Virus record (IMG/VR): IMGVR_UViG_3300010938_000017 | Source: a virus | Taxonomy: Duplodnaviria; Heunggongvirae; Uroviricota; Caudoviricetes | Reading direction: 5' to 3' (one strand) | DNA length: 64,000 nucleotides | Shown here: positions 1-64,000 of the stretch, piece after piece | How the letters are laid out: the number at the start of each line of letters is the position of its first letter | Position numbering within the stretch: the stretch's first letter is position 1 | Notes under the pieces: generated by a model | Seen by the model: the letters and a program-made list of their open reading frames with translations, nothing else | The model's database searches: none | Told to the model about the DNA's origin: nothing | Position numbers and translations under genes: made by a program

Positions 1-419
1 CATTTTAAACTTTCTATAGCTCTAATCGCTGAACTAGATATATGAGTAAGTTTTCTATCAGAGATAATATAAAAAACTGGTATATCTAATCCTAAATCTT
101 CGTTCCAATATTGTTGTGTTTTTTCATATTCAAGGTCAGAACCGTTTCGTAGACCTTTAATAACTGCTACTGGTCTTAAAGGGCCGTTTTTTAAAGATTC
201 CACAAAATCAACAAACAAACCATCAAACTTCATCACATTTACGTAAGGTGATGTTATAGAATTTTTCAAAGCGATAAAAGACTTATTATCTAATTTCTTA
301 TTTGGGTTTGTTCCTTGTGCAATTATAACTCTATCAAAAATACAAATCGCTTTAGTAATTACATCCTGATGACCTTTATGCCAAGGATTAAAGCTGCCTG
401 GATATACTGCTATTCTCAT
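1..419 (-). CDS. CoaD-like (phosphopantetheine adenylyltransferase family) nucleotidyltransferase, 3'-truncated by the window edge
   Basis: Minus-strand translation from the ATG at 417-419 reads MRIAVYPGSFNPWHKGHQDVITKA...VIKGLRNGSDLEYE...ISSSAIRAI. This matches the (H/T)xGH and ISSS motifs and the overall pattern of E. coli CoaD. The ORF continues past position 1. Confidence 0.6.
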   Translation of the reverse strand, partial: MRIAVYPGSFNPWHKGHQDVITKAICIFDRVIIAQGTNPNKKLDNKSFIALKNSITSPYVNVMKFDGLFVDFVESLKNGPLRPVAVIKGLRNGSDLEYEKTQQYWNEDLGLDIPVFYIISDRKLTHISSSAIRAIESLK

Positions 420-766
420 AGATATTCCATAAGTAAAATAATCGTTAACCCGTGTAACAGTTGGTCAAGACCTATTGTAGTATAAAACAAATGATCTTCC
501 CAGTATTTCCAATTTTCTTTAGTGGCATTTTTATTTCTAAAATAAACAGAAGCCGTATATACATTCCATATAAAGTTATCAATTATTGCATGAATAAAAG
601 CGTTACAAGCTGAAAATTCAACTCCAAAGGGTAAAAAACATAGAAATATGATACTAGTATGTAGCGCCAGGTATTTTAAAGAAGAAGATTTTCTTTGTCC
701 CATGGTTCGAGACTGAAGAATAAAATCTGCAATAAAATGAGTTATAAACGCTAGAGCTAGTTTCAT
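416..766 (-). CDS. small hydrophobic (multi-TM) protein
   Basis: The 116-aa ORF has several hydrophobic segments. Its stop overlaps the start of the CoaD-like gene in an ATGA arrangement. Confidence 0.4.
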   Translation of the reverse strand: MKLALAFITHFIADFILQSRTMGQRKSSSLKYLALHTSIIFLCFLPFGVEFSACNAFIHAIIDNFIWNVYTASVYFRNKNATKENWKYWEDHLFYTTIGLDQLLHGLTIILLMEYL

Positions 767-1137
767 TCAGTCTTAACCCATTGCTCCACTTCAACTTTTT
801 TCTTTTGGACTTCATAAACTTCTCCACCTTCCCATTCGGTACCAAAATACGAAGCATAGTAAACTGCGTCACATTTTACATAAAAAGGTTCTTTACCATC
901 ATCAAGTTTAAGAACAACATGGTAGGCACTTCTTTCATTTTCATCACCTTCTTGTTCTACTTTTTCAATCTTAAATCCGGCTTTATGTAGTTTATGAAGA
1001 TCTCCTGATGTCGGATCTTCGTAATCATAATATTCAGGGCTAGTTCCTTTTTCTACAACTTCTTCACGAATCAGTTCGATAGCTTCTTTCTTATCCATTG
1101 TTTTCTCCTTTCGTGTGTATTCCTGTTTTATCACCAT
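763..1137 (-). CDS. hypothetical acidic protein
   Basis: 124-aa ORF, Glu/Asp/Lys-rich, in tight tandem with its neighbours. Confidence 0.45.
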   Translation of the reverse strand: MVIKQEYTRKEKTMDKKEAIELIREEVVEKGTSPEYYDYEDPTSGDLHKLHKAGFKIEKVEQEGDENERSAYHVVLKLDDGKEPFYVKCDAVYYASYFGTEWEGGEVYEVQKKKVEVEQWVKTE

Positions 1138-2107
1138 TACGATATTTTTCTCTTAATACAAATATTTCATCATAGAACCATTGTGGAAATCCACCATTAT
1201 CTTTAATTTTTTTCTTAGCCTCTACCCAACGCTTTTCAATCTCATTGAAATGATTACGACCAAACTGAACTATATAATCAGCTTCACCGATCAAACCTTT
1301 AAGATTTACATGCTTGAGTAGCAGGTATGTGGGCATAGCTTCATTATTATTGTAGAACATAGGAACAAGACGATGATTGATGCCGCGCTCTACCATCTGG
1401 GGAATAAACCATCGTTCAAGGGCTAATACTAATGATTCTTCCATCATCAGATCGATCTTTTGTTCGTGCGACAACTTATTGAACAGTTCCTGAGCGACTG
1501 CAACATCACCAGAAGTAATCCTGATATAGGTAGGTAAAGTAATACCGACAAGATCTGCAACCAATTCATGGAGACGATCATGGGCAATATATTCAGGAAT
1601 CGTGGCGATCTTAGTTTCTTTCAAAGAATTCTTATGGAAAAACTCATACTTATTTTTATCGGAATTAGCCACTCGCTCTTGAGTTTCCTTTAACCTATCA
1701 CGATAAAGCTTAGTGTTTCGAGCTAATGAAGTGACTGTCTTTTCAATCAGTTCACGATCATACTTGTGTTTCCACTCATGAATACACTCAGCCGTTGCAC
1801 ACTTCATGTCATAAAGCGTCTGTAAGTCTGGAGTAACACATACACCAAAAGGAGTTTCAGCTACGTAATTATAAGACTTATTCCAGATTGTATAGTCATT
1901 GTCAGTAAATTTAGCCATAGGCTTAACTTCTACAATGGTTCCCTTGATATCAAACAAAGATGCTCCTGGTGTTTCCTTTACCAAAAACTCTTTATTCTTT
2001 TGAGTAAACCTTGCAAACTCATTGTCTGACATCCAGATATCGTAATCATGGATAATACGATTCAATGGAATAAATAATTCCAAGGCCTTAGAACCTACAA
2101 GCAGCAC
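1091..2107 (-). CDS. Pol-beta superfamily nucleotidyltransferase-fold protein
   Basis: 338 aa. The N-terminus LLVGSKALELFIPLNRIIHDYDIWM fits the minimal NTase signature h-G-S-x(9-14)-D-x-D. The remainder is helical with no recognisable second domain. Confidence 0.55.
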   Translation of the reverse strand: MLLVGSKALELFIPLNRIIHDYDIWMSDNEFARFTQKNKEFLVKETPGASLFDIKGTIVEVKPMAKFTDNDYTIWNKSYNYVAETPFGVCVTPDLQTLYDMKCATAECIHEWKHKYDRELIEKTVTSLARNTKLYRDRLKETQERVANSDKNKYEFFHKNSLKETKIATIPEYIAHDRLHELVADLVGITLPTYIRITSGDVAVAQELFNKLSHEQKIDLMMEESLVLALERWFIPQMVERGINHRLVPMFYNNNEAMPTYLLLKHVNLKGLIGEADYIVQFGRNHFNEIEKRWVEAKKKIKDNGGFPQWFYDEIFVLREKYRNGDKTGIHTKGENNG

Positions 2108-2122
2108 AACTCCCCCTAGAGT

Positions 2123-2359
2123 TTAGCAGTTACTATCGTAATAGTCATTTTCATCTGATTCAACTTCATCTAACCAATTAACTAAAATATCTTGCATACC
2201 ATCAAGAAGTTTTTCATCTTCTGAAGTTTCAATGATAGACCGAGATGCTTTAAGTATTTTAATTACGTCCGAACGTGTCTCTTTTTCAAGAACTTCCTTA
2301 AATAAGTTTTTAACCGAACTTTGTTTCTCTTGTAGACTCATTTTTATCTCCTTTATCAA
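2123..2359 (-). CDS. hypothetical small acidic protein
   Basis: 78-aa ORF with an acidic C-terminus (DEVESDENDYYDSNC). Confidence 0.4.
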   Translation of the reverse strand: MIKEIKMSLQEKQSSVKNLFKEVLEKETRSDVIKILKASRSIIETSEDEKLLDGMQDILVNWLDEVESDENDYYDSNC

Positions 2360-2610
2360 TTATATATTCAGTTTATTCTTTTTACAAATGTTTTCTTTAG
2401 CAGTTAAATACTGTAAATTCCAAGGAACATGTAAACCACTAACGGTTTTTCCTCTTAATGGAACAATATGATCTACATGATACCCTTTAGGACCGTTATG
2501 ATAGATTTCCTGCATTTCTTTGATATGTTCCTTAGTAAGCCATTTTGGAACAGCTTTTCTTTTAGCAATTTTATATGATCTCGACCAATATCGTTTTTTA
2601 CCAATAAGTC

Positions 2611-3144
2611 TTATTTTCTAACATATTGAACATGTAAATGCTCACCCTTACCAACATCATGACAAACCGAAGTCCATTTGTATCCGTTAGTGTTATTATA
2701 TACGGTATTAAGCATATTTACAAGTTCATTAATCTGAGTTGTATCAAAAGTAGACGAACGTAAGTCAAAGGCTTGCCAGAATTGATGTGGTGACTTAAAA
2801 GGCTTTTCCTTGTACTTAGGATCATCCTTATATATTTCTGCCTGTTCAGCATCTGTTCGATAGATCATAGTGACAGTAATGTTCTTACCCCATTTGTGGT
2901 AAGCATACATTTGACATTCTAATATGATATCCTGAAGATGACGATTTTTCTCATATAAATCCTTATATTCCTGATTTATACGTGGGGTTTTAAACAGAAT
3001 TTGAGGTAGCGGAGGTACTTGAACCTCAGGTTCCATTCCCTTCTTCGGTGGCTCCACTGGGGAGTCTCCTGCACTTTTTACAAACCATGTAAGAATTACC
3101 TTCATTATCTCTAAAAGTCCACGCATGAATCTCTCCTCTTTCAT
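2611..3144 (-). CDS. peptidase M15-like protein, candidate endolysin (L-Ala-D-Glu peptidase type)
   Basis: 177 aa. The spacing H..D (YAYHKWG...TDAEQAE) and the C-terminal [13 protein letters not shown] resemble the Zn-binding H-x6-D...ExxH/GGHxE pattern of T5-type M15 endolysins. The N-terminal hydrophobic stretch may be a signal-anchor. Confidence 0.45.
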
Positions 3145-3262
3145 TACACGCTATATCATTGCGTATATTATCTCTCTTATATGTATTACTTAATACACTA
3201 ATTAATACAATAAATCCTACAAATAGTAAAACTGTGCCCATTTGTGTATTATGGCTTAACAT
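3026..3262 (-). CDS. small single-TM protein with C-terminal CxxC pair, possible holin-like
   Basis: 78-aa ORF containing the TM segment GTVLLFVGFIVLISVLS. It overlaps the 5' end of the M15 peptidase gene; the true start is uncertain. Confidence 0.25.
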   Translation of the reverse strand: MLSHNTQMGTVLLFVGFIVLISVLSNTYKRDNIRNDIACNERGEIHAWTFRDNEGNSYMVCKKCRRLPSGATEEGNGT

Positions 3263-3283
3263 ACATATTAGGTCAAGGGTTTA

Positions 3284-3303
3284 AAGTTAACAACTGTATT
3301 TGA
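3284..3303 (+). promoter_or_regulatory. 20-bp element AAGTTAACAACTGTATTTGA (copy 1), about 30 nt upstream of the first plus-strand structural gene
   Basis: It is an exact 20-mer match to positions 15258-15277. Both copies sit immediately upstream of plus-strand genes and contain a TTAACA -35-like hexamer. Confidence 0.5.
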
Positions 3304-3333
3304 AGCCTTAATCTTCATTTATAGGGGTTTATC

Positions 3334-3810
3334 TTGCCTAAAGTACTTATAGTTAACAATATCCCATATAATTACCCAACTAGTGGTGATGAGCCTGGAT
3401 GGGGTGGAGACGCCACAGGATGGGCTACAGGAGTTACAAATGCATTGAATGACTTGTTAGGTCCAAATGATATTTTGGAAACAGCGTTCAATGTAGCGAA
3501 TAACCAAGCAAGCTTTGCTGATGTTACTGGTCTTATTTTTAATGCCGCATCTGTTAGAGCCGCTGATATCTCATATTCTATTTTTCGTATTTCAACCGCC
3601 AATCCCTCTGGATTTACCGAAAAGGGAACAATTCAGATTGTCTACGATAATAACGTTGGATGGTCTATTAATCAAGGTAATATCCTTGGTTCGTCAGGTG
3701 TGACGTTTTCAGTAACCACTGGTGGTCAAATACAATACCAATCTACTGACATTGGTTCCTTGAATTATATCGGAACTATGAAATTTAGAGCTAAAACTCT
3801 CCAGCAATAA
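3334..3810 (+). CDS. putative virion/tail-fibre-associated protein (TTG start)
   Basis: 158-aa ORF with an AGGGG Shine-Dalgarno 8 nt upstream of the TTG. It is Gly/Asn/Thr-rich like fibre proteins and is the first gene of the plus-strand structural block. Confidence 0.4.
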   Translation: MPKVLIVNNIPYNYPTSGDEPGWGGDATGWATGVTNALNDLLGPNDILETAFNVANNQASFADVTGLIFNAASVRAADISYSIFRISTANPSGFTEKGTIQIVYDNNVGWSINQGNILGSSGVTFSVTTGGQIQYQSTDIGSLNYIGTMKFRAKTLQQ

Positions 3811-3819
3811 GGAATTTAA

Positions 3820-5577
3820 ATGAATCTTTGGGGAATAATTAAAGGCCTATTGGTTCAGGACGAGACTGACAGATCGAAAGAAATGTCACTCGAAGTAGAT
3901 CCTGCTGCCACAACTGCCACACGTACTACACTTAAAGCTGCTCAAACAGCTAATCGTACTCTTTCATTACCAGATGCTACTGATACTCTAGTAGGTAAAG
4001 CTACTACTGATGTTTTGACTAATAAAAGTTTTGACGCCGATGGCGCTGGCAATAATCTGTCAAACGTGGATGACAGTAATATTAAGGCCCTTGCCGGAAT
4101 TGATGCCTCCAAGTTAGCCGATGGTTCTGTTTCAAATGCAGAATACCAATTTATTAATTCTTTAAATTCAAATGCACAAGATCAACTCGATCAAAATGCT
4201 CTGGATATTGCTAATCATATTAGTGACGCCTCTGACGCTCACGATGCATCGGCTATATCAAGCGTTCCAAGTGGTAATTTAGCTGCAACTGACGTACAAG
4301 GCGCATTAGATGAATTACAGTCTGATTTAGATAGTCGTGCTACAACCGCTTCAAATATTGGTACCGGCGCAGGAGAAGTTTTTAAACAAAAAACCGGTTC
4401 TACTCTTGAACTGCGAACGATTAAAGCTGGAACAAATATTACGGTTACTAATAACGCTGACGATATTACAATTGACGCTTCTGGTGGCGGTGGTGGTGAA
4501 GTTAATACCGCATCCAATGTTGGAGCAGGAGTTGGCGTATTCAAACAAAAGACCGGCGTTGATCTTGAATTTAAGTCTTTAACTAACGGTACAAATATAT
4601 CTATTACTGGAAACGCTAATGATGTCAGTATTGCTACTAGTGCAGAAGCCAATACTGCGTCAAATGTGGGAACTGGTGAAGGTACAATTTTTAAACAAAA
4701 AACTGGAGTTGATCTTGAGTTTAAAAGTTTAAAACAAGGGACTAATGTAACATTGACAAATAACGCAGATGACGTAACAATTGCCGTTGCTTCAACTCCT
4801 ACTACTGGTAGTTTTGCTAACGTAGGGTTAGCTGGACGCAATAATACTGCAACGCCGAATACACAATATGATTTTTCTGCAACAAGTGTCACTTTAAGAA
4901 ATAGTTCAAACGAAACTGTTACGGTTTTTAATACGGGAACTGTTACAAATGATATAAATGTTTCGGGTCCAACCGCTAATGGTCGGGATTCAGCAGTGGC
5001 TCCGAGCAATCAATGGCGACATCTTTATTGGATTTGGAATGGAAGTACGTTAGCAACCATAAATAGTACAGTTGCTCCTCCAACTGGCCCAACTTTACCA
5101 AGTGGTTATACACATTGGTGTTATATTGGCGCTCTTTATTTTTCATCTGCATATTATCGTTCGATACTACAAGGCTCCTGGGTATATTCTGGTAATATCT
5201 CAGATTTTAATTTAGGAACATTAACCGCCACTTCTCCAACAAATCATTCATTAAATGCCGTTGTGCCACCTAATGCATTAAGTTATGGTATTAATTATCT
5301 TGGAATCATTACTTCAACTGCTGGCGGGTTAGTTGAAATGCGTCTAAATGTTTATGATCCAATAGTTACTGCCAATATTATATATCAGATGGATGGACTT
5401 TTGAGTGGGCTTGCTGCGAGTAGTTTAACATATCCATTTACGGGACAGGCAACGCTACCGGCTGTGCTTAGTGGCGGCGATGTGGTTTTTAGATATGCGT
5501 TGTTAGTTTCGTCAGGAACAACCCCCGGAATTGGTGTTAAAATTTCTGGATACCAAATCCCGAATAGTGCTGAATAA
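3820..5577 (+). CDS. tail fibre protein with tandem beta-repeat modules
   Basis: 585 aa. Three tandem copies of the motif N(V/I)G(T/A)G.G..FKQKTG..LE(L/F)(K/R)(S/T)(L/I)K.GTN(I/V)..T.NA(D/N)D(V/I)(T/S)I are present. The composition is Thr/Asn/Gly-rich, typical of fibres. Confidence 0.65.
4348..4800 (+). repeat. three tandem in-frame repeats (162, 147 and about 147 nt) inside the tail fibre gene
   Basis: Repeat starts were read at 4348, 4510 and 4657 (ASN(I/V)G(T/A)G...). Confidence 0.7.
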
Positions 5578-5605
5578 TTTAAATTGAAATAATAGGAGAT
5601 AAAAA

Positions 5606-7057
5606 ATGGGTGATATCGGAAATATGCCTCAGTTTGTTAACCGAAAGATTGAAACCCTTGAGAATAAGGATTTTGATGGTGGTAAAGCATCTAACCAAAG
5701 TCGGTTAAGCTTACCTAAAGGTTCAACCGCTGAACTTGCTGCACTTCAACGTAAAGTTGGTTTGCTTGCTTGGGATACGACTCTTGGTATGCTCGTAGTT
5801 GATAGTGGGGCTGGTTTTGCTCCTGCAGGTGGTGGAGGAGGCGGTGCTGTTGGTGCTGCTGGTGCTATTCAACTTAGTGATGGTGCTGGTGGTTTTACTG
5901 CCGAAGCTGGTATTAGTGCCGGTGGTGGAGCAATGTCTGTCACTGGCGGATCAAGTCAAAATTCCTTTAGATCCTTCTCTTCTGCTTCTGTAAATGAATT
6001 ATTTTTCGGTCGTGCTGCTGCCTTTGGTGAATGTTTTGTTATTACTCACTGGCCTGATGCTGCTATACCATATACCGATTTACATCAATATAGCGGTCCT
6101 AGTGATCATTTAACACTTACTAGAGATGGTAATGTTGGTATTGGTTCATCTACTCCAAACGGTAGATTAGCTATATATAATGCTCAAGATGGTTCTGGTG
6201 ATACTAATCCTGCAATTGCCATACGCAATCAACTTCAACCTAATGATTTCGGTTTTGATATTATGCATAAGACCGTCACTACTGGAGATCTATTAATTAA
6301 TAGAATTTCTAGTGGTGTTTCATCTGAAGCAATGCGTATTCGTCGGGATATTAATCAAATACAAATTGGTCAACCTGATATTTTTGCAACTGGTGATCCA
6401 TCTATTTTAATGGTTTCCGGTGATTCTAACACTAATATTCTTACAGTTAGATCTAATGCCGGTGGTGCTGAAGGCGGATTTTCCATGGGTTCAACACCAA
6501 CCTACGGATTTATTCAAGGAACTCGTTCGGATTTAGCAAACGTAGCTGATTTAAAAATAAATAATCAGGGCGGGGATTTGTATTTAGGTAACTCAGCAGC
6601 GGCAGTAATTATTAATGGTAGAGTTAGTGCTCCAGATCTACTTAAAATTCGTTTTACTAAAGATGATAACCAAGTTATTCCAAATGCGGTTAGTACGTTT
6701 CAATTAGTTGAACTCAATGATTCATATTATGATAACTCTTCAGGTGCCTTCGTTAATGGAGTATTTACGGTTCCGACTGGTGGTTCTGGTTACTATCAAA
6801 TATCTATGAATTTAACTATGGAATCAACTGGTACTGGAGCATGGTTGTCTACTATTCAAATGAATGGTACTGAAGTTTGTCGTGGGGGACGTAATAACGT
6901 TACCGGAACTGTTACGACTGGTTCTTCACTTTCTACAATTTTACAACTAGCCGATGGCGACGTTGTTGAATTTGGAGTATTTAATGAAACGGGCGCAAAT
7001 ATCCAAACAGAAGCGTTTGGTCCTTCAAATACAGTATCTATTGCAAGAATGGTTTAA
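5606..7057 (+). CDS. second tail fibre-like protein with Gly-rich N-terminal region
   Basis: 483 aa. It carries the tract GGGGGGAVGAAGAIQLSDGAGGFTAEAGISAGGG and a beta-rich C-terminus, with a good Shine-Dalgarno (AGGAGA). Confidence 0.55.
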   Translation: MGDIGNMPQFVNRKIETLENKDFDGGKASNQSRLSLPKGSTAELAALQRKVGLLAWDTTLGMLVVDSGAGFAPAGGGGGGAVGAAGAIQLSDGAGGFTAEAGISAGGGAMSVTGGSSQNSFRSFSSASVNELFFGRAAAFGECFVITHWPDAAIPYTDLHQYSGPSDHLTLTRDGNVGIGSSTPNGRLAIYNAQDGSGDTNPAIAIRNQLQPNDFGFDIMHKTVTTGDLLINRISSGVSSEAMRIRRDINQIQIGQPDIFATGDPSILMVSGDSNTNILTVRSNAGGAEGGFSMGSTPTYGFIQGTRSDLANVADLKINNQGGDLYLGNSAAAVIINGRVSAPDLLKIRFTKDDNQVIPNAVSTFQLVELNDSYYDNSSGAFVNGVFTVPTGGSGYYQISMNLTMESTGTGAWLSTIQMNGTEVCRGGRNNVTGTVTTGSSLSTILQLADGDVVEFGVFNETGANIQTEAFGPSNTVSIARMV

Positions 7058-7062
7058 AATAA

Positions 7063-7470
7063 GTGAACCGTAGTAAGTTAGATCCTAATCATATTACTCA
7101 GTTGGTTTACGATGAAGAGGCTTCAGCCTATAAGGTGAAGCTTCAAGATACCGAGATTAATCTACGACTGAATAAAAAAGAGGATCACTTAACAGCACAT
7201 CCTGCTCAACTTACTATTAGTGCAATTGGATGCGATCTTGGTGATGATCATAAAGAAGTTATTCCCGCAATTGATTGTTCGTCACTGAGACAGGTTAGAG
7301 TTGATATAGAAGGCCATGGGACAGTAAGAATCCTGGCTAGTCCTAATGATACCGGCGATTATTTTTACTATGTTGGTGTTAACGGATTAATTCATGATAT
7401 CTGTGCTCGTAGACTTAAAGTAGAATCGTTGTCAGTTATTGGCAATGTACACCTTGTTGGACGTTCATAA
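7063..7470 (+). CDS. hypothetical protein (GTG start), possible fibre chaperone
   Basis: The 135-aa ORF has no internal Met, so a non-ATG start is required. It lies directly after the fibre gene. Confidence 0.4.
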   Translation: MNRSKLDPNHITQLVYDEEASAYKVKLQDTEINLRLNKKEDHLTAHPAQLTISAIGCDLGDDHKEVIPAIDCSSLRQVRVDIEGHGTVRILASPNDTGDYFYYVGVNGLIHDICARRLKVESLSVIGNVHLVGRS

Positions 7471-7661
7471 TGGCTCGTTTACTGATTGGTAAAGGAATTA
7501 AGATTGAAGTTCCCCTTGGTGAAGTAAAAGAAACTGAGATTGAAGACGTTAGCCTTCAAGTTCAACTTGATCGTGTTAACAAACAACTTAAACTTCAAAA
7601 GATTTTAAATATTGTTATGTGTTTTGTACTTGGATTAACCCTATCTTTACATTTGTTATAA
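7470..7661 (+). CDS. hypothetical small protein
   Basis: 63-aa ORF, start-stop coupled (TAATG) to the upstream gene, with a hydrophobic C-terminus. Confidence 0.3.
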   Translation: MARLLIGKGIKIEVPLGEVKETEIEDVSLQVQLDRVNKQLKLQKILNIVMCFVLGLTLSLHLL

Positions 7662-7671
7662 GGAGAATGTA

Positions 7672-7878
7672 ATGAAAAAAGAAAAAGACAAAAAACCATC
7701 GAGCAAGTCTAAAGGTAAAATGGCTGCTCTTAAAGGTTTGCATAAAATGGCTTCCGAAATGATGGGAGCGGATATGGCTAACATGAAAAAAGTGTCAGTC
7801 ATAGCTAAAGATAAAAAAGGTTTAAAAAAGGGCCTTAATAAAGCCAAACAAATGCTTGGTGACGAAGAAGAGTGCTAA
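7672..7878 (+). CDS. Lys-rich small basic protein
   Basis: 68 aa, about 30% Lys (MKKEKDKKPSSKSKGK...), with an AGGAGA Shine-Dalgarno. Confidence 0.4.
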   Translation: MKKEKDKKPSSKSKGKMAALKGLHKMASEMMGADMANMKKVSVIAKDKKGLKKGLNKAKQMLGDEEEC

Positions 7879-7934
7879 TATAGCGAGTTCGTTATAAAGC
7901 GATTTTATAATAGAAACGTTATATTGGAGTTCTA

Positions 7935-8885
7935 ATGAGAATCACTACTGCTACAGTTTTAATTGATGGTGTCAAACGCAGGGCTGCAATTCCAGAGAAC
8001 CAGGCTACTTTTGAGTCTGCTGATTTTCTTGCTTTTGCTGATGAGGAAATGCTACTTGGCGTTGTTCCTGGCATCATGTCTTTACACGAAGATTATTTCT
8101 TATTTGAGATAGAGGTACCTCTTGAAGCGGGTAAAACTGCCTATGAGATTCCATCTAGAGCTATTGGAAATAAGCTTAGAGATCTTCAATATAAACCGAA
8201 TGACAGCACATTTATTGAAATGACTCGAACTAGCATTGGTGAGCGTTTCTCTGATGATGATTTACTTAATGATATCCACCGTTATTATGTAAAAAATAAT
8301 AAAGTGGTTGTCAGTTCTGCCATTAGTACCGGAGCATCAGGATCTTTGTGTTTTGTATTTTACATAAAGCCTTCACAAATGGTTCTAGAAGAACGAATCG
8401 GTGTTATTCGGGGTATTAATGACCTAAATAACGGTAAGACTGAAATCGTTGTTAATGAATTACCTGAGAATTTTAGCACAAGTATCCTGTATGATGTATA
8501 TAAGGCTGAATCTCCAAGTACGATTCTAGAAATTGACATGACGCCTTTAACGATCAATACACTCGCTCGATCTGTTACTTTTAATACGGTAGATATTCCC
8601 GCAGAGTTACGAGTTGGAGATCATTTAGCTCAAGCCGGTGAGTCCACAATTCCCCAAATTCCTAATGAATTTCATGCAATGCTTGAACAAATGATTGCTT
8701 GTCGTGTTTTAGAGGCCCAAGGGGACTCACAGGGACTTCAAAATGCTTTACTAAAGCTAAAGCAAATGGAAACTGCCGGAGGAACACTAATCGATAATCG
8801 TGTCGATGATTCTCCACAGAAAATAGTTGCCCGACATGGACCACTTCGTTCTGGACTTTCCAGACGATCTGTTCGGCGCTGGTAA
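7935..8885 (+). CDS. virion structural protein (baseplate/tail-associated candidate)
   Basis: 316-aa ORF in the structural operon with a Shine-Dalgarno (TGGAG). Confidence 0.5.
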   Translation: MRITTATVLIDGVKRRAAIPENQATFESADFLAFADEEMLLGVVPGIMSLHEDYFLFEIEVPLEAGKTAYEIPSRAIGNKLRDLQYKPNDSTFIEMTRTSIGERFSDDDLLNDIHRYYVKNNKVVVSSAISTGASGSLCFVFYIKPSQMVLEERIGVIRGINDLNNGKTEIVVNELPENFSTSILYDVYKAESPSTILEIDMTPLTINTLARSVTFNTVDIPAELRVGDHLAQAGESTIPQIPNEFHAMLEQMIACRVLEAQGDSQGLQNALLKLKQMETAGGTLIDNRVDDSPQKIVARHGPLRSGLSRRSVRRW

Positions 8886-8894
8886 AGGTAAATA

Positions 8895-11800
8895 ATGCCA
8901 CAAAGAACAATCCTTAAAGCTAAAGGTCTATATACAGATCCCAACCAACTTTCTGGTATTCCAGAGGGAGCAATGGTTGTGGCTGAGAACGTTGTTATCG
9001 ATAGGGATGACATCGTCGAATCTCGTCGTGGCTTTGCTCAATATGGTAATACTTTCGGTATATCTTCTGATAGATCCAAACAGCTTTTAGTCTATAAAAA
9101 TCGCGTTCTTGTTCATTATGAAGATAAATTATTATTTAACGCTAATCCCCACAATATGGAAGTTGATGGAGATTTCGAACCATTTGCCGGTTCATATTCT
9201 GAACTTGAGCCTGGACTTCGAATCAAAGGTTTTGAATCAAATAAAAACTTCTATTTTACAACCAACGATGGTATCAAAAAAATCTCTGCTAGAACTGCGG
9301 CGGATTTCACTACTGCTGCGGGATTTATTCGTGATGCTGGAGCAGTAAAAGCTCTAAACGTTACGGGTTCATTGAACAGTACCACAGAAGGCTTTCTTCC
9401 TTCTGATAGTAAAGTGGCCTATCGTGTTATCTGGGCGTACAAGGATAACAATGATAATCAGGTTCCTGGTTCCCCAAGTTCGCGGTTGGTGATGATCAAC
9501 TCTTCTGTGGAGAATGCTAATATTGATCTTGAATTTGTCATTCCACAAAATATAACCAGTGACTACTATTACCAAGTTTATCGCTCCGCTGTATTTACCA
9601 CGAGTGGAAGTTTGACCTTGGACGATATCGATCCAGGTGATGAATTACAACTTGTTATTGAAGATTTTCCAACCGCAGCACAATTGTCTGCGGGATTAGT
9701 TACTGTTACGGATCTCGCACCAGAAGATTTCCGTCAGGGAGGTTTACCTCTATATACTAATCCTAGTTCTGGTGATGGTATTCAGTCAGCCAACGAGCCG
9801 CCTCCAAAAGCCAAAGATATTACTATGTATCAGAGCACGATCTTCTACGCGAATACTGAAACTCGCGCTAGAACACAGATTGCTTTGCTTGGAGTTGAAG
9901 ATTTTATTTCTGGCGTTTCCTCAATCTCAATTAATGATTCTATAAATCCTGTTCAAACTTATACGTTTGTTGGAGCAAAAGAAAAAAGTAGATTTGATTT
10001 TACTGCCTATATCGGAGCTATTCCTGCCGATTTAGACGGCACATATTTTTTGCTTAACTCCGCTTCAAACAAACATAAATATTATGTTTGGTTTGACAAC
10101 ACTAAAACGACTCAAACTTTAGATTTTACTTTTTATGTCGGTTCAATCCCTAGTGAATTAGACGGGAAATATTTTTTACTGTATACACCCGATTTAGAAC
10201 GAATTTATTACGTGTGGTATGACGCTACAGGAAGCTCTGTTGACCCCGGAACTAATCCTGCAAACGGTTTAGCAAGCTTTAGCGGCATTCGTGTAGATAT
10301 TAGTTCTGGTATTACCACGGTAACACAACTGGCCAATGCTACTCAGATTCAAATTGGCATTAACGATATTGAAGGCGACTTTGACATCACTTATGGTGGT
10401 GGATCGACTGTTATTGTCAAAACCGAATCGTTTGATGAAACCTTAACCCCGGTAACTGAAACATTAGGAAAAGGGTTTGTACAAACTATCACAAGTCCTG
10501 TAAACAGTGACCCCGCTAATGATCTTATTACTAATACTGATGTTGTTGGACGTTCACCTTTTCGGGTTAACGTAAGTCGAAATATTACGACTACAGCAGA
10601 CATTGCCACTAAATTAGCCACAACGATAGCTAACCAGGACACTTCTTTAGACTTTGAGGTACTCTACACACCATTAAATACCTATGTAGATGTAGAAAAC
10701 ACTAATAACGGTGATACCGATGATGCTATCGATAGCTTGATTAATCCCATTGGTAATGGATTCGCTATCAGTATTCTTAACCAAGGTGACGGTGAAGACG
10801 CCGCTTTAAAACAAGTACTATTGTCCGCTGCTGCTAGTCCTGGACAACAGATTGATGAAACTGCTCGATCCTTGGTTAACGTTATCAATAAGAATAACTC
10901 CGATTCAGTGTACGCTTATTACTTATCTGGACCTACTGATTTGCCTGGTCAAATCCTTTTTGAAGTCAAAGATATCGGTATTAACCAGTTTTCTATTACT
11001 GCCAATAGTGCATTAACTGGTGCTTCGTTCAATCCATCGCTACCCCCGGTGGTCGGCGCTGCGGCAGTAACGGGCACAACCGAAATTAAACCTAATCGGA
11101 TTTACTTTGCCAAGCTTCAACAACCCGATGCCGTTCCTCTGTTGAATTTTATTGATGTAGGACCAGAAGACAAAGCCATCCTGCGTATTCTAGCTTTACG
11201 TGAAAGTCTGTTTATTCTTAAAGAAGATGGTGTATATCGGTTAACGGGTTCCAACGGAAACTATTCTGTCGATTTATTTGATGGTTCGACAAAAATCTTA
11301 GCTGCTGACAGTGCTGTAGTTCTTAATAACCAGATTTACTGTTTAGCCAATAACGGTATTGCGAAAGTTTCTGACACAGGCGTAGAAGTTATCAGTCATC
11401 CAATCAGAAACACTATTCAATTATATAGTAGCTCAGGATATGATTTTGTTAACACTACGTTTGGTGTATCTTATGAAAACGACTTCTCATATCTGTTATG
11501 GATGCCGTCTAACGTTGCTGATGAAGTGGCGACTATTGCTTTTAGATATTCGACCGTTACTAATACTTTCACTACGTTTAGATTGACCAAGACCTGCGGG
11601 ATCGTTAATCCTGGTGATGACAAAATGTATCTTGGCGCGGCTGATGCTAATTTCATTGAGAGAGAACGTAAACTATTTAATAGAACCGATTTTGCAGATA
11701 GAAACTTTGATTTGATAATTCCTGCTGCTTCGGTAGATGGTACTCTTTTAAAACTATCATCGTCCGTTGACGTTACTATTGGTGATGCCGCAATACAATC

Positions 11801-13214
11801 ACAGTATCTGACATTGAATGAGTATAACCAACTATTGAAAAAGCTCGACCTTGATCCAGCTATTGGACAAGCCGAGATCTCTTTATTTGATTATACTGCA
11901 TATGTAGGTAGTATTCCTGCCGATCTCCACAGTAAATACTTTATTTTATATGCCGCTGGTGATGCTAGACGATACGCGGTTTTCTATGACGCTCAAGGTG
12001 ATTTACCAATATTAAATACTACAGTTTTTAATGATATTGCCGATGCTGTTCAGATTCGAGTGGATATTAGTTCTGGTGTTACAACTTTAGCTGATGTTGC
12101 TGCAGCTACAAAAACTGCAATTCAGTCTCTTGCAACGTTTGACTTTGTAGTAAATTATATTACATCAAATACCTTCTTTCAAACTACCACTGTTAGACAT
12201 GGCAATACTACTGACTCCTCCGACAGCGCAGTTAACGGATTAGATGATGGATTTGCTGTAACTGTGACGCAACAAGGTTTAGGAGACTATTTTACGGCAC
12301 TCGAAATGATACCGGGCGATAATGTTTTTGCTAAACTAAATGCTTTAGCTTCAAAACTAGACACCGATCCTGGTGTAGCTCAAACCGATTTTCTTGCTGC
12401 AATTGCTCAGTATTCAGCGACAGGATCTGTTGTGACTTTAGGAAACCCTACGGTGATCAGTGAAATTAACCATAACATTCAAACTGGTCGGTTGATAACT
12501 ATTACAAATAGTACCTGTACTCCTAGTATTGATGGTAATTGGGTTGCTACTCGTCTTGATGCGAACAACTTTTCTATTGAGGCAGTAACCACTGTTGGTG
12601 GAGCATGTGACTGGGCGGCTAATACCGCTACGTTTGCTCAAGCTCAAGGCGCTTACAACACTATAGTTAATAAACTGAACGCCGATACTAGCGTTATTTA
12701 TCAGAATTACTCACTGTCAGAAGGTATCAAAGAGTTCGAGGTTCTTCTTTTAGAAAAAGAAGCTAACACTACTGATGTTAGAATGCAGTTTTCTATGCCC
12801 TTTCTGGAAGGTCCTGTTACCATCTATAAAGGTATTCCTTGTGACATTCAGTATAGTCCTGAGATCTTTGGTGATACTTCAATGATGAAACAGGTTACCG
12901 AATCTACTGTAATTTTTGAAAATACTAACTTCTCAAGAGCCTCTGTTGGATTTCGTAGCGATCTTTCCCCCGGCTTAGAAGCCATTGACTTTCTTAAATC
13001 GGGTAAGGGTGACTTTGGTTACTTCACTTTCAGTCAACATAATTGGGGCGGTGGTTTCTCTGGGGTTCCATTAAGAACATATATTCCCCGTAGAAAACAA
13101 CGTTGTCGTTTTATGCAGCTTGATTTCCGCCATGATAGTGCTCGGGAACACTTTGCACTGTTTGGATTTTCTTATACTTTCAGACCAGTTTCTGAACGGG
13201 CTTATCGGAGCTAA
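8895..13214 (+). CDS. large virion protein (1439 aa) with internal duplicated modules
   Basis: The longest ORF. Three copies of the module F(D)(F/Y)TAY(I/V)G(A/S)IP(A/S)(D/E)L(D/H)(G/S)(T/K)YF(L/I)L..., ending in YY/AVW/FYDA, are present, together with two copies of IRVDISSG(I/V)TT. Confidence 0.6.
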   Translation: MPQRTILKAKGLYTDPNQLSGIPEGAMVVAENVVIDRDDIVESRRGFAQYGNTFGISSDRSKQLLVYKNRVLVHYEDKLLFNANPHNMEVDGDFEPFAGSYSELEPGLRIKGFESNKNFYFTTNDGIKKISARTAADFTTAAGFIRDAGAVKALNVTGSLNSTTEGFLPSDSKVAYRVIWAYKDNNDNQVPGSPSSRLVMINSSVENANIDLEFVIPQNITSDYYYQVYRSAVFTTSGSLTLDDIDPGDELQLVIEDFPTAAQLSAGLVTVTDLAPEDFRQGGLPLYTNPSSGDGIQSANEPPPKAKDITMYQSTIFYANTETRARTQIALLGVEDFISGVSSISINDSINPVQTYTFVGAKEKSRFDFTAYIGAIPADLDGTYFLLNSASNKHKYYVWFDNTKTTQTLDFTFYVGSIPSELDGKYFLLYTPDLERIYYVWYDATGSSVDPGTNPANGLASFSGIRVDISSGITTVTQLANATQIQIGINDIEGDFDITYGGGSTVIVKTESFDETLTPVTETLGKGFVQTITSPVNSDPANDLITNTDVVGRSPFRVNVSRNITTTADIATKLATTIANQDTSLDFEVLYTPLNTYVDVENTNNGDTDDAIDSLINPIGNGFAISILNQGDGEDAALKQVLLSAAASPGQQIDETARSLVNVINKNNSDSVYAYYLSGPTDLPGQILFEVKDIGINQFSITANSALTGASFNPSLPPVVGAAAVTGTTEIKPNRIYFAKLQQPDAVPLLNFIDVGPEDKAILRILALRESLFILKEDGVYRLTGSNGNYSVDLFDGSTKILAADSAVVLNNQIYCLANNGIAKVSDTGVEVISHPIRNTIQLYSSSGYDFVNTTFGVSYENDFSYLLWMPSNVADEVATIAFRYSTVTNTFTTFRLTKTCGIVNPGDDKMYLGAADANFIERERKLFNRTDFADRNFDLIIPAASVDGTLLKLSSSVDVTIGDAAIQSQYLTLNEYNQLLKKLDLDPAIGQAEISLFDYTAYVGSIPADLHSKYFILYAAGDARRYAVFYDAQGDLPILNTTVFNDIADAVQIRVDISSGVTTLADVAAATKTAIQSLATFDFVVNYITSNTFFQTTTVRHGNTTDSSDSAVNGLDDGFAVTVTQQGLGDYFTALEMIPGDNVFAKLNALASKLDTDPGVAQTDFLAAIAQYSATGSVVTLGNPTVISEINHNIQTGRLITITNSTCTPSIDGNWVATRLDANNFSIEAVTTVGGACDWAANTATFAQAQGAYNTIVNKLNADTSVIYQNYSLSEGIKEFEVLLLEKEANTTDVRMQFSMPFLEGPVTIYKGIPCDIQYSPEIFGDTSMMKQVTESTVIFENTNFSRASVGFRSDLSPGLEAIDFLKSGKGDFGYFTFSQHNWGGGFSGVPLRTYIPRRKQRCRFMQLDFRHDSAREHFALFGFSYTFRPVSERAYRS

Positions 13215-13215
13215 T

Positions 13216-14853
13216 GTGTCACGAAGAATACCTAAATCAATAATCGATGCTCTAAGATTAAGTGGCGAAAGTGTTCGTGCTAGTGAACCTTTTGTTCGAG
13301 AAGGCGTGGAACGAATTATTAAAGAACAACACCTTCCGAAGTCGCAGAAAATTGTTGAAAAACTACCATCAGCCGATGAGTATGCTATGAAAATGTCTCA
13401 ACTAAGAAAAGCCGCTGGCATCGCTGGTACAGTCAGTGCAGGTTCTTTAATGTCTCCAGAAGAAGCCGAAGCTGCAGGATTACAAACTATTGTACAGAAA
13501 CTGGGTGTCGGTCTAGAGGATGCTGCCAAAATTAAAGCTTTAGCTAAATCTAAACCGGCTCAAGATGTTTTTGAAGAAAATATTAAGGCGTTACAAACCA
13601 TTACGGACTTTAAAAAGAATCCCGATGCTTATCAAAAATTAGGATCTGGGGTAGATTATCGCGCATTTCAAACACCTAGCGGTCAAGTCTTAAAACAACC
13701 CAAAGACTTTACCGAACCAAATTTAGTTCATCATGTGGCACCGTCATTAACTGAACTGGCGGGTTTAGGACCTAAAACAAAAAATATTGAATTAAGTAAC
13801 AAACTTTATATGATTCAAGATAAAGTTAATCCTTTAGATGATTTAGTTAAAAAGGCTAAAAGACCAGGAGGAGATCCTGAGTTAGAAGCTTTATGGAAAA
13901 AACATGACGATTTATGGAAAGATGTTCCAATTCATAGTAGTGAAGCCACGGCAAAAGTAAATATGTCTCCTGAGAATCAGGCCTTAGAAAAACAGATCAA
14001 AGAAAAAGAATTAGAGTTACTCACTAAACAGGGTATTAATTTATTAGATCTTGAAAAGAAAGCCTCATCATTATCTCCAGATCAACGTAAATTGCTGAAT
14101 TTAGACCAGTCTGTTCAAGATGATCCTGATTGGGCTTTTCAAAAATTATTGGAACATGACGCAACCCAAAAAATAGGATCTGTTATTGAACCAAATGACT
14201 TACATGCAGGTAATATTGGTCTTGATAAAAGCGGTAAACCAACAATTTTTGATACTTCAAGATTTGATAATGTAAACGTCAAAAAAATGAGTCCAGAACA
14301 AAAAGCTGCAATTCTTCAAAATAACATTTTAAAACCAAAAGCAAAACAACAGTTAAACTTTTCATTAAATAGTCTTGATGGCGCTTATATAACTAACCTT
14401 CCTAATTCTACTGAACAAATACTTCCAGATTTAGAGAAACATTCTGCTGCGATAAATGAGATTGTCGAGGAACAAGCCAGAAAAGCCGCGTATGTTGATC
14501 ATCTTAAAAAAGCTGCTGCAGTGGGTGCTTTTCCAACTGGAATTACAAATCCGATTAAAGATATTAGTGATACATATACATCTATTCGTCAACCAATTTT
14601 AGACGCGACTACAAAAGTTGGAGAAAAGATCGCTGATACAGTTAGACCTCCAATTCCTCTTTCTGAAGAAGCTAAACAACAAGAACGAGATATTGCTGGT
14701 GGTATAACTTCTATGGCTTTAGATCCCGCTAATCTTATCGCTCCTGGTGCTGGTATGGCAATTGGAGCAGCAGATATGGGGTTATTAGCTCCTAAGACAC
14801 CAGAGGAAGAACAAACTATACAGCGCCAATTAGCCATTGAAAGATTACGATAA
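13216..14853 (+). CDS. virion protein (GTG start proposed)
   Basis: The longest ORF in this frame (from 13120) would overlap the preceding gene by 95 nt. A GTG at 13216 has GGAG 5 nt upstream and follows the TAA of the preceding gene. Confidence 0.45.
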   Translation: MSRRIPKSIIDALRLSGESVRASEPFVREGVERIIKEQHLPKSQKIVEKLPSADEYAMKMSQLRKAAGIAGTVSAGSLMSPEEAEAAGLQTIVQKLGVGLEDAAKIKALAKSKPAQDVFEENIKALQTITDFKKNPDAYQKLGSGVDYRAFQTPSGQVLKQPKDFTEPNLVHHVAPSLTELAGLGPKTKNIELSNKLYMIQDKVNPLDDLVKKAKRPGGDPELEALWKKHDDLWKDVPIHSSEATAKVNMSPENQALEKQIKEKELELLTKQGINLLDLEKKASSLSPDQRKLLNLDQSVQDDPDWAFQKLLEHDATQKIGSVIEPNDLHAGNIGLDKSGKPTIFDTSRFDNVNVKKMSPEQKAAILQNNILKPKAKQQLNFSLNSLDGAYITNLPNSTEQILPDLEKHSAAINEIVEEQARKAAYVDHLKKAAAVGAFPTGITNPIKDISDTYTSIRQPILDATTKVGEKIADTVRPPIPLSEEAKQQERDIAGGITSMALDPANLIAPGAGMAIGAADMGLLAPKTPEEEQTIQRQLAIERLR

Positions 14854-15263
14854 TGGGAAAAGTACCAGATATCAAACGTATTTCTATTGAAGACTTTCCT
14901 CAAGAGTACAAACCTCTTGTGGAGAAGTTAGCTTTTCCTTTGAACTCTTTTATGGAACAGATTCGAAACTTGTTTGATAAAAATATCGATTTTAGCAATC
15001 TTAATCAAGAACTTATTACACTAAAAGTTCAAACTAATGAGAATAGTAAACCTCTTAGTAATTTGACCTTTAAAAGCGCGTTGAGGAACAAAGTAAGAGG
15101 AATTGTAGTACTTTCTGCAAATATTACATCGTCAAATAATACGTTCCCATCTCAAGCCCCATTTATCTCGTTTTCACAAAATTTAAGCACTGTGACTATA
15201 AGTAATATATCAGGTCTAGCGCCTGAAACAACATATGAATTGTTATTATTAACAATAAGTTAA
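14853..15263 (+). CDS. hypothetical structural-module protein
   Basis: 136-aa ORF, overlap-coupled (TAATG) to the upstream gene. Confidence 0.45.
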   Translation: MGKVPDIKRISIEDFPQEYKPLVEKLAFPLNSFMEQIRNLFDKNIDFSNLNQELITLKVQTNENSKPLSNLTFKSALRNKVRGIVVLSANITSSNNTFPSQAPFISFSQNLSTVTISNISGLAPETTYELLLLTIS

Positions 15264-15277
15264 CAACTGTATTTGAG
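15258..15277 (+). promoter_or_regulatory. 20-bp element AAGTTAACAACTGTATTTGA (copy 2), about 25 nt upstream of the gene starting at 15304
   Basis: It is an exact repeat of 3284-3303. Confidence 0.5.
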
Positions 15278-15303
15278 ACTCTATTCAAAATTAGGGACAT
15301 TCC

Positions 15304-16980
15304 ATGGCTGTAATTTTAAAACCGAATCCTACTCCAATCGCTCTTACTCCTGAACAGATCGCCGCTAAGAAGGGTGAGTTACAAACTATAGGTACTGCTA
15401 CACCCCAAACACCTGCGACTTCCAGTCAGGCTCCTGCGAGGGCACAACCGCAAGGCTCAGGCCGGTTCACTAATATTCAAAAATATATACAGGCAAATCG
15501 CACTGGTGGACAACAGATTGCAGGTAATATACAAGGGCAGTTCGATAAAAACGCTCAAAACGTAAGCGAAGGCATTCAAAACGCTCAATCTCAGCTTCAA
15601 AATAAGGTTAACCCTTTACAAACTCAGTTAGGGCAACAAGGAGCAGATAAGTTAAAATCTGTATTTATTGATCCTAACGCCGTGTTACAAGACCATGATA
15701 AACTCAATGACTTTCAAAATTTACAGCAAGGATATAAAACTAATATTGCTAACGTTCAAGGAACTGAGTCTATTAGACAACAGCAACTCCAAGGTGAAGC
15801 TGCCAAACTAGCTCAAACTGCCGATCTTGCTAACTCTGAACAAGGTCGTTTCCAATTGCTAAGAAATGCATTAGGACCCCAAGGTGGTTATAGTCAAGGT
15901 GCTCAACGTCTTGATCAAGTTCTTTTACAATCTCAACCCAACGTTAGTCGGGGCCTCCAAGCAGGTTTAAAGGGAACCGTTAATCAACAGCGTCAAGGTA
16001 TTTCCCAATTGGAACAAGACAGGGCTAATCATATTAAGAATCTTAAAACTCTTTCTGGTCAAAGACAAAATGAGTGGCAGCAATTATTAAATGACGGCCT
16101 TGATGCAGGGGCGGTAGATAATGATCTGAGTGCTCGTGGATACAACGACATTGCTGCTAATACACAACAGCGAATTGCTGACGCTACCAAAGATATGAAT
16201 GAAACTATTCCAGCAATTAGAGAGAGATTGAAAAATAACACAATAACTGCTGATGATATGCAGCGTTTAGGTTTATCAGGCGGCACGACACTATACGATG
16301 TGAATCTGAATGATTACATGAGTCAAACTCAATTTAACCCAGATAAGATAAACGTAAATGATCCTGAACAAATTAAACGTTATAACGCATTAAGAAAACT
16401 TTCAGGACAAGATCAACTCGGTGGAGGATTATTTTCTGAAGCTGACGTTGCCAACGCTGGGACATGGAACCCTGCTCAATATAATCATCAAGGTCTTCAG
16501 GATGCTCTTAGTGCTGCTAAGAAGAAATATGAACGTGATAACATTATTGATTTAATTGCACAGCTATATCCTGGCGATTGGACAGGAGCTAAAATGAATA
16601 GCACCGCTAATCCTTTATCTAATATTCAATCTCAGCTCCCAGGTGGAACTGGAATGCGAGCGCGACGGTATAACCAAGATGGATATGCTCGACAAGATGC
16701 TAACATAGCCGCGATGTTTAATAAAGATCCTAACGATCCAAAATCTGAGGATACCCTTTCTTACGAAAATCTCATTAACGCTATTGATAATGCTTGGGGT
16801 AAAGGTGTTGTACAAGATCAAACTGCTCGATTTGGCGGTAAGTATGCTCCTATTTTTGAATATCAAAAGAAACTCAATGAAGTTCGTAAGAGAGTTATAG
16901 GAAATCAACTTTCAGACAAAGCTGTTACTCCTGCTCCTGATACTGGTGGGTTGAAAATTTACACTAAAGGTAGCAGCTAA
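15304..16980 (+). CDS. Gln/Asn-rich virion protein (internal/ejection-like)
   Basis: 558 aa with low-complexity Q/N/G-rich composition. Confidence 0.5.
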   Translation: MAVILKPNPTPIALTPEQIAAKKGELQTIGTATPQTPATSSQAPARAQPQGSGRFTNIQKYIQANRTGGQQIAGNIQGQFDKNAQNVSEGIQNAQSQLQNKVNPLQTQLGQQGADKLKSVFIDPNAVLQDHDKLNDFQNLQQGYKTNIANVQGTESIRQQQLQGEAAKLAQTADLANSEQGRFQLLRNALGPQGGYSQGAQRLDQVLLQSQPNVSRGLQAGLKGTVNQQRQGISQLEQDRANHIKNLKTLSGQRQNEWQQLLNDGLDAGAVDNDLSARGYNDIAANTQQRIADATKDMNETIPAIRERLKNNTITADDMQRLGLSGGTTLYDVNLNDYMSQTQFNPDKINVNDPEQIKRYNALRKLSGQDQLGGGLFSEADVANAGTWNPAQYNHQGLQDALSAAKKKYERDNIIDLIAQLYPGDWTGAKMNSTANPLSNIQSQLPGGTGMRARRYNQDGYARQDANIAAMFNKDPNDPKSEDTLSYENLINAIDNAWGKGVVQDQTARFGGKYAPIFEYQKKLNEVRKRVIGNQLSDKAVTPAPDTGGLKIYTKGSS

Positions 16981-17007
16981 TGAAACACTATATGAGAGGT
17001 TTTTAAA

Positions 17008-18027
17008 ATGGCATGGCCAATTGTAGCAGCGGTAGCTGTTAGTGCAGTAAGTGGTATGATGGCGAATGGAGCGGCTCAAAGTGCTGCTAACGCTAAAAAA
17101 AGAGCAGCGGAAGCTGCTGCTAAAGCTTTTGCCAATATCAAGATACCGACTATTGAAGAACAAAAAATCATCTTACAGAATCCAGAATTAGTTGGTCAAT
17201 ACACGCCTGAACAAGTTGAAGCTATGCAATTGGGCGTCTCGGCTATGGAAAATGTATCTGCTGATCAATCAACTAAGGACGCTCAAAGTGATGCTCTCGA
17301 AGGTATTAGTGAAATCGCAGAAGGTGGATATAGTAAGTCAGATAAAGCTACATCTCGTGAGATTAATCGAGAAATTAATCAAAGTGCTCAAGCTCGCCAG
17401 AAAGCAATTCTTAACGCTATGGCTAGTCGTGGAGTTCTCGGTTCTGGTATGGAACTTGCCGCACAGCTTCAAGGCGAACAACAGTCGATTGACCAAGCCA
17501 GCAAAGCTGGAGACAACCTTACGTCACAAGTTCAGGCTCGTGCATTACAAGCGTTAGGAAAACAAGGTGACTTAGCAGGTCAAATGCGTGGACAACAGTT
17601 TGGTGAACAATCGGACATCGCTCGTGCAAGAGATCAAATTAACGAATTTAATCTTCGTAACCGTCAAGGTACTATGAACTCTAATGTTGCCGAAAGAAAT
17701 CGGGCACAGCAAGCTAATTTAGCCGCTAAACAAGCAATCGAAGATGGTCGTGCAGCTAACGCTAATAAACAGAATATGTATAATACCAGTTTAATTCGTC
17801 AAAGATACCAAGATGAAATGCAACACACTGGCGCTCAACATGGAATGAATATCCAAGCTGCTGACGCTGCCGCACAAGGTCATCTAGCTAACGCAGCTAT
17901 GTATCAAGGATTAGGATCATCTGCTGCTGGAGCTTTTATGGGTTACGGTAATATGCAGAATGCTAACGAACAGGCTGATAAAGATCGTGCAAATTCTTTA
18001 GAAGTTGCAAAGTATGGTAAGAAATAA
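17008..18027 (+). CDS. Ala/Gln-rich virion protein
   Basis: 339 aa with a hydrophobic N-terminus (WPIVAAVAVSAVSGMM) followed by a coiled, Q-rich region. Confidence 0.5.
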   Translation: MAWPIVAAVAVSAVSGMMANGAAQSAANAKKRAAEAAAKAFANIKIPTIEEQKIILQNPELVGQYTPEQVEAMQLGVSAMENVSADQSTKDAQSDALEGISEIAEGGYSKSDKATSREINREINQSAQARQKAILNAMASRGVLGSGMELAAQLQGEQQSIDQASKAGDNLTSQVQARALQALGKQGDLAGQMRGQQFGEQSDIARARDQINEFNLRNRQGTMNSNVAERNRAQQANLAAKQAIEDGRAANANKQNMYNTSLIRQRYQDEMQHTGAQHGMNIQAADAAAQGHLANAAMYQGLGSSAAGAFMGYGNMQNANEQADKDRANSLEVAKYGKK

Positions 18028-18036
18028 GGATTAAAT

Positions 18037-19368
18037 ATGGATGAAATGAACGATGATGAAATATTAGCAAAACTCCAGGCTGAGATGGAAAATCCCAATC
18101 CAGAGCCTCCAGCTCCCGAAGTTCCATCTGCTGCTGATAGGCTTCATGATGCTCAGGTTCATGGAAATAAACAAAATTTCTATGCTGATCTATTAAAAAG
18201 TTTTCAAGGCGCTATTCAAGCTTCTGCTCCTAACTCAGGATTTAAAGCTGATACTTCAATAGCTGATGGCATGGCTGCGAGATCGGGACAATCGCTCCAA
18301 AACGTTCAAAATCAATTGAAACAAGAAGCTGCTGCTAAGGTTGCTGCCCAAGAAGCTGAAAAGCATAAACTTTTTGTCGATGAAGCTAAGAACAAATTAA
18401 CTTTATCAAATATACAAGTTGAAGATACAAAAGAATCTCATAAACCTGGCTCTAAGATTTCTTTAGCCCAAGTTGCGATTCTTAAGGATTACTTAAATAT
18501 GATAGGTAAGCCGTATGACGAACGTTCTGTTGACGCGCTTAGTGCTGACGAAGCTATGAAATTGATTCCGAATATGGAAAAAATCGGTTTTGAATACTTT
18601 AAACAAACCGAAGCTGATAAACGCATGAAGAATGAAAATATACAAAAAGGTCTTGATAGACAACAAAAAGTTGATAGTGATGCTGCGCGATTAAAACTTG
18701 AAGAAGAACGTAATAAGCGTTTGGATGATATGGAAGAACGCCGGATAGGTAAAGAAGCTCGTCAAGAAAAAGAAGGTAATCGTAGATATCGCCAGCAACA
18801 GATTAATACTGTTCGTGGCGTTCTTAAGGACGATCCTCGTTTTAAAAAGACCATGGAACAAACTATGGCATTTGATGACGTTGCTCAACTTCTTAAAGAA
18901 GCTGAAGGCGGTAATGAACAGGCTGTTGGTGCTTTAGGTACTAAACTTGCCAGAGCAATGGGTGAAGTTGGTGTGTTAACTGATACTGACGTTGTACGTT
19001 ACGTAGCAGGACAATCTTGGGGCCGTAAACTCCGGGACTGGTTCACTAAAGGTGCAATAGGTCAACTGTCTCCTGAAACTATTAAGGGTATTAAGGCTAA
19101 CATTAAAACTCTTAAATCCAAAATGGATGGCGATGTTAACCGTGTGATTGATAATAGTTCTTCTAGAATTAAACAAATGTATCCTGAATTAGAAGATGAA
19201 GATATTCGTGGTATGTTAGGTTACAATGGTGGAGCTAAATCAGATGCTGGGAAATCTCCTTATGGAGAAGACGTTATTGAACGAGATGGTAAGAAATATA
19301 AATGGAATCCCAGTGCCCCAAATCCAAAGACCGGTAAGCCTGGTGGATATCAAATAATTGGTGAATAA
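18037..19368 (+). CDS. coiled-coil virion protein
   Basis: 443-aa charged helical ORF. Confidence 0.5.
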   Translation: MDEMNDDEILAKLQAEMENPNPEPPAPEVPSAADRLHDAQVHGNKQNFYADLLKSFQGAIQASAPNSGFKADTSIADGMAARSGQSLQNVQNQLKQEAAAKVAAQEAEKHKLFVDEAKNKLTLSNIQVEDTKESHKPGSKISLAQVAILKDYLNMIGKPYDERSVDALSADEAMKLIPNMEKIGFEYFKQTEADKRMKNENIQKGLDRQQKVDSDAARLKLEEERNKRLDDMEERRIGKEARQEKEGNRRYRQQQINTVRGVLKDDPRFKKTMEQTMAFDDVAQLLKEAEGGNEQAVGALGTKLARAMGEVGVLTDTDVVRYVAGQSWGRKLRDWFTKGAIGQLSPETIKGIKANIKTLKSKMDGDVNRVIDNSSSRIKQMYPELEDEDIRGMLGYNGGAKSDAGKSPYGEDVIERDGKKYKWNPSAPNPKTGKPGGYQIIGE

Positions 19369-21416
19369 TGGCAGATAATAAATATGATGACAGCCTTTTT
19401 CTAGACGACAAACATCCTGATAATGCAGATGATGATGAACTTTTTCTAGACGAGCCTCATCCTGAATTTAAATATAGAACATTAGCTAGTGTAGCTGAAG
19501 AACAAAATCCTCCTCAGGATATTCCTGATGTTAGTGCTAGCCGAGCTGCGTTAGTTGGTGCCGGTCAAGGTGCCACTTTTGGTTTTGGTGAAGAAATTAC
19601 TGCTCCATTTGTGGCTGCTGCTGGAATGGCTCAAAGTGGTTTGGATAAAACTTTCGGTGATGGGTCAGAAGCGTTACCTACGTTGCCTGGTGAAGACACT
19701 TGGGCTAAATACCAACGTTTAATGCAAGAATATAGAGATGTCGCTAGAGCCGAACAACAAGGTGCTCAAGAACAACAGCCTGGTGCTTATACTGCTGGCG
19801 CTGTAGCTGGCGGCTTGGCCGCTCCAGGCTTGGGTGCTGCTAAAGCTATGGGCGCTGTTGGAAAAGCTGTTCCCGGCTTCATGGGATTACCTATCAGAGC
19901 CGCTGCTGGTGCTGGTATGGGTTATGGAATGGGTGGATTAGCCGGTGCTGGTGAAGTTGAAGGTTCTTTAGAAGAACGCCTTCCAGCCGCTCATGAAACC
20001 GCAAAGATGGGTGCTGGTATTGGTGCAGTTATTCCTGTAGCTGGTCAAATTGCCTCTTTTATTGGAAAAGGTGTAGGTAAAATTGCTGAGTTACCCCTTA
20101 TTAGTAAATCTGTTGAAGCTTATCAAAGAGGAGCTAGAAGACAAAATTTAATCACTAAAGCTGGACTAGAAGAAGCCAATCAAGTTGGTCGTAATCTGGG
20201 TGGTGATTTAGCAGAAGATATCAAATCATTAAAAGATGATGTTGGAAGACGTATTGGTTCTAAAATTGATGAAGCTGAAGCTTCTGGTGAAAAAGTTGAT
20301 CTTAATGAAGAAATTCCTGCTGTACTAGAAAAGCTTAAAGTTATTAAAGCTGAAGGTTCAGAGGAAGCTGCTAAATATGCTAATAGCATCGAAAAAGAAA
20401 TTAAAAAAATCCTTAAGATTAAGTCTCAAGAAGATGGTTACTTAGGTGTTGCTGACGATGCTTTACCTGAAGGTCTTATTAAACCCAAACAAGCTCCACC
20501 GTCTTATGAAGTTAGTCCCAAACAAGCTCAGGATCTTAAACAGGTTCTTGGTGGTTATTCCAGTAAGCCTGGAATTGATCCACAGAGAATAGAGGGCGCT
20601 AAGATTGCTAAAGATTTAAAAGGTAATGTTGGTAAAAAACTTGATGAAGTCTCAGGCGTAAACACTCCTGAAACAGAAGGCGGTCTGGCCTTAAACGAAC
20701 AATACGGTAAGGTTAAGGACATTTTAAAAGATCGATTAAAACTTAAACCCACTGATTCACCTGAAGCAGTTAAGGATAAGATGTTCAACCTTGTGAATCA
20801 ACTTGAAAGTAATTCTAATGCTATCCCTAAAGCTAAGGTAAATCATATCCTTAATGAATTAAGAGAAGTAGCGCCGGAATTAGCTGATAAATACGCTAAT
20901 AAATTAAACGATGCCTCTGGTCGTATTCAATTAGCTAATGAAATTAACAAGGGCTTCGGATCTTGGGGTCTACTTGGTACCATACAAGGCGGTATTAAAG
21001 GTTCTGCTAACGTTATCGGTCGAGTGAGCGGTAAACTCGGGATAGATACTGTTGGTAAAGCAGGAGCTAACTTTACTAAAGCAGTACTTGGAAGTAATGC
21101 AGCTAAAACTGGTGTGATAAAACATCAAACTCAAGGTGCTGGTGCATTAGAAAATGTTTCTCAGAAAATGGAACCTTATAAGCTTCAACGTCAAGTAGCT
21201 AGTGCGGCTGAAAATGCCGAACCAGAACTGTTAAAAGAACAGGCTGAAGAGATCCGTAAAAAACACGGTAATCAGGGCGCACAGCTAGCGACAATTTTAG
21301 ATAATATGGCCGATCAAGGCAAAGACAGTCGGAGAGCATTAATGTTTACTGTTCTTCAAAACCAAGCCTATCGTAAAATGTTAGGCTTGACTCAAGATGA
21401 GGACGAGGCCCAATAA
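19368..21416 (+). CDS. Gly-rich membrane-interacting virion protein (internal/ejection-like)
   Basis: 682 aa containing GxxxG-rich hydrophobic tracts (GAYTAGAVAGGLAAPGLGAAKAMGAVG...). Confidence 0.5.
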   Translation: MADNKYDDSLFLDDKHPDNADDDELFLDEPHPEFKYRTLASVAEEQNPPQDIPDVSASRAALVGAGQGATFGFGEEITAPFVAAAGMAQSGLDKTFGDGSEALPTLPGEDTWAKYQRLMQEYRDVARAEQQGAQEQQPGAYTAGAVAGGLAAPGLGAAKAMGAVGKAVPGFMGLPIRAAAGAGMGYGMGGLAGAGEVEGSLEERLPAAHETAKMGAGIGAVIPVAGQIASFIGKGVGKIAELPLISKSVEAYQRGARRQNLITKAGLEEANQVGRNLGGDLAEDIKSLKDDVGRRIGSKIDEAEASGEKVDLNEEIPAVLEKLKVIKAEGSEEAAKYANSIEKEIKKILKIKSQEDGYLGVADDALPEGLIKPKQAPPSYEVSPKQAQDLKQVLGGYSSKPGIDPQRIEGAKIAKDLKGNVGKKLDEVSGVNTPETEGGLALNEQYGKVKDILKDRLKLKPTDSPEAVKDKMFNLVNQLESNSNAIPKAKVNHILNELREVAPELADKYANKLNDASGRIQLANEINKGFGSWGLLGTIQGGIKGSANVIGRVSGKLGIDTVGKAGANFTKAVLGSNAAKTGVIKHQTQGAGALENVSQKMEPYKLQRQVASAAENAEPELLKEQAEEIRKKHGNQGAQLATILDNMADQGKDSRRALMFTVLQNQAYRKMLGLTQDEDEAQ

Positions 21417-21417
21417 A

Positions 21418-21741
21418 ATGTCACAGAAATTAGAAGCCATGATTGAAAATCTGGCTGAAAAGATCGATAATTATAAGTCACAAACCGATACTCGTCTTCT
21501 TAATGTAGAAAAGGTACTGGTTGCGTTAGATATTAATATGGAAACTCATATGAAAAGATCTGACATGTTAGAATCTTTATATAATCATATTAGAGAAAAA
21601 GATCTAAAAGAAATCAGAGAAGAAATAAAACCAATTCAGACGCATGTTAGTCACGTTGAAGGTGCCCTGAAATTATTAGGAACGTTAGCTCTTATCGTCA
21701 CCATCGTCGGTGGATTCGCCAAGCTCTTTAACATAATCTAA
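21418..21741 (+). CDS. small protein with C-terminal TM anchor
   Basis: The start is placed at the ATG directly after the TAA of the preceding gene. The C-terminus reads LGTLALIVTIVGGFAKLF. Confidence 0.4.
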   Translation: MSQKLEAMIENLAEKIDNYKSQTDTRLLNVEKVLVALDINMETHMKRSDMLESLYNHIREKDLKEIREEIKPIQTHVSHVEGALKLLGTLALIVTIVGGFAKLFNII

Positions 21742-22179
21742 ATAATCAATCATCGCGTCCTCTACAAATGCCGGATTTAAAGATTTCTTCTTATCCAGGT
21801 ATTCCTTCTTTCTCAATAACGCTTCATAATCCAAACGATCAATCATCTTAAGAGCCTTAGCTACACCATACTGATCTCTGTTACGCATATTGGTACGATC
21901 AGTACATTCCTTGACTTCTTTAGCCGTTCTATGGAACTTATTCTTCTTAGCTTGAGACTGCTTAGAAACGTTACCATTATTCCATTCTTTCATAAATATA
22001 GACATCCATTCCAGTTCAGATACCATAGTACCGTCAGGTAACTTATGAACCTTTTTGGTATTATCTAACTTATCAGTATAATCAATATCAATATACTCTT
22101 GACGAATCTTAGTATTATACTCTTTTTTCAATGGTGCCGTAGGGATCTTATCTCTACGACTTTGCTTTTTTTTGCTCAT
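21685..22179 (-). CDS. hypothetical Lys-rich protein
   Basis: 164-aa ORF. Its 3' end overlaps the 3' end of the convergent plus-strand gene. Confidence 0.4.
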   Translation of the reverse strand: MSKKKQSRRDKIPTAPLKKEYNTKIRQEYIDIDYTDKLDNTKKVHKLPDGTMVSELEWMSIFMKEWNNGNVSKQSQAKKNKFHRTAKEVKECTDRTNMRNRDQYGVAKALKMIDRLDYEALLRKKEYLDKKKSLNPAFVEDAMIDYLDYVKELGESTDDGDDKS

Positions 22180-22552
22180 GTTGTTCTTTTCTCAGTAGTG
22201 CTCTAGCTTTAAAAAAGCCTTGCGGGGTTAAATCAAATGATTTTGCATTTAATAAGAATCCAATACCGTCATCAGTTTTTATCTTTTCAAACTTAGTTTT
22301 AAAGTAATTGATGAATTTTCTTCTAGGAATTAGTCTGGTTTTCTTCCACAAGTAATAGCTGTAATAAACTACATACGTTGGAACCTTCTTTTTACCAGCT
22401 AATATATTAAGTTCTTGAATGAACTTATCGATCTCAGGATTTGATTGTGGTTTCTTTTCCTGAACCTTTGGTTTGGCACTGGCCAGCTCTAATAATTTAT
22501 CTAGATCGTCTTTACCCTTCATATTTATTTCTTTTTTTTTTAAGATTATCAC
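22154..22552 (-). CDS. hypothetical protein
   Basis: 132-aa ORF. Confidence 0.4.
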   Translation of the reverse strand: MIILKKKEINMKGKDDLDKLLELASAKPKVQEKKPQSNPEIDKFIQELNILAGKKKVPTYVVYYSYYLWKKTRLIPRRKFINYFKTKFEKIKTDDGIGFLLNAKSFDLTPQGFFKARALLRKEQHEQKKAKS

Positions 22553-22817
22553 TAGCCCAAAGAGGTTGTAGATTTATATAATGATTTAATATATGAATAT
22601 CATTAATACTATTAGCTAAAGATAGGGGTTTAATATGATCTATGTGCCATTTACCTTGGTTTTGCCAGGTCATTCCTGGTTCAAATTTTTGTTCTAAATA
22701 GCTTTTGAATTCTAATATTGAACAACCTAAAATCTGGTTATAACTTGATTTTTTTTGATTCCTAACTTTATTAGGATTTTTTAATTTCCAATTTCGAACT
22801 GCCTTGGCTTTTTTCAT
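22512..22817 (-). CDS. HNH homing endonuclease
   Basis: The sequence HIDHIKPLS...N...N...LQPLWASDN matches the HNH motif. Confidence 0.6.
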   Translation of the reverse strand: MKKAKAVRNWKLKNPNKVRNQKKSSYNQILGCSILEFKSYLEQKFEPGMTWQNQGKWHIDHIKPLSLANSINDIHILNHYINLQPLWASDNLKKKRNKYEG

Positions 22818-23206
22818 CGTTTAACATTAGCCGCAATAACCCCCGTTATTAATACACCCAAACCAAAATATGCAAACTTTTGCCAATTGTCTTCGTTTTC
22901 CTTCTTAGTGACACGTTCCGCTAATAGCTGACTCTGATCCATATACAATTTCAAACGCTGATCTAATATACTAATTTCCTTATTAGTAGCATTTCTACGC
23001 TCAAATAATCTTTCGCTTAATTCTTTGTAGTGTTTGGCATCCAGGATTGCTTCGTCTGCTTTTTTACTAGCTTCTGGAGAAAGTAAGATACCTGTACAAT
23101 TAGCTGTCTGTCCCTTTTCAAGGTATTGTGCCTCAAATGGACACTGATCCACTTGAGCATATGTTAATTGACTAAATACAAGGATAGCAGCTAATACGAT
23201 TTTCAC
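22814..23206 (-). CDS. secreted protein with N-terminal signal peptide and C-terminal TM anchor (spanin-like topology)
   Basis: A signal peptide (MKIVLAAILVFSQLTYAQV) is followed by a coiled coil and a C-terminal TM (FAYFGLGVLITGVIAANV). Confidence 0.45.
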   Translation of the reverse strand: MKIVLAAILVFSQLTYAQVDQCPFEAQYLEKGQTANCTGILLSPEASKKADEAILDAKHYKELSERLFERRNATNKEISILDQRLKLYMDQSQLLAERVTKKENEDNWQKFAYFGLGVLITGVIAANVKR

Positions 23207-23514
23207 TTCAGGTTCTTCCTCATGGCTTCGGCACGTTCTTTAAGAGTCATATTTTTATCACGTTGACGTTTAGCTTCACGTTCGGCTTGCAACTTAGCAA
23301 TACCATCATCTAGTGACTTAATGGTATCCTGCACATCCTTTTGATTAACAGAAAGTTGTGAATCCTTACCACGAATTTCAGCAAGTTTAGAATCTGTTTC
23401 AGCCTTCTCAGATTTATTCTTATAAAAGAATACTCCACCAACTAACATTAAAATTAGACCAATAATATATTCCATTATTTTCTCCAAATTAAAGGATTTA
23501 AAGTGTTTCGACAA
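23203..23514 (-). CDS. N-terminal-TM coiled-coil protein (i-spanin-like topology)
   Basis: TM segment IIGLILMLVGGVFFY followed by a charged coiled coil. Confidence 0.45.
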   Translation of the reverse strand: MSKHFKSFNLEKIMEYIIGLILMLVGGVFFYKNKSEKAETDSKLAEIRGKDSQLSVNQKDVQDTIKSLDDGIAKLQAEREAKRQRDKNMTLKERAEAMRKNLK

Positions 23515-24362
23515 AAATCTTTAAGTGAGCTACTTTTAACTTCTTTACATTTAGTATAATCAAATACTCGATTAAAAATGCCTTTATCATCCACTTTTGT
23601 ACCAACGGCTACCCATTCAAAATGATTAGAATTCTGTGTAAAGTATAGTAAAGGTAATTGTGGAACCATATAACCATAACTCAAACCTTCACCATTACCA
23701 GCAAATACAACACCAATTACTTCGCCTTTTGTGTTAAAAACTGCGCTACCTGAACTTCCAGGCATAACTAAATTAGATATTAACTGTGCTTCCAGTTTTG
23801 TAATAACTGGCATACCACCAAGGAATATACAAAATAGTGGATTCTCACCTTCTTTACCTTCACAAGGGATCACACCGGCTAATAACTCAATTTCTTTAAT
23901 TTCTGAAAGATGACCTTGCGATGAAAGATGGGGAAGTAAGTTTGGATGACCTGACACTATAGACACATCTGATACTTTAGCGGGATCTTGAGATATTTTT
24001 AAACTTACTTTAAGATTGGCTTCAATCCGAATTAAACAAAGATCATGTTCAGGAAATTTTTTATAATGAGTAATTTTTGTCATCTCATCTTTATAAAGAA
24101 CGTTACCACCTTGTTCGATCAGACGGCAAACATGTTTATTAGTTAATATATAAGTCGCTTTTTCAGTTGACTGAAGAATTGATCCCGTTCCACCGCTTTT
24201 CATTTTTACATCAATAATCCTTACGGACGTTTCTTTCATATCGGCAATTGTTTTGGGACGACTTGTTTTAGCTGATGCAGATGCGCCTATCGTTAAAATA
24301 CTTACTAACAATATAATTATTTTACTCACTTTATTCTTCCTTACCTGCGTATTGTTTTCCAC
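23475..24362 (-). CDS. secreted trypsin-like (S1/DegP-type) serine protease
   Basis: A signal/anchor (KIIILLVSILTIGASASA) is followed by a His motif (TNKHV), an Asp (DLCLIRI) and a Ser motif (GSSGSAVFN, resembling GDSGGP). Confidence 0.6.
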   Translation of the reverse strand: MENNTQVRKNKVSKIIILLVSILTIGASASAKTSRPKTIADMKETSVRIIDVKMKSGGTGSILQSTEKATYILTNKHVCRLIEQGGNVLYKDEMTKITHYKKFPEHDLCLIRIEANLKVSLKISQDPAKVSDVSIVSGHPNLLPHLSSQGHLSEIKEIELLAGVIPCEGKEGENPLFCIFLGGMPVITKLEAQLISNLVMPGSSGSAVFNTKGEVIGVVFAGNGEGLSYGYMVPQLPLLYFTQNSNHFEWVAVGTKVDDKGIFNRVFDYTKCKEVKSSSLKDFCRNTLNPLIWRK

Positions 24363-24546
24363 CTATGTTTACTCGACGACCAAAATACAGGGTGGCGCAT
24401 GCATAAAACAATTGCATTAGCGGCTCAGGATTCTTTGTTTGGTCGAGAACTGCGGCAATTGAAAATCCTGCAGCTAACACGAAACTAGCTACAAGGAAGG
24501 TCAACGAAACTGATACTTCACCGTTCTTGGGGTCTTTAAGATACAT
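24331..24546 (-). CDS. small membrane protein
   Basis: 71-aa ORF with two hydrophobic segments. Confidence 0.35.
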   Translation of the reverse strand: MYLKDPKNGEVSVSLTFLVASFVLAAGFSIAAVLDQTKNPEPLMQLFYACATLYFGRRVNIGGKQYAGKEE

Positions 24547-24549
24547 GAC

Positions 24550-24870
24550 TTACCAAACGATATTCAGAACAATAAACTCGCCGATTTTGTCATCTTTGCG
24601 GGTTTCAGCAGTTACAGCGTAACCTGCTTCAGTAAGTTTATCGGTAACGGTTTTCAAAAGAACTTGATCAAATTGAGGATGGAGATTAGCCGAGTAATTA
24701 CGGGCTCCATTGTCAGTAGCTACTTTAACCATTGAAGACATAAGGGTCTCAAGGATGCTGTTTTTCTGACGTTCAAAAAGACTTTCTTTAGTTGCAGTCA
24801 TCTCACGAAGAGTTTCTGCGGGAACAATTTCTGTTACATCTGATTCTGTTGCTGTCGTTGCGCTTTGCAT
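24550..24870 (-). CDS. hypothetical protein
   Basis: 106-aa ORF with an AAGGAG Shine-Dalgarno. It is preceded by a sigma70-like promoter containing a palindrome. Confidence 0.45.
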   Translation of the reverse strand: MQSATTATESDVTEIVPAETLREMTATKESLFERQKNSILETLMSSMVKVATDNGARNYSANLHPQFDQVLLKTVTDKLTEAGYAVTAETRKDDKIGEFIVLNIVW

Positions 24871-24902
24871 TTTTACTCCTTAGTAGTGTTATTATTAGAT
24901 GT

Positions 24903-24925
24903 TAATGTCTCATTATGAGACAGTC
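24903..24925 (-). promoter_or_regulatory. perfect palindrome TGTCTCA-TTA-TGAGACA inside a TTGACT-N17-TAACAT promoter-like context
   Basis: The coding orientation reads cagTTGACTgtctcataatgagacatTAACAT, about 35 nt upstream of the ATG at 24870. Confidence 0.45.
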
Positions 24926-25259
24926 AACTGTTTTTTATCTCTTTTCTTAATTTATTTTCTTCTTCAGTCTTTTTATCATGGCAAGGACCACATAAGGCTT
25001 GATAGTTCTCTTCTGAACAGAACAGTGATTCCACATACTTACCTAGGTTTTCAAACCCTGTAATAGCCACTACAGGAAATTTATGATCCATGAATATTTC
25101 TTTAGGTCCAAAGATTTCTTTACAGTTATTACACTTATACAGTCCACGAGATACTCGTGCAAGCTTTTTAGCTTCATTACGTGGTGGCCATTGATAACTA
25201 AGTCTACGTAGCTTAGGAATTAACCACGTTTTAAGATTTATTGGTTTCTTTTTTTTCAT
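24924..25259 (-). CDS. HNH-type endonuclease (zinc-finger)
   Basis: CNNC...H..F pattern typical of small HNH nucleases. Confidence 0.5.
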   Translation of the reverse strand: MKKKKPINLKTWLIPKLRRLSYQWPPRNEAKKLARVSRGLYKCNNCKEIFGPKEIFMDHKFPVVAITGFENLGKYVESLFCSEENYQALCGPCHDKKTEEENKLRKEIKNS

Positions 25260-25618
25260 TTTAAAGGTTTAATCCAGTTTTTTGAATACTCAGTTAATCG
25301 TATGATATGTTTAGCAAAAAAAATATAATCTAAGCTTTTTTTCATTGAATTACATGTTCTACAACATGGAAGACAATTATGTGAAATATATCCTTTATTG
25401 TTATCAATTCGATCTAGACCATTATATGGAATTTTTTTAATTCGTGCTCGACCAATACCACACAAATTTGAAGATTCAATTCCACAGTAATAACAAGGTT
25501 GAAAAATTAGATCCCGAAAATCTTTAGGTGTTAAACTAAATTCTAACTTTCGTCGTTTAGATTGAACTTTATAAATATTATAAATTGATCTAGATGCTAC
25601 ATCTAATGGATCTTTCAT
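25256..25618 (-). CDS. HNH homing endonuclease
   Basis: The sequence NGLDRIDNNKGYISHNCLPCCRTCN is present. Confidence 0.55.
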   Translation of the reverse strand: MKDPLDVASRSIYNIYKVQSKRRKLEFSLTPKDFRDLIFQPCYYCGIESSNLCGIGRARIKKIPYNGLDRIDNNKGYISHNCLPCCRTCNSMKKSLDYIFFAKHIIRLTEYSKNWIKPLK

Positions 25619-25887
25619 AACTTCCTTTTATAATCACATTCCTGGCAGATCTCGTACTGTACATACTTAAAGTCTTTGTAATTAAGTTTGCCGGTTTTAC
25701 ATTGCGGACACTTATCGTCTATTATGATTTCTTCAGCGACTGCTTCTAAAAGATCATTATAAAAATGAGCCCGTTTATCTAAAGCTCGTACTCGCTTTTT
25801 TAGTTGTCTATTCTCTGTTTCTAATTTTCGAACTTGTCCACGTAGATATTCGGTTTCACTACGCTCACGTTGTTTAGTTTTGGCCAT
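25615..25887 (-). CDS. coiled-coil / zinc-ribbon small protein
   Basis: CPQC...CQEC motifs. Confidence 0.4.
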   Translation of the reverse strand: MAKTKQRERSETEYLRGQVRKLETENRQLKKRVRALDKRAHFYNDLLEAVAEEIIIDDKCPQCKTGKLNYKDFKYVQYEICQECDYKRKL

Positions 25888-25950
25888 GTCTTTTAATTTC
25901 GCATTCCCAACTGTTCTTTAAAAAATATCCAACAATAGTTCTTTTATCCA

Positions 25951-26463
25951 TTATGTGCCAGAACTACCAAACCCTCCAGCACCTCGGTCAGTATCAGAAA
26001 GTTCATTTACTTCTTCAAAAGTCACTTCTTCATATTTCTTAAAGATAATCTGTCCAATGCGATCACCCACATTATACTTCTTACCGGCAGCAGGGTTGAT
26101 ATTGCGAAACTGAAACTTTACTGTTCCTCGATAATCCGAATCAATAACGCCAGCCCCATTACCAAGCATAAGAGAAGTCTTAGTGGTAATGCCAGAACGA
26201 GGTCTAGCATCAATGTAAAATCCTGGAGGAACTTCAAAAGCTAATCCAGTATCATATTCCACAACAGGGCCAGTCGGTCCATTAATAATAGTTTCTTTAG
26301 CTGCAAATACATCATAAGCTGCTGCACCCGGAGATCCTTTAACAGGAAGCTGGGCATTCGGTAAAACCTTTTTAACTTTAATGTTTAATGGTTGATCATT
26401 CATTTCTAACTCCGATGTTGGACTATCTACACGTTTACTCATTGCCTTACTAAACCCTAACAT
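25951..26463 (-). CDS. dut: dUTP pyrophosphatase
   Basis: All five dUTPase motifs are present: AAYDV, RSG, GVIDSDYRG, GDRIGQ and RGAGGFGSSG. The true start may be an internal Met. Confidence 0.85.
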   Translation of the reverse strand: MLGFSKAMSKRVDSPTSELEMNDQPLNIKVKKVLPNAQLPVKGSPGAAAYDVFAAKETIINGPTGPVVEYDTGLAFEVPPGFYIDARPRSGITTKTSLMLGNGAGVIDSDYRGTVKFQFRNINPAAGKKYNVGDRIGQIIFKKYEEVTFEEVNELSDTDRGAGGFGSSGT

Positions 26464-26464
26464 A

Positions 26465-27127
26465 TTAACTCCATTCTTTAGCTTTTGCGATATTAGGAAA
26501 CTGCTCGATGAATATACTTTTAATACACTCAGCTATTTCCTTATGCTCTAATTGTGTACCGTTTCCACATCTTAAGTCAAGATAATGTAACCAACTGCGT
26601 ACAGTACCGTTCATATAAAGTTTAGTAGTAGTCGATAAAGGAAGAAGGAATCGTGCTTGCTCTTTGGCAATACCACGATCTAACGCTTGTTTGTACAGAT
26701 CATTAGATTTTGTCCAGGTTTCGATTTGAGCATTAAGAAACCAGTCTTTATCCTCTTTACTCATATCATCAATGCTATTTTGACGATTCTTATTATCCTG
26801 TCTACGAGCGTTGTAAAATTGAGTATCAGAACATGCAGCATAACGCTGGCTAAACTCTTGAAAGGAAAAACTACGATGTCTCAGGATTTGTTGTGCTATG
26901 GCTCGGCTCGTTTCGATTTCAACACAAAAATTTGCCATTTCAAATATAGACCAGTGTGAATTTTTGATACAGTAATCTAATAACTTAGTACTTGTGCTAT
27001 TTTGATTTGATGGGTTACTTACCCTTGCGCAATACATCATTTCTTTTTCGGCATCAGGAGTTACCCAAACTAATTTAACTTTCATTTTTACTCCTAAAAT
27101 TAACAATTCGAGCAATCCAAGACTCAA
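26465..27127 (-). CDS. thyX: flavin-dependent thymidylate synthase
   Basis: The ThyX signature RHRSFSFQEFSQRY (RHR-x7-S) is present. Confidence 0.8.
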   Translation of the reverse strand: MSLGLLELLILGVKMKVKLVWVTPDAEKEMMYCARVSNPSNQNSTSTKLLDYCIKNSHWSIFEMANFCVEIETSRAIAQQILRHRSFSFQEFSQRYAACSDTQFYNARRQDNKNRQNSIDDMSKEDKDWFLNAQIETWTKSNDLYKQALDRGIAKEQARFLLPLSTTTKLYMNGTVRSWLHYLDLRCGNGTQLEHKEIAECIKSIFIEQFPNIAKAKEWS

Positions 27128-27257
27128 ACTCTTGAGCCATCAAATCTCTCTTTGCTTTATTACAAATTTCACAACACGGTACACTATATTATCTACTGTA
27201 TATCCCAGATTATTATCAAACCGGTCTATTCCATTATAAGGATATACCCCATTATAA

Positions 27258-27692
27258 CTAGTTCGCATTAAAGCGCCAGGACCTTCGTTTACAATAATGA
27301 CAATTACTGGACGTTAACTTTTTAAATTGTTCTCTATTTAAAGAGAACTCAATTTTTTTTCGTCTTGATCTCTGATAATAAGAATTAAATAACTCATTAA
27401 AAGCTGCTACTCCAGGAGGTTTTGAGTTTCTGATTCTAGAAAGGTTAGGTAAAATGTTTTTTCTATATTCAACTAGATAACACCCACAACTTATTTGACC
27501 GTTTAGAATACTACCTTGTCTTACTTTAGCGGTTTTTACACATAAACATTCGCATATCCAATAGGCATGCTTATGAACTTTTCCAAAGTATCCAGCAAAT
27601 TTTTTAACGGTTAATCTTTCGGTCTTAAACCCCAATAAGTCTCGGCGTGGCTTTTCAAGGGAACTACCTTTTATCATCGCAACGGTTCCCAT
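27258..27692 (-). CDS. HNH-like zinc-finger endonuclease
   Basis: It carries CECLC...CGC and CHYC clusters and is paralogous to the N-terminus of the HNH protein at 41147-41722. Confidence 0.45.
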   Translation of the reverse strand: MGTVAMIKGSSLEKPRRDLLGFKTERLTVKKFAGYFGKVHKHAYWICECLCVKTAKVRQGSILNGQISCGCYLVEYRKNILPNLSRIRNSKPPGVAAFNELFNSYYQRSRRKKIEFSLNREQFKKLTSSNCHYCKRRSWRFNAN

Positions 27693-27931
27693 TCTTCATT
27701 ACGAATAAATCTACTTTTAGGGTTTTTACATCGTAACCAGTTTTGTAAGTGTTCAGGACGAATAAAGAACTCTGCACCATAATTAAGAACAAACGATTCG
27801 GTTTGACCTTGATTTAACCAAACACCATTAACTAGCGTATTACCAGTTGTCGGATCAACGCTTGTATAGAGAACTTGTATTGCAACATCCATTGATGCTT
27901 TATGTTTGATAACATCGTCGGGTCTAATCAT
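27674..27931 (-). CDS. hypothetical protein
   Basis: 85-aa ORF. Confidence 0.35.
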   Translation of the reverse strand: MIRPDDVIKHKASMDVAIQVLYTSVDPTTGNTLVNGVWLNQGQTESFVLNYGAEFFIRPEHLQNWLRCKNPKSRFIRNEEWEPLR

Positions 27932-28302
27932 TTGACTTCCCCAAAGAATATACGATTACCTACAATTTCCTCAAACGTCTGTTTGTCATCGATATGACGA
28001 GTCAATTTACACATACAAATATCAACGTAAGCCTCAAGCTTTAAAACCTTGACTACTTGTTCAGCCCATTGATAACGATTCTTTGACCAAACAATAATAA
28101 GATCACCACTGTTAGAGCAATGCTTTAAATAACGAATATGTTCCAAATGTGGCTTATAATATAAGGTCTCATCGCCATAAGTAAGTTTGACAGAACCTTT
28201 AAATGGTTTAGTTTTACCAGGACCAATTAAAGTTCCATCTACGTCATAACCCGAAACATTATTATTTTTAAATACTATCATGTTTTTCATAATTGAACCC
28301 AT
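27928..28302 (-). CDS. HAD-superfamily phosphatase-like (possible nucleotidase)
   Basis: HAD motif I DVDGTL is present. The true start is probably internal, since the longest ORF overlaps the LAGLIDADG gene. Confidence 0.5.
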   Translation of the reverse strand: MGSIMKNMIVFKNNNVSGYDVDGTLIGPGKTKPFKGSVKLTYGDETLYYKPHLEHIRYLKHCSNSGDLIIVWSKNRYQWAEQVVKVLKLEAYVDICMCKLTRHIDDKQTFEEIVGNRIFFGEVK

Positions 28303-28639
28303 TTTTAGAGTTTAATTCCTTATTCTTTATATAGTACTTCATTTGTCTCTTTTTTAATAGCTTTGATTTTGGTCTCCCATTACCATAAATTCCATATTTT
28401 ATGGCAGGTTTACTATTTTTAAAATTACCAGTTGATAACTTACATTCATGAAAAGTTCCTCCATATATTTTAACCAATTTTTTAAAAACGGTTTGAGTTT
28501 CTTTTTTATTTGTCCATGTTATTTGTATAGAAATACCATAATAAGGATTTGAACGTTTGATATGTTTTCTTATAACAGAAATAGATCCATCACTATCAAT
28601 TACTCCAGCTAAATAACATTTAAATTGTTCTGTTTTCAT
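28268..28639 (-). CDS. LAGLIDADG homing endonuclease (single-motif)
   Basis: The sequence YLAGVIDSDGSISV is present. The gene starts directly at the RNR stop codon (TAAATG). Confidence 0.6.
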   Translation of the reverse strand: MKTEQFKCYLAGVIDSDGSISVIRKHIKRSNPYYGISIQITWTNKKETQTVFKKLVKIYGGTFHECKLSTGNFKNSKPAIKYGIYGNGRPKSKLLKKRQMKYYIKNKELNSKNGFNYEKHDSI

Positions 28640-30262
28640 TTACAAACCACAAACGCCATTTATACACTCATTTTCCGTTTCTTCAAAGACTTTTCCTTCA
28701 TCCTTTAAAGCCTCATCTAAAGAAACTCGCGTTAAAGGTTGGCCACCACGAGAACCATCAGGATACACAGTAAACCCTCTTAATCTTTTTGCGTAATTTA
28801 ATAATATATCACATTTTTCTTTAAGATTGTTTTCGTTATTTTTTTCTGATCCCCATTTTGGTAGATTACATGTAGATGAAATTGCCATATCAATATAATT
28901 TTGTATATCTGCTTGAAATTTAACTCTTTCTTTAAAATCAATATCATATGAATCTTTTATATTCTCAAGTTTAACCCCTTGGTCCATTAAACGTTTCACA
29001 GTACCGTCTACTACATATTGATAAACCCATTTATCCTTGCTTTGTAAATATCGTCTTTTATAAGCTTTGCAAAATAACGGTTCAATTCCTGTTGTGGTTT
29101 CGGCTAAAATTCCTAGGGTACCTGTAGGAGCTATTGCCCTTACACCTTTAGGTACAGCGACCTTCAATTCTTTAGCAGTAATGAATGCAGAACTATCAGA
29201 TTCATCTTCATAGATTTTAAGCCATTTATGAAGCTCAGGAACTACTTCATAATCATGTCCACGAACTATGAGCCACTCATGAAGACCACCAAGCCCAAGA
29301 CCAATCCTATTATTTTTATCACCAACCTCACGAATACGTTGACTGGGAACGTCACTGTAAATTCCTCCACAGATTAAGAATTTGGTGGCGAGTTCTGTTG
29401 CTTCTTTGAATTCTCTTTTGTTTTCAAAACGATTGATCCAGAGAGTACCCAAATTACACTTGTCAGAATCATCTTCACTGACCACTTCAGTACAAGCATT
29501 CCGTAGTGACTCATTGTCCTTACGAAAGTTGAATGACATGCCTGGTTCAGCACTTGAGAAAGCTTGTTCACAATTTTTCATCCAAATCTGCATAGCCATG
29601 AGATGCTTAGGGTGATTTACATTATTTACTGCCATAAAAAACTCAGTATCATAGATAACTGAGATATTAGTTAACTCCATAGGTACAGGAAAGGTAAAAT
29701 CCTTTTCTTTGATAGCTTTAACATCCTGAGGCCAGTCTTTAAGAGCCATGAACTTTTGAATATCAGGATGTGCCCAGTTGAGTCCTGCCCAAATAGCAGA
29801 TCGACGTTGACCACCTTGCATAATATATCGACCAGCTTCATTAACCATATTCATAAGTGCAATAGGACCTGTAGAAGTGCCTCCAGTTCGCTTTATACGT
29901 GCTCCCTCTTCACGTAGAGAGGAATAGTCAAGACCTATGCCGCCGCCTGTCATAAGGGCTGCTGTAGCCTTATTCATAGCATCTGCCCAGCCTTCACGAC
30001 TATCTTCAGCACGAAATAAGAAACAGTTATTAACTTGGTGTAATGGACGACCAGATGAATAGAGATAGCGGCCACCTGGAATGAATTTTCGTTCCAGCAT
30101 AAGCTTATAGATCTTCTCTTGAGTGTCAATATTAAGTAATTGACCACATACAGAAGTTACAACTCTACGACAAGTGTCTTTCCACTTTTCAGCACCATCA
30201 AGGCTGTATTTTTGTAAATAAATATCATTAGCAAATTTGCTTGAAAAAACATCTGTTGGCAT
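28640..30262 (-). CDS. ribonucleotide reductase catalytic subunit, compact (540 aa), probably class II-like
   Basis: Catalytic motifs NNCFLF..D (first Cys) and NACTE (N-x-C-x-E) are present, with a C-terminal CxxxxC pair. No beta subunit or activase gene is in the window. Confidence 0.7.
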   Translation of the reverse strand: MPTDVFSSKFANDIYLQKYSLDGAEKWKDTCRRVVTSVCGQLLNIDTQEKIYKLMLERKFIPGGRYLYSSGRPLHQVNNCFLFRAEDSREGWADAMNKATAALMTGGGIGLDYSSLREEGARIKRTGGTSTGPIALMNMVNEAGRYIMQGGQRRSAIWAGLNWAHPDIQKFMALKDWPQDVKAIKEKDFTFPVPMELTNISVIYDTEFFMAVNNVNHPKHLMAMQIWMKNCEQAFSSAEPGMSFNFRKDNESLRNACTEVVSEDDSDKCNLGTLWINRFENKREFKEATELATKFLICGGIYSDVPSQRIREVGDKNNRIGLGLGGLHEWLIVRGHDYEVVPELHKWLKIYEDESDSSAFITAKELKVAVPKGVRAIAPTGTLGILAETTTGIEPLFCKAYKRRYLQSKDKWVYQYVVDGTVKRLMDQGVKLENIKDSYDIDFKERVKFQADIQNYIDMAISSTCNLPKWGSEKNNENNLKEKCDILLNYAKRLRGFTVYPDGSRGGQPLTRVSLDEALKDEGKVFEETENECINGVCGL

Positions 30263-30272
30263 AACTTCCCTT

Positions 30273-30512
30273 TTAAAAATTTATATCTTCAATATCAGTA
30301 GTATCGGCTGTTACTTTCTTAATTGCAACCCAAGGATAGAATGATAGCGGTTGATTTAACCTTGATCGGTCAAAGGCTTCTATACCATCATGTGTAATAG
30401 TGCTCAAAATAACGTAATCACGAGATCCGTTATGAAAAACAATAATAGCTTCATCACCACTCTTAAGCCCAGCAATTGTCATTGAATTATCAATAGTTAT
30501 TACATTATCCAT
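30273..30512 (-). CDS. hypothetical protein
   Basis: 79-aa ORF. Confidence 0.4.
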   Translation of the reverse strand: MDNVITIDNSMTIAGLKSGDEAIIVFHNGSRDYVILSTITHDGIEAFDRSRLNQPLSFYPWVAIKKVTADTTDIEDINF

Positions 30513-30769
30513 TAATCAATCGCTATTCCATCAGTAGGTTGTGCTCCACGCAGTTCTACAAATTCTAGTATTTCATGATGACGTATTGAAAAGGTTTTAC
30601 CACTCTTAGCTTCACGAACTAGGCTAACAGGTAAAAGATCTTCATCGTACCAATTAAGTTCAATTTCAAATATAACACCACCGCGACGATGATGAACGTA
30701 AGTCGTTGGAGGGAACTTGTGTTTCTGTAAAAAGAAACGTCTATACAGTCTACCGATCAGTTTTTTCAT
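30512..30769 (-). CDS. hypothetical protein
   Basis: 85-aa ORF. Confidence 0.4.
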   Translation of the reverse strand: MKKLIGRLYRRFFLQKHKFPPTTYVHHRRGGVIFEIELNWYDEDLLPVSLVREAKSGKTFSIRHHEILEFVELRGAQPTDGIAID

Positions 30770-31056
30770 TTTTTAACTCCTCTATTTAAGAAATCTTCAA
30801 TTGGATTATCGACTCTCTCTATTAATTTCAAATATTGAGCGTATCCAATTTTTCCAAAGTATCCGTCATCTGTGATATAAACATCCCTTAAATATTTTGT
30901 ATAGTTCCCACTTAAAGGGAAAAATTTAACTATATAGCCAGCAAAGTTTTGCATCTCTTTAACTTCATTAATAAAAATTAAAGCGTTATCAGTTAATTCT
31001 CGTACAGTTGCAGCATCATCATACATAGTTACAAATTTATTATTTAGCTTTTTCAT
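30766..31056 (-). CDS. hypothetical protein
   Basis: 96-aa ORF. Confidence 0.4.
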   Translation of the reverse strand: MKKLNNKFVTMYDDAATVRELTDNALIFINEVKEMQNFAGYIVKFFPLSGNYTKYLRDVYITDDGYFGKIGYAQYLKLIERVDNPIEDFLNRGVKK

Positions 31057-31433
31057 TTTTTTGCTCCTGGAGCTAAAGGTGCTCCGTATTTTTCATGTAG
31101 TTCTTGAGATAATGCAAGTGCTCTCCATGCCATAGAGGACACTTCTAATAATAAATCATCTACGCCTTTAGGAGTTAGTGCCCCTCTTTCGTCCATAGCC
31201 AAAAGGTCCTGAACGTCCATTAAATGTCTTATCACACAATCTCCATGATCGGTGCTTTTACCACGGGCATGATGTAATGGTTCACCTGGATTGTGTTTAT
31301 CATTACCTAGCTTAGATGTAAGTGCTATACCGGCCAATGCCGCAGGAAAGTAGCGTATTACTCCACTTAGTAATGGATAGTTTTTACGATCGGCTGAATC
31401 GGTAGGTAATGTGAAAATCCTCTTCTCGCTCAT
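31053..31433 (-). CDS. hypothetical protein
   Basis: 126-aa ORF. Confidence 0.4.
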   Translation of the reverse strand: MSEKRIFTLPTDSADRKNYPLLSGVIRYFPAALAGIALTSKLGNDKHNPGEPLHHARGKSTDHGDCVIRHLMDVQDLLAMDERGALTPKGVDDLLLEVSSMAWRALALSQELHEKYGAPLAPGAKK

Positions 31434-31639
31434 TCTTTTTTCCTAAAATAATATACATTCTCAATAATGTTGTTCTCTGTTACCTGTTTACATACTAATT
31501 CAACCTGACTAGGAAGTAAACCGCTTTCTGCCAAATAAGCTTTAGCAAACGCTTCAATAATCTTATTCTTTTCAGATAAGATCTTCTTCATTGCCTCTTC
31601 AACAGTAATATCTTTAAATTCTAGATCCTTTTTATCCAT
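31430..31639 (-). CDS. hypothetical protein
   Basis: 69-aa ORF. Confidence 0.35.
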   Translation of the reverse strand: MDKKDLEFKDITVEEAMKKILSEKNKIIEAFAKAYLAESGLLPSQVELVCKQVTENNIIENVYYFRKKE

Positions 31640-32126
31640 TCAAAACCTTTGATTCATAAGCATCCATTACTTTAGCTCCGGCAGGTCGGCCATGTTTATA
31701 AAAGTACTGATATGGAAAAAGATCAATCTTTTGTTGTTTCTTCACTCTTTCAAGTGGAATTTCCAATTCTAGCAACTTATGTATAGTTGTCATGCGCCTT
31801 ATTCCAGCTTTTTCTACTTCAAGTATGATTTTACTATACTTTTTATATTCTTTAGCCTTGAATCCAGTGTAAGCCTTTTCGGTCTCTTTATCTATCCTTT
31901 TATTGAGAACCCAATCTAAATGATGACCAAGTTCATGTAATAACGACAGAATTATCTCTGTTTTAGATGTGGTCGAAGAAACAAAGACTGTAATATGTCT
32001 GCCCAGTACATACTGAGCCATATCTGTGTAACGAGTATAAGGACGATAATATATTCTGAGACCAAAGGAATTGGCGAATTTCTTTAACTTGGATATATCT
32101 CTGTCCTGTTTTGTCATTCCAAACAC
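31632..32126 (-). CDS. HExxH zinc-metallopeptidase-like protein
   Basis: SLLHELGHHLDW motif. Confidence 0.45.
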   Translation of the reverse strand: MFGMTKQDRDISKLKKFANSFGLRIYYRPYTRYTDMAQYVLGRHITVFVSSTTSKTEIILSLLHELGHHLDWVLNKRIDKETEKAYTGFKAKEYKKYSKIILEVEKAGIRRMTTIHKLLELEIPLERVKKQQKIDLFPYQYFYKHGRPAGAKVMDAYESKVLNG

Positions 32127-33331
32127 ACCGGATAGCTATAAAGGAAAGCATTAGGCAGGTTTTTATCATCAACATAAAAGTTGATGGTTTGACCAGCAGT
32201 CGATGCATACCCTTTTACCTTGGCATATGAATCCTGACCACATGCTGACTCATTGATAATGGCACGACCACGTTCATAACAAACATATTCATGCCAATGG
32301 CCACCACGAAGCATTTTGATCTGAACACCAAGTTGTTTGCTGCGATCTGTGATCAAATCATCAAGCGAGCCTTTTGCCGTGCTCTTAAGATTATCCAAGT
32401 GTTCAAATAGAATGGTGTGACCGTAAATGGTCGAAGTAGTAAATCCACCAACCGGAATATCAAATTTAATATTAGTCAATCCTGCAAGTTCACAATAATC
32501 CTTAAGACAGTTATAAATAACCCAGGTCATATAGTTCTCACCAGGATTATTAAATGTACGATGGACTTCAGTGCGATCATGATTACCGGCAACAGCCGGA
32601 ACGTCAATTTTAATGCCAGTACGAGCTATCGGAAGGAAAACTGCATCAAATAACACCTTAATAGCGGTATAAATCTGTTTTGGATTACCAAACTCACAGC
32701 TTAACGAAGATTCGGAGCCATGCATAGTGTATGATTCCATAATGTCACCAAGCAAAGGTAAAAGAATGCGTTCTACATTATAACCTTGGTCTTGTTTAAA
32801 CTTAAGTTCAGTCAAAAAGACTTCAGTAAGCTTAGTTAAACGAGCCTTTAATACATTGAGATCAAAGCTTTCGCTTTTCTTTCCAAAATGAATATCGGAC
32901 AGCATCATTTCGATGGTCATATTCTTCTTATGGAGTTTAGGATGGAATTTCGGAATCTGTTGCTTTGGGGGATCAAGACGTTCGATAGCAACACGAATAG
33001 TTTTCAAGATTTGTTCTTCAAAATTAATCTGATTACCAAGCTGTTTTTCCAGCTTATTAATATAAGCCTGAATATCCTTTTGTTTATTAATCTCAGCGAG
33101 ATCTTTCTCCGTTACTGGGAAGTATTTCTTGATTCCAGTCATACCACCGAAGGCACGAAGACTCCATTCAGTAACGTTTTCATCTTGAGCCTTAAGCATG
33201 GCCAAATTAACGTTTGATGGATGAATTAAATTGTCTTTAGCAGCTTTTTTTACTAAGTCCTTAATATGTTCTATCGTTAGTTCTGGTTTTTCTTTTTCAG
33301 GTTTCTTAGTATCCTTATCTTTTGACATCAA
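32114..33331 (-). CDS. Mre11/SbcD-like calcineurin-type metallophosphoesterase (nuclease)
   Basis: Motifs LSDIHFG (DxH), LLGDIME (GD), AGNHD (GNHD) and GGHWHE (GHxH) are present, with about 130 aa of N-terminal extension. Confidence 0.65.
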   Translation of the reverse strand: MMSKDKDTKKPEKEKPELTIEHIKDLVKKAAKDNLIHPSNVNLAMLKAQDENVTEWSLRAFGGMTGIKKYFPVTEKDLAEINKQKDIQAYINKLEKQLGNQINFEEQILKTIRVAIERLDPPKQQIPKFHPKLHKKNMTIEMMLSDIHFGKKSESFDLNVLKARLTKLTEVFLTELKFKQDQGYNVERILLPLLGDIMESYTMHGSESSLSCEFGNPKQIYTAIKVLFDAVFLPIARTGIKIDVPAVAGNHDRTEVHRTFNNPGENYMTWVIYNCLKDYCELAGLTNIKFDIPVGGFTTSTIYGHTILFEHLDNLKSTAKGSLDDLITDRSKQLGVQIKMLRGGHWHEYVCYERGRAIINESACGQDSYAKVKGYASTAGQTINFYVDDKNLPNAFLYSYPVCLE

Positions 33332-33539
33332 CTTTGTCCTTTAATAGTTGTTCATGTTCGTAGTACTCAACATAGTACCTAGCTCTTATGTCTTCCAGTT
33401 TCATTAGTGTATCCCATACACCAGCAAATTCAAGTCTATTATACAAATTATCGGCTATTACGTCTAATTCATGCAAAAACATCCTTAATTCCTTAATACG
33501 CTTCTCTGTTTGTTTGACATTTAGGTTAATAACACTCAT
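33315..33539 (-). CDS. hypothetical protein
   Basis: 74-aa ORF. Confidence 0.35.
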   Translation of the reverse strand: MSVINLNVKQTEKRIKELRMFLHELDVIADNLYNRLEFAGVWDTLMKLEDIRARYYVEYYEHEQLLKDKVDVKR

Positions 33540-36103
33540 TTTAGTGCCTCAAGTGCTTTGGCTTGTTTTGGCGAGTGATATTTAGGAAATTTCTCAATAT
33601 CCACAACATTTTCAAGAATCCTTGCGGTATCAAAGATACGTTTAAGATAAGCCTTAGTATCCTGATCCTTACCATTCCATAATTCCGGAAATCGATAGAT
33701 ATCATTTGGAATCATCTTTACTTCACCAGTCTTCTTAACGATCACTGGCTCACCTTTCTGCATCTTTGGGCGCTCTCCATCGATAGCAGAGTACAACCAA
33801 ATCTTGTCACCTTCTTGAATACCGGCAATGACGCCACGTTTGATAGCTTCATCAATTGCATCTTTAGGATCTTGTTCATTAGCTCGTTTAGGATTTAGAA
33901 TCGATTTAGTAACAGTTTTCTTAGTTACCCAGTCCATGACTTTAAAATTGTAAGCCACTTCACGACAAGCATCGTTATAAAGTCTGATTAACTCAGAGTC
34001 GCCGCCATCAACCAAAAGAACGTCAATCATCTGTCTTAATAATTTAAGCAAACGAGGCTCTTTCTTTTGATCAGTTAAAGATGACCCTTTAATTTTAACT
34101 TTAGGATTACCATTCTTATCCAGATCCTTAGGTTTACACCAGTCTTTATGTTTCTTTAGAATGTAATTCTTAGCTTTAACTACAATTACTTTTTCATACA
34201 CTCCATCGTCTTCCCACTTGATCAATTCGGGGTAAAGATTATTTAATGTAAGAATTTGACTATTAAAATCCGCTTTAGTCGGAACAGTGTTATCAGTATA
34301 GCTGAAACTATCAGTATCGACGTTTACCAGTTGATATCCAAGACCGGCTGAGATTTTATCTCCCACAATCCAATGGAATCTTTCTTCTTCGTCCTCTGTA
34401 CCTTCATTACGTACCGTTTTTAGAACTTTATTCAGCGTCAAACCAGTGGCCCATTCAACACCCTTAAGAAGTATTTCTCGACCATATTTAGTAACTGCTG
34501 CGGCACCTTCAGGATAGTTAAATAATAGGAAGCCAGCGCCCAAAAAACCGTACATAGAGTTAATCACGATTTTTTGTGCATTCTGCATGTCATCGTAATA
34601 TTTTTCACCTGTTGAACTAGCTAATGCTTTATTTGATAGACGTTCAGTACGAAAATAATCAAGTATCTTGAGCATATTCCGATGTGGATCTTTTTTCTTA
34701 TCGTAAATGTCGTATTGCAACATGATCGATGGATAAAGTGACGCAACGTCAACTTTTCGAACATTACTATAGCTGCCAGGGACACCCATTGAAATAGCGC
34801 CTTCAAATTCTTCTTTTCTAGAAGAACGAGGTAAACTATAACCATCCTGTAAGTACGAACGAATCATCAGTGAGTCAAGTTGACTTCCTGAAGCTTCATT
34901 GATTACTTGTTGAAGTGTTTTAGGGACAGATTGGCAAAGATAAAAGAAAGCCGGGATCATGATGTCAAACATTTTAATAGGACTATCACTATCATCAGCG
35001 CAATATTGTCTAAATTTTGCCCAAATCTCATTATTACCATTTTTCTTAGCTTCTATCAGCTTTTTCACTGGCCACTCTTGAAAGTCCCAAGTACGATCTT
35101 CTTCCACTAGTCCAAGGTGTTTTTCAATAGCTTTAAGACCGTAACTCGGAAATTCACGAGCAAGGTCATATTTAATCGATAAAAAGAACGTATCGATGAT
35201 TTCTCGACCATTAATGAATCCATTGAAGTATTCATATTGCTGAGAGCCGTCCTTACGCATTTTTGAGGCTTTTTTATCAAAAATAATTCTAGAACCATCG
35301 CGGCCCCAGGTTAAGCCAGGTGAGTTTTCATCAGCATAAGGTAAATCGTATGAAAGGATGTTGTGACCTAGAATAATATCAGGATTCTTCTCTCTTACGT
35401 AATTATTTACTGCTGCCCAAAATTCTTCTGGGTTTTCATCGTAATCAAATATATCAAATAGTCGTTTTTCAATTACACCTTCACGACTTCGATAAGTGAT
35501 CGATAACAGTACAACCTGTGCATCTTCAGCGTTCTTATCTAATCCTGGAGCCTCTAAGTCGAATGACATTAACGAGACTTGGTTGACCTTCATTCCTTTG
35601 TAGTAAGTCATACCTGTACGTATCAAAAGACCTTCAGAGGCTGTTCTAGGAGTCCAAATGCGAGGATTCCAGCTTTCTCTCAAGGAGTAATACTGGTCCT
35701 CTGGTAAATCCTTAATGTACTTATAATACTGGTGTCCTTTGAGGCGTTGACAGCCTTCATCCCAATTAGTGCCGACAGCCCAATTGTAGTACTCACGTTC
35801 CTCTACCGTACCGTCAGCTTTATAGATATAAGCGACTTCGTTATCTACTGTGACATTAACAATGCCTTCAGTAGTGTCTTTACCAAAAATAAGCGGATCA
35901 TATTTTTTTGATGGCTGTGACTTATTATACTCAGCAGGAATATGAACTTTCATACCATTAGTATCAGTATAAATATAATTACCATCAGTATCAAAACTCA
36001 TAGTCGTAAACTGTGGAAGCTGACCATTTAGAAATTCAACAAAGTCTTTCCAGTCTGATTCGTTATTAATCCAGAACTCATTGGTCATTCTGACTCCCAG
36101 CAA
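33536..36103 (-). CDS. family B DNA polymerase with 3'-5' exonuclease domain
   Basis: Exo I MSFDLEA; pol motif A DVASLYPS; motif B KIVINSMYGFLG; motif C VNVDTDS. Confidence 0.9.
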   Translation of the reverse strand: MLGVRMTNEFWINNESDWKDFVEFLNGQLPQFTTMSFDTDGNYIYTDTNGMKVHIPAEYNKSQPSKKYDPLIFGKDTTEGIVNVTVDNEVAYIYKADGTVEEREYYNWAVGTNWDEGCQRLKGHQYYKYIKDLPEDQYYSLRESWNPRIWTPRTASEGLLIRTGMTYYKGMKVNQVSLMSFDLEAPGLDKNAEDAQVVLLSITYRSREGVIEKRLFDIFDYDENPEEFWAAVNNYVREKNPDIILGHNILSYDLPYADENSPGLTWGRDGSRIIFDKKASKMRKDGSQQYEYFNGFINGREIIDTFFLSIKYDLAREFPSYGLKAIEKHLGLVEEDRTWDFQEWPVKKLIEAKKNGNNEIWAKFRQYCADDSDSPIKMFDIMIPAFFYLCQSVPKTLQQVINEASGSQLDSLMIRSYLQDGYSLPRSSRKEEFEGAISMGVPGSYSNVRKVDVASLYPSIMLQYDIYDKKKDPHRNMLKILDYFRTERLSNKALASSTGEKYYDDMQNAQKIVINSMYGFLGAGFLLFNYPEGAAAVTKYGREILLKGVEWATGLTLNKVLKTVRNEGTEDEEERFHWIVGDKISAGLGYQLVNVDTDSFSYTDNTVPTKADFNSQILTLNNLYPELIKWEDDGVYEKVIVVKAKNYILKKHKDWCKPKDLDKNGNPKVKIKGSSLTDQKKEPRLLKLLRQMIDVLLVDGGDSELIRLYNDACREVAYNFKVMDWVTKKTVTKSILNPKRANEQDPKDAIDEAIKRGVIAGIQEGDKIWLYSAIDGERPKMQKGEPVIVKKTGEVKMIPNDIYRFPELWNGKDQDTKAYLKRIFDTARILENVVDIEKFPKYHSPKQAKALEALK

Positions 36104-36315
36104 TTATCTCGGACCATCATATCACCCATTTTAAACTCACATGAAGATGGTATCATACCTAATTCTTCAATACGCTTTAAAATAGCTTCTGCTTCAACTT
36201 CAAACAAATGTAGATTAACCACATCATCATTAAATGGCGTACACATCGCCTTAATCATATCACTACGCTTCATTCTTTCCAATATTCCTTCAATAGGTAA
36301 ACCAAGTAATCCCAA
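36085..36315 (-). CDS. hypothetical protein
   Basis: 76-aa ORF. Confidence 0.35.
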   Translation of the reverse strand: MGLLGLPIEGILERMKRSDMIKAMCTPFNDDVVNLHLFEVEAEAILKRIEELGMIPSSCEFKMGDMMVRDNCWESE

Positions 36316-36361
36316 TCACCTTGGGCCTGTTCCATTAGTCTTTCCAGTTCTTCTTTAGAAA

Positions 36362-38377
36362 TCATATATCCCAGCCCTTTTTCTCAGCCCGTTGTTCTTC
36401 TTTTGCCGCAGCAATAGATTCACGAAGGTTTTGAAGCTGGTCACGCTCTAGTTTGGTAAGTTCCTTAACTTCACCTTTTAATCCGCCCCAGGAATAATCG
36501 AGAGTTTTAACTTCTCCCATATTATTCTTAACAATAGCGATAGAGGCGAATCGGTCACTTGAAGAATCACGAGGATTAAATCCTGGACGCCACATTGTTA
36601 AGATTACACGACAGTCCTGTTCAATAACACTAGCGCCTTTAACATTACGCATAGATAAAAGTTCTTCACTCGGATCTCCCGCAGATTTCTGCGGTTGAAG
36701 TAATAGGATGATACATACGTCATGGGTGCTTGCTAAATCAGATAACCGACTAGCAACATATCCTGAGTTGGCTGTAGCATCACTATACGGGCCACGAACT
36801 TTTTCGAGGTAGTCAACAACGACAAGCTTGAACTTATCACCGTTCTTAGCCTTGTTAACCTTGATGTCTTCCTCAAGACTTTCGATGGTTGCCCCACGAG
36901 TGAAGTTAAATTCCACATTACGATAAATTTGACCAAGATTCTCAACTGCTTGCAGGATTGAGTTGTCTTTTCTCATGTCGTAGCTAGCGTTATACAAGGG
37001 ATCGCCTTGTATCCGAGATCTCAGTTTGTTTTGTACGTTATCACCTGACTGACGCTGAATAAGACGCATCATCATAAGGTGTTTTGTCATGTCCAGTGAA
37101 TGAAACAGGGGTTTCATACCCTCTTTGGCACTCTTTTCAATGATTGACGTTACCAGTGAGGTTTTACCAGCAGAGGGAGCGCCTAACACACCAACCATCA
37201 TTCCGGTTGTGATAAGGAGCGTCTCATCAAGTGATTTAATACCAGTCTTGATCACATTCTCATTGATGTTGTCTGCGAACTTAAAAAAGCTCTCTTTAAT
37301 AGAATCGAAGGATTCTAGTTTCGAGTTATCGGTAATACCAAACTTTTTGGCTGTCTCTTGAAGTAGCTTGCTATTCTCGATGGAATAGGTGCCGCCCTTC
37401 CAGTTAGGACTATAGATAACTTCGACAACTTCTTTCCAGATTTCATTATTATCGCGTTTTGGAATATTGTAGATCTCTGCGCGTTTTTCATTCACACCTT
37501 TAAGCATGTGATAAGAATCTGTCATATCGAACCCTACATGTTTGTAGGTAGCACACAGAATCAACATGCCTTCATTACCGTGGCTAGGTGGAATAAATCC
37601 TTTATGAAGGGCATACTTCAAATCGGTCAAATAATAAGGTTTTTTACTGAAATCAATTGCATGACTAACTTCTTCTTCAGTTTTTTTAACTTCTTTCTTT
37701 TCTTTCGGTTTCAAAGCAAACAAAGTTTCGGGTAAAGCTATTCGGTTAAATTTCTTAGGAAGCTTTTTGGTTTTTGCTTTCTCTTTAATTTGATCGATAG
37801 ATTCATACAAATCATCAGGATCTAATTGTGTTTTATAAAGGCTGGTTTTGGGATGCTTTGTACCGTCAACACGAAAGATACGTGAAGCATTATATAGTGT
37901 AGGATCAAAGGTTTCCAGATCCCCAGCAATTGCCTGAGCAATATTTTTATGTTGTTCTGGTGTAAGATTTTTGTCGTGATTAACAACCACTGAAAACCCT
38001 TTACCACCGGAAAACGACACATGAATGTCTTCAACGTCAATATTGTGAGCGATTAAACGTTCAACAGTACTAATTGTATCTTGTTTAGCTTTATCAAGAT
38101 CAGTACGATGATCAAAATCAAAACCAATGATATTAGTAACAACATCTTCGATGCCTTCAACACCCTTATCACGAGTATATTTAATCAACTCGCCAGTGTC
38201 TTTAATAAGACGTTCAGCTTCAATTCGCTGCTCTGCATCTTTTTTCTGAGCTTCATTGTATTTATATACTGAAAGGTAATAATCGGTATCTTTTTTAATA
38301 TGATCGTAAACATTTGCATTTTCAGGTATCAACTTACCTACTGAGTTCAAACCGTCTGATAATCGTTGGTACATCAT
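36362..38377 (-). CDS. DNA primase / DnaB-like replicative helicase fusion
   Basis: 671 aa. The C-terminal half has Walker A GAPSAGKTSL and a RecA-like/DnaB helicase pattern. The N-terminal half is primase-like. Confidence 0.75.
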   Translation of the reverse strand: MMYQRLSDGLNSVGKLIPENANVYDHIKKDTDYYLSVYKYNEAQKKDAEQRIEAERLIKDTGELIKYTRDKGVEGIEDVVTNIIGFDFDHRTDLDKAKQDTISTVERLIAHNIDVEDIHVSFSGGKGFSVVVNHDKNLTPEQHKNIAQAIAGDLETFDPTLYNASRIFRVDGTKHPKTSLYKTQLDPDDLYESIDQIKEKAKTKKLPKKFNRIALPETLFALKPKEKKEVKKTEEEVSHAIDFSKKPYYLTDLKYALHKGFIPPSHGNEGMLILCATYKHVGFDMTDSYHMLKGVNEKRAEIYNIPKRDNNEIWKEVVEVIYSPNWKGGTYSIENSKLLQETAKKFGITDNSKLESFDSIKESFFKFADNINENVIKTGIKSLDETLLITTGMMVGVLGAPSAGKTSLVTSIIEKSAKEGMKPLFHSLDMTKHLMMMRLIQRQSGDNVQNKLRSRIQGDPLYNASYDMRKDNSILQAVENLGQIYRNVEFNFTRGATIESLEEDIKVNKAKNGDKFKLVVVDYLEKVRGPYSDATANSGYVASRLSDLASTHDVCIILLLQPQKSAGDPSEELLSMRNVKGASVIEQDCRVILTMWRPGFNPRDSSSDRFASIAIVKNNMGEVKTLDYSWGGLKGEVKELTKLERDQLQNLRESIAAAKEEQRAEKKGWDI

Positions 38378-38429
38378 TTATTTTCCTCTAAACTAGTGTA
38401 CTAAGCATTAATGTCAAAAACAAGTTAAA

Positions 38430-38476
38430 AAAAAAGCCTCAGGACCGAAAGGAAAGTCCGAGGCTCGAAAACAATG
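38430..38476 (-). terminator. Rho-independent terminator
   Basis: The minus strand reads GCCTCGGACTTTCCTTTCGGTCCTGAGGC followed by T9. It lies between the stop at 38488 and the primase-helicase start. Confidence 0.7.
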
Positions 38477-38487
38477 GGGGGTTTGTT

Positions 38488-38835
38488 TTACTTTTCTTCT
38501 TCAACCCGAGGAGGAGGTAGTTGAATTTTGTAACGGAGCCAATCATGTGCATCTTTAGCTGTTTGTCGTCTTGACTCAATTTTGTCTTCGGTAATTGCAC
38601 CGTTCTTGATCAGACCTTCGACTTCTTCAACAGGGCTTTTCAAGATACCAGTACGATATTTATTCAATTCAATAACTTGACCATCAACCATAACAGTAAC
38701 ATTATCTGCTAACTTAAAACCCAGTTTGTAGATGATGTTACCTGCTTTATCTTTAAGTACGTTTCCATCTTTATCTTTTTGTGGGTTACGGGTAATTATA
38801 CCCAGTTCTGGCCAACTATTATTTTTCTTACTCAT
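38488..38835 (-). CDS. hypothetical protein (start trimmed to internal ATG with AAGGAGAA SD)
   Basis: The longest ORF would overlap the upstream gene by 100 nt. An ATG at 38835 has a strong Shine-Dalgarno. Confidence 0.45.
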   Translation of the reverse strand: MSKKNNSWPELGIITRNPQKDKDGNVLKDKAGNIIYKLGFKLADNVTVMVDGQVIELNKYRTGILKSPVEEVEGLIKNGAITEDKIESRRQTAKDAHDWLRYKIQLPPPRVEEEK

Positions 38836-39151
38836 CTGTAGGTTCTCCTTTTTTAATTTTTTCTGCTCTTTCGAATGCGTAACGTAATACTTTACCTTTA
38901 TTCTGCATGATCTCTTGGCAAAAAGCAAACAATTGTTCTTCTGCTTTGCCTTGTAACTTCACTTCTTCAAGAGGTTCAAATAATACAGCCTCTAATACAC
39001 GGGCTACTGAGTTCTTCTTACGAGCTACCCCATAAGCTAGATTACGAAACTCTTTATGAGCCTGGTTAATAAAGAATGCGGCCTCTTCAGTTTCATCCAC
39101 TTTCTTCTGAGTCTGAGGCGTTACCTCAGAGAGGATTCTGTTATTATCCAT
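38828..39151 (-). CDS. hypothetical protein
   Basis: 107-aa ORF. Confidence 0.4.
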   Translation of the reverse strand: MDNNRILSEVTPQTQKKVDETEEAAFFINQAHKEFRNLAYGVARKKNSVARVLEAVLFEPLEEVKLQGKAEEQLFAFCQEIMQNKGKVLRYAFERAEKIKKGEPTDE

Positions 39152-39759
39152 TATAAATCATCCTGGGAAACTAGTTCCGGTTGAGGTTCATGATTTGTTA
39201 CTTGTGGGGTTGTTTTTGTCTTTCTAAAGGACGGTTTAGCTACTGGTGCTGCTGTTTGGGCAGGTGCTGGAGTAGATGTTACCGCAGCGGCCGGTTTAGT
39301 ATCAGCCGTTCCTCCAACAGGTGTTGGAGCTTTAGCTGGTGCGGTGGGCTTTGTAGTAGCCTTACCTACAGCAGAGTTACCATCGTCATCTTCAGCTTTC
39401 ATCGATAGCAAAGCACCGAGAGTATAACGACGAGCATAAGTGATACCTGAACCAGACTTCTGCATATCATTATCACCAACAAGCTTCATTGAAGATTCAA
39501 GATATTGACCTGATTCGACATGATAGATCCTGCTAGTAACAAGATTGTGTTCACCGTAACTAAGTACAGGTTGTAACAGTAAAAGACCATTTGCTTCAAG
39601 AAGAGGTTCAACCTCATCCAAGTAAGTATTCAGATCTGCATACTTGCTCTTAAAGAAAGGATTATTGGCAGTTTTAGTAACCGCTTGTAAGTTTGATTTT
39701 ACTTTGGCTAATGCGGGAAGGATTTTATCCAAGCCGCGATTCATATCTAAACCTTTCAT
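39151..39759 (-). CDS. ERF-family single-strand annealing protein
   Basis: NPFFKSKYADLNTYLDEVEPLL and GITYARRYTLGALL parallel P22 Erf (NSFGKYKYRSCEDILEGVKPLL and SSYARKYCLNGLFG). The C-terminus is a low-complexity Pro/Ala/Thr tail. Confidence 0.65.
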   Translation of the reverse strand: MKGLDMNRGLDKILPALAKVKSNLQAVTKTANNPFFKSKYADLNTYLDEVEPLLEANGLLLLQPVLSYGEHNLVTSRIYHVESGQYLESSMKLVGDNDMQKSGSGITYARRYTLGALLSMKAEDDDGNSAVGKATTKPTAPAKAPTPVGGTADTKPAAAVTSTPAPAQTAAPVAKPSFRKTKTTPQVTNHEPQPELVSQDDL

Positions 39760-40073
39760 TTTTTATTTACTCCTCTATTGTTTTTTTCATAAAAATATTC
39801 GTGATTTTTCTTATCCAATTGAATTGCCATACCAGCAGTTTTATCTTCGAAAGGACGTACACTATCAATACGCGCTTCTTTAGTATCCAGATTATAAACT
39901 AACTTAACAATTACAAATTTACGACTATTAGTAGTCGGATCTTGAATAACATCATAAGCAATCAAATCTGATGTAGCTTCAACCGGAACTACTGGTTTTT
40001 CAACCACTACTTCTAACTGTTTATCTGTTAACTTCTTACGAAACTCATCAACCGCATTTTTGATTTTACTCAT
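39756..40073 (-). CDS. hypothetical protein
   Basis: 105-aa ORF. Confidence 0.4.
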   Translation of the reverse strand: MSKIKNAVDEFRKKLTDKQLEVVVEKPVVPVEATSDLIAYDVIQDPTTNSRKFVIVKLVYNLDTKEARIDSVRPFEDKTAGMAIQLDKKNHEYFYEKNNRGVNKK

Positions 40074-40258
40074 TTAGTCCTCGCTCTTTTAAGCATTTCT
40101 TCTAATAGTGTAACACGTTTTTTTAGTAATTCAACTTCTCTATTTAATTTTTCCATATCTAAATTACCCAGGTTATTATCAAACATCGACTTTAACTTAG
40201 GTTTAATCTTCTCTAACGCTTCTACTCTTTGTTCTAAAGTCTTATTACTTTTTACCAA
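40070..40258 (-). CDS. hypothetical coiled-coil protein
   Basis: 62-aa ORF. Confidence 0.35.
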   Translation of the reverse strand: MVKSNKTLEQRVEALEKIKPKLKSMFDNNLGNLDMEKLNREVELLKKRVTLLEEMLKRARTK

Positions 40259-41150
40259 TTTTCACCAATCCCGTCATATCTTTGCCACCTGACTTACAAT
40301 ACTTCTTATAACAACACGACTCTCCATAAGCGTCACAATTAGGGCTTTTACAATCAAAATTACCTTCTTTTATATTAGATAATACAATATCAAATTCATC
40401 AAATGTTTTTTGTATTAATCCTTCAGGGGGCACATCAATTATTACGCTAGTTCTAACTCGTGGTTCATTCTTACGAATTTTCTTTTCCATTACAAAAAAT
40501 GCAGCACCATCGAGAGGATACTTAGGCTTTAATGCATCATAATATACTGCTGTCTGTTTGCCATATTCTTCAGTTTTAATAGAGTCTTCTTTATATTTTA
40601 CAGAAGTAGTTTTATGATCAGGAACAATCAAACGACCATCTTCCCACTCTAAAATAGCATCGACTTTACCATTGATCTCATCACCGATACCATTGGGTAA
40701 TGTAAAGCTTTCCTGAAGCGCAATAACCTTTTTAATTTTAGGGCGAATCTCTTGAGCATACGCAGTAATCAACATTTCACCCTTACGTTGTAAAGATGCC
40801 CATGTCTGAAATTGAACTGGCTTATTCTGAAGATCTGCTTTTTCTTTATCATTAAATACATCCATATCTAAATCAGCTTTGGTATAACGAATGTATTTTG
40901 AATTGGATAAATCCACTATTGAACCATTAACTGTGTAAGTTTTAAAGTTTTTGCGGAATACATCTAATGCTTGTTCTAATGTTGCTCCTTTAAGCAAGGC
41001 TTCAAGTCCAGTCTCAATCAAACTACCAAAGAAAAAAACGGACTTTAATTTTTCGTCACGTAAATATAAGTGATAATGATAAAAATAAGCGCGTGGTGAT
41101 TTTAGATATAATTCTTTTGATGTATGTGAAAGACTAATTACAGATTTCAT
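40245..41150 (-). CDS. Cas4/RecB-like PD-(D/E)xK exonuclease with C-terminal Cys cluster
   Basis: 301 aa with the C-terminal cluster CKSPNCDAYGESCCYKKYC, and adjacent to ERF, a typical phage recombination pair. Confidence 0.55.
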   Translation of the reverse strand: MKSVISLSHTSKELYLKSPRAYFYHYHLYLRDEKLKSVFFFGSLIETGLEALLKGATLEQALDVFRKNFKTYTVNGSIVDLSNSKYIRYTKADLDMDVFNDKEKADLQNKPVQFQTWASLQRKGEMLITAYAQEIRPKIKKVIALQESFTLPNGIGDEINGKVDAILEWEDGRLIVPDHKTTSVKYKEDSIKTEEYGKQTAVYYDALKPKYPLDGAAFFVMEKKIRKNEPRVRTSVIIDVPPEGLIQKTFDEFDIVLSNIKEGNFDCKSPNCDAYGESCCYKKYCKSGGKDMTGLVKIGKK

Positions 41151-41722
41151 TTTATATGATTCTCATAAATCTTTTTAACGCAATTCATAAATATATTAAA
41201 ATCAATATCTCTTTTCATTATATTACAATTGGAACAACAGGGGACAACATTATTGATTTCATAACCTTTATTACTATCAAGCCGATCTAAACCGTTAATG
41301 GCTATCCATCCTCGATTGGCTGTTTCCAAAGTAACATGATTGTCGAGTAATCTCTTATCATTTGTAAAATAAGAATTATAATTTTTTGGGTTAGAACCAC
41401 AATAATAACAATTTTTAGAAATTAATTCAATAAATGCGTCTTTTGAAATCCTAAAATCTAAATTTCGATATTTAGCACCTCTTTTATATTTATCAAATAT
41501 ATAATGATAACTTGCATATCCTGGAGGTTTTGTGTTAATTTCCAAACGTAAACATCCACAAGATCTAGTATGTTGACTTTTTAATTTATAAACGTCTATT
41601 TCTTTTTTATTCCCACACTCACATTGACACAACCAAAATTGTTTATTATTAACTATCTTACTTTTTTGAAGAACAGTTAATTTACCAAATTTTTGATTGG
41701 TTAAATCAATAAATTTACCCAT
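41147..41722 (-). CDS. HNH homing endonuclease
   Basis: GLDRLDSNKGYEINNVVPCCSNCN motif, with an N-terminal CxC...CGC zinc finger. Confidence 0.6.
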   Translation of the reverse strand: MGKFIDLTNQKFGKLTVLQKSKIVNNKQFWLCQCECGNKKEIDVYKLKSQHTRSCGCLRLEINTKPPGYASYHYIFDKYKRGAKYRNLDFRISKDAFIELISKNCYYCGSNPKNYNSYFTNDKRLLDNHVTLETANRGWIAINGLDRLDSNKGYEINNVVPCCSNCNIMKRDIDFNIFMNCVKKIYENHIK

Positions 41723-41999
41723 TATTATCTTTTTTCACAATCCCGTAATTTCTATCTCTTTCCTCAGTTGCAAAATTATATCCAAGATGAATCAAGGCTT
41801 TCTTAGCCTGACGAAGTAGCACGATATAATTCTTAGTATTACCACCCTGAACAAGTGCTTTACCATCATGATTTACAATTTCAAATGTGAAATTTTCTCT
41901 ATCGATAACAATCCTGACGTTCTCACCACTAGTAGTGCCATAAGTCTGTCTAGAAATTCCAATCGCGCCTTCAAAATCGTATCTAATTCGTTGATGCAT
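41715..41999 (-). CDS. hypothetical protein
   Basis: 94-aa ORF. Confidence 0.35.
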   Translation of the reverse strand: MHQRIRYDFEGAIGISRQTYGTTSGENVRIVIDRENFTFEIVNHDGKALVQGGNTKNYIVLLRQAKKALIHLGYNFATEERDRNYGIVKKDNNG

Positions 42000-42029
42000 A
42001 TTTTCTCCTATCTCATAATGATACGATCA

Positions 42030-42284
42030 TTAAGGTGTATTGTCAATAGAATGTTCTTCAAGAAGCGCCTCTATTGCTTCATACATAACTAAGCGAAATC
42101 TCTTGATAATATGGCGTTTCGTATTCGATCTTAAACCAGTAGCCTTAGCTACTAAGTACATTTGTTCCCAAGTAAACCATATTTTATCATCATCATCGAC
42201 TTGTTTTAATATTGGTTTTTCCTTAGTGTGTTTTTGTAAAAGGTCACAATAAGGCTTACGATGTGCCGAAAATCTACGTTTCAT
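42030..42284 (-). CDS. hypothetical protein
   Basis: 84-aa ORF. Confidence 0.35.
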   Translation of the reverse strand: MKRRFSAHRKPYCDLLQKHTKEKPILKQVDDDDKIWFTWEQMYLVAKATGLRSNTKRHIIKRFRLVMYEAIEALLEEHSIDNTP

Positions 42285-42745
42285 TTTATATAAACCTTTA
42301 CCGTAATATCTTTAAATGTGCTTTCCAGGATTGCTTTTACAATGTTCCAGTCGCCACCGGCTAGTCCACATCCGATCTTTGGCATAGCGACTACATTAAT
42401 TTTATACTGTTTACAATAGTTGTATAGTTCTTCCATGCAGGAAACTAATGCATCGTAAGAAAGATACTTTTCACCATCTCCACCGTAATATTGTTGTGTA
42501 AAACAATTAGCTACCTGTTTACCATGACGTTCAACGTAAAATACATCGATCTTACCAAGAAAGTTTTCACCTTCAGGTCCAGCATTAAACTCTTCAAACA
42601 TATCGTGATACCATTGCTTAACTCTAGGCCACTTCTCAAATAAGGCTTTAGCAACACCGCTCCCCATAACGCCTTGGCAATTAACGCCGTGCGCTATAAG
42701 TGGAGCATCAGTATCTAAAAGATCACCCTTTATTTCCTGAATCAT
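42281..42745 (-). CDS. macro-domain protein (ADP-ribose binding/processing)
   Basis: The sequence IKGDLLDTDAPLIAHGVNCQGVMGSGVAKAL matches the macro-domain G-D-I-x...A-N and G-x-G-G-V signatures. The start is set at an ATG with an AAAGGGGAAG Shine-Dalgarno. Confidence 0.7.
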   Translation of the reverse strand: MIQEIKGDLLDTDAPLIAHGVNCQGVMGSGVAKALFEKWPRVKQWYHDMFEEFNAGPEGENFLGKIDVFYVERHGKQVANCFTQQYYGGDGEKYLSYDALVSCMEELYNYCKQYKINVVAMPKIGCGLAGGDWNIVKAILESTFKDITVKVYIK

Positions 42746-42917
42746 CTTTCTTCCCCTTTGGTCTAGGATTTCTTGTATCCATAACAAAAGACCAGTATTT
42801 ACCCCATTCACCAGTTTCGAGATGAGGACCTTCACCAGTCTCTTCATAACCAGATATCAAGCCGCGTTTCCTTTGGCTCTCAACTAGTTTCCAAAACTTT
42901 CGTTCTTTTCGATTCAT
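42723..42917 (-). CDS. small basic ORF between NAMPT and macro genes (uncertain)
   Basis: 64-aa ORF without a clear Shine-Dalgarno. It overlaps the longest version of the macro ORF. Confidence 0.25.
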   Translation of the reverse strand: MNRKERKFWKLVESQRKRGLISGYEETGEGPHLETGEWGKYWSFVMDTRNPRPKGKKDDSGNKG

Positions 42918-42922
42918 TTTTC

Positions 42923-44407
42923 TTAGGCTCGTTGACTTGTCAGCTTGTTACGGATATCTGCAAAGGTCTGTTCACGAATTAGCACACCATTCACGAACAC
43001 ATCCTGAAGTAGGTTGTGACCTGTGGCCGTAGCTTGTTCTTCATCCTTTTTCAAGAATCCATCGATGTAACCAATTGTACCATCAGCTTGCACTAGTACA
43101 ACCACTTTGCCTTTTTGAGAGATCTTAGTACCATCATCAGTCTTCGGTGCCTTAAAGATCTGACGCTCATCACCGTTAATTACTGCATACGTAGACTTAA
43201 GAGCGAACCCAAAAGTATCACGAGTATTATAATTATAGGTATAAGAGCCAATGCCGTAGACGAGGTTAGTAGTTGCGAAACCTTTTTCTTTAAGTTGATC
43301 GCAAATCGCTTGGCATCTTTCCAACGTGATTGCATCTCCATAGATACAACCAATATGAGAATCAAGCTCTCTATAGCCAGCAGAATTAGTCGTTCCGCCA
43401 AAGCTATCCCAAAGCGTTTCAACAAGGCCTTTGCGTTCTGCTTCAGTCTTTGCATCTTTATCTCCACAGATAATTTTAACCGGATCGCCAGAATCAGGGC
43501 GAATCACAAGTTTACCGTTACGAGCCATAATTTCAGTTTTCAATACAGGAAGAACTACTGTCACTACATTCCAAAAATCAGTAGTATCACTCACTACCGA
43601 TACAATACCTGAGGGATACAGTTGAGTAAGAATGCGACGATAAGCCGCTACTTCATCAGCCCCATAGGCCGACATGATTGAGTGCTCTGTAGCAGGTACT
43701 GAACAACCCACAAGCTCCTTTTCAACGTTAGCACCATAGTAGTGCTCTACGTAAAGGATTGCCGGAATGGTATCAGTGCCAACAAACGACAACAAGTGAC
43801 CAGCCCCGCTTAACATAGCCGATTCATTGCTACTCATACCACGATAGCTGAAGTCATGACCTTGGAATGGAACAAACTCTTGCGATCCACCAGTGTCTTT
43901 GGCACCCTTATTCAGGATTGTTCTGTATTGATTAGCGATGGTGGCGCTAGTGGAAGGTCCCCATAGTTCGGACGACATAAGGGTTTCAATGAAGTTAGTC
44001 AGCCAATAGAAACGAGGATCGGTATTCTCAATGGTCAACATCGGAACACGCAAAGGAACCAAGGTGCCTTCTTCTACTGCTTTGATTCGCAGAGGGAGAT
44101 AGCCTAGCTCATGCAGTTCAACAATGTGATCTGTCTCAGGGTTAGCAACCCCAAGAGTATTCTTAATGATACGAGTATACTCAGAGAGTACGTCAACGAT
44201 ATCACGATCAAAGAAGTTTTGATCGAAGTACGCGATCAGATATTTCTTAATGAAGCCCTGAAAACCAAAGGCCACAACCTTATTAACACCATCAATCCTG
44301 CTTGTACGAGGAGTCCAAGTAGAATATACAACTTCGGTTTTAGCTGGATAAAGCGAACGATGCGAGATCTTATAGAAGTCACACAATAACATTACTGACG
44401 GTTTCAT
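42923..44407 (-). CDS. nadV: nicotinamide phosphoribosyltransferase (NAMPT/NadV-like)
   Basis: The 494-aa length and overall composition fit type II PRTase/NAMPT, and it is adjacent to a Prs homologue. Confidence 0.8.
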   Translation of the reverse strand: MKPSVMLLCDFYKISHRSLYPAKTEVVYSTWTPRTSRIDGVNKVVAFGFQGFIKKYLIAYFDQNFFDRDIVDVLSEYTRIIKNTLGVANPETDHIVELHELGYLPLRIKAVEEGTLVPLRVPMLTIENTDPRFYWLTNFIETLMSSELWGPSTSATIANQYRTILNKGAKDTGGSQEFVPFQGHDFSYRGMSSNESAMLSGAGHLLSFVGTDTIPAILYVEHYYGANVEKELVGCSVPATEHSIMSAYGADEVAAYRRILTQLYPSGIVSVVSDTTDFWNVVTVVLPVLKTEIMARNGKLVIRPDSGDPVKIICGDKDAKTEAERKGLVETLWDSFGGTTNSAGYRELDSHIGCIYGDAITLERCQAICDQLKEKGFATTNLVYGIGSYTYNYNTRDTFGFALKSTYAVINGDERQIFKAPKTDDGTKISQKGKVVVLVQADGTIGYIDGFLKKDEEQATATGHNLLQDVFVNGVLIREQTFADIRNKLTSQRA

Positions 44408-44559
44408 ACTAACTCCACTTGTTTACGTTTTTTAACAATTACTTTATCATCTTTTTCTTCTGGGCCACGGCATTGTAGTTTAACTGTATGCTTACGTTGC
44501 TCCAAAACTTCAGCTTCAATTTCCATATCGAATTTCAATGAGTATTATTTAGCTTTCAT

Positions 44560-44976
44560 TTAGTATTGTTTCTCATATTTAACGTTGAATTTTTTAGGAA
44601 AGTTCTTTTCTACAAAGTTAACTAATCTTTTAACAACGGAAGCAGAGGCGTGTTTTGACTTCTCTCTTTGCATAATATATTCAAAGTAGTTTGATAATGC
44701 ACCTAAATAATTCTTTTCATTAAGCAATCGTTTAATATTGTGATCAACTGCTGTTCCTCTACAATAACCCATCGCTATTTCACTAAGAGTACTGGTAGGT
44801 GCAAGATTTAAAACTCTTTTATCCAAAGAATTTTTAAGGACAGCGCCGACCGCACAAACAAAACATGATTCCGAATATATATTAGTTTTTTCATCCTTAA
44901 AAAAAGCACCAGCTCTAAGTGGTTCAGTTTTAATAGCTTTAATTACTTTGTTTTTAGTTAGCTTAAGTGTTTTCAT
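44560..44976 (-). CDS. hypothetical protein embedded in the NAD cluster
   Basis: 138-aa ORF between NAMPT and the Prs-like gene, with no recognisable motif. Confidence 0.4.
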   Translation of the reverse strand: MKTLKLTKNKVIKAIKTEPLRAGAFFKDEKTNIYSESCFVCAVGAVLKNSLDKRVLNLAPTSTLSEIAMGYCRGTAVDHNIKRLLNEKNYLGALSNYFEYIMQREKSKHASASVVKRLVNFVEKNFPKKFNVKYEKQY

Positions 44977-45763
44977 ATTTCCTCACTGTAATTTGACCTT
45001 GAACTTCACTGACTTCTCCATCTTTAGTGAAGATTCGGTTAATCTTAGCTTCCTTTAATGGTCGCAATCCTTTTGAATAGATACCATGACTAGTATAAAG
45101 ACTAACTGACTTAGCTCCACTATTATAGAGTTCTTTAGCCAGTAATACAAACGTCATACCACCATCACAAATGTCATCAATGATCATTACGTCTTTATCA
45201 TAGACGGTACCATTCATATCATTAAGTGTATATTTAGTGATATTGCCTGTCAACTGATCACGTTGCTTTTCACCATGAGCCACTGAACGATTAAGGAACG
45301 CTAGGTTCTTTGCATATCGCAGTCTGGCACCACGATCAGGAAAGCACAACACATCAGGATCACACGCTTTAACCGCATTGGCGATCTGAACAACAGGAAA
45401 GATATTGTGAAAATTCTTGATAAGAAAGATAGGTTCATCGCTGTGTGAATCAATAGCTGAGATCTTGTCTAACTTCAATGTATTCAAGAAGTTAGCGAAT
45501 GTCCTTAAAGCGAATGTGGATTCATTGCTGATCTCTTTATCTTGACGACCATAAGGCAGGTAATCCATAGCCAAAGAAATCTTCTTTACTTTCATAGACC
45601 TAAGCAGGTCAACCAGTTGGGCTAGGTGAAACAGTTCTGCCTCTTGAGAGAATTTCCAATCAATCATGGCAATGTCACCAACGATGAACGGAAGCTTCCA
45701 AACCTGTGAAGTCTGGTCACTAAAACGAGTTACCTCAATTGGATAACTATTTACGCTAATCAT
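44963..45763 (-). CDS. ribose-phosphate pyrophosphokinase (Prs) homologue, short form (266 aa)
   Basis: RFSD...VW, LPYGRQDK (resembling Prs IPYFGYARQDR) and the PRPP-binding loop VMIIDDICDGGMTF are present. Confidence 0.8.
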   Translation of the reverse strand: MISVNSYPIEVTRFSDQTSQVWKLPFIVGDIAMIDWKFSQEAELFHLAQLVDLLRSMKVKKISLAMDYLPYGRQDKEISNESTFALRTFANFLNTLKLDKISAIDSHSDEPIFLIKNFHNIFPVVQIANAVKACDPDVLCFPDRGARLRYAKNLAFLNRSVAHGEKQRDQLTGNITKYTLNDMNGTVYDKDVMIIDDICDGGMTFVLLAKELYNSGAKSVSLYTSHGIYSKGLRPLKEAKINRIFTKDGEVSEVQGQITVRKYENT

Positions 45764-45907
45764 TTTAACCCCTAGTTACTGGCACCGAATGAAAAGGAAT
45801 CGGTATCAATTTACCATCATACCACAGCCGATATCAACACCGACAGCAGCAGGACTATCACATCCTGCTGCAAATATTAAGAATAATACCAGAGCTACTT
45901 GTTTACA

Positions 45908-47353
45908 TTAGCGAGTCGAGGCTCCGTTAGACTTACCCGAACCATTCAATGCCGAAGCAGAGGGAGCCGGTTTAGCCAAAGTCTTGGTCAAGTTACCTAA
46001 CAGACCAGCGCCTTGTTCACTATTATTCAAAGCCTCAAGCATGGCACCAACTTGAGTGCCACCATTAGCAGTAAACAAGTCCATCACATTCGTCAAACCT
46101 TGGGTAGGTCCTGCTCCAGTGTTGGAGATAACCTTAATATCGGCATGGCCCAAAGCCTTAGCTTGCTCAACACCCACAGCTTGAGCGGCATGAATCTTTT
46201 CAATAGTAACGAGATACTCTTGATATTCCTTATTGCCACCAATCTCTTTAGCCAAGGTAATCTGTGCAGATACAGGAGCTAGTTCCATTGCCTTTGTAGC
46301 TTCAGCACGAGCAGTACCTTCAAGACTAATACCTTCAGCCTCGCGGCGCTTTGCTTCCAGATCGCCTTCAGCAACCAGAGTAAGTGTTGCCTTCTGTGCT
46401 TCAGCATTAATAAGCTGGGTTTGCTTTTGGCCTTCAGCGTTAATAACCTGAGTTTGTTTAATCTGTTCAGCCTTAACTATTTCAACTTCACGAGCAATTT
46501 CAGCGGTACGAACTTGTTGAACACTAAACACGTTCATCTCTTTCTCTTTAGTCACCTTTTCTTGTTCCTTAATTGCCTGAATCTTCTCTTGTTGAGCAAG
46601 GGCAACCTGACGTTCATTCTGAGTTGTACGCAGACCTACTTCTTGTTTTGCATTTTGATCCTGCAAATCAATTTCTTTCTTAGCTTCAATCTCAGCGATA
46701 GAAGCAACGCGCTTATTCTTAGCAACCTCAGTACGAGATTCCATTTCGATATGCGATTGTTTCTTAGCCATAATGTTCTTAATCACAGGGCTATCTTTAG
46801 AGTCACGAATGTCCATCAACTCGATGTTTTTAACAGTCGAAACACCCCAGTTCTTAAGCTGTTCAGCCACTTCTTTAGTGAACTGTTCGCCAAATACTGA
46901 GCGACCTTGCAGGATTTCTTCAATGTCGTAACTGGCCAAGACCACACGTACTGCGCCTTGAACAATCGAGGTCAATTGATCATGTAGTTCTTTAAAGGAA
47001 CTAACACGTTGAGCGGCAGTATTGCTATCAGAAATACGAAAGAAAGCCATAATGTCAACTACGAAAGGCAAGCGGCCTTTATCATAAGCTTCGTAGTTAT
47101 CAAGACGTAGTGAAAATACACTAACAGGCAAGATAATCCTGGTCACTCCAAAGAAAGGAACAAACGAAGGCCATTGATAATAAACGTTACCGTTACCAGT
47201 GTCTTTACCGTAACTAGTAGTTTTACGTGCCGATTGAACGGTATGTACTTCATTAGTCGATACTACTCGACGAAATACGAAAGCTACGAACAGGAACGTT
47301 GCGAGAGCTACGACACCTAATGTACCGAGAGCCGTAAGTGTAATTAGATCCAT
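45908..47353 (-). CDS. SPFH/band-7 (flotillin-like) membrane protein
   Basis: An N-terminal TM (LGTLGVVALATFLFVAFVF) is followed by an SPFH-like region and a long EA/EK coiled coil of flotillin type. Confidence 0.65.
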   Translation of the reverse strand: MDLITLTALGTLGVVALATFLFVAFVFRRVVSTNEVHTVQSARKTTSYGKDTGNGNVYYQWPSFVPFFGVTRIILPVSVFSLRLDNYEAYDKGRLPFVVDIMAFFRISDSNTAAQRVSSFKELHDQLTSIVQGAVRVVLASYDIEEILQGRSVFGEQFTKEVAEQLKNWGVSTVKNIELMDIRDSKDSPVIKNIMAKKQSHIEMESRTEVAKNKRVASIAEIEAKKEIDLQDQNAKQEVGLRTTQNERQVALAQQEKIQAIKEQEKVTKEKEMNVFSVQQVRTAEIAREVEIVKAEQIKQTQVINAEGQKQTQLINAEAQKATLTLVAEGDLEAKRREAEGISLEGTARAEATKAMELAPVSAQITLAKEIGGNKEYQEYLVTIEKIHAAQAVGVEQAKALGHADIKVISNTGAGPTQGLTNVMDLFTANGGTQVGAMLEALNNSEQGAGLLGNLTKTLAKPAPSASALNGSGKSNGASTR

Positions 47354-47486
47354 TAGTTATTCTCCTTATATTCTTGTTTAAGTTCTTTATACAAAAGTCG
47401 GGAACATTCATTCATCAGCTAGTTCAACAGTACCACTAGAGAAACGGTTACGTCTACTCTTATTTACGGTAATATAGCTACGTGGA

Positions 47487-47882
47487 TCAGTAGGAGGAGC
47501 CTGAGTTCCAGTCGCCTGAGTTCCTGTTGCCTGAGTTCCCGTTGCCTGAGTTCGTTTTATTCATAAAAAAATCTAAAAGATATGAATGATCTAGTTCTTT
47601 AACTATTCTAATTTTTGAAGTACAAGTTTTATCTTGTTCATCAAGAGTTGGACCAATTGCCTCAATTTCACAAATCCTGGTGTCAATACTTTTCTTATAA
47701 TAATTATATACATCCAAAAGATTTTTACAAAAATGAAAACCATTTGAACACATTAATAGTTCACCTTCAACTTCATAGGTTTTACCTACTTCAAATTGAA
47801 AGTCTTTACACTTAAGATCTTTATCAAAAGCTTTATAACCTTTCACTTGACACCTCTTCTTCGAGAAACTTTCCAAAGACAT
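47487..47882 (-). CDS. hypothetical protein with C-terminal NSG pentapeptide repeats
   Basis: The C-terminus reads GNGNSGNRNSGDWNSGSSY and is encoded by a 15-nt tandem repeat. Confidence 0.45.
   Translation of the reverse strand: MSLESFSKKRCQVKGYKAFDKDLKCKDFQFEVGKTYEVEGELLMCSNGFHFCKNLLDVYNYYKKSIDTRICEIEAIGPTLDEQDKTCTSKIRIVKELDHSYLLDFFMNKTNSGNGNSGNRNSGDWNSGSSY
47499..47555 (-). repeat. 15-nt tandem repeat (gcctgagttccNgtN, about 3.7 copies)
   Basis: Read directly from the sequence; it lies in-frame in the 3' end of the gene at 47487-47882. Confidence 0.7.
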
Positions 47883-48118
47883 TGACGCACACGTTCTCTA
47901 GTCACATTAAACTTCTCAGCAATTTCATTCACATCCCAACCATCTTTATACATTATTGCCATAAGAAGATAGCGAGGATAATAAGGTTTAAGGGAATAAC
48001 GATTCACAATTGCATAAACATCAAGCTTATCTCTAGACGGATAATCAGAATTATTATGACGACTATTATTTTTATAAATATCTTTAAAAATATCTACCAT
48101 AGATCTTCGCATTAACAT
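47843..48118 (-). CDS. sigma-70 region-4-like helix-turn-helix protein
   Basis: The C-terminus EIAEKFNVTRERVRQCLWKVSRR matches the sigma region 4.2 HTH (compare LGVTRERIRQIE). Confidence 0.5.
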   Translation of the reverse strand: MLMRRSMVDIFKDIYKNNSRHNNSDYPSRDKLDVYAIVNRYSLKPYYPRYLLMAIMYKDGWDVNEIAEKFNVTRERVRQCLWKVSRRRGVK

Positions 48119-48414
48119 GTCCCAACAATATTAGGGTTAGAACTCATCTTTTCTTCTTCAATTTCTGGTACTATAATTTTAACAGTTTCTGGATATATTG
48201 TCAATTCTACATATTCTTTCTCACTGATTGCTAGTCCAAAGCATACACCCCATTTAAACGCCTCAGAACAGGCTTTAGTCGTTGCATTATCCATATGAAA
48301 GGTAGGTGCCCGGGACATAGCCTTTTTGTAGTTATAATAGCATATAGCGTGAAATACCCCTTGCCAAAAGAAATAGTCTGCTGCTCCAAAATATTGCATT
48401 ATTTCTTCTCCCAC
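48112..48414 (-). CDS. hypothetical protein
   Basis: 100-aa ORF. Confidence 0.4.
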   Translation of the reverse strand: MGEEIMQYFGAADYFFWQGVFHAICYYNYKKAMSRAPTFHMDNATTKACSEAFKWGVCFGLAISEKEYVELTIYPETVKIIVPEIEEEKMSSNPNIVGTC

Positions 48415-48878
48415 TTATTCCACATTTGTTCCTTAGAGAAATCAAAGTGAAGTTTAGAATCCATAAAGTGATCTTCTCTCTCATCTCGAAAGACTTTACC
48501 TTCAGCTACACCTAACACAGTAAGACGAATACAATCTTGATGTTCTGATGGATGAGCTATCACTTCCATCCATTCGACCAATGTTCCTTTGTATGCACTG
48601 ACAGGAAGGAAACACTTCTGTACCTGGGCGTATTGCTCTCCATCAACATTATGAGCCTGACCATTTAGATCTACAGTAAAGAGTGAACCATCATTGTCAC
48701 GTCTAATTTCTACTTCACCAATACCTTTTTTACATATACCTTGTTTAGTAGCATCAACATTCAACACAATACCATATTGTTCATCAATACCAATTATCTT
48801 AGCATCTGGTCCAAGCTTATCATACTGGACTAAGCATATCCTGACAGTATCACCACGTTTAAAAGCAAAGTAATCCAT
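48399..48878 (-). CDS. hypothetical protein
   Basis: 159-aa ORF. Confidence 0.45.
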   Translation of the reverse strand: MDYFAFKRGDTVRICLVQYDKLGPDAKIIGIDEQYGIVLNVDATKQGICKKGIGEVEIRRDNDGSLFTVDLNGQAHNVDGEQYAQVQKCFLPVSAYKGTLVEWMEVIAHPSEHQDCIRLTVLGVAEGKVFRDEREDHFMDSKLHFDFSKEQMWNKWEKK

Positions 48879-49093
48879 TAAAAATACCTCATCGTGATTT
48901 GATCTAGTTCAATATTGTTACGTTTCAAATGCATAAACTTCTTTTCTTTACTAACAATTTCCATTACCACGTATCCAACTATTGCTTGAAAGTCTTTAAC
49001 ATTATTATGCTTTACTCGTAGGCCCTTGATCTTCTCCAGAAAGAAGCCGCTCTTATCAATATAATCTAATAGTAAAGACGTTTCCTTATTCAC
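48878..49093 (-). CDS. hypothetical protein
   Basis: 71-aa ORF. Confidence 0.35.
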   Translation of the reverse strand: MNKETSLLLDYIDKSGFFLEKIKGLRVKHNNVKDFQAIVGYVVMEIVSKEKKFMHLKRNNIELDQITMRYF

Positions 49094-49337
49094 AACTCTG
49101 CATCTTCTTTTGGTGAATAATAATATCAGTTAACATATCCCTAAAGCTTTCACATTCCTTAATCGTAAGCTTGCGTCTGTAATGTACTTTAGGATTAGGA
49201 CTGTCACAGCTATTAATCTTAATTACAATAGGTTCATCATGACATTTAGGTGCTGATTCAAGATAAATAATATTGTCATTATCATCTATTGCAATACTGT
49301 TTTCTTTCCAATACTGACTCATGCCGGTACCCACCAT
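49086..49337 (-). CDS. hypothetical protein
   Basis: 83-aa ORF. Confidence 0.35.
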   Translation of the reverse strand: MVGTGMSQYWKENSIAIDDNDNIIYLESAPKCHDEPIVIKINSCDSPNPKVHYRRKLTIKECESFRDMLTDIIIHQKKMQSCE

Positions 49338-49487
49338 ACTCTTATTTGATATCTATCTTCGTTAAGATGACCGTAGTGTTTATCCTTAATAGTCTCTACA
49401 TTAACAATCCTGATAGGGAACTTATCGAAAGCTTTACTAGCCTTTTCAAGACATTCACCCATTGTTTCGCCAGTAAAAACTTCTTCA

Positions 49488-49850
49488 TTAAGAATTCGTA
49501 TCATTGAAATCCCACCCGTAAACATTAGTAAACCATTGGCGGCAACGTTCAACACCATAAAAAACAATAACTTGGCGGATACGAATACCATGTAAAGGTT
49601 CATTAAGCATTTCAGGATTGTATAGTTTTTCTTTGAAAAGCTTGATTATGAGTGTCGGATTGTAAGTTTGAATCAGGTTGTTGATGTGAATCGTCAACTG
49701 ATAATCGAGCGGCTGCTGGCCCAGTGGGAAGCCTCCGATGCGGACTTCCCCCGTTCTCGGTTCAACGTTCAATTCTACAGCAATGGCAGGTTGCGGTCTT
49801 ACTTGAGTATCCACAAAATCCCCTCGGCTACGTAGATCACACAGATCCAC
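49488..49850 (-). CDS. hypothetical protein with GC-rich 5' half
   Basis: 120-aa ORF. Its first roughly 170 nt are about 55% GC against roughly 38% locally. It overlaps an alternative 94-aa ORF (49319-49603) in another frame. Confidence 0.35.
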   Translation of the reverse strand: MDLCDLRSRGDFVDTQVRPQPAIAVELNVEPRTGEVRIGGFPLGQQPLDYQLTIHINNLIQTYNPTLIIKLFKEKLYNPEMLNEPLHGIRIRQVIVFYGVERCRQWFTNVYGWDFNDTNS

Positions 49851-49901
49851 AATACAATTCCAGTCAACGTCATAAATTCCCCCCCCTGAGTTAATTAATA
49901 T

Positions 49902-50708
49902 TTAGTAATTATAACCATCGTCGCTGTTGTAGTAATCGTCGTCAGCTTCCAATTCATTGTATTCTTCATTTTCAAGATCAGCCATCATCTCTTCATTGTC
50001 CATGCGATACACTGGTTCAGTTCGCATTGCTTCACTTTTAGCTACAACCTCGAACTTACAGACGCGCATCTTTGTGCCGTTGTAATCAGTAGGAACAGCA
50101 ACCACATCTTTGGGATCAACTGCGACTTCAATCAACTGTGGACCAAAGCTTCGAGCGTAATCATAACAGGCTACATGCAACCCGTGGCTACAAGTATTGT
50201 TGGGATTGTCATCCACTTGATCTCGTGGCACTTCACAAACTTGGCCCACCGAGTTATCAAACTTGCCGGTATGTTGATCCTTGAAGTCTTTGGTTACACC
50301 ACGGTATGCGATGAACCGACCATCCTCAGTCAACGGATGCCCGTTGTGTTCAAGGAACGCATAGAGCATTTTTCGAGAATTGAATGAAGGGTTCTGCTTA
50401 AGGTTCTTCCAAAACTTGACCATGATATCAATGGGTAGTTGAGCTTCGACAAGTTGTAAGACTCGCTTACTCAGCGTCTCAGGCAGCGGTTCGTTGTCCA
50501 TGTGCAGAAGACCATCCTTCAACACTAGACCTCTCTTTGCAAAGGCAGCTTCGGTATCCATCAACTCAGGAATATCACCTAGTCGATTCTCACGAATACA
50601 AGCCACGATCTGTTCGAAGCGCGTATCCCCTTTACGGAATACACTAGTTCGACCATTATGATTAACCACTACTGAATCACCTAGCAAATGATAGTTAACT
50701 TGTTTCAT
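49902..50708 (-). CDS. rIIB: rIIB protein
   Basis: The C-terminus TCSHGLHVACYDYARSFG...DVVAVPTDYNGTKMRVCKFEVV aligns with T4 rIIB (TCSRGLHVCSKSYIRHFG...DVVSIPIDYNDAKMRTCQYEVV). Confidence 0.85.
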   Translation of the reverse strand: MKQVNYHLLGDSVVVNHNGRTSVFRKGDTRFEQIVACIRENRLGDIPELMDTEAAFAKRGLVLKDGLLHMDNEPLPETLSKRVLQLVEAQLPIDIMVKFWKNLKQNPSFNSRKMLYAFLEHNGHPLTEDGRFIAYRGVTKDFKDQHTGKFDNSVGQVCEVPRDQVDDNPNNTCSHGLHVACYDYARSFGPQLIEVAVDPKDVVAVPTDYNGTKMRVCKFEVVAKSEAMRTEPVYRMDNEEMMADLENEEYNELEADDDYYNSDDGYNY

Positions 50709-50730
50709 TCTTCTCTCTCCCTATGTTTAT

Positions 50731-50759
50731 CTATCGGTATCGTTCTTTAAAAACTTTAG
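50731..50759 (-). promoter_or_regulatory. conserved promoter-like element, copy 1 (upstream of rIIB)
   Basis: In the coding orientation it reads CTAAAGTTTTTAAAGAACGATACCGATAGATAAAC and is followed by the GGGAGAGAG Shine-Dalgarno and the ATG. Confidence 0.5.
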
Positions 50760-50761
50760 CA

Positions 50762-52789
50762 CTATTTTGAATTAATATATAAAGCTATGTCATCACTCAA
50801 CTTATTAAAGTTTGCATGGTTGATAGCATCTAACAACGGATACTCTTTAAGCTTCTTAGTCAACTCTGCATCCTCTTTATTAAACGTATCAACGTCCGGT
50901 TGCTGGCCAAATATCTTTAGTATCTTGGTAGGAATACTATCATATGTGGCTGATCTAGAGTCTACCATTATCTCTTTATACTCAGCAATCATTTTGTTTA
51001 AGAACTTATCTTTAATACCTGTAACGTTTAACAGACTACTCATCATATCGGTATTCTTAGCTTCCTTAAGCTTTAAGACAGCAACATCTTTCTTAGTAGC
51101 CTTTACCTTAGCTAATTGTGTCTCTAATGGTATGAAGTTTGCATCACCTTTAACCAGACTTATCGCCTGTTTCGATAAAGCACATACCTTAAAACCTTGA
51201 GCAGAGAAGTACGTGTCCATCTCATGTAATTCAGACTTGTTTATAAGATCAGTCTTCTCAACAAACAACCACTTAGTAGTATTCGATTCAGTACTAACTG
51301 TCAGCATTGTATGTCTGACGCGGTCCATTCGATGAACGATGAACTGTTTCTTTGTTCGTTCAACCTTCATCGACTCCCGAGCCTTACGATCCGGTTTGGT
51401 AAAAGCCAGTGAAGACAATGGCTTAAGACCTAAATCCTTCTTGACTTTATCAAACTCACCTTTATCATCCTTGTGCTTACTAAACAGAATGAGATGTTTG
51501 TTCGTCTTTAAAAAATCCTTGATACGATAATTCGTAATGACCATTGCCTCAGTCGTATCGTTGTAGTAAAGAGCATCGAAGTATACAGCGTTGATATAAG
51601 GCGTTGAATATGACCAGGAGTATCTCGTTTTCTTGAACAGATTATCCTTAAGCAAACTGTTGTTGGTCGGATGAAACTGACACTTATGAGCTATGATCTT
51701 TTCAAACAAAGGTGATTGAATTTGATTCTTAGCATCAACCGTATAGTCACCATACTTTCTAAAAGAATCCAGATTGTACTTATCCTTCAATGTCATGAAC
51801 GTAGTTAGATGCTCAAAGGGTGACGTAACTTTAGCAAACTCTTTCTTTAGTCTAGCCAAGATGTTCTTGTGTGCTTCAGCCGCGATCTTATCCAGGTTAT
51901 CTAAAGTGTATTTAGAATCGGAGATCTCTTCACGAGATGCACCGACTTCAATCTCACCGTTACCAACGTGAAGAACTATGTTTGAAGTTACACTCTCTTT
52001 TAACAATTTTAAGTTAGGGCACGAAGCAATAAGAGATTCACCTGCCACATAAGGAATACCATCAATTGAGATAACAATCTTTTTACCGTAATGATCGGCG
52101 ATGTAATTTGGCAACTCCGTACACAACTCAACGTTACCAATAGTTTCGCCTTGGACACGAGGAACTACTTCCTCCTTAGTAAAACCTTTTAAGATCGGTT
52201 GTTCTTTCTCAGGCCAGAAGTATACAGCACGACGAGCCGCATTCTTAAACTCTTCAACATCCTTCGGACTAACTGGAATCTGAATCTCTGTTCCATTCGG
52301 CTGATCGGTGTTAGCCTCTCCTAAATAATCCAAACGTCCGTTGTTATTCGCTCCGATATGGGCAATGTAAGTACGTTGTACCCCATCGATGTATGTAACA
52401 ACCGTAAACGATTCGGTGTAGGACCATGCCGATTTCGCACCAATGCCGAAGCCGCCAGTCTCTTTGTTCGACTTATCCTTAGTCGAAGCATCATACTTGA
52501 TGAAGACATTCAACATCCTGTCAGGGGTAATGCCAGGACCAAAGTCACGAACCTTAAACGTTGGTGTGAAAATTGTGGGCACAGTAATCTCAATGCGGTC
52601 GGAGGAACCTAACTCCCTCATCGCATCACGAGCATTACAAATATACTCTTGGCTTGGTGTACGAACTTTAAACTTGTACATTTTGTTACGAAGAATCTCA
52701 ATGATCTTTGAAGTATCACCAATTGAAAACTCTTGACTGGTGAACTGAGCGTTAGTCTCAAGTGTTTTTTGTGTTTGATTCAATTTCAT
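50762..52789 (-). CDS. rIIA: rIIA protein
   Basis: The N-terminus FSIGDTSKIIEIL...FKVRDFGPGIT...GGFGIGAKSAWSY aligns with T4 rIIA (FSITASPKVFKIL...FVCRDFGPGMS...GGFGLGSKSPFSY). Confidence 0.85.
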   Translation of the reverse strand: MKLNQTQKTLETNAQFTSQEFSIGDTSKIIEILRNKMYKFKVRTPSQEYICNARDAMRELGSSDRIEITVPTIFTPTFKVRDFGPGITPDRMLNVFIKYDASTKDKSNKETGGFGIGAKSAWSYTESFTVVTYIDGVQRTYIAHIGANNNGRLDYLGEANTDQPNGTEIQIPVSPKDVEEFKNAARRAVYFWPEKEQPILKGFTKEEVVPRVQGETIGNVELCTELPNYIADHYGKKIVISIDGIPYVAGESLIASCPNLKLLKESVTSNIVLHVGNGEIEVGASREEISDSKYTLDNLDKIAAEAHKNILARLKKEFAKVTSPFEHLTTFMTLKDKYNLDSFRKYGDYTVDAKNQIQSPLFEKIIAHKCQFHPTNNSLLKDNLFKKTRYSWSYSTPYINAVYFDALYYNDTTEAMVITNYRIKDFLKTNKHLILFSKHKDDKGEFDKVKKDLGLKPLSSLAFTKPDRKARESMKVERTKKQFIVHRMDRVRHTMLTVSTESNTTKWLFVEKTDLINKSELHEMDTYFSAQGFKVCALSKQAISLVKGDANFIPLETQLAKVKATKKDVAVLKLKEAKNTDMMSSLLNVTGIKDKFLNKMIAEYKEIMVDSRSATYDSIPTKILKIFGQQPDVDTFNKEDAELTKKLKEYPLLDAINHANFNKLSDDIALYINSK

Positions 52790-53128
52790 GCAATCTCCTT
52801 AAACTCAATCTCATTTTTAATCCACCAACGTATTACAACTGTCAAAACTTTCGTAAACTACTGTTTAGTTTGCGACTCAGTTTGAGGCGTTCCCCAGACT
52901 CAAAGCGAAACACACGTAACTAATGTTGATTGATACAACCAATATCCAGAAGATAGGACTAGCTGGGATGTTAGTTATAAAGTGTTGAGCAACTGCAATA
53001 ATAAAAGACAATACAGTAAGAGATACAATCCGTTTAATATGTTTCATATGTTCCTTTAAAAGAAGTTCGTTTTTGTTTTACTCTAAGAACGAACTAAACT
53101 TAGGACTTGAGCCTGGGGACACAGGCTA

Positions 53129-53389
53129 CTATTTTACTTCATAAAATTGTTTATTGATATTCAAACTACTTACTGTCTCAAGATTAACCATACGGTAATC
53201 TTTGGCTTGCATGTCAAAGACAGTGATCAAGTTATAGTCACTTGGATCATAGGTCAAGCCGTTACCATTAGTCTTATTTGAAACACCAAGTCTACAATTC
53301 ATCTTCCTTACTTCACCATCCTTCTTAGTAAAAGTTACTGTAAAGATCTTACCATTTGATTTAGTGATCAAATCCTTTGCCTGTTCCAA
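53129..53389 (-). CDS. hypothetical protein
   Basis: 86-aa ORF. Confidence 0.4.
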   Translation of the reverse strand: MEQAKDLITKSNGKIFTVTFTKKDGEVRKMNCRLGVSNKTNGNGLTYDPSDYNLITVFDMQAKDYRMVNLETVSSLNINKQFYEVK

Positions 53390-53654
53390 ATCAAGAATGT
53401 TTGCATTAGCTTCTGTCTTCTTATTAACCTTAGCCTTAGAAACTTTTACTTCTTCTTTATCATAACCAAGACAACTAACAGTACCGTCTCGTTTCAGGAT
53501 ATATGTATATTCCTGTCCACAATCTGAGTCGTAGGGAACAACCTAATCAATCCAGCAGTTGTTCTCATTTTGAGATTCCACTTAATAGTCGGTACCACAA
53601 CAGTAGGAAACTTCGCCTTGAACTGAGATACAACCCTATCAATGATATCCCGTT

Positions 53655-53855
53655 TCATAACACTTCAATCTTTTCTTCTTCAATACAACCCATGTCAATA
53701 TATCTTACTTTAGATACATTAAACTTTAAGAACGTATCAATCTTAGATAGAGTCTCAACTTGAAACAACTCCAATTGTTTCTTAGTAGGTTTAATAAAGT
53801 AATGTTCTTTAACTAAACAGTTACCAAACAAATCAACCGCTTCAATTTTATACAT
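53655..53855 (-). CDS. hypothetical protein
   Basis: 66-aa ORF with a Shine-Dalgarno; promoter-element copy 2 lies upstream. Confidence 0.4.
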   Translation of the reverse strand: MYKIEAVDLFGNCLVKEHYFIKPTKKQLELFQVETLSKIDTFLKFNVSKVRYIDMGCIEEEKIEVL

Positions 53856-53870
53856 ATCATATCCCTTTTG

Positions 53871-54425
53871 TTAAGAGCTACAAACACCGTACACTAGCCA
53901 GCGTAACTCTCTACTATTCTTATCGGCTTTCTTTTGTAGAACTTTAGCCTCATCTGAAATTTTCTTATTAACTAATGCAAGTTTATTATTAAGCGATTGT
54001 TCCTTATTAGTATATGTATTAGATGCAAACGAACCATCACATATTGGACAACGTAACGTTCTGGTACGGAATCGTGTATCAAGTTGAGACTTACAATGTG
54101 AACACTTAATAAACTCAACCGCTTTTAACTTCGACTCAACATGAGACGCTTTTTCAGTTCGTAACAATCTAATCTCTTCTTCAATTTTGAGACGTTGCTC
54201 TTTAAGACGTTTCAGTTTAGCACTCTCTTTAATTTTATTGCTTGTCTTAAATTGAGCCGCTAATGCATCACCCCATTTTTTTGCATTATTAGCACAATAA
54301 TCATACGCCTCATTTAGGGATTCGAATGTCTTATTAGTAAACGTTAATCCTGTACACATATTGAGAATAAGAGTTACCAGACTCATATTTACATTCATCT
54401 TGATACTCTTTAAACTTTGCCTCAA
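53871..54425 (-). CDS. zinc-ribbon / coiled-coil protein (start uncertain)
   Basis: Zinc-ribbon motif CSHCKSQLD...CPICDGSF. The longest ORF begins at a TTG; probable ATG starts lie at 54398 or 54385. Confidence 0.4.
   Translation of the reverse strand: MRQSLKSIKMNVNMSLVTLILNMCTGLTFTNKTFESLNEAYDYCANNAKKWGDALAAQFKTSNKIKESAKLKRLKEQRLKIEEEIRLLRTEKASHVESKLKAVEFIKCSHCKSQLDTRFRTRTLRCPICDGSFASNTYTNKEQSLNNKLALVNKKISDEAKVLQKKADKNSRELRWLVYGVCSS
53918..53947 (-). promoter_or_regulatory. conserved promoter-like element, copy 2 (diverged)
   Basis: The coding orientation reads CTAAAGTTCTACAAAAGAAAGCCGATAAGAATAG. It overlaps the 3' end of the upstream gene. Confidence 0.4.
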
Positions 54426-54507
54426 CTTGAGACATTGTTAATTTGCCGTCAAGTTCAATAGAATCGTCGCAAGCTCCCATATAATTCCTCCGTCTCATTT
54501 TGAAACG

Positions 54508-54753
54508 TTAGTCGCTCGTGTCCCAGTCTGAATCAATTAGTGTTAACTGACCATCTGCTTCAATATAAAACAATCCTGTTCCCCATTTGGCACGTTTAGG
54601 TCTTGTCTCAAATTCATCCACATAAACGTCTCGATGTAAGACACCTAATTTTTCTAATGCAGGATCAATTGATTCAATATGAAACGGTCGTGGCATATAG
54701 TTTAAAACGTGCTGACCTAATTGAATGTATCTCATTATGATACCTTTGCCCAC
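54508..54753 (-). CDS. hypothetical protein
   Basis: 81-aa ORF. Confidence 0.4.
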   Translation of the reverse strand: MGKGIIMRYIQLGQHVLNYMPRPFHIESIDPALEKLGVLHRDVYVDEFETRPKRAKWGTGLFYIEADGQLTLIDSDWDTSD

Positions 54754-55412
54754 TTCGTATTAGTATAAGATTTTGTCCCATGATAGCACAGTCCCACTTT
54801 GGGATTGTTACCCATAGCTGTTACCATATCATCTTGAGTCGCATCACTATAACCCGCTGTCTTAAGTTGAGACACTGTCTCAAATACACGCGAATGAAAA
54901 TCTTTATTAATATCAATTAGAGAATCCTGTTTGCCTCCAAATGAGAATATAACTCGGAAGTTCTTAGGAATACGTTTCTCACTTTGATACTGTTTGAACA
55001 TCTTAACTTGTTTAGTATAGGCATAAAATGATACAGTACTCGTTGACTCAAATCGACACATGATCATTAGCCACTTATCAAGATATGTCTCATTATAGAA
55101 ATCACCAGCATCGTGGATTCTCACTTTGAGATGCTTAGTGTTTCTCTTATTGATCCACTTTTCAATCTCAGCAATCATATCAGTAACGAACGTATCAGTT
55201 TGAGTTAATGCTAATTTAGCTTCGTGTGCTTTTGAGACATTGTTCCAAATGTAGGCACCTTGTTTAGCATAACAACCCGCAGCACATAATCCCGCATTGG
55301 GACATGTCTTAAGACCTGTCTTAGATTGAAACGCTGGTATCGTCCAGTTCACTACAGTAATCCCATTTTGAGACGACTTCTTCATCTTTGCGTTTTGTGT
55401 TAACAATTCCAT
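54735..55412 (-). CDS. hypothetical protein with Cys cluster (CPNAGLCAAGCYA)
   Basis: 225-aa ORF with an AAGGAGG Shine-Dalgarno; promoter copy 3 lies upstream. Confidence 0.5.
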   Translation of the reverse strand: MELLTQNAKMKKSSQNGITVVNWTIPAFQSKTGLKTCPNAGLCAAGCYAKQGAYIWNNVSKAHEAKLALTQTDTFVTDMIAEIEKWINKRNTKHLKVRIHDAGDFYNETYLDKWLMIMCRFESTSTVSFYAYTKQVKMFKQYQSEKRIPKNFRVIFSFGGKQDSLIDINKDFHSRVFETVSQLKTAGYSDATQDDMVTAMGNNPKVGLCYHGTKSYTNTKWAKVS

Positions 55413-55428
55413 GTGTCCTCCTTACAAT

Positions 55429-55461
55429 ATAACTTATCGGTATTATTCTAGAAAACTTTAG
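55429..55461 (-). promoter_or_regulatory. conserved promoter-like element, copy 3
   Basis: The coding orientation reads CTAAAGTTTTCTAGAATAATACCGATAAGTTATATTGT, followed by AAGGAGG and the ATG. Confidence 0.55.
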
Positions 55462-55523
55462 GACTAAATCAACTATTTTTCTGTATCATTTCGAGGCGCT
55501 TCCCCCGTTTCATTCTGATACGA

Positions 55524-55949
55524 TCAGTTCCCAAAGTGAGATGCTATAACTGATTTAGCAAACAAATGACCATCATCCCTAATACGCTCAAGCGTCTCAT
55601 TAAGATCCACAGGATGATATAGATTGTATTGTTTTGTGTCAACTCCAGCCGCCTCAACTTGATACTTACTCATCTCAAAACAGACCGTTAGTTCAATAAC
55701 TCCTTTTGAGGCACGAGGAAACTCTTGTCTCATACTGGGTCGTGCATAACTTGGTACGCCTCGAACTGATACGGCATCAAGTACAACATTCTTAATTTGA
55801 GCCATGCCAGCCTCAAGAGGATTCTGTTTCTTTTTGATACGGTTAAATTCTTTTGCATCAAATTGAATCACTACAGCCAGTTCATAGCCATCTTGTCCAT
55901 AGCCACGCTGTCTCTGAATGACACCTTTCATCGATTTAATATAATTCAT
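55524..55949 (-). CDS. hypothetical protein
   Basis: 141-aa ORF; promoter copy 4 lies upstream. Confidence 0.45.
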   Translation of the reverse strand: MNYIKSMKGVIQRQRGYGQDGYELAVVIQFDAKEFNRIKKKQNPLEAGMAQIKNVVLDAVSVRGVPSYARPSMRQEFPRASKGVIELTVCFEMSKYQVEAAGVDTKQYNLYHPVDLNETLERIRDDGHLFAKSVIASHFGN

Positions 55950-55962
55950 GTTGTCCCCTTAT

Positions 55963-55996
55963 AATAACTTATCGGTCAACTCTCAAAAAACTTTAG
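55963..55996 (-). promoter_or_regulatory. conserved promoter-like element, copy 4
   Basis: CTAAAGTTTTTTGAGAGTTGACCGATAAGTTATTATAAGGGG, followed by the ATG. Confidence 0.55.
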
Positions 55997-56289
55997 AGCT
56001 AAATTGAGATCTTTACAAATAACAGCGACCACATTTGATACTATCATAATAGTACACTGTCTCAGCATGGGCCATATACTCTTCATCACATTTCCAACAG
56101 CCCACTTTGATACGTTTACCAGTGCCGCGATAATATCGATATAAGACCATAAGCTTAAAAGCCTTGTATCAAATATAGACACGCGATCTACCATATAGAT
56201 TTCTTGATGCCAAATATAAAAACTGTTTCATAATAGAACGCTTAATAATGGGGCGACTTGATAATATCGCCCTAATCTCTTGTTTCATA

Positions 56290-56661
56290 TTAATACAACT
56301 TTTCTTGTACACAATCGTACACATAAGAACTGTCTTCATTTAATACGTCTAATTCTTCGTCAGTCATTTCCCTGCCTTGATATGAGGCGCTTGCAATAAA
56401 AGCATCACAAAAGTCAGGATAGTCTCGTATATCAATACCATCCACTTCAACATCCTCAATTTGAGAATAGTCCAGTTTGATACGTTCTCTAATAGGACCA
56501 TGTGTAAATAGACGAATCTTGTTTTGATCCATTGCTTCAAATCGAGACACCCAACGTTTGTATCCTGCCTCTGTCTTAAATTTAAACGTTCGTCCCTCTG
56601 TGAAACGCTCACGCGGTACCATCACCTTAATCACATACCCTATAATTTTTCGTTCTGTCAT
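56290..56661 (-). CDS. hypothetical protein
   Basis: 123-aa ORF; promoter copy 5 lies upstream. Confidence 0.45.
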   Translation of the reverse strand: MTERKIIGYVIKVMVPRERFTEGRTFKFKTEAGYKRWVSRFEAMDQNKIRLFTHGPIRERIKLDYSQIEDVEVDGIDIRDYPDFCDAFIASASYQGREMTDEELDVLNEDSSYVYDCVQEKLY

Positions 56662-56670
56662 ATGTCCTCC

Positions 56671-56707
56671 ATATATATACTGATCGGTATCTTATCAGAA
56701 AACTTTA
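56671..56707 (-). promoter_or_regulatory. conserved promoter-like element, copy 5
   Basis: CTAAAGTTTTCTGATAAGATACCGATCAGTATATATATGGAGG, followed by the ATG. Confidence 0.55.
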
Positions 56708-56806
56708 GTCAAAAACCACATTTATTTTCGTCTCACTTTGAGGCGTTAAGGGAACGCCTCAAATAGAGATGGACTAAGGTATCTCATATTAAGACACCTT
56801 AACTAT

Positions 56807-57004
56807 CTAAGACACCTTAACTATAAGACCATCTTTCATGGTCACTTGAGCGTACCATTTCCGAACGTATGGAGATGGGCCAACGACACAAAATGAGCCG
56901 TTTTCTTTATATTCAGGACCAAACATAGATGTCTCAGTATAATTCAACGGTTTCCCAATTTGAGACTTCAACTCTTTTTTCGTTTTATAATTAGCACCCA
57001 TCAT
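56807..57004 (-). CDS. hypothetical protein
   Basis: 65-aa ORF with an AAGGAGG Shine-Dalgarno. It is preceded by a 155-nt leader downstream of promoter copy 6. Confidence 0.45.
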   Translation of the reverse strand: MMGANYKTKKELKSQIGKPLNYTETSMFGPEYKENGSFCVVGPSPYVRKWYAQVTMKDGLIVKVS

Positions 57005-57160
57005 GGAACGCCTCCTTTTGATACAGTTATTATTCTTCGTATGAATATGGATCGTCTCTCAAAATAAAACAACCTGCATTCCGGTTGACCGAAGATAGAC
57101 GCATATCAGTCCTATCGATTAGTCTGGCCACCGCTTACCGGCTTACCATCACCGCGCTTA

Positions 57161-57195
57161 CATATAATTTATCGGTGTCTTTTCGTAAAACTTTA
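57161..57195 (-). promoter_or_regulatory. conserved promoter-like element, copy 6
   Basis: CTAAAGTTTTACGAAAAGACACCGATAAATTATATGT. Confidence 0.5.
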
Positions 57196-58305
57196 GCAAT
57201 ATATTAACTATTTTATTGACTCATAACGATACATGCATCAAAATGGGATTAACAACTGAATGTGAACGAACCATCTTGAGACAAGGCCCGTATTGTCTCA
57301 TTTTGAGCCGTTCCTAAATGAAACATAAGGAAATGTGTCATTTTAAAGCAATCAACATAATAGTTCGTCCCATATCAAGGTGTTTGATTGTGAGTGTATT
57401 AAAACTAATCGTATTGTAATGATACGACTCATTTCGAGACTAATCCTGCTGTGGTACGTCTCAAGGTGAATGAGCTAAAATGTGACATATTCGTGACCAC
57501 CTATTGAATGTCTCACTTTAATACAACTAGCCTATTATGAGGCCTAGTATCATAACGAGAATAAAGTGTATTAATTCGAGACTTAACCCTCTCTAATGGA
57601 TTTTTTTAACTATAATATAAAATGTTATTAAGTTTAACCTATTTAAGATAATATATAACACAATCCTGATGAGAATTAGCTTATTTAACTTGAAATAATA
57701 TATATTTCATCTAATAGAGTATATTAACTTATCCTGAAATGATACAGTAAACTATATTGAATCTGAAGTGAAATCAATACGTTATCACATCTAATGTAAA
57801 GCATTGTAAAAGCATCTACAATAGAGTATATAATGAATGTATTAATACCTATTAAGACTGTATCTTTTTCTATAAATCACATATAACAGCTAAAAACTAA
57901 TAAATTGTCACGGATAAGTGTCTCAAAATGGTATTTTGGCATCTTATTTGCAGGATAATGGTGTGTCTCACTATAGATACACTTTAAAATCGCTATATTA
58001 AGCTATAAACGCTTAGTGTATAATCATTTTACGCTCCAAAATGAGTCATTTATCCTGTGTATTAACCTTAGAATAGGCTATATTAGTGCCTACAATGACA
58101 TATGAGAGGCGTAGCCTGAACGGGGTCACTGGGGGTCACTCGGTAACATCATTTTAAATACCTATTTCTACTACGTTTTTAATACATGTTACTCAATGAC
58201 ACCAGGTTCGGGTTTCAATATGATACAGGCACAATTCTTGCAAATACAAAAACCATGCCATGTCTCATTTTGATCCTCCGTCTCAAATTGATACGTTTAA
58301 TTTAG

Positions 58306-58345
58306 ATACAAAAAAACCCTGTACCATTGCGATACAGGGTAAAAC
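58306..58345 (-). terminator. Rho-independent terminator
   Basis: The minus strand reads CCCTGTAtcgcaatggTACAGGG followed by T7, just downstream of the stop at 58371. Confidence 0.65.
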
Positions 58346-58370
58346 TTGTGTATTAACACCTATGGGACGA

Positions 58371-58595
58371 CTAGGCTACACGTTTTTTATTGAGAAAATC
58401 AACCTTAATAACATTATGGTCGTTTTTAAGACGCTTATGGATTTTAGCCATCTGAAATTTAGCTATAGCCATTTCTTTACTCCAATATGAGATAGCATAC
58501 TGATCGCCTGTCTCACATTTACATTGTAACGCCGTACCACACTGAGAAATCCTTTGGGCCAAAATATTTAATGCACCGATATAATACTGTCTCAT
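58371..58595 (-). CDS. hypothetical protein
   Basis: 74-aa ORF with a GAGGGAG Shine-Dalgarno and an ATGAGACAG start. Confidence 0.45.
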   Translation of the reverse strand: MRQYYIGALNILAQRISQCGTALQCKCETGDQYAISYWSKEMAIAKFQMAKIHKRLKNDHNVIKVDFLNKKRVA

Positions 58596-58910
58596 TTTGA
58601 AACTCCCTCTTCTTTAAGTATGTGTCTCACTTAAAAACGCTTTTAAATCTTAATTTGAGACAATAATTTATCAATTAACTCTTGTCTCATATTAGCCCAC
58701 CTCGTCCAAGGTCTCAAAATCGTCCACATTCTCAAAATAGTCCTCAATCTCAAATAGAGACTCTTCATCTAGGAACGTAACATCCTGAGACAGTTTCTCT
58801 ACTAATTCTGCTTTCTCAGTTTCAGTCAATTGGTATACATTTACATCATGTTTCATAACGAGTCGTCCCCTTTTCGTTAATGTTTATTCACTTAATTCTT
58901 AACTGCCTGA

Positions 58911-58945
58911 CATATAACTTATCGGTGTATTAACTCTTAACTTGA
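58911..58945 (-). promoter_or_regulatory. conserved promoter-like element, copy 7
   Basis: CTCAAGTTAAGAGTTAATACACCGATAAGTTATATGT. Confidence 0.5.
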
Positions 58946-59610
58946 GGTATTTTGTCATCTTATTATTCTATGGATACCATAAGCAGAACTGCGTCTCATA
59001 ATGAAACCCCTTTCTCCGTTGTCTCATTTTGATACACTTCCTCCGGCATGGTTATTGCATGGGGGCACAGTGGCACGGTTTATGCATAACTGGGTATGGC
59101 TGGCACAGTATGTGCAATATCAAGAGTCATGCCAACGTCTCAGGTTGAGACAGAGGGAGGGGTAGGGGGGATGGGGGGTACAAACAGACGAATGACCGGA
59201 AATGTCTATATACTAGAGAGAGTATTTTATTAACAATACAACTTATTACACTTAATCAGACTTTTCAGATTTCTTTCTTAGAATAGTCTTTGGAGTAAAC
59301 GATTGGTCTTTCGGATAGAACTTTTCACGTTCTCTACGTTTCTTTTTCCAGTAAGGATCATCCTTATCGGCGTACCGACCTTTCTCACTTTTAGATAAAA
59401 ATCTCATAATTTATTATCACTAGACATTAATAAAACGGTTCTCGATCACATTGGCCAGGGTAACTGGCTTGAGCCGATAAGCAACCATCTCACCACTATG
59501 AGCATTTCAGCTCTTTGGAGTAGGTGACACTCAAGACTGGTACTCTTTGGTCCGCGCCAGTACGCAATTAAATTATCTCTTATATAATTTTTGAAGTCAA
59601 TTATAACTTA

Positions 59611-59841
59611 TTACACTATCTTCTTTAGAATCAACTCATTGTTGTTATTCATATCCTTTTCTCGATCAACGTCACGGTCACGAGAGCATCGGATGAAGAA
59701 GTCACGTTGGCTCATAGCTAGTTCCAATGCCTCAACCAACTTCAGGATATCTTGTCGATAGTACTTCACCAAGTTAGCATCAGACTTAACATCGCCAGTG
59801 TTGTAGAATTTGAGTTGGTCTAATTTTTCTTTAAGTGTCAT
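59611..59841 (-). CDS. hypothetical protein
   Basis: 76-aa ORF. Its start lies inside a GTGTAATAAGTTATG box that recurs at 59227 and 59614. Confidence 0.4.
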   Translation of the reverse strand: MTLKEKLDQLKFYNTGDVKSDANLVKYYRQDILKLVEALELAMSQRDFFIRCSRDRDVDREKDMNNNNELILKKIV

Positions 59842-60047
59842 AACTTATTACACTTCTTATTAGAACACTTCATGAGGATGGGTTCAGAGACATCTGGTGA
59901 TAGGTGTTGCCCTGTTCCCTTACAATATTCGCAGACAGTTTGTTTTGGAGAAGTAGGAGTCTTACGAGACTTAATAGAATAAATGGTTTCAGGTTTTTGA
60001 CCTTTAGGCGTTGTAGGTACTCTCATTCCCCAATCTATAGATTTCAT
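59838..60047 (-). CDS. zinc-ribbon small protein
   Basis: CEYCKGTG...CSNKKC motif. Confidence 0.4.
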   Translation of the reverse strand: MKSIDWGMRVPTTPKGQKPETIYSIKSRKTPTSPKQTVCEYCKGTGQHLSPDVSEPILMKCSNKKCNKL

Positions 60048-60048
60048 T

Positions 60049-60234
60049 TTATTGCAAATCCTTCTTCTTAAAGGTTAATACAATAGGACCATCTTCCAAT
60101 TGACGAACATCTTTAACTGGTTGTGGTAGTTCGCTTCTTGGCCATTCAGTAGTATCTTCTACATAAATGTCTACTTCACCACCAACACGATTTCGCCACC
60201 ACTCTAATCTTTTAATAAGTTCTGATAACTTCAT
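60049..60234 (-). CDS. hypothetical protein
   Basis: 61-aa ORF. Confidence 0.35.
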   Translation of the reverse strand: MKLSELIKRLEWWRNRVGGEVDIYVEDTTEWPRSELPQPVKDVRQLEDGPIVLTFKKKDLQ

Positions 60235-60296
60235 AATGAAACAATACCCAATATATTTTTAGAAGTCAATTGCAAATTAATATACTCTATGAAAAG

Positions 60297-60371
60297 TGGC
60301 GTACCCTCTTGGAATCTAACCAAGGACCTTCGACTTAACAAGACGCTGCTCTAACACTGAGCTAAGGGCAC
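60297..60371 (-). tRNA. tRNA-Asn(GUU)-like gene with encoded CCA and a weak anticodon stem
   Basis: The minus strand reads GTGCCCTTAGCTCAGTGTTAGAGCAGCGTCTTGTTAAGTCGAAGGTCCTTGGTTAGATTCCAAGAGGGTACGCCA. It has a 7-bp acceptor stem (one G-U), a 4-bp D stem, a perfect 5-bp T stem and a TTGTTAA loop. The anticodon stem has only 3 of 5 pairs, and A56 and the absence of G18G19 are atypical. Confidence 0.5.
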
Positions 60372-60399
60372 AACTCAGATTGTCATACCAGGAGAACCA

Positions 60400-60660
60400 T
60401 TACTTGATTATTTCATCTACAGCAACCAGTTTAAGGGTCTTGATAAATTTAGTATTGATATATTCTCCACTATCTTCATCTTTAACAGTTGGTTGTTTCA
60501 TAATTCGATAAATGGCATCTTCTTCATCTAAAGGAAAATCAGTAAGCCAATCCATTTGGGCCTGGATAACTGCGATTCGTCGGGTTCCAGTAGCCTCACC
60601 AATAAGAATGTCAAATGTATATTTATTATATTTTTGTGTTTCCATAATTAATCCCACCAC
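60400..60660 (-). CDS. hypothetical protein
   Basis: 86-aa ORF. Confidence 0.4.
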   Translation of the reverse strand: MVGLIMETQKYNKYTFDILIGEATGTRRIAVIQAQMDWLTDFPLDEEDAIYRIMKQPTVKDEDSGEYINTKFIKTLKLVAVDEIIK

Positions 60661-61244
60661 GTTCTAATATATTTATTAATGATAGCGTAGACAATTTGAC
60701 GGTCACGATCTTGCTGGCGATCATCAGCCATGGCAGCTTCAAGGAACTCTTTACGTTCTTGTTCCTTCTCTGCTTCGGTGTTGGCATTTGGTCTGCTGGT
60801 ACGTAAATAGGAGCCTTGATGGGGCTTATCGCTTTCAACTTCTTCAAACCAATGTTTGGATTCACCCCACTTTTTATCGTGGAGATCCATAAAGCGGTTG
60901 TAACCCATGTCACCTTGATTAAGTCTTTCAAGAAGTTTGATACAAAGTTTTAACGCCTTGAGTTGTTTGGGACCTTCACCAACAGAATAATCGACATGAC
61001 CATTAATCAAACAATCCTGAACACGTTTTAATTTGAACAAGAGATAATGTTCAATCGTAATGGCATCGAAGTCCCAATTATTATAACCAAGCTTGGCATA
61101 TGCCCATGAACGCTTAAGACGATGAATGGTACTATCAATCTTCCTCTTAATATCAAACCACCATTCAAAAGCTGGGTGTATTGACAGTTTCTCCAACCAA
61201 GTCAATTTAATATCATCCATTTTAATCGGTTTAGACCTAAACAT
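60648..61244 (-). CDS. hypothetical protein
   Basis: 198-aa ORF. Confidence 0.45.
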   Translation of the reverse strand: MFRSKPIKMDDIKLTWLEKLSIHPAFEWWFDIKRKIDSTIHRLKRSWAYAKLGYNNWDFDAITIEHYLLFKLKRVQDCLINGHVDYSVGEGPKQLKALKLCIKLLERLNQGDMGYNRFMDLHDKKWGESKHWFEEVESDKPHQGSYLRTSRPNANTEAEKEQERKEFLEAAMADDRQQDRDRQIVYAIINKYIRTWWD

Positions 61245-61464
61245 CGTTCAACCTCGCCATTAAAAATTTCACTAGTAATCTACCAGTGTATGTTATTTGT
61301 TGTTCACCATCAATAAGTTCTAGTTCACAAAGCTTAGAATAATACTTACCAAAACAAACAAAGCTGTCCTTGTCTTTATCATTATGATATAGAAAGAAGG
61401 ATTGTTTCAATAAGAGATACTCATTAGGCGTCAGCTCTTGGATTTTGGGGCGTATTCGCTTCAT
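61237..61464 (-). CDS. hypothetical protein
   Basis: 75-aa ORF. Confidence 0.35.
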   Translation of the reverse strand: MKRIRPKIQELTPNEYLLLKQSFFLYHNDKDKDSFVCFGKYYSKLCELELIDGEQQITYTGRLLVKFLMARLNDV

Positions 61465-61562
61465 TATAATACAGTAACGGTTTTTAGTTCCTATTGCAAC
61501 ACTATTTATGAGATAATTCTTTTATGGTGCGGCGTAATGGGACCGAAGTACAAGGTTAGCAG

Positions 61563-61850
61563 TTAAATGGTCACGAACCAGCCTTTTGTTAAGGAGAACT
61601 CTTCGGTAGGCTTGTCAGAAACTTTAGTCTCTTTTTGAGATTGTGAAGCTTGACCGCGTTTGAATCCCAATTTATAGGCGCAGTCAAAGGCTTCGTTCCA
61701 AAAAGGGAAGTTGCGGAGCTGGATGTTGAAGGCCCAGTGATATTGGTCGGCTCCCAACTTTTCGGCGAGGATTCGGACCTTTTCTGGGCGTTTGGGCTTT
61801 AGATCTAACATGAAGCTCTCATGAATCCAATAACCATTAGTAAATCTCAC
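61563..61850 (-). CDS. hypothetical protein
   Basis: 95-aa ORF. Confidence 0.4.
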   Translation of the reverse strand: MRFTNGYWIHESFMLDLKPKRPEKVRILAEKLGADQYHWAFNIQLRNFPFWNEAFDCAYKLGFKRGQASQSQKETKVSDKPTEEFSLTKGWFVTI

Positions 61851-62068
61851 AAAAGCTCTTTTACTTCTTCATAAATTTTATCCACAGCTTCATTAAGATC
61901 TTCATACGAATAAGTTTTATGTGTTACATGATGAACATCATTAGGTTGCTCGGCCATTCTAAGAGTAATGTCCCAAACAAAGTTGTAATCAGACTTGATC
62001 TCAATACAACAGAACAATCCTGAATTACGAATCTTTGTTAGTTTTTTCTGACTTTCTTTGGTTAACAT
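61847..62068 (-). CDS. hypothetical protein (start trimmed to ATG with AGGAG SD)
   Basis: The first 24 codons of the longest ORF run across a hairpin-rich intergenic stretch. The ATG at 62068 has a Shine-Dalgarno. Confidence 0.4.
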   Translation of the reverse strand: MLTKESQKKLTKIRNSGLFCCIEIKSDYNFVWDITLRMAEQPNDVHHVTHKTYSYEDLNEAVDKIYEEVKELL

Positions 62069-62162
62069 ACTAACTCCTAAAAATGGTCTGAGTAACAGGA
62101 TTTGCACCTGCGTCTTCCAGATTCCAGATCTGGCCTGCACCTATTTCCAGCCACACTCAGGA

Positions 62163-62555
62163 TTAAAGAATATCATCGTTAGTGTTTACCGGCAAATATT
62201 TTCTTAATATAACCTCATAAACTGGTTTATTAAGGTGTTCCATCTCGGCCTTCATATTTTTAGAACCCTTAGATTTACCATCCCAAATAAGTAATAAAGC
62301 GTCCCCATATTCGGCCATTTGCTGATTACGTATAGGTCCCGCAGATTGACCATACTGTTTCCAATTAGCAGGAAATACAGTAACAGATGCGTTAATCATT
62401 TGAGCATAGGCTTCACCCAAATCATCAATACCAGGCGCTTGCCCTGAAACAATCTCATCAGGTTTACCAATATTAAATTCATGAACTAGATCTTCTATAA
62501 ACGTAGTTGCTAATCTTTTCCCTAATGTTCGACTACCGGCGATTATAAGTTTCAT
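62163..62555 (-). CDS. SLOG/DprA-like Rossmann-fold protein (DUF2493-like)
   Basis: The pattern IIAGSRTL...VSGQAPGIDDLGEAYA...LLLIWDGKSKGS resembles the DprA/LOG-like SLOG fold seen in phage DUF2493 proteins. Confidence 0.45.
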   Translation of the reverse strand: MKLIIAGSRTLGKRLATTFIEDLVHEFNIGKPDEIVSGQAPGIDDLGEAYAQMINASVTVFPANWKQYGQSAGPIRNQQMAEYGDALLLIWDGKSKGSKNMKAEMEHLNKPVYEVILRKYLPVNTNDDIL

Positions 62556-62902
62556 TGTGCCTTACTCCAGCGTTTAGCAGAAGCCAATCGACTGTTCTCT
62601 GCATGAGTAACCCATCTTATATTATTTAGTGTATAACCCAGTTTTGAATCTATTCGATCAATACTAGGAGTAAATCGAGTATCAAAATTATTAGCTACCC
62701 AATTAACAAAAAGTTTTTGTAAATCAAGGTTATTATATGACCACTGAATAAATTCAGACTTAGTTAAAAGTTCTAATCCAACATAAAGTTCTGGATTAAG
62801 AACGTTATCGCCAAGTACTCGCCGCTTCATTAAGTAATAACAACGCCGAACTAATCCACGTTTTGAATGTCTATATCTACGATTACTTTCTCGTGTACTC
62901 AT
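62552..62902 (-). CDS. HNH homing endonuclease
   Basis: SIDRIDSKLGYTLNNIRWVTHAEN motif. Confidence 0.6.
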   Translation of the reverse strand: MSTRESNRRYRHSKRGLVRRCYYLMKRRVLGDNVLNPELYVGLELLTKSEFIQWSYNNLDLQKLFVNWVANNFDTRFTPSIDRIDSKLGYTLNNIRWVTHAENSRLASAKRWSKAQ

Positions 62903-63247
62903 AACTCTCCAAAAATGTGCGAGTGGTGGGACGCGATCCCCACTTCGAAGGGTAGTATAAGCTACCGCCGAACTCTTATAAGTATGTGTCTCCAGTGACC
63001 TTCATCATAACCTCACCGAGAGTTAATATCGGATTTGGATCGTATCAAACATACGATTTGTCACAGCGTTACCCTAAGCTACCCTACCTCAACGATTCGG
63101 ACACGCCTCAGGTTCTCCACATCTCACCCGCTTTAAATTACTTGTGTACTAGTATAATATAAAACCAAAAAACAAACAACACTTAATAACATGTCAGCAG
63201 TATAAAATCCTATACTACCAGCTATTACTACACTGATTAAAAATCCT

Positions 63248-63451
63248 TTAGTCATTGTTATTTTTTCCACATATAGCTCTATACACTCTATCTTCAACCT
63301 TTGTAAACTTAATCAAACAAGGACTATTTTTATAGATCTGGTAACAACGTGTTCGTGCCCTTGTCATATTATCCATATCTTCTGGAAGCCACTGGAGTTG
63401 TGGTGTCAAAACTGAAGTGCAACAATACATAACACAATCAATAAAGGTCAC
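63248..63451 (-). CDS. hypothetical Cys-rich protein
   Basis: 67-aa ORF. Confidence 0.35.
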   Translation of the reverse strand: MTFIDCVMYCCTSVLTPQLQWLPEDMDNMTRARTRCYQIYKNSPCLIKFTKVEDRVYRAICGKNNND

Positions 63452-63741
63452 TCGGCTAACTCTTCCGGTTCGTTTAAAAACATTTTTTTCTTATCTTTTT
63501 TAACTCGTTTAACCACCCAACGGGCATCAACCGTTTTAGTGCCTACAACTTTGGGTATACAAGTAAAATCCTGTGATACAACCATTTCTGTTACAGTTTC
63601 ATAACCTTTAGTGACAACGGGTTCGACAACCTTCTCGTCAGGATGATTATTGTAATAAGTAACTTCACGTACTTCAGTTACTACTCGCCGTTGACTTTCT
63701 TTAGGCTTAGACAACTTTTTCGTATCTTCATAATAAAACAT
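63448..63741 (-). CDS. hypothetical protein
   Basis: 97-aa ORF. Confidence 0.4.
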   Translation of the reverse strand: MFYYEDTKKLSKPKESQRRVVTEVREVTYYNNHPDEKVVEPVVTKGYETVTEMVVSQDFTCIPKVVGTKTVDARWVVKRVKKDKKKMFLNEPEELAE

Positions 63742-63998
63742 TAGGCAGTTCTCCCAAAAAATTTAGATAGAGGTTGCTCTTTTTCATCACCATCATTTTC
63801 ATCTTCTTCCGGCTCCTGTACTTCAACTCCCATAAGAGTATTAGCACTAAACACTCCGGTTACAGCGTATTCTTCTGTTCTAGAGTTGTAATCCTCAAGA
63901 AATAGCCAAAGACCGTATGTTCTCATTCGATCAGCTTCAAAAATGAATTCTTGTTGATTAGTGCCATCAAGAGTAGTTACTTTATATTCTTTTCTCAT
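63741..63998 (-). CDS. hypothetical acidic protein
   Basis: 85-aa ORF whose start (ATG at 63996-63998) is near the window edge. Confidence 0.4.
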   Translation of the reverse strand: MRKEYKVTTLDGTNQQEFIFEADRMRTYGLWLFLEDYNSRTEEYAVTGVFSANTLMGVEVQEPEEDENDGDEKEQPLSKFFGRTA

Positions 63999-64000
63999 TA

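Follow-up and report, generated by a model that had tools for sequence, protein, structure and literature searches.

Operators that overlap sigma70 promoters are typified by the OR and OL sites of phage lambda, which are bound by CI and Cro, while the lambda ori/O region exemplifies an arrangement in which iterons are located within the initiator gene. In the T4-type phages, promoter-early stem-loop (PeSL) cassettes comprise, in order, an intergenic stop codon, a promoter, a stem-loop, a Shine-Dalgarno sequence and a start codon (PMC2839356), with the stem-loop placed between the -35 and -10 hexamers in the commonest subclass (PMC2839356; PMC4122927). What is conserved in the PeSL stems is their structure (G-run, loop, C-run); they act as transcription terminators, and each copy is accompanied by a promoter (PMC2839356; PMC4122927). 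The stoperators of the Cluster A mycobacteriophages are asymmetric sites for a monomeric immunity repressor and are spread genome-wide in these temperate phages (PMC9283540; PMC6550527). Lambda-type operators, PeSL cassettes, stoperators and lambda-O-type origin iterons are the closest layouts to that surrounding a palindrome at 24.9 kb in a phage sequence of 64,000 nucleotides, the whole of which was analysed here and is referred to as the window, and none of them fits it fully.

As in the lambda operators, the 24.9-kb site is 17 bp long and two-fold symmetric, with half-site centres approximately one helical turn apart, and the motif overlaps the -35 hexamer and spacer (24.9 kb) or the -10 hexamer (a second site at 42 kb) of a host-type promoter, the activity of which is predicted. 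Unlike in lambda, where the operators form a cooperative triplet, a single site is present per promoter, no adjacent repressor gene or lysogeny module was seen in the window, and a neighbouring region carries some 80 copies of the motif, most of them not at promoters. The succession of upstream stop codon, -35 hexamer, stem-loop in the spacer, -10 hexamer, Shine-Dalgarno sequence and ATG is shared with the PeSL cassettes, as is the clustering where small orphan genes form a hyperplastic region, in phages with rIIA and rIIB. However, the half-site sequence rather than the pairing is conserved here, the orthologues do not fold, and most copies lack a promoter, many of them being intragenic. The presence of many copies of one short site besides the promoter copy recalls the stoperators, but the present motif is a palindrome that occurs in just one 6.5-kb block and at two promoters, and family scans of ~60 ORFs found no repressor or integrase. 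Similarly, the lambda O iterons are inverted-repeat sites with a CTCA-N3-nGAG core that can lie in coding sequence, and three unrelated contigs (L153, L115 and L146) use the identical 15-mer as tandem iterons beside a winged-helix initiator-like gene, in a lambda ori/O-like arrangement. Those arrays have four to six copies at a fixed 20-22 bp period in one gene, whereas about 80 irregular copies occur here, with a single site at 24.9 kb and no homologous initiator gene detectable. The unusual feature is not the single site, but the ~80-copy array in the adjacent variable region, which is conserved across a new phage clade.

The palindrome at 24.9 kb and its promoter-like setting

The palindrome, TGTCTCATTATGAGACA, is a perfect 7+3+7 inverted repeat of 17 bp at positions 24906-24922 (plus-strand reading), and represents the best copy (14/14) of the clade motif TGTnTCA-N3-TGAnACA. 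On the minus strand, a -35-like hexamer TTGACT (24927..24922), the last T of which is the first base of the palindrome, is followed by a 17-nt spacer (GTCTCATAATGAGACAT; 24921..24905) that is filled by the palindrome, and by a -10-like hexamer TAACAT (24904..24899). A Shine-Dalgarno sequence AAGGAG (24881..24876) serves a 106-aa gene (24550-24870, minus), the ATG of which, at 24870, is 35 nt from the end of the palindrome. Upstream is a gene for a 111-aa HNH endonuclease (24924-25259, minus; PHROG HNH families, E = 8e-13), with its TGA stop codon (24926..24924) inside TTGACT, such that the 3' end of the HNH gene overlaps the -35 hexamer and the putative promoter sits in the 53 nt between the two genes. 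A preliminary description of this DNA had reported both the perfect palindrome and its place in the spacer of TTGACT-N17-TAACAT, 35 nt before the 24550-24870 gene, and it was correct in sequence and coordinates. Its wording of a near-consensus promoter is an overstatement, as TTGACT-N17-TAACAT scores 9/12 and the region from 20 to 30 kb holds 34 such matches compared to 36.2 in shuffles, which places the promoter match alone at chance level. Since the 9/12 match is not significant by itself, it is conservation in relatives that supports the promoter.

All genes from ~64 kb to 21.7 kb are encoded on the minus strand, and the 106-aa gene is the first of a distal cluster reaching ~21685. No family or fold could be assigned to its product using Pfam, PHROGs and comparison of an AlphaFold model with the PDB; the model (pLDDT 77) had no significant match in the PDB, the best being an R3H domain (E = 0.03). 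The distal cluster (21685-24870, minus) further encodes a 71-aa membrane protein, a secreted trypsin-like protease (295 aa), a protein with a weak Rz-like spanin match, and others, and may represent a lysis-related cassette. The gene order of this cluster is also kept in two of the orthologous loci considered below (L089 and L090).

Four independent orthologous loci (L082, L083, L089 and L090) were reached through homologues of the 106-aa protein, which is 51-55 % identical in L082 and L083, those in which it was measured, and of the neighbouring 90-aa protein. An HNH gene is found at the corresponding position in 5/5 phages (the window and the four relatives), and at 4/4 orthologous loci it is followed by TTGAC-TCA-NNN-(T/C)GAnA(C/A) and then by a Shine-Dalgarno sequence and ATG. 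The sequences after TTGAC are TTGACTCAATTTGAGACG in L089, TTGACTCAAAATGATACA in L090/L091, TTGACTCAAAATGAGAAT in L083 and TTGACTCAGAACGACACA in L082, and the respective -10-like hexamers are TAAGAT (N18), TCTAAT (N18; a poor match, with TAATAT at N20 as alternative), TAAACT (N16) and TAGTCT (N17). A TAnnnT box 16-18 nt after TTGACT is present in four of the five phages (the window, L082, L083 and L089); by our own arithmetic, which ignores shared ancestry, the chance of such a box at one of three spacings is ~0.12 per locus, and that of finding it in four of five is ~1e-3. In L089 (12.6 kb) and L090 (10.5 kb), the site at this locus is the sole one with at most one mismatch.

The TTGACT hexamer is invariant in the five phages though the reading frame of the HNH gene differs: its TGA serves as the HNH stop codon in the window and L082, while in the other three phages the GAC encodes Asp and the stop codon is the TGA of the right half-site. 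Invariance across two different frames of the HNH 3' end points to constraint on TTGACT at the DNA level. In the four relatives the left half-site overlaps TTGAC, and part of TTGACTCAnnnTGA encodes the HNH C-terminus (LDSK*), so that conservation at the site could partly reflect coding constraint. The window has 4-5 extra bases compared to the relatives, by which the left half-site is made perfect and is separated from TTGAC, and despite this 4-5 nt difference to the left of the window site the distance between the -35 and -10 hexamers is still 16-18 nt. A second contig from the same sample (L081) is identical save for deletions of 41 bp (25234-25274) and 47 bp (22885-22931), the former of which removes the junction of two HNH genes and truncates the 111-aa HNH gene.

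A second promoter-embedded site occurs on the minus strand at 42 kb, where TTGACA (42046..42041), N17 and TATCAT (42023..42018) form a putative promoter before a conserved 94-aa gene (ATG at 41999), and CGTATCATTATGAGATA (42025..42009) overlaps the -10 hexamer. In two related phages (L086 and L088), TTGTAG or TTGCAC, N17 and TATCAT occur with TGTATCATTTTGATATA at the corresponding place, while a third (L084) has TTGACA-N17-TATTAC without a site; the promoter-embedded site is thus found in three of the four phages. The sequence TAATACAC is located immediately upstream of this promoter in L086 and L088. A single-sequence model of the 94-aa protein (pLDDT 57) was too poor to use. The placement of the site in a promoter-like sequence, which the preliminary description took for an operator within a promoter, is kept at the four loci orthologous to the 24.9-kb site and has a second case at ~42 kb, but it does not describe most copies in the array, which are without a promoter.

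The motif array upstream of rIIA

The consensus G-T-n-T-C-A-(A/T)3-T-G-A-n-A-C was built by aligning all TGAGAC copies of the array region, and the clade consensus is (T/C)GTnTCA-(A/T)3-TGAnAC(A/G). A search of the 64-kb window for further TGTCTCANNNTGAGACA sites, as proposed in the preliminary description, returned 12 matches with at most two mismatches compared to 0.33 in shuffles, with 11/12 located within 53.7-59.2 kb. The only 14/14 match is the site at 24906-24922, and arithmetic from the base composition gives an expectation of ~2e-4 perfect 14/14 sites in the 53 kb outside the array. Using the relaxed pattern GTNTCANNNTGANAC for counts, with expectations taken from shuffles, 53-59.5 kb yielded 26 sites when one mismatch was allowed (0.17 expected) and 78 when two were allowed (4.3 expected). 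In the other 53 kb, one site without mismatches (that at 24906-24922; 0.07 expected) and two with at most one mismatch (2.0 expected) were observed. The 24.9-kb site is a true copy, and the best one, of a motif that is defined elsewhere in the genome. The motif matches and the alignment of copies bear out the earlier suggestion that the palindrome has the same half-site as the 53-59 kb motif; the accompanying notion of dispersed loci is reduced to two sites beyond one dense 6.5-kb array, the other 53 kb being at background density.

The array upstream of rIIA (53150-59152) runs through both coding and non-coding DNA, with irregular spacing and some 15-bp tandems. Most of its copies are found in coding sequence or without a promoter, and a sigma70-like match (at least 9/12) overlaps 5.9 % of 119 sites compared to 8.9 % of control positions, which argues that most copies are not operators within promoters. 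Long metagenomic contigs of three relatives (L084, L086 and L088) were reached through rIIA homologues with 46-55 % identity. With up to one mismatch allowed, the 10 kb upstream of rIIA contain 21 sites in L084, 39 in L086 and 33 in L088, against an expectation of ~0.3, while the 12 kb downstream of rIIA contain 0, 2 and 1, respectively, which is background density. Gene content upstream of rIIA differs strongly among these phages, and only three window ORFs from this region (rIIA, a GP88-family protein and a 56-aa ORF) are matched in all three relatives. Considering this variability in gene content, the motif is a conserved property of the hyperplastic region, and not of particular genes. About two thirds to three quarters of the motif copies in L086 and L088 are inside called genes. 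Head-to-tail 15-bp copies are also found within a small gene in each of these two phages (L088 5522-5803; L086 5109-5357), where they encode C-terminal SQN(D/E)x pentapeptide repeats.

Several other sequence elements occur in and around the array. A C-rich tract (e.g. CCCCCCATCCCCCCTACCCCTCCCTC) at 59153-59180 (minus) lies directly ahead of the first array site in the window, and such a tract likewise precedes the first site in L084 (~2490-2514) and L088 (~893-911), forming a sharp upstream boundary of the motif-rich region; in L086 (~485-517) there is just a short C-run, ~30 nt before the first site. Sigma54-like strings (TGGCAY-N6-TGCW) occur four times in the window compared to 0.35 expected, at 57937-57952, 59071-59086 and 59101-59116 (plus) and at 59045-59060. 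Three of them cluster in a non-coding block, antisense to the genes and adjoining motif sites, and similar strings in varying orientation are present in L084 (2548, 3438 and 8679) and L086 (593). The sequence TTAATACAY has 11 copies compared to 2.5 expected, including six in gene orientation (minus) inside the non-coding block 57394-58933 and one at 3190-3198 (plus) in the divergent intergenic region that precedes the structural genes. Three minus-strand copies (56680-56730, 57160-57215 and 58900-58945) were noted of a longer conserved unit, CTAAAGTTTT ... A(C/T)ACCGAT(A/C)A ... TTATAT/TATATA, and are readable as weak promoters consisting of a -35 hexamer, N16-17 and a -10 hexamer with a conserved spacer. 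The sequence GCTAAAGTTTT is present in the relatives too.

Symmetry of the site and its candidate roles

Over 124 sites, the free fourth position is occupied by C, A or T on the left and by G, T or A on the right, and the two free positions are complementary in 43 of these sites compared to 46.2 expected if they were independent, i.e. there is no covariation. Mixed half-sites (e.g. TGTCTCAnnnTGATACA) occur frequently, the stronger half-site is found on the coding strand of the window but on the opposite strand in L086 and L088, and the intragenic sites occupy both frames that avoid an in-frame TGA. The motif is two-fold symmetric, both in the perfect 7+3+7 copy of the window and in the clade consensus. 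The lack of covariation, the mixed half-sites, the strand reversal and the intragenic frames together argue for a symmetric protein site rather than an RNA or extruded-DNA hairpin, and the comparison of copies indicates that the motif operates at the level of double-stranded DNA, as a site with two-fold symmetry.

On the basis of these sequence comparisons we favour, with moderate confidence, the reading that the palindrome is the binding site of a symmetric, probably dimeric, sequence-specific DNA-binding protein particular to this clade, and that it acts as a promoter operator. At 24.9 kb, such a protein would recognise the motif within the spacer of a predicted promoter of the host type (sigma70-like), where the site touches the -35 hexamer, and this promoter would drive the last leftward gene cluster, from 24870 to ~21.7 kb. 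As the sites at 24.9 kb and 42 kb both overlap a putative host-type promoter, the bound protein would be expected to keep RNA polymerase off the promoter, with the site working as an operator, and the same protein would also occupy the ~80 sites upstream of rIIA and the second promoter at 42 kb. We infer that the promoter fires, that the protein represses rather than activates it, and that the protein is phage-encoded. The dimeric regulator anticipated in the preliminary description agrees with the symmetry of the site, the absence of covariation (43/124) and the mixed half-sites, but the regulator gene itself did not emerge: Pfam and PHROGs searches of ~60 ORFs (including most of those of at least 100 aa), with the window representing about 64 kb of the ~84-kb genome, returned no helix-turn-helix or other regulator. 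An additional 1.6 kb of the source genome beyond the window contained no sites and no winged-helix homologue, and a literature search for the motif string gave only unrelated primer and enhancer matches. Since most motif copies are not at promoters, transcription control may not be the main task of the protein.

A broader possibility, which we consider doubtful and put forward tentatively, is that one dimeric protein coats the 6.5-kb hyperplastic block by means of the ~80 palindromic sites, written through both coding and non-coding DNA and kept while the genes turn over, and that it also gates the two promoters. If this were true, the coating protein could silence or time the whole block beside rIIA, or serve it as initiator and regulator combined, and the coating of a region would constitute a previously undescribed way of marking part of a phage genome. 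As a region-wide silencing or timing device, the array would represent a third type beside the stoperators and the PeSLs; if the motif is an operator only, it would be well documented but a regulatory site of an ordinary kind. Present in more than 100 copies in the four genomes, the conserved cis-element offers a handle on gene expression or replication in such phages, with the exact 17-mer available as bait for the binding protein and the two promoters as places to measure its effect.

An unlikely explanation is that the motif serves a replication initiator or replisome organiser as a site of the iteron type, with an origin in the non-coding block at 57-59 kb and with the promoter sites secondary, serving autoregulation or coupling as is known for DnaA boxes and Rep operators. 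The array in the window flanks an AT-rich trough of 400 bp (57.5-57.95 kb; 21-26 % GC) that is itself without motif sites and has site clusters on both sides, a layout that resembles a replication origin, and the 15-bp head-to-tail arrays inside genes would also be in keeping with iterons. Furthermore, an exact-motif scan of IMG/VR retrieved L153, L115 and L146, unrelated contigs in which 5-6 GTCTCAnnnTGAGAC sites occur at a 20-22 bp period (L153 12068-12180; L115 3156-3260; L146 98-200), inside or just after a winged-helix gene. The encoded protein shows HTH_36 at E = 5e-8 in L115, and a homologous 'IPRASxYRAI' domain is present in L153 and L146. The GTCTCA-N3-TGAGAC specificity would thus appear also to serve for origin iterons of winged-helix initiators in unrelated phages, but since these contigs were picked by the motif itself, their resemblance to the array is partly by construction. 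The winged-helix protein has no homologue in the window, in L213 or in the loci of five relatives, and ~80 sites over 6.5 kb far exceed any described origin. An iteron role also leaves unexplained the exact retention of the site at the promoter -35 hexamer and spacer in five phages.

It is quite improbable that the locus is a PeSL-like cassette, in which the stem-loop in the transcript would act as a terminator or attenuator of upstream transcription and the repeats would promote the shuffling of small genes by recombination. The hairpin of the window is stable in RNA folding (-11.6 kcal/mol; z = -3.5), and the motif-rich region is hyperplastic, with just three window ORFs matched in all three relatives. 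However, the four orthologous loci fold like shuffled sequences (z from -1.3 to +1.1), such that a stable hairpin is found in the window phage only; it is the half-site sequence and not the pairing that is conserved across phages, and the free stem position does not covary. The array copies are not enriched at promoters (5.9 % compared to 8.9 % of controls), and the majority of those in L086 and L088 are inside called genes, as given above. As an intrinsic terminator the site was rejected, with 3/7 G-C pairs in the stem, a tail (UUAACAUCUAAUAA) without a U-tract and no call in the terminator scan. Considering the lack of covariation and of conserved folding, roles at the RNA level, whether as hairpin, terminator or translational operator, were discarded. 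An Rfam scan returned two tRNAs and nothing else.

That the palindrome is recognised or cut by the adjacent HNH endonuclease, or is left over from its homing site, is a very remote alternative: although the HNH stop codon is one base away from the start of the palindrome and an HNH gene is found there in 5/5 phages, four phages contain over 100 further motif copies that are not beside HNH genes, and no HNH-free allele was found for comparison. Chance occurrence of a palindrome in AT-rich intergenic DNA is scarcely credible, for although this sequence contains many short inverted repeats and 9/12 promoter matches, only 0.07 exact matches to a motif defined elsewhere would be expected in 53 kb, and the site is kept at the orthologous position in four other phages.

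Other classes of site do not match the motif. The N4-type hairpin promoter has a 5-7 bp stem and a 3-nt loop extruded from the DNA, and is used by a giant virion RNA polymerase. These stem and loop sizes fit the 24.9-kb copy only, with pairing not maintained across copies, and a promoter for a virion or phage RNA polymerase was rejected as the large ORFs (including one of 1439 aa) contain no polymerase motif, the sites occur in both orientations and pairing is not required. NifA-like upstream activating sequences have the form TGT-N10-ACA, are positioned 80-150 bp upstream of a GG-N10-GC promoter and are bound by an AAA+ activator. A sigma54 upstream activating sequence was likewise rejected, as the spacing here is TGT-N11-ACA and no sigma54-like sequence is found near 24.9 kb, the only such matches being those on the opposite strand at 57.9-59.1 kb. 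No AAA+ activator emerged from the family scans of the larger ORFs, which were not designed for such a protein. The parS site (TGTTNCACGTGAAACA) resembles the motif in its outer bases but differs from it in spacing and at the free position, and no ParB was found in the family scans.

The phage lineage

The window derives from a phage, encoding DNA polymerase B, a primase-helicase, rIIA, rIIB, ribonucleotide reductase, ThyX, dUTPase, NAMPT, PRPP synthetase and several HNH endonucleases. A megablast search of the locus against phage records returned no match, and among the phage-collection matches listed, identity does not exceed 28 % for DNA polymerase B and 34 % for rIIA. When guided by the 106-aa protein, the DNA polymerase or alignment A1, scans of IMG/VR yielded no relatives, and that guided by the dUTPase retrieved distant, unrelated contigs only. 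The phage (~84 kb) represents an uncultured lineage without a close cultured relative. Its protein records are JGI metagenome data, and a near-identical 8-kb contig is present in sample 3300003890. Two tRNA genes were distinguished in the window, a weak one at 62087-62160 (minus; Rfam 35.6 bits) that is absent from the ARAGORN calls, and a tRNA-Asn at 60297-60371 that is called by both Rfam and ARAGORN.

What the first reader, a model, noticed from the sequence alone, without database searches (positions are those of the whole stretch)
42281..45763. Phage NAD+ cluster: macro-domain protein, NAMPT, unknown 138-aa protein and a short Prs homologue
Four co-oriented, tightly packed genes encode a macro domain (ADP-ribose binding/processing), a nicotinamide phosphoribosyltransferase, an unknown protein, and a truncated PRPP-synthetase homologue (266 aa against about 315 for cellular Prs). 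Phage NAMPT plus Prs-homologue pairs are the architecture of NAD+ reconstitution pathways that counter NAD+-depleting defences (Thoeris, DSR, SIR2-HerA, SEFIR). In the NARP1 pathway the Prs homologue makes ADPR-pyrophosphate and the NAMPT homologue joins it to nicotinamide. The adjacent macro domain and the unknown 138-aa gene are not part of the described two-gene systems. They could feed ADPR to the pathway, for example by processing modified ADPR species, or could reverse ADP-ribosylation. A CoaD-like adenylyltransferase at 1-419 might also belong to nucleotide-cofactor metabolism.
Basis: partly seen in the sequence, partly recalled or inferred. Interest (0 to 1): 0.75.

Follow-up and report, generated by a model that had tools for sequence, protein, structure and literature searches.

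The report
Phage NAD+-rebuilding operon with phosphatase
This is an uncultured phage's copy of a pathway described in 2024-2026 (NARP1 plus a macro-domain phosphatase) that rebuilds NAD+ after bacterial defences destroy it, so it is ordinary except for one unexplained small gene wedged inside it.

Summary
The gene cluster exists at the stated coordinates, all on the minus strand. By sequence it is a NARP1-AP operon.

- **Adps:** the short Prs homologue keeps the catalytic and ADPR-binding residues and the donor loop of the solved ICP1 Adps. It lacks the cellular Prs C-terminus.
- **Namat:** the NAMPT homologue is 61% identical to the biochemically validated SPbetaL1 Namat. It keeps the ADPR-PP "selectivity clamp" residues that cellular NAMPT lacks.
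- **Adpp:** the macro protein probably starts at Met35, giving 154 aa. It belongs with the NARP1-associated, Poa1p-like macro phosphatases that turn ADPR-1''-phosphate into ADPR. Osterman et al. (bioRxiv, Jan 2026) showed this for Vibrio phage Gary.

The 138-aa protein is a real gene under purifying selection. It belongs to an unannotated, metagenome-only phage family of at least 916 clusters with invariant Glu, Cys-x2-Cys and Glu. It has no Pfam, PHROG, PDB or fold match. About 15 of 17 other genomic contexts of this family lack NARP1, so it is most likely a passenger cassette and not a pathway component.

The CoaD-like gene at 1-419 is unrelated. Verdict: new member of a known kind, low to moderate interest.

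The parts
44963..45763 (-). Adps (ADP-ribose pyrophosphate synthetase; Prs-like, 266 aa), first gene of the unit
   Evidence: Pfam Pribosyltran_N and Pribosyltran; phrog_619 204 bits. The alignment with ICP1, SPbetaL1 and PHB09 Adps keeps F14, R73, H107, D143, K166, D196 and D197 (ICP1 F18, R87, H121, D161, K185, D212, D213). The PP loop is DDICDGGMTF against ICP1 DDICDGAASF. It matches TIGR01251 positions 24-270 of 309 at 115.5 bits, similar to validated ICP1 (98) and SPbetaL1 (106), and is far below every Prs equivalog cut-off.
44560..44976 (-). 138-aa protein of an unannotated phage family; probable passenger cassette, function unknown
   Evidence: No Pfam, PHROG or NCBIfam hit. It has 30 homologues in the 5.8-billion-protein database and 916 representative clusters in the 1.84-billion-protein library. 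Invariant residues are E18, C38, C41 and E99. The AF2 model has pLDDT 88 and pTM 0.85, with no fold match. dN/dS is about 0.11 against L005. GC is 31%, against 39-43% for the enzyme genes.
44404..44538 (-). Small conserved ORF (about 44 aa, TTG start); stop overlaps the Namat start by 4 nt
   Evidence: tblastn with the L005 52-aa ORF gives 63% identity over 46 aa, E 1e-14. Its order relative to the 138-aa gene is swapped compared with L005.
42923..44407 (-). Namat (nicotinamide ADP-ribose transferase; NAMPT-like, 494 aa)
   Evidence: Scores 699 bits to PDB 9W5X/9W5W (SPbetaL1 Namat) against about 232 bits to cellular NAMPT. It is 61.5% identical to SPbetaL1 Namat and 59% to phage FADO Namat. 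It keeps R37, H184, R303, Y389 and Y393, equivalent to SPbetaL1 R40, H187, R306, F392 and Y396. NAMPT has Ala/Gly and Lys at the last two positions.
42281..42745 (-). Adpp-type macro-domain protein (probable ADPR-1''-phosphate phosphatase, 154 aa from Met35; the longest ORF runs to 42847)
   Evidence: Pfam Macro E 6.7e-10; phrog_335 'phosphatase' E 5e-46. An HMM of 11 NARP1-associated macro proteins from Table S1 of Osterman 2026 scores it at 119 bits. It is 27% identical to the validated Gary Adpp and 35% to others, and all family-conserved motifs are present. PDB sequence hits include Poa1p 6LFQ/6LFU (E 5e-8 to 4e-7), TARG1 and DarG. The start at 42745 is supported by the L005 orthologue and the ribosome-binding site.
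45768..45812 (-). Relic of the 3' end of a P-loop kinase (AAA_28) gene directly upstream of Adps
   Evidence: It encodes KLIPIPFHSVPVTRG*, 14/15 identical to the C-terminus of the 194-aa AAA_28 protein that precedes Adps in L005. Nucleotide homology to L005 starts at about 45814.
41997..42046 (-). Conserved promoter-like site (TTGACA-17-TATCAT) plus ribosome-binding site and ATG of the next gene; marks the 3' boundary of the unit
   Evidence: It is the best promoter-like match in the region, 11/12. It is conserved in L005 immediately after that contig's macro gene, although the flanks differ. The window has an extra 84-aa ORF (42030-42284) between the macro gene and this site.

Best explanation
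The cluster is a NARP1-AP operon, that is, NAD+ reconstitution pathway 1 with an associated phosphatase, sitting in the early/replication gene array of an uncultured phage.

The inferred mechanism, taken from the characterised orthologues, has three steps:
1. A host defence NADase cleaves NAD+ to nicotinamide plus ADPR (Thoeris ThsA, DSR1/2, SIR2-HerA, SEFIR). RES-domain aRES proteins instead give nicotinamide plus ADPR-1''-phosphate, and the macro protein Adpp removes that 1''-phosphate to give ADPR.
2. [quoted passage not shown]
3. Namat joins ADPR-PP to nicotinamide, giving NAD+ plus PPi.

What is shown here is gene identity, conservation of catalytic and specificity residues, synteny and operon-like packing. 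What is inferred is enzymatic activity and anti-defence function.

The 138-aa gene and the roughly 44-aa ORF between Adps and Namat are best explained as co-transcribed passenger cassettes in an insertion-prone slot, not as pathway components. The 138-aa protein has a conserved Glu/Cys-x2-Cys/Glu constellation, which suggests a small metal-binding or catalytic protein with its own unknown job, possibly anti-defence or host takeover.
For: **Namat**
- 699 bits to the SPbetaL1 Namat crystal structures 9W5X/9W5W, against about 232 bits to NAMPT. PMC12774641 identifies those entries as Namat.
- Clamp and core residues are kept: R37, Y389, Y393, R303, H184. NAMPT has Ala/Gly and Lys at the two clamp-helix positions.

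**Adps**
- All seven catalytic or acceptor residues named for ICP1 Adps in PMC13586617 are conserved, and the donor PP loop is DDICDGGMTF.
- It lacks the Prs C-terminal region and scores like validated Adps on Prs models.
- 1547 phage records carry homologues.

**Adpp**
- The macro gene lies immediately downstream of Namat, which satisfies the criterion of Osterman 2026.
- It scores 119 bits against an HMM of their NARP1-associated macro set, against 39 bits for generic Pfam Macro.
- It is Poa1p/TARG1-class.
- The same gene order, Adps-Namat-macro, occurs in Pseudomonas phage PHB09, which is in their Table S1.

**Operon structure**
- Genes overlap or abut, no terminator was predicted above chance, and a conserved promoter follows the unit.
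- The whole set recurs in L005 under purifying selection, with dN/dS 0.08-0.30.

**Passenger status of the 138-aa gene**
- There is no homologue in 50,697 phage records, so none of the 859 catalogued NARP1 operons has it.
- Family members in L001-4, L008-10, L018-22, L027, L029, L034, L039, L045, L046 and the P0031 contig have no Adps or Namat within the flanks held.
- In the syntenic relatives L001 and L016 the family gene sits between the PD-(D/E)XK nuclease and ERF, not inside NARP1.
- Its order relative to the small ORF is swapped between the window and L005, and its GC is 31% against 39-43% for the enzyme genes.
Against: - No enzymology or infection data exist for this phage, and its host is unknown.
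- The Adps is below 40% identical to every Adps in the phage collection. ICP1 F92, an adenine contact, is Ile here, although it is also not conserved in the validated SPbetaL1 enzyme. I did not build a Prs/Adps phylogeny.
- The macro protein is only 27% identical to the one Adpp that has been assayed. Its family (phrog_335) is widespread in phages that lack NARP1 (2357 records), so phosphatase specificity is inferred.
- By score the macro protein is about as close to DarG and TARG1 as to Poa1p.
- For the 138-aa gene, conservation of its position inside the operon in two phages, plus a copy within 3 kb of a NARP1-like cluster in L016, leaves some room for a functional link.
Confidence: 0.85

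Rival explanations
1. The 138-aa protein is a fourth, functional module of the pathway. It could convert another defence-made ADPR derivative (for example a cyclic ADPR signal, as RyDEP does) into ADPR for NARP1. Alternatively it could bind or inhibit an NADase.
For: - It lies inside the operon and is translationally coupled to Adps (14-nt overlap) in the window. It is also inside the operon in L005.
- A family member lies 2.9 kb from a macro/Adps-like/NAMPT-like cluster in the distant contig L016.
- Invariant polar residues E18, C38, C41 and E99 across at least 55 diverse members suggest catalysis or ligand/metal binding.
- There is precedent for such add-ons: Adpp and RyDEP are both NARP1-adjacent.
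- Family members occur near Tad3 and Gad2 anti-defence genes.
Against: - About 15 of 17 independent family contexts have no NARP1 in the flanks held.
- None of the NARP1 operons in 50,697 phage records has a homologue.
- The window, L005, L001 and L016 share one genome module in which the gene moves about, so the two or three co-occurrences are not independent.
- The NAMPT homologue of L016 lacks the Namat clamp.
- It is not a RyR-domain protein: no PF02026 hit and no RyR fold match.
- It is too large for aRad1 and has no invariant Trp.
Confidence: 0.13
2. The macro protein is not an ADPR-1''P phosphatase. Instead it removes ADP-ribose from modified protein or DNA, like DarG or TARG1, countering ADP-ribosyltransferase toxins or defences independently of NARP1.
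For: - The best NCBIfam hit is the DarG macro domain (67.9 bits).
- PDB sequence hits include DarG 5M3I (40.6 bits) and TARG1 (33.5 bits), at levels similar to Poa1p (36 bits).
- The macro family is common in phages without NARP1.
Against: - The DarG score is far below its cut-off (67.9 against 250).
- The residue aligned with the DarG 'PTK' lysine is Gln in the window, and Gln is conserved in all 11 NARP1-associated macro proteins. That this lysine is catalytic in DarG and TARG1 is from my own knowledge.
- It scores 119 bits against the Adpp-set HMM.
- It lies directly after Namat, as in PHB09 and other NARP1-AP operons.
Confidence: 0.08
3. The pair is an ordinary nucleotide-salvage module. 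A true PRPP synthetase supplies a NadV-type NAMPT that makes NMN (NARP2-like or general metabolic boosting), and host enzymes finish NAD+.
For: - The Prs homologue marginally passes the broad TIGR01251 'ribose-phosphate diphosphokinase' subfamily cut-off (115.5 against 113).
- Namat enzymes retain about half of NAMPT activity on PRPP in vitro (PMC12774641).
Against: - Validated Adps enzymes score the same way on TIGR01251 (98 and 106 bits). All Prs equivalog models are missed by 200-500 bits.
- The Adps-type PP loop and the loss of the C-terminal region are present.
- The Namat clamp residues are present.
- There is no Nmnat gene in the cluster. The only adenylyltransferase seen is CoaD-like and 42 kb away.
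Confidence: 0.04

Closest known systems
NARP1-AP of Vibrio phage Gary (Adps-Adpp-Namat; Osterman et al., bioRxiv 10.64898/2026.01.28.702374)
   Same: It has the same three enzyme families: a Prs-like Adps, a NAMPT-like Namat, and a Poa1p-like macro domain next to them. The expected chemistry is the same: ADPR-1''P -> ADPR -> ADPR-PP -> NAD+.
   Different: - The gene order here is Adps-(138 aa)-(44 aa)-Namat-macro, as in PHB09 for the three enzymes. In Gary it is Adps-macro-Namat.
- The macro protein is only 27% identical to Gary Adpp.
- Two extra small ORFs lie between Adps and Namat, and an 84-aa ORF follows the macro gene.
- The host is unknown and nothing has been assayed.
NARP1 of Bacillus phage SPbetaL1, phage FADO and Vibrio phage ICP1 (Osterman 2024; PMC12774641; PMC13586617)
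   Same: Namat is 61.5% identical to SPbetaL1 and 59% to FADO, with the selectivity clamp conserved. Adps keeps the ICP1 catalytic Lys, the Asp pair and the acceptor residues.
   Different: Adps is only about 30-37% identical to those enzymes. The core two-gene systems have no macro gene and no intervening ORFs.
RyDEP + NARP1 of mycobacteriophage DyoEdafos (bioRxiv 10.64898/2026.05.28.727677)
   Same: It sets a precedent for a small accessory protein, encoded beside NARP1, that converts an ADPR derivative (2'/3'cADPR) into ADPR for the pathway.
   Different: The 138-aa protein is not a RyR-domain protein. It has no PF02026 hit and no structural match to RyR repeats. Its family is mostly found away from NARP1.
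NARP2 (KVP40 NadV + Nmnat) and cellular Prs/NAMPT salvage
   Same: The protein superfamilies are the same (PRPP synthetase fold, type II phosphoribosyltransferase).
   Different: There is no Nmnat partner in the cluster. The NAMPT homologue carries the Namat clamp, and the Prs homologue carries the Adps-type donor loop and lacks the Prs C-terminal regulatory helices.
Poa1p / TARG1 / DarG class of macro domains
   Same: The window macro protein hits all three by sequence (E 1e-7 to 1e-9). Like them, it is a small stand-alone macro domain.
   Different: The catalytic lysine position of DarG/TARG1 is Gln. Its closest relatives are phage NARP1-associated macro proteins and the uncharacterised Bacteroides protein BT1257.
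Pfam DUF6197 (for the 138-aa family)
   Same: 6 of 30 family members give weak hits (best E 0.018).
   Different: These are well below the gathering threshold. Only 2 of 55 diverse members hit, and the window protein itself gives no hit. The relationship is not established, and DUF6197 has no known function.

Membership tests
NARP1: Adps | Prs-like two-domain protein that scores like validated phage Adps and not like cellular Prs | tested here: met
   Pfam Pribosyltran_N and Pribosyltran. phrog_619 scores 204 bits. TIGR01251 scores 115.5 bits, against ICP1 98 and SPbetaL1 106. Prs equivalog models give 39-91 bits against cut-offs of 296-536. No formal phylogeny was built.
NARP1: Adps | Acceptor and catalytic residues of ICP1 Adps (F18, R87, H121, D161, K185, D212, D213; PMC13586617) | tested here: met
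   The window has F14, R73, H107, D143, K166, D196 and D197. F92 is Ile78, and is also not conserved in the validated SPbetaL1 Adps.
NARP1: Adps | Remodelled PP (donor) loop conserved among Adps (ICP1 C215-S220 plus F221) | tested here: met
   DDICDGGMTF against ICP1 DDICDGAASF and PHB09 DDICDGGRTF. Archaeal Prs structures have DDIISTGGT.
NARP1: Adps | Loss of the Prs C-terminal alpha11-alpha12 region | tested here: met
   The protein is 266 aa. It aligns to TIGR01251 positions 24-270 of 309, with only 18 residues after the match. This length is typical of Adps: ICP1 280 and SPbetaL1 272 aa.
NARP1: Adps | ATP-dependent pyrophosphorylation of ADPR to ADPR-PP | not testable with these tools
   Needs an enzyme assay with LC-MS.
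NARP1: Namat | NAMPT-like catalytic core (catalytic His; SPbetaL1 R306) | tested here: met
   H184 and R303 are conserved. PF04095 E 4e-43.
NARP1: Namat | ADPR-PP selectivity clamp: aromatic residues of the clamp helix (F392, Y396) and R40 of the clamp loop (PMC12774641) | tested here: met
   The window has Y389, Y393 and R37. Its clamp helix reads GIGSYTYNYNTRD, against SPbetaL1 GIGSFTYQYNTRD and NAMPT GSGGALLQKLTRD.
NARP1: Namat | Closer to validated Namat than to NAMPT/NadV | tested here: met
   699 bits to 9W5X/9W5W, 561 bits to 9KE8 and about 232 bits to mammalian NAMPT. It is 61.5% identical to SPbetaL1.
NARP1 (pathway) | [quoted passage not shown] | tested here: met
   555 nt apart, on the same strand, with two small ORFs between them. 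The phage context includes RIIA, ERF, primase/helicase and DNA polymerase.
NARP1-AP: Adpp | Macro-domain gene (PF01661/PF14519/PF20016) within two genes of the NARP1 genes | tested here: met
   PF01661 scores 39.4 bits against a cut-off of 22. The gene lies immediately downstream of Namat. The criterion is quoted.
NARP1-AP: Adpp | Homology to the assayed Gary Adpp, to the NARP1-associated macro set and to yeast Poa1p | tested here: met
   The HMM of 11 Table-S1 sequences scores it at 119 bits. BLASTP to Gary gives 27% identity, E 7e-12. Poa1p 6LFU/6LFQ give E 5e-8 and 3.6e-7 over residues 4-99.
NARP1-AP: Adpp | ADPR-1''-phosphate phosphatase activity; rescue from aRES | not testable with these tools
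   Needs an enzyme assay and a plaque assay.
RyDEP (RyR-domain glycosidase/sponge), considered for the 138-aa protein | Pfam PF02026 RyR domain / R12-like fold | tested here: not met
aRad1 (aRES inhibitor), considered for the 138-aa protein | Small protein (founding member about 70 aa) with a conserved Trp and a flexible Gly-containing loop | tested here: not met
   The family is 120-180 aa and has no invariant Trp. The sequences were not compared directly.
Cellular PRPP synthetase (Prs) | Passes the curated Prs equivalog models; canonical DxxxDTxGT ribose-5-P loop; C-terminal helices | tested here: not met
   All equivalog models fail by more than 200 bits. Only the broad TIGR01251 subfamily cut-off is marginally passed. 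The loop and the C-terminus differ.
DarG/TARG1 ADP-ribosyl glycohydrolases | Catalytic lysine in the 'PTK' / 'TKK' strand | tested here: not met
   This position is aligned with Gln in the window, and Gln is conserved in all Adpp-set sequences. NF048014 scores 67.9 bits against a cut-off of 250. The role of the lysine is from my own knowledge.
NARP2 | NadV-type Nampt together with an Nmnat (NMN adenylyltransferase) | tested here: not met
   There is no adenylyltransferase in or next to the cluster. The CoaD-like fragment at 1-419 scores 100 bits for PPAT against about 23 bits for NMNAT models. The rest of the window was not scanned exhaustively.

The most novel reading that the evidence does not exclude
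The 138-aa protein would be the founding member of an undescribed phage protein family: at least 916 clusters at 50% identity, metagenome-only, with invariant Glu18, Cys38-x2-Cys41 and Glu99, and a confidently predicted fold with no PDB or viral-model match. Under this reading it acts on NAD+-derived molecules. It could convert another defence-made ADPR derivative into ADPR for NARP1, making a four-enzyme 'NARP1-AP-plus'. Or it could neutralise an NADase or its signal. In phages that lack NARP1 it would work as a stand-alone anti-defence protein.
Probability: 0.12. Interest if true: 0.7.

Novelty: new member of a known kind. Interest (0 to 1): 0.3.

Why it matters
As a NARP1-AP operon it adds one divergent, uncultured-phage example to a pathway already shown to defeat NAD+-depleting defences (Thoeris, DSR, SIR2-HerA, SEFIR, aRES). 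That is useful for cataloguing and as an independent check of the residue rules for Adps and Namat, but it is not surprising.

The residual value lies in the slot between Adps and Namat. It appears to collect small cassettes: the 138-aa gene, a 44-52-aa ORF and a 74-aa ORF in L005, whose content and order vary between two related phages. One of these cassettes belongs to a large family that no database names and that is strongly conserved. If that family turned out to handle ADPR-type molecules or to block an NADase, it would extend the set of NARP1 add-ons beyond Adpp and RyDEP and give a function to hundreds of phage ORFans.

Tried and rejected
**Searches for the cluster and the 138-aa protein**
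- Megablast of the cluster against 50,697 phage records gave no match.
- tblastn of the 138-aa protein against the same collection gave no match at E <= 0.01.
- Pfam, PHROG and NCBIfam scans of the 138-aa protein and of 30 and 55 family members found nothing. DUF6197 appeared only as a weak hit in a few members.

**Fold and structure searches with the AF2 model**
- Foldseek against the PDB: best E 1.1.
- BFVD viral models: best E 0.39.
- The afdb50 library was not available.
- A profile search of PDB sequences returned only a chance mS27 motif.

**Other searches**
- A scan of 185,579 species genomes found no family member.
- A literature search for the family's motifs found nothing relevant.

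**Identities considered for the 138-aa protein and rejected**
- RyDEP: no RyR domain.
- aRad1: wrong size, no conserved Trp.
- Tad1/Tad2-type sponges: no PDB fold match.
- A DNA mimic: pI 9.8.

**Other ideas rejected**
- A link between the CoaD-like gene and the cluster, including a comparison with the ICP1 nucleotidyltransferase near its NARP1: no similarity.
- The 64-aa ORF at 42723-42917 as a gene: not conserved in L005, low complexity, and it overlaps the better-supported macro start.

**Not significant**
- Enrichment of NARP1 next to the family. Two of about 17 lineages show it, but they share one syntenic genome module, so the count is not independent.

Full report
**Observation**

The window carries a tight minus-strand gene array at 42281-45763:
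- a 266-aa Prs-like gene (44963-45763)
- a 138-aa gene (44560-44976), overlapping the Prs-like gene by 14 nt
- a roughly 44-aa ORF (44404-44538), whose stop overlaps the next start by 4 nt
- a 494-aa NAMPT-like gene (42923-44407)
- a macro-domain gene (42281-42847 as the longest ORF)

Pfam and PHROG confirm the three domain assignments and find nothing for the 138-aa protein.

A related metagenomic contig, L005, has the same set: Adps 76%, the 138-aa protein 65%, Namat 82% and macro 62% identical. All are under purifying selection, with dN/dS 0.08-0.30 and saturated dS. The L005 macro orthologue aligns from residue 35 of the window ORF, and a strong ribosome-binding site precedes that Met. The macro gene is therefore most likely 42281-42745, 154 aa.

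**What the literature already says**

- NARP1 (Adps + Namat) was described in 2024. It was found in 859 of 20,185 phage genomes and defeats Thoeris, DSR1, DSR2, SIR2-HerA and SEFIR.
- In January 2026 the same group reported that 15% of NARP1 operons carry a Poa1p-like macro-domain gene, Adpp. Adpp dephosphorylates ADPR-1''-phosphate, the product of the RES-domain defence aRES, to ADPR. This extended pathway is called NARP1-AP.
- Structures and residue-level rules exist for Namat (SPbetaL1; PDB 9W5X/9W5W) and for Adps (ICP1).
- A further NARP1-adjacent accessory, the RyR-domain glycosidase RyDEP, turns 2'/3'cADPR into ADPR.

**Namat**

- The window protein scores 699 bits against the SPbetaL1 Namat chains and about 232 bits against mammalian NAMPT.
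- It is 61.5% identical to SPbetaL1 Namat and 59% to that of phage FADO, whose NARP1 was validated by knock-out.
- The clamp residues are kept. These were mutated in PMC12774641 to their NAMPT counterparts (F392G, Y396K) and to R40A. The window has Y389, Y393 and R37.
- The catalytic His184 and Arg303 (SPbetaL1 R306) are also present.
- NAMPT reads GSGGALLQK where the window reads GIGSYTYNY.

**Adps**

- The PDB copy holds only cellular Prs, with a best hit of 82 bits. I therefore fetched the ICP1, SPbetaL1, KKP_3916 and PHB09 Adps genes from their phage records and aligned them.
- Every residue that PMC13586617 names as conserved for acceptor binding or catalysis is present. In window numbering these are F14, R73, H107, D143, K166, D196 and D197 (ICP1 F18, R87, H121, D161, K185, D212, D213).
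- The donor PP loop is DDICDGGMTF, against DDICDGAASF in ICP1. Only F92 differs, and it also differs in SPbetaL1.
- On NCBIfam Prs models the window protein behaves like the two validated Adps. It scores 115 against their 98 and 106 bits on the broad subfamily model, fails all equivalog cut-offs by hundreds of bits, and lacks the last roughly 39 model positions.

**Macro / Adpp**

- Table S1 of the 2026 preprint lists the NARP1-associated macro sequences. An HMM built from eleven of them scores the window protein at 119 bits, against 39 bits for Pfam Macro.
- All family-wide motifs are present: HxxNC, GxG(I/V)A, LG, NxxxQ, YxA and PxxGxGLxGGxW.
- Identity to the assayed Gary enzyme is only 27%.
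- PDB sequence hits include Poa1p, TARG1 and DarG at similar levels.
- The residue aligned with the DarG 'PTK' lysine is Gln, both here and throughout the Adpp set. This argues against a glycohydrolase role. That this lysine is catalytic is from my own knowledge.
- Pseudomonas phage PHB09, listed in Table S1, has the same order Adps-Namat-macro.

**Transcription unit**

- No terminator-like site above chance lies inside the cluster.
- The best promoter-like site in the region (TTGACA-17-TATCAT, 11/12, at 42046-42018 on the minus strand) is followed by a ribosome-binding site and the ATG of the next gene. It is conserved in L005 directly after that contig's macro gene, so it marks the 3' boundary.
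- The window has an additional 84-aa ORF (42030-42284) between the macro gene and this site.
- Upstream, homology to L005 begins at about 45814 and covers the last 15 codons of an AAA_28 P-loop kinase gene. That gene precedes Adps in L005 but has been lost from the window.

**The 138-aa protein**

- It has no homologue in 50,697 phage records. It has 30 in the 5.8-billion-protein set and 916 representative clusters by profile search. None has a Pfam domain or a name, and all come from metagenomes.
- No member was found in 185,579 species genomes.
- Alignments show invariant E18, L20, C38, C41, V43, G44, L94, E99 and P127.
- It is basic (pI 9.8), and its gene has 31% GC against 39-43% for the enzyme genes.

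**Is the 138-aa protein part of the pathway?**

I examined family contexts from the look-up of encoding contigs and the search for related loci.
- Only L005-L007 (the same arrangement as the window) and L016 have NARP1-like genes in the flanks.
- In L016 the family gene lies 2.9 kb downstream, between a PD-(D/E)XK nuclease and ERF. It has the same position in L001, which has no NARP1 in the flanks held.
- The window shares this genome module: NARP1-AP, HNH, PD-(D/E)XK, ERF, primase/helicase, DNA polymerase. The few co-occurrences are therefore not independent.
- The other contexts are early-gene regions full of small ORFs. Two have known anti-defence genes nearby: Tad3 in L045 and Gad2 in L046.
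- Within the operon, the order of the 138-aa gene and the small ORF is swapped between the window and L005, and L005 has a further 74-aa ORF there.

The most economical reading is that the Adps-Namat spacer is an insertion-tolerant slot and the 138-aa gene is a co-transcribed passenger with its own function. I give about 0.13 to the alternative that it is a real fourth module.

**Other points in the finding**

The CoaD-like gene at 1-419 (minus strand, cut by the window edge) scores 100 bits on the PPAT equivalog, with a cut-off of 103 and a truncated protein. It scores about 23 bits on NMNAT models. It is 42 kb from the cluster, and I see no link.

**Verdict**

- The cluster is a new, divergent member of the known NARP1-AP kind.
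- The only open item is the 138-aa family.

Noticed in passing
window 45768-45812 (-); L005 605-1189: The last 15 codons of an AAA_28 (P-loop kinase) gene survive directly upstream of the Adps start, 14/15 identical to L005. In L005 the intact 194-aa gene precedes Adps. As I recall, the NadR nicotinamide-riboside-kinase domain belongs to this Pfam family, but the L005 protein's only NCBIfam hit is a weak adenylate-kinase match. So some relatives may carry an extra kinase in the NAD+ operon, and the window lineage lost it.
   Followed up: partly
window 44404-44544 (-): A small ORF (about 44 aa, TTG start) between the 138-aa gene and Namat is conserved with a 52-aa ORF of L005 (63% identity, E 1e-14). 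Its order relative to the 138-aa gene is swapped between the two phages. Its function is unknown.
   Followed up: partly
window 42723-42917 (-) and 42746-42847 (-): The 177-nt spacer between Namat and the probable macro start holds a 64-aa Lys/Gly-rich ORF and the N-terminal extension of the long macro ORF. Neither is conserved in L005, which has an unrelated 90-aa ORF there. Both are probably non-coding.
   Followed up: partly
L016 3684-5135 (IMGVR_UViG_3300037466_003153): This contig has macro, Adps-like (PP loop DDICDGGATF), a 187-aa ORF and a NAMPT homologue. The NAMPT homologue has a NAMPT-like clamp helix (GVGGLLLQDHSRD), not the aromatic Namat one. It may be a variant pathway or a different specificity solution.
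   Followed up: no
L018 8001-8971; L028 292-1081; L029 6042-6835: Members of the 138-aa family occur as tandem paralogue pairs in three unrelated contigs.
   Followed up: no
L045 10476-10838; L046 14415-15323: Family members lie 2 kb from a Tad3 (anti-Thoeris, PF25185) gene and 6 kb from a Gad2 (anti-Gabija, PF26128) gene. This is consistent with residence in accessory or anti-defence regions, but it is not specific.
   Followed up: no
window 45908-47353 (-): A 481-aa SPFH/Band-7 (flotillin-like) protein with a long coiled-coil, Ala/Gln/Glu-rich C-terminal half lies immediately upstream of the operon, with a 144-nt gap. It is not present at this position in L005.
   Followed up: no
window 1-419 (-): A phage-encoded CoaD-like phosphopantetheine adenylyltransferase fragment (TIGR01510 100 bits), cut by the window edge. 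It has no similarity to the nucleotidyltransferase near the ICP1 NARP1.
   Followed up: partly
window 40245-41150 (-): A PD-(D/E)XK exonuclease with a C-terminal Cys cluster (CKSPNCDAYGESCCYKKYC) hits a PHROG annotated 'CRISPR/Cas system associated', which I read as Cas4-like. It is followed by ERF (39151-39759). RIIA is at 50762-52789.
   Followed up: no
window 41997-42046 (-): A near-consensus sigma-70-type promoter with ribosome-binding site is conserved between the window and L005, although the flanks are unrelated. It probably drives the downstream 94-aa/HNH/nuclease/ERF genes.
   Followed up: partly

Follow-up and report, generated by a model that had tools for sequence, protein, structure and literature searches.

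What reads the conserved 35-mer that recurs in front of the early genes of this uncultured phage? A preliminary description of the DNA had reported seven copies, regarded them as promoters and suggested that they were recognized by a modified host RNA polymerase or a phage factor. All seven copies are indeed present, on the minus strand between 50.7 and 59.0 kb of the window (the whole 64-kb stretch analysed), the positions first given being the low-coordinate ends of the same elements. In its extended form the element reads c-TAAAGTTT-N11(12)-(A/G)CCGATAA-gttatat, and the exact 10-mer CTAAAGTTTT occurs five times in the 64 kb, on each occasion on the minus strand (50750-57196). When the window was scored with the pattern TAAAGTTT-N11/12-[A/G]CCGATA[A/T] against a background of 300 Markov-1 shuffles, three perfect sites were found compared with a shuffle mean of 0.0, six with at most one mismatch (mean 0.05), all on the coding strand and inside 8.2 kb, and eight with at most two (mean 0.64). 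Neither the plus strand nor any part of the window below 50.7 kb contains a site with two mismatches or fewer. The seven copies form a single cluster, to which the scan adds one weak and doubtful eighth site in coding sequence (61600-61626, minus strand; TAAAGTTT-N11-ACCGAAGA), with two mismatches and a poor 3' half of the -10 box. If A is allowed in place of G at the first position of the -10 box, three copies match the consensus at 16 of 16 positions, three have one mismatch and one has two.

Sigma-28 is FliA in Proteobacteria, SigD in Bacillus and WhiG in Streptomyces, and reads class III flagellar promoters. Its published consensus is TAAAGTTT-n11-GCCGATAA (PMC2859248; PMC7286023). The -35 octamer TAAAGTTT is exact in five of the seven phage copies, with seven of eight bases retained in TAAAGTTC and six of eight in TCAAGTTA. 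Within the -10 octamer, CCGATAA is exact in five copies, while ACCGATCA and ACCGATAG each depart once from GCCGATAA beyond the substitution of A for G at position 1 (A in six copies, G in one); CGA, a core that other sigma-28 promoters cannot do without, is present in 7/7. The spacer is N11 in six of the seven copies and N12 in that preceding rIIB (22 N11 and 4 N12 across the lineage). Transcription of E. coli aer starts 6 bp past the -10 octamer, and thus the GTTATAT tail probably represents the discriminator and the predicted +1. These features suggest that what recurs here is a promoter of the sigma-28 type (FliA/SigD-class, 'flagellar class III'), present seven times and on each occasion combined with a minimal leader and a Shine-Dalgarno (SD)/ATG. 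With the sigma-28 of the host as its reader, this is an interpretation to which we assign a probability of roughly 0.6. The exotic factor originally invoked is not needed, as both boxes and the 11-bp spacer are those of the published consensus. It should be emphasized that the elements are, as first described, not sigma-70 promoters; no acceptable hexamer pair (TTGACA-N16-18-TATAAT) lies in register, and sigma-70-type matches in the region are at the level of chance (56 seen, 56.3 expected). Conservation beyond a hexamer pair is also real, but does not signify a special reader, because sigma-28 elements are octamers and account for its extent. The copy at 53918, formerly considered diverged, is the only one that bears the canonical GCCGATAA.

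The view that the copies are promoter-like, lie on the coding strand and precede genes is borne out by their arrangement, all seven being co-oriented with the downstream gene, with six intergenic and one within the last 80 nt of the upstream ORF. The predicted sigma-28-type promoters, all on the minus strand, are designated P1 to P7. P1 (58912-58946; predicted +1 at 58913) consists of TCAAGTTA (58945-58938)-N11-ACCGATAA (58926-58919), both of its mismatches falling in the -35 box, and is followed by ORFs 58692-58856 and 58371-58595 and then by a terminator (58340-58316). The perfect match P2 (57162-57196; +1 at 57163; TAAAGTTT, T at 57195, -N11-ACCGATAA) has a leader of ~155-160 nt with a terminator-like hairpin (57087-57070), after which lies ORF 56807-57004. 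P3 (56674-56708; +1 at 56675; TAAAGTTT, T at 56707, -N11-ACCGATCA) and P4 (55962-55996; +1 at 55963; TAAAGTTT, T at 55995, -N11-ACCGATAA; a perfect match) are each 19 nt from an ATG, that of ORFs 56290-56661 and 55524-55949, respectively, and P5, again a perfect match (55427-55461; +1 at 55428; TAAAGTTT, T at 55460, -N11-ACCGATAA), is 21 nt from the ATG of a GP88-family gene (54735-55412). P6 (53913-53947; +1 at 53914; TAAAGTTC, T at 53946, -N11-GCCGATAA), which alone carries the canonical G, lies within the 3' end of ORF 53871-54425, ~65 nt upstream of ORF 53655-53855, while P7 (50724-50759; +1 at 50725; TAAAGTTT, T at 50758, -N12-ACCGATAG) is 22 nt from the ATG of rIIB (49902-50708). The -10 octamer is thus 19-22 nt from the ATG in four copies, ~62-65 nt in two (58945 and 53946) and ~160 nt in one (57195), distances that agree with the earlier account of short spacings in most copies and a long leader at the copy placed at 57161. 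It could be argued, given how near the SD/ATG is in four copies, that the 35-mer works as RNA, whether as a site of processing, an operator controlling translation or a structured leader. Such a function is extremely improbable. The seven copies fold at -0.8 to -8 kcal/mol, with z-scores of -1.1 to +1.3 and no shared structure, and an Rfam search of the region gave no match; furthermore, a start at the predicted distance of 6 nt past the -10 octamer would leave most of the element outside the transcript of its own promoter.

The identical pattern of 19 specified bases is found in >120 stretches of bacterial species genomes, where the first downstream ORFs (n=91) include 18 flagellins, three FliD, two FlgM, one FlaA and one MotA, together with MCP-type sensors and EAL/GGDEF proteins. 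The phage elements share with the class III flagellar promoters of bacteria both octamers, the 11-bp spacer and the CGA core, and across many phyla genes for flagellin, FliD, FlgM and MotA are preceded by the identical extended motif (C before the -35 box, G after the -10 box). In contrast with the bacterial promoters, the phage sites form an array, of 7 members here and 12-13 in a relative, before small ORFs, the GP88-family gene and rIIB, none of which is flagellar; in the phage lineage the first -10 base is preferentially A, not G (18 of 22 sites), and the leaders are very short, the SD following the -10 box after 10-15 nt. IMG/VR contains 42 stretches with the A-form and 76 with the G-form (118 in total, on 100 viral contigs), compared with 1 and 0 for two composition-matched scrambled control patterns. 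None of 66 ORFs downstream of these viral sites is a flagellar gene, and the -10 box lies within 64 nt of the downstream ORF in 68 of 70 cases (median ~28 nt), just upstream of the SD-ATG. These data bear on the proposal that the elements are not promoters, but either serve as operators or iterons to which a phage protein binds (with an AAGTT-N18-AAGTT direct repeat) or are the junctions of mobile cassettes. AAGTT does occur in both boxes, about two helical turns apart, and the small ORFs between sites are hypervariable, as at the borders of T4-type promoter/stem-loop cassettes. The sites, however, have a single orientation, strictly that of the genes, retain a fixed register to the SD/ATG in ~70 viral cases and display no dyad symmetry, and they match a known promoter consensus, including the CCGATAA that is no repeat of the first box. 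A role as cassette borders would, moreover, add to promoter function rather than replace it, and a purely non-promoter function is highly improbable.

Re-targeting of the host sigma-70 polymerase by a phage appropriator or activator, similar to T4 MotA/AsiA, was the idea put forward in the preliminary description. It draws on the difference between the upstream box and TTGACA, and on a 91-aa protein encoded in the window (ORF 47843-48118) that contains a helix-turn-helix like that of sigma region 4.2. The match of this protein to Pfam Sigma70_r4 (E=0.0037) is, however, under threshold, its best PDB matches are fragments of RpoD region 4 (E 0.1-0.4), and in place of the FliA motif it retains the RpoD-type VTRERVRQ, which by analogy with known sigma-70 structures may specify TTGACA. 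Since it is RpoD-like, misses the Pfam threshold and lacks a recognizable homologue in L046, a relative that is richer in copies, the protein is unlikely to read TAAAGTTT. In addition, the downstream box lacks a TATAAT-like hexamer at the correct register, the same motif fronts bacterial flagellin genes, and the identity of boxes and spacing to the sigma-28 consensus would have to be a coincidence. We therefore consider re-targeted sigma-70 improbable.

Comparison with relatives was anchored on the synteny of rIIA (50762-52789) and rIIB, which together span 49902-52789 on the minus strand. The syntenic relative L046, whose rIIA is 55% identical, contains 12-13 sites, all on the coding strand of the homologous early block. 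When intergenic regions at orthologous positions are aligned, the two boxes stand out as runs of invariant columns, besides a few isolated flanking bases that are also invariant. A promoter-type site is found at the position orthologous to P5 in both L046 (7063) and L058 (5927), and P7 has orthologous counterparts in front of rIIB, a degenerate site in L046 (12017) and a perfect one in L025 (1597). The site preceding rIIA has decayed in the phage studied here (GAAAGTTT-N11-ATACGTTG, near 52850) and is perfect in L046 and L001/L058. L054-L057, whose GP88 homologues are 60-70% identical, contain no sigma-28-type sites, and the trait is thus lineage-specific among GP88-carrying phages.

If these are sigma-28 promoters, the sigma factor could be supplied by the host or by the phage. 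No sigma factor was identified by Pfam or tblastn in the 64-kb window (of an 84,081-bp source contig), nor was one found in 22 kb of L046, in the flanks of L049, L050 and L052 to the left of the window, or in 1.06 Mb around the 118 viral stretches, where ~41 would be expected with one per contig and random placement; the tblastn queries were FliA, SigD and RpoD, which a very divergent sigma would escape, as did an ECF-like sigma in the distant relative L051. Host RNA polymerase with sigma-28 is the best reading because of this absence. In the main rival explanation, which we regard as unlikely, the promoters are instead read by a FliA-like phage sigma produced from earlier genes and encoded in the ~18 kb outside the window, and are middle promoters in a cascade like that of SPO1 gp28. 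A gained phage factor would also fit the lineage-specific trait, some phage records encode FliA-like sigmas, and L051 encodes the small ECF-like sigma. Examined phage records with FliA-like genes, however, lack such promoter arrays, and L051 has no sigma-28 sites. The other motif classes of the window are also relevant to such a cascade. Three GTGTAATAAGTT boxes, previously related to the element, are real (exact 12-mers at 59853, 59616 and 59251, minus strand), but without the CCG/CGA core essential for sigma-28 they constitute a separate class; they sit further upstream than the sigma-28-type sites, are present in L046 as well and may denote genes of an earlier class. A third motif, GTTAACAACTGTATTTGA, is located in front of plus-strand late genes, pointing to the existence of a temporal cascade.

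In the host-dependent mechanism that we favour, core RNA polymerase of the host, together with the sigma-28 that the host itself encodes, would bind TAAAGTTT through sigma region 4, while (A/G)CCGATAA, across the 11-bp spacer, would be contacted by regions 2/3. Initiation would take place ~6 nt downstream of the -10 box, at the A/T of GTTATAT, and no phage protein would be required to transcribe rIIB, the GP88-family gene and the succession of small early genes. Expression of the block would be tied to the motile state of the host, in which FlgM is exported and FliA is active. Both transcription starts at the elements and the host origin of the sigma are what we infer from sequence. Sigma-28 holoenzyme is normally a minor species restrained by FlgM, and sigma-28 is an odd choice for the early genes of a lytic phage, which counts against the host sigma-28 as reader. 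More generally, the phages of at least 100 IMG/VR contigs, including the 84-kb rIIA/rIIB lineage, may wire early cassettes to the host flagellar sigma while encoding none themselves, a tentative proposal that we hold at slightly under even odds.

The promoter class itself is already known; sigma-28-type arrays at phage early genes, or the wiring of such genes to the host flagellar sigma, are not described in the literature searched. The middle promoters of SPO1 (gp28) and T4 (MotA/AsiA) occur in many copies, have a long consensus distinct from that of sigma-70 and are read by phage proteins. Similarly, phiEco32-like phages are described as encoding their own sigma (PMC8948821). The arrays of SPO1 gp28, phiEco32/7-11 gp36 and T4 MotA/AsiA resemble those reported here in that many copies precede groups of phage genes and define a temporal class. 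In these systems, however, the consensus is phage-specific and read by a phage protein, whereas the present elements follow the consensus of an alternative sigma that is ubiquitous in hosts, and the cognate phage sigma gene that is the hallmark of SPO1 gp28/phiEco32 gp36-type promoters was not found in the 64-kb window. In Staphylococcus aureus the host sigma-H is described as acting at a conserved 40-bp region upstream of prophage int (PMC2869324). That case, as is proposed here, combines a host alternative sigma with a conserved upstream element common to several phages, but it concerns a single promoter and temperate integration/excision, in contrast with early-region arrays in an apparently lytic rIIA/rIIB phage and a different sigma. 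T4-type phages carry early-promoter cassettes (modules of promoter and small ORF, PeSLs) with strong sigma-70 promoters. Repeated promoter-SD-small-ORF modules, a hypervariable early region and gain and loss among relatives are features of both; indeed, sites in the present lineage flank small hypervariable ORFs whose content varies among relatives. The promoters here, however, are of the sigma-28 type and no associated stem-loops were seen.

If host sigma-28 does drive these genes, the early programme of a lytic phage would depend on the motility state of its host. Infection would then require the cell to be motile and depleted of FlgM, and phage susceptibility would be linked to flagellar regulation (FlhDC/FlgM/FliA, c-di-GMP), which would provide a mechanistic reason why motile cells may be favoured hosts and place a second host sigma beside the sigma-70 of the standard early-gene picture. 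Flagellotropic phages would be natural candidates for such an arrangement, since sigma-28 is certain to be active in a cell whose flagellum rotates. A direct test is feasible with reagents in standard use, namely the sigma-28 holoenzyme of E. coli or Bacillus and mutants in fliA/flgM. The compact sigma-28 promoter/ribosome-binding-site cassettes could be used in synthetic biology, and TAAAGTTT-N11-CCGATAA arrays before an SD-ATG may serve as a simple marker predicting a flagellated host for uncultured phages; the IMG/VR contigs that carry the motif range in GC content from 29 to 52%.

The minus strand of the window carries, between 50.7 and 59.0 kb, seven copies of a two-box element, c-TAAAGTTT-(N11)-(A/G)CCGATAA-gttatat, in which the upstream octamer is termed the -35, the downstream octamer the -10, and each site is located by the T of its -35. 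The copies at 57195, 55995 and 55460 are alike (TAAAGTTT-N11-ACCGATAA); the remainder comprise a copy with ACCGATCA at 56707, TAAAGTTC-N11-GCCGATAA at 53946, a copy with a 12-bp spacer (ACCGATAG) at 50758 and one at 58945 in which the upstream box is TCAAGTTA. There are five exact copies of the 10-mer CTAAAGTTTT in the 64 kb, each of them minus-strand and inside the early block. Scored against a 16-position pattern, the window contains 3, 6 and 8 sites with zero, at most one and at most two mismatches, respectively, compared with mean chance expectations of 0.0, 0.05 and 0.64 (300 Markov-1 shuffles). In the pattern scan, neither the plus strand nor any position below 50.7 kb yielded anything comparable. 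All seven copies are oriented with the genes. In four the end of the -10 lies 19-22 nt from the ATG, which is preceded by a strong Shine-Dalgarno sequence (minus-strand genes 56290-56661, 55524-55949, the GP88-family gene 54735-55412 and rIIB 49902-50708); two others are ~62-65 nt from a start codon, and the copy at 57195, designated P2, has a leader of ~155-160 nt. The preliminary description of the copies was accurate, as their positions, gene distances and the long P2 leader were all recovered. The P2 leader contains a terminator-like hairpin followed by a T-run (57070-57087, minus strand), and its overall stability is ordinary (z = 0.32). P2 may produce a short RNA of ~100 nt or an attenuated leader ahead of the ORF at 56807-57004.

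The paired octamers and their N11 spacer correspond to the consensus recognized by sigma-28, the bacterial flagellar sigma factor (FliA/SigD; PMC2859248, PMC7286023). The CGA of the -10 octamer, reported in the sigma-28 promoter literature to be essential at other promoters of this class, is retained in 7/7 copies. In the same literature transcription from the Escherichia coli aer promoter starts 6 bp past the -10 octamer; the predicted +1 of the phage elements, 6 nt beyond the octamer, falls at the A/T in their conserved tail, GTTATAT, and the predicted leaders of just ~12-16 nt hold hardly more than the Shine-Dalgarno sequence. It had been noted that conservation extends beyond a sigma-70 -35/-10 pair, and recognition by a modified host RNA polymerase or a phage factor had been suggested. 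The extended conservation is real, but is not puzzling because it comprises the octamer elements, the discriminator and the predicted start site. The seven elements are very probably sigma-28-class promoters (probability roughly 0.9). A sigma-70 promoter was rejected because the region contains no more sigma-70-type matches than expected by chance; an RNA element was dismissed as the copies have no common fold and Rfam finds only tRNA; and an operator or iteron would leave unexplained the strict orientation, the fixed register with the Shine-Dalgarno sequence and ATG, and the identity to a known consensus.

The association of the motif with its expected regulon was evaluated by scanning species-representative genomes of bacteria for exact matches to the extended form, CTAAAGTTTT-N10/11-ACCGATAAG; these were found in at least 120 stretches from many phyla. 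Among the matches listed (n=91), the first downstream ORF encoded flagellin in 18 instances, FliD in 3, FlgM in 2, and FlaA and MotA in 1 each, and MCP-type sensors and EAL/GGDEF proteins were also downstream. This gene set is the classical sigma-28 regulon.

IMG/VR contains 42 stretches with the extended pattern and 76 with its G-form, from 100 distinct contigs altogether, compared with 1 and 0 stretches for two scrambled controls of equal composition. Many of these viral loci, which range in GC content from 29 to 52%, contain several more near-consensus copies in the same orientation, and 68 of the 70 distinct downstream ORFs begin within 64 nt of the -10 (median ~28 nt). The proteins encoded include AAA ATPases, RtcB, RNA ligase, Mom and HTH proteins, the majority being small and unknown; none of the 66 downstream ORFs scanned encodes a flagellar protein, and the 1.06 Mb of DNA around these sites contains no flagellin gene. 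The motif thus has a phage context, and is not contamination from host flagellar loci. In the literature searched, arrays of sigma-28 promoters are not described for any phage genome, which is not proof of their absence. The nearest precedents are staphylococcal prophage int, on which a host alternative sigma factor (sigma-H) acts (PMC2869324), and sigma systems encoded by the phage itself, such as those of phiEco32/7-11 (PMC8948821). Phage records with FliA-like sigma factors (MT835480 and MT835847) display no sigma-28 promoter arrays, and therefore provide no precedent. The flagellotropic Salmonella phage Chi (JX094499) contains a single good sigma-28 site and no array; this near-consensus site, TCAAGTTT-N11-GCCGATAT (1744, plus strand), is at the 3' end of chi_001, directly upstream of the lysis genes. 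The promoter class is textbook and its context unusual, and the IMG/VR data indicate that the phenomenon is widespread.

The window derives from an 84,081-bp JGI contig. A megablast search with the region identified no close cultured relatives, and tblastn searches with PolB, the primase-helicase and rIIB returned just 25-44% matches to unrelated phages, and thus no host can be inferred. The 84.7-kb contig L046 encodes an rIIA 55% identical to that of the window (50762-52789) and shares its gene order from 58.6 kb down to 36 kb. Its 12-13 sites are confined to the coding strand and lie within ~9.5 kb ending at rIIB; at least eight occur in another relative, a 118-kb IMG/VR contig. Upstream of the GP88-family gene and rIIB the promoters occupy orthologous positions in all three genomes, and in alignments of the orthologous intergenic regions contiguous invariance is limited to the two boxes, the flanks adding a few isolated invariant bases. 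The site preceding rIIA is perfect in both relatives, whereas in the window it has decayed to GAAAGTTT-N11-ATACGTTG near 52850; similarly, the WYL_2 gene (53129-53389) is preceded at ~53447 by a decayed-looking site, AAAAGTTT-N11-GTTAATAA. As L046 contains perfect sites at the corresponding positions (9952 and 8488, respectively), promoters turn over within the lineage. When 26 lineage sites were pooled and positions outside the selection pattern scored, conservation was evident there too: the -35 is preceded by C (91%) and followed by T (86%), the -10 is followed by G (95%), and the centre of the spacer is A-rich. Phages with 60-70% identical GP88 homologues (L054-L057) contain no sigma-28 sites. 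In L046, the 15-nt tandem repeat at 9093-9419 simply encodes the repeat units of a pentapeptide-repeat protein.

With respect to the factor that reads these promoters, no sigma-70-family gene was detected in the 64-kb window, either by Pfam searches of all ORFs, concatenated and individual, or by tblastn with FliA, SigD and RpoD; the tblastn queries performed as positive controls on L043 and L045. Pfam 'Serglycin' matches to the concatenated ORFs are an artefact of the GS linker. Such genes were also lacking in 22 kb of L046, in the ~2 kb recovered to the left of the window in the phage itself (L049), and in the left-hand DNA of the relatives L050 and L052. Since no sigma-70-family gene was detected in this DNA, the most economical reading, which we consider reasonably probable, would be that the host's own sigma-28 holoenzyme recognizes the elements. 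It could be argued that a FliA-like phage sigma factor is encoded in the remaining ~18 kb of the genome. This main rival is, however, unlikely, as no such arrays accompany the FliA-like proteins encoded in phage records, and tblastn revealed no sigma-70-family gene in the 1.06 Mb around the viral sites, where ~41 contigs would be expected to display a match had every one carried a gene for a FliA-like protein at a random position. The distant relative L051 encodes a small ECF-like sigma factor and contains no sigma-28 sites; the window ORF 2611-3144, considered as a homologue of this protein, was rejected as not homologous. The last ORF of the window has no homologue but itself, and the terminal 50 nt of the window matched nothing in a metagenome scan.

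The sole sigma-like feature of the window is a 91-residue ORF (47843-48118, minus strand). The HTH at its C-terminus, EIAEKFNVTRERVRQ, resembles region 4.2 of RpoD and not FliA, and falls below the Pfam threshold. Its best PDB matches are isolated sigma-70 region 4 fragments (E 0.1-0.4), and no homologue is present in L046. A possible role for the protein is as a decoy of sigma-70 region 4 or in blocking -35 sites. The ORF is preceded by a sigma-70-like promoter (48204-48176, TTGACA-17-TAAAAT with TG), the best extended match of the region.

A second conserved class of motif, the GTGTAATAAGTT boxes, is found upstream of the sigma-28 array only, both in the window (59842-59853, 59605-59616 and 59240-59251, minus strand; three within 59.2-59.9 kb) and in L046 (538, 1191, 1519, 1815 and 2066; five within the first 2.1 kb). 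The preliminary description regarded these boxes as related to the element; they are real, but constitute a separate class without the CCG/CGA core. They share no -35; some separate the Shine-Dalgarno sequence from the ATG, and others overlap stop codons. On the plus strand two exact copies of GTTAACAACTGTATTTGA (3286-3303 and 15259-15276; 0.07 expected by chance) are located 30-45 nt upstream of structural, presumably late, genes starting at 3334 and 15304, making the motif a candidate late promoter or activator site. Thus, three or more classes of promoter or regulatory sequence seem to operate in the phage, of which the sigma-28 class serves the small-ORF block down to rIIB. TGAGAC/GTCTCA is also dense in the early block, with 27 of 38 minus-strand and 12 of 17 plus-strand window copies within 8 kb (52000-60000), in coding and non-coding DNA alike (minus-strand examples are 59026, 58594, 58267, 57300 and 54497). 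The hexamer is often within TCAAAATGAGAC (six exact copies), sometimes forms the dyad GTCTCA-N3-TGAGAC, and is likewise enriched in the early region of L046 (2000-10000); it looks like the half-site of a DNA-binding protein or another DNA-level signal.

Among other features, the large plus-strand ORFs (3334-21416; 158-1439 residues) yielded no convincing Pfam or PHROG match among the 7 of 10 scanned that exceed 150 residues, there being one weak PHROG match (E=4e-4), and no terminase, portal or capsid protein was recognized across the window. With sequence profiles it is essentially impossible to annotate the structural module of the lineage. Two long gene-poor stretches occur within the early block: 57005-58370, which is AT-rich, contains many TGAGAC sites and lies just past a strong terminator (58340-58316), and 58596-59610, with a C-rich tract (~59150-59190) and a GC-rich segment (59420-59560) that could be a small RNA and matches nothing in Rfam. 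Upstream of this segment is a sigma-70-like promoter (59600-59572, TTGACT-17-GATAAT). A tRNA-Asn(GTT) (60297-60371, minus strand; ARAGORN and Rfam) and a weaker tRNA-like match (62087-62160, minus strand; Rfam, 35.6 bits; not called by ARAGORN) are both amid the far-upstream small ORFs. NAD-related genes are clustered on the minus strand (42281-45763), encoding a macro-domain protein (42281-42847), nicotinamide phosphoribosyltransferase (42923-44407) and a ribose-phosphate pyrophosphokinase-like protein (44963-45763), and are adjoined by a gene for an SPFH/Band-7 protein (45908-47353).
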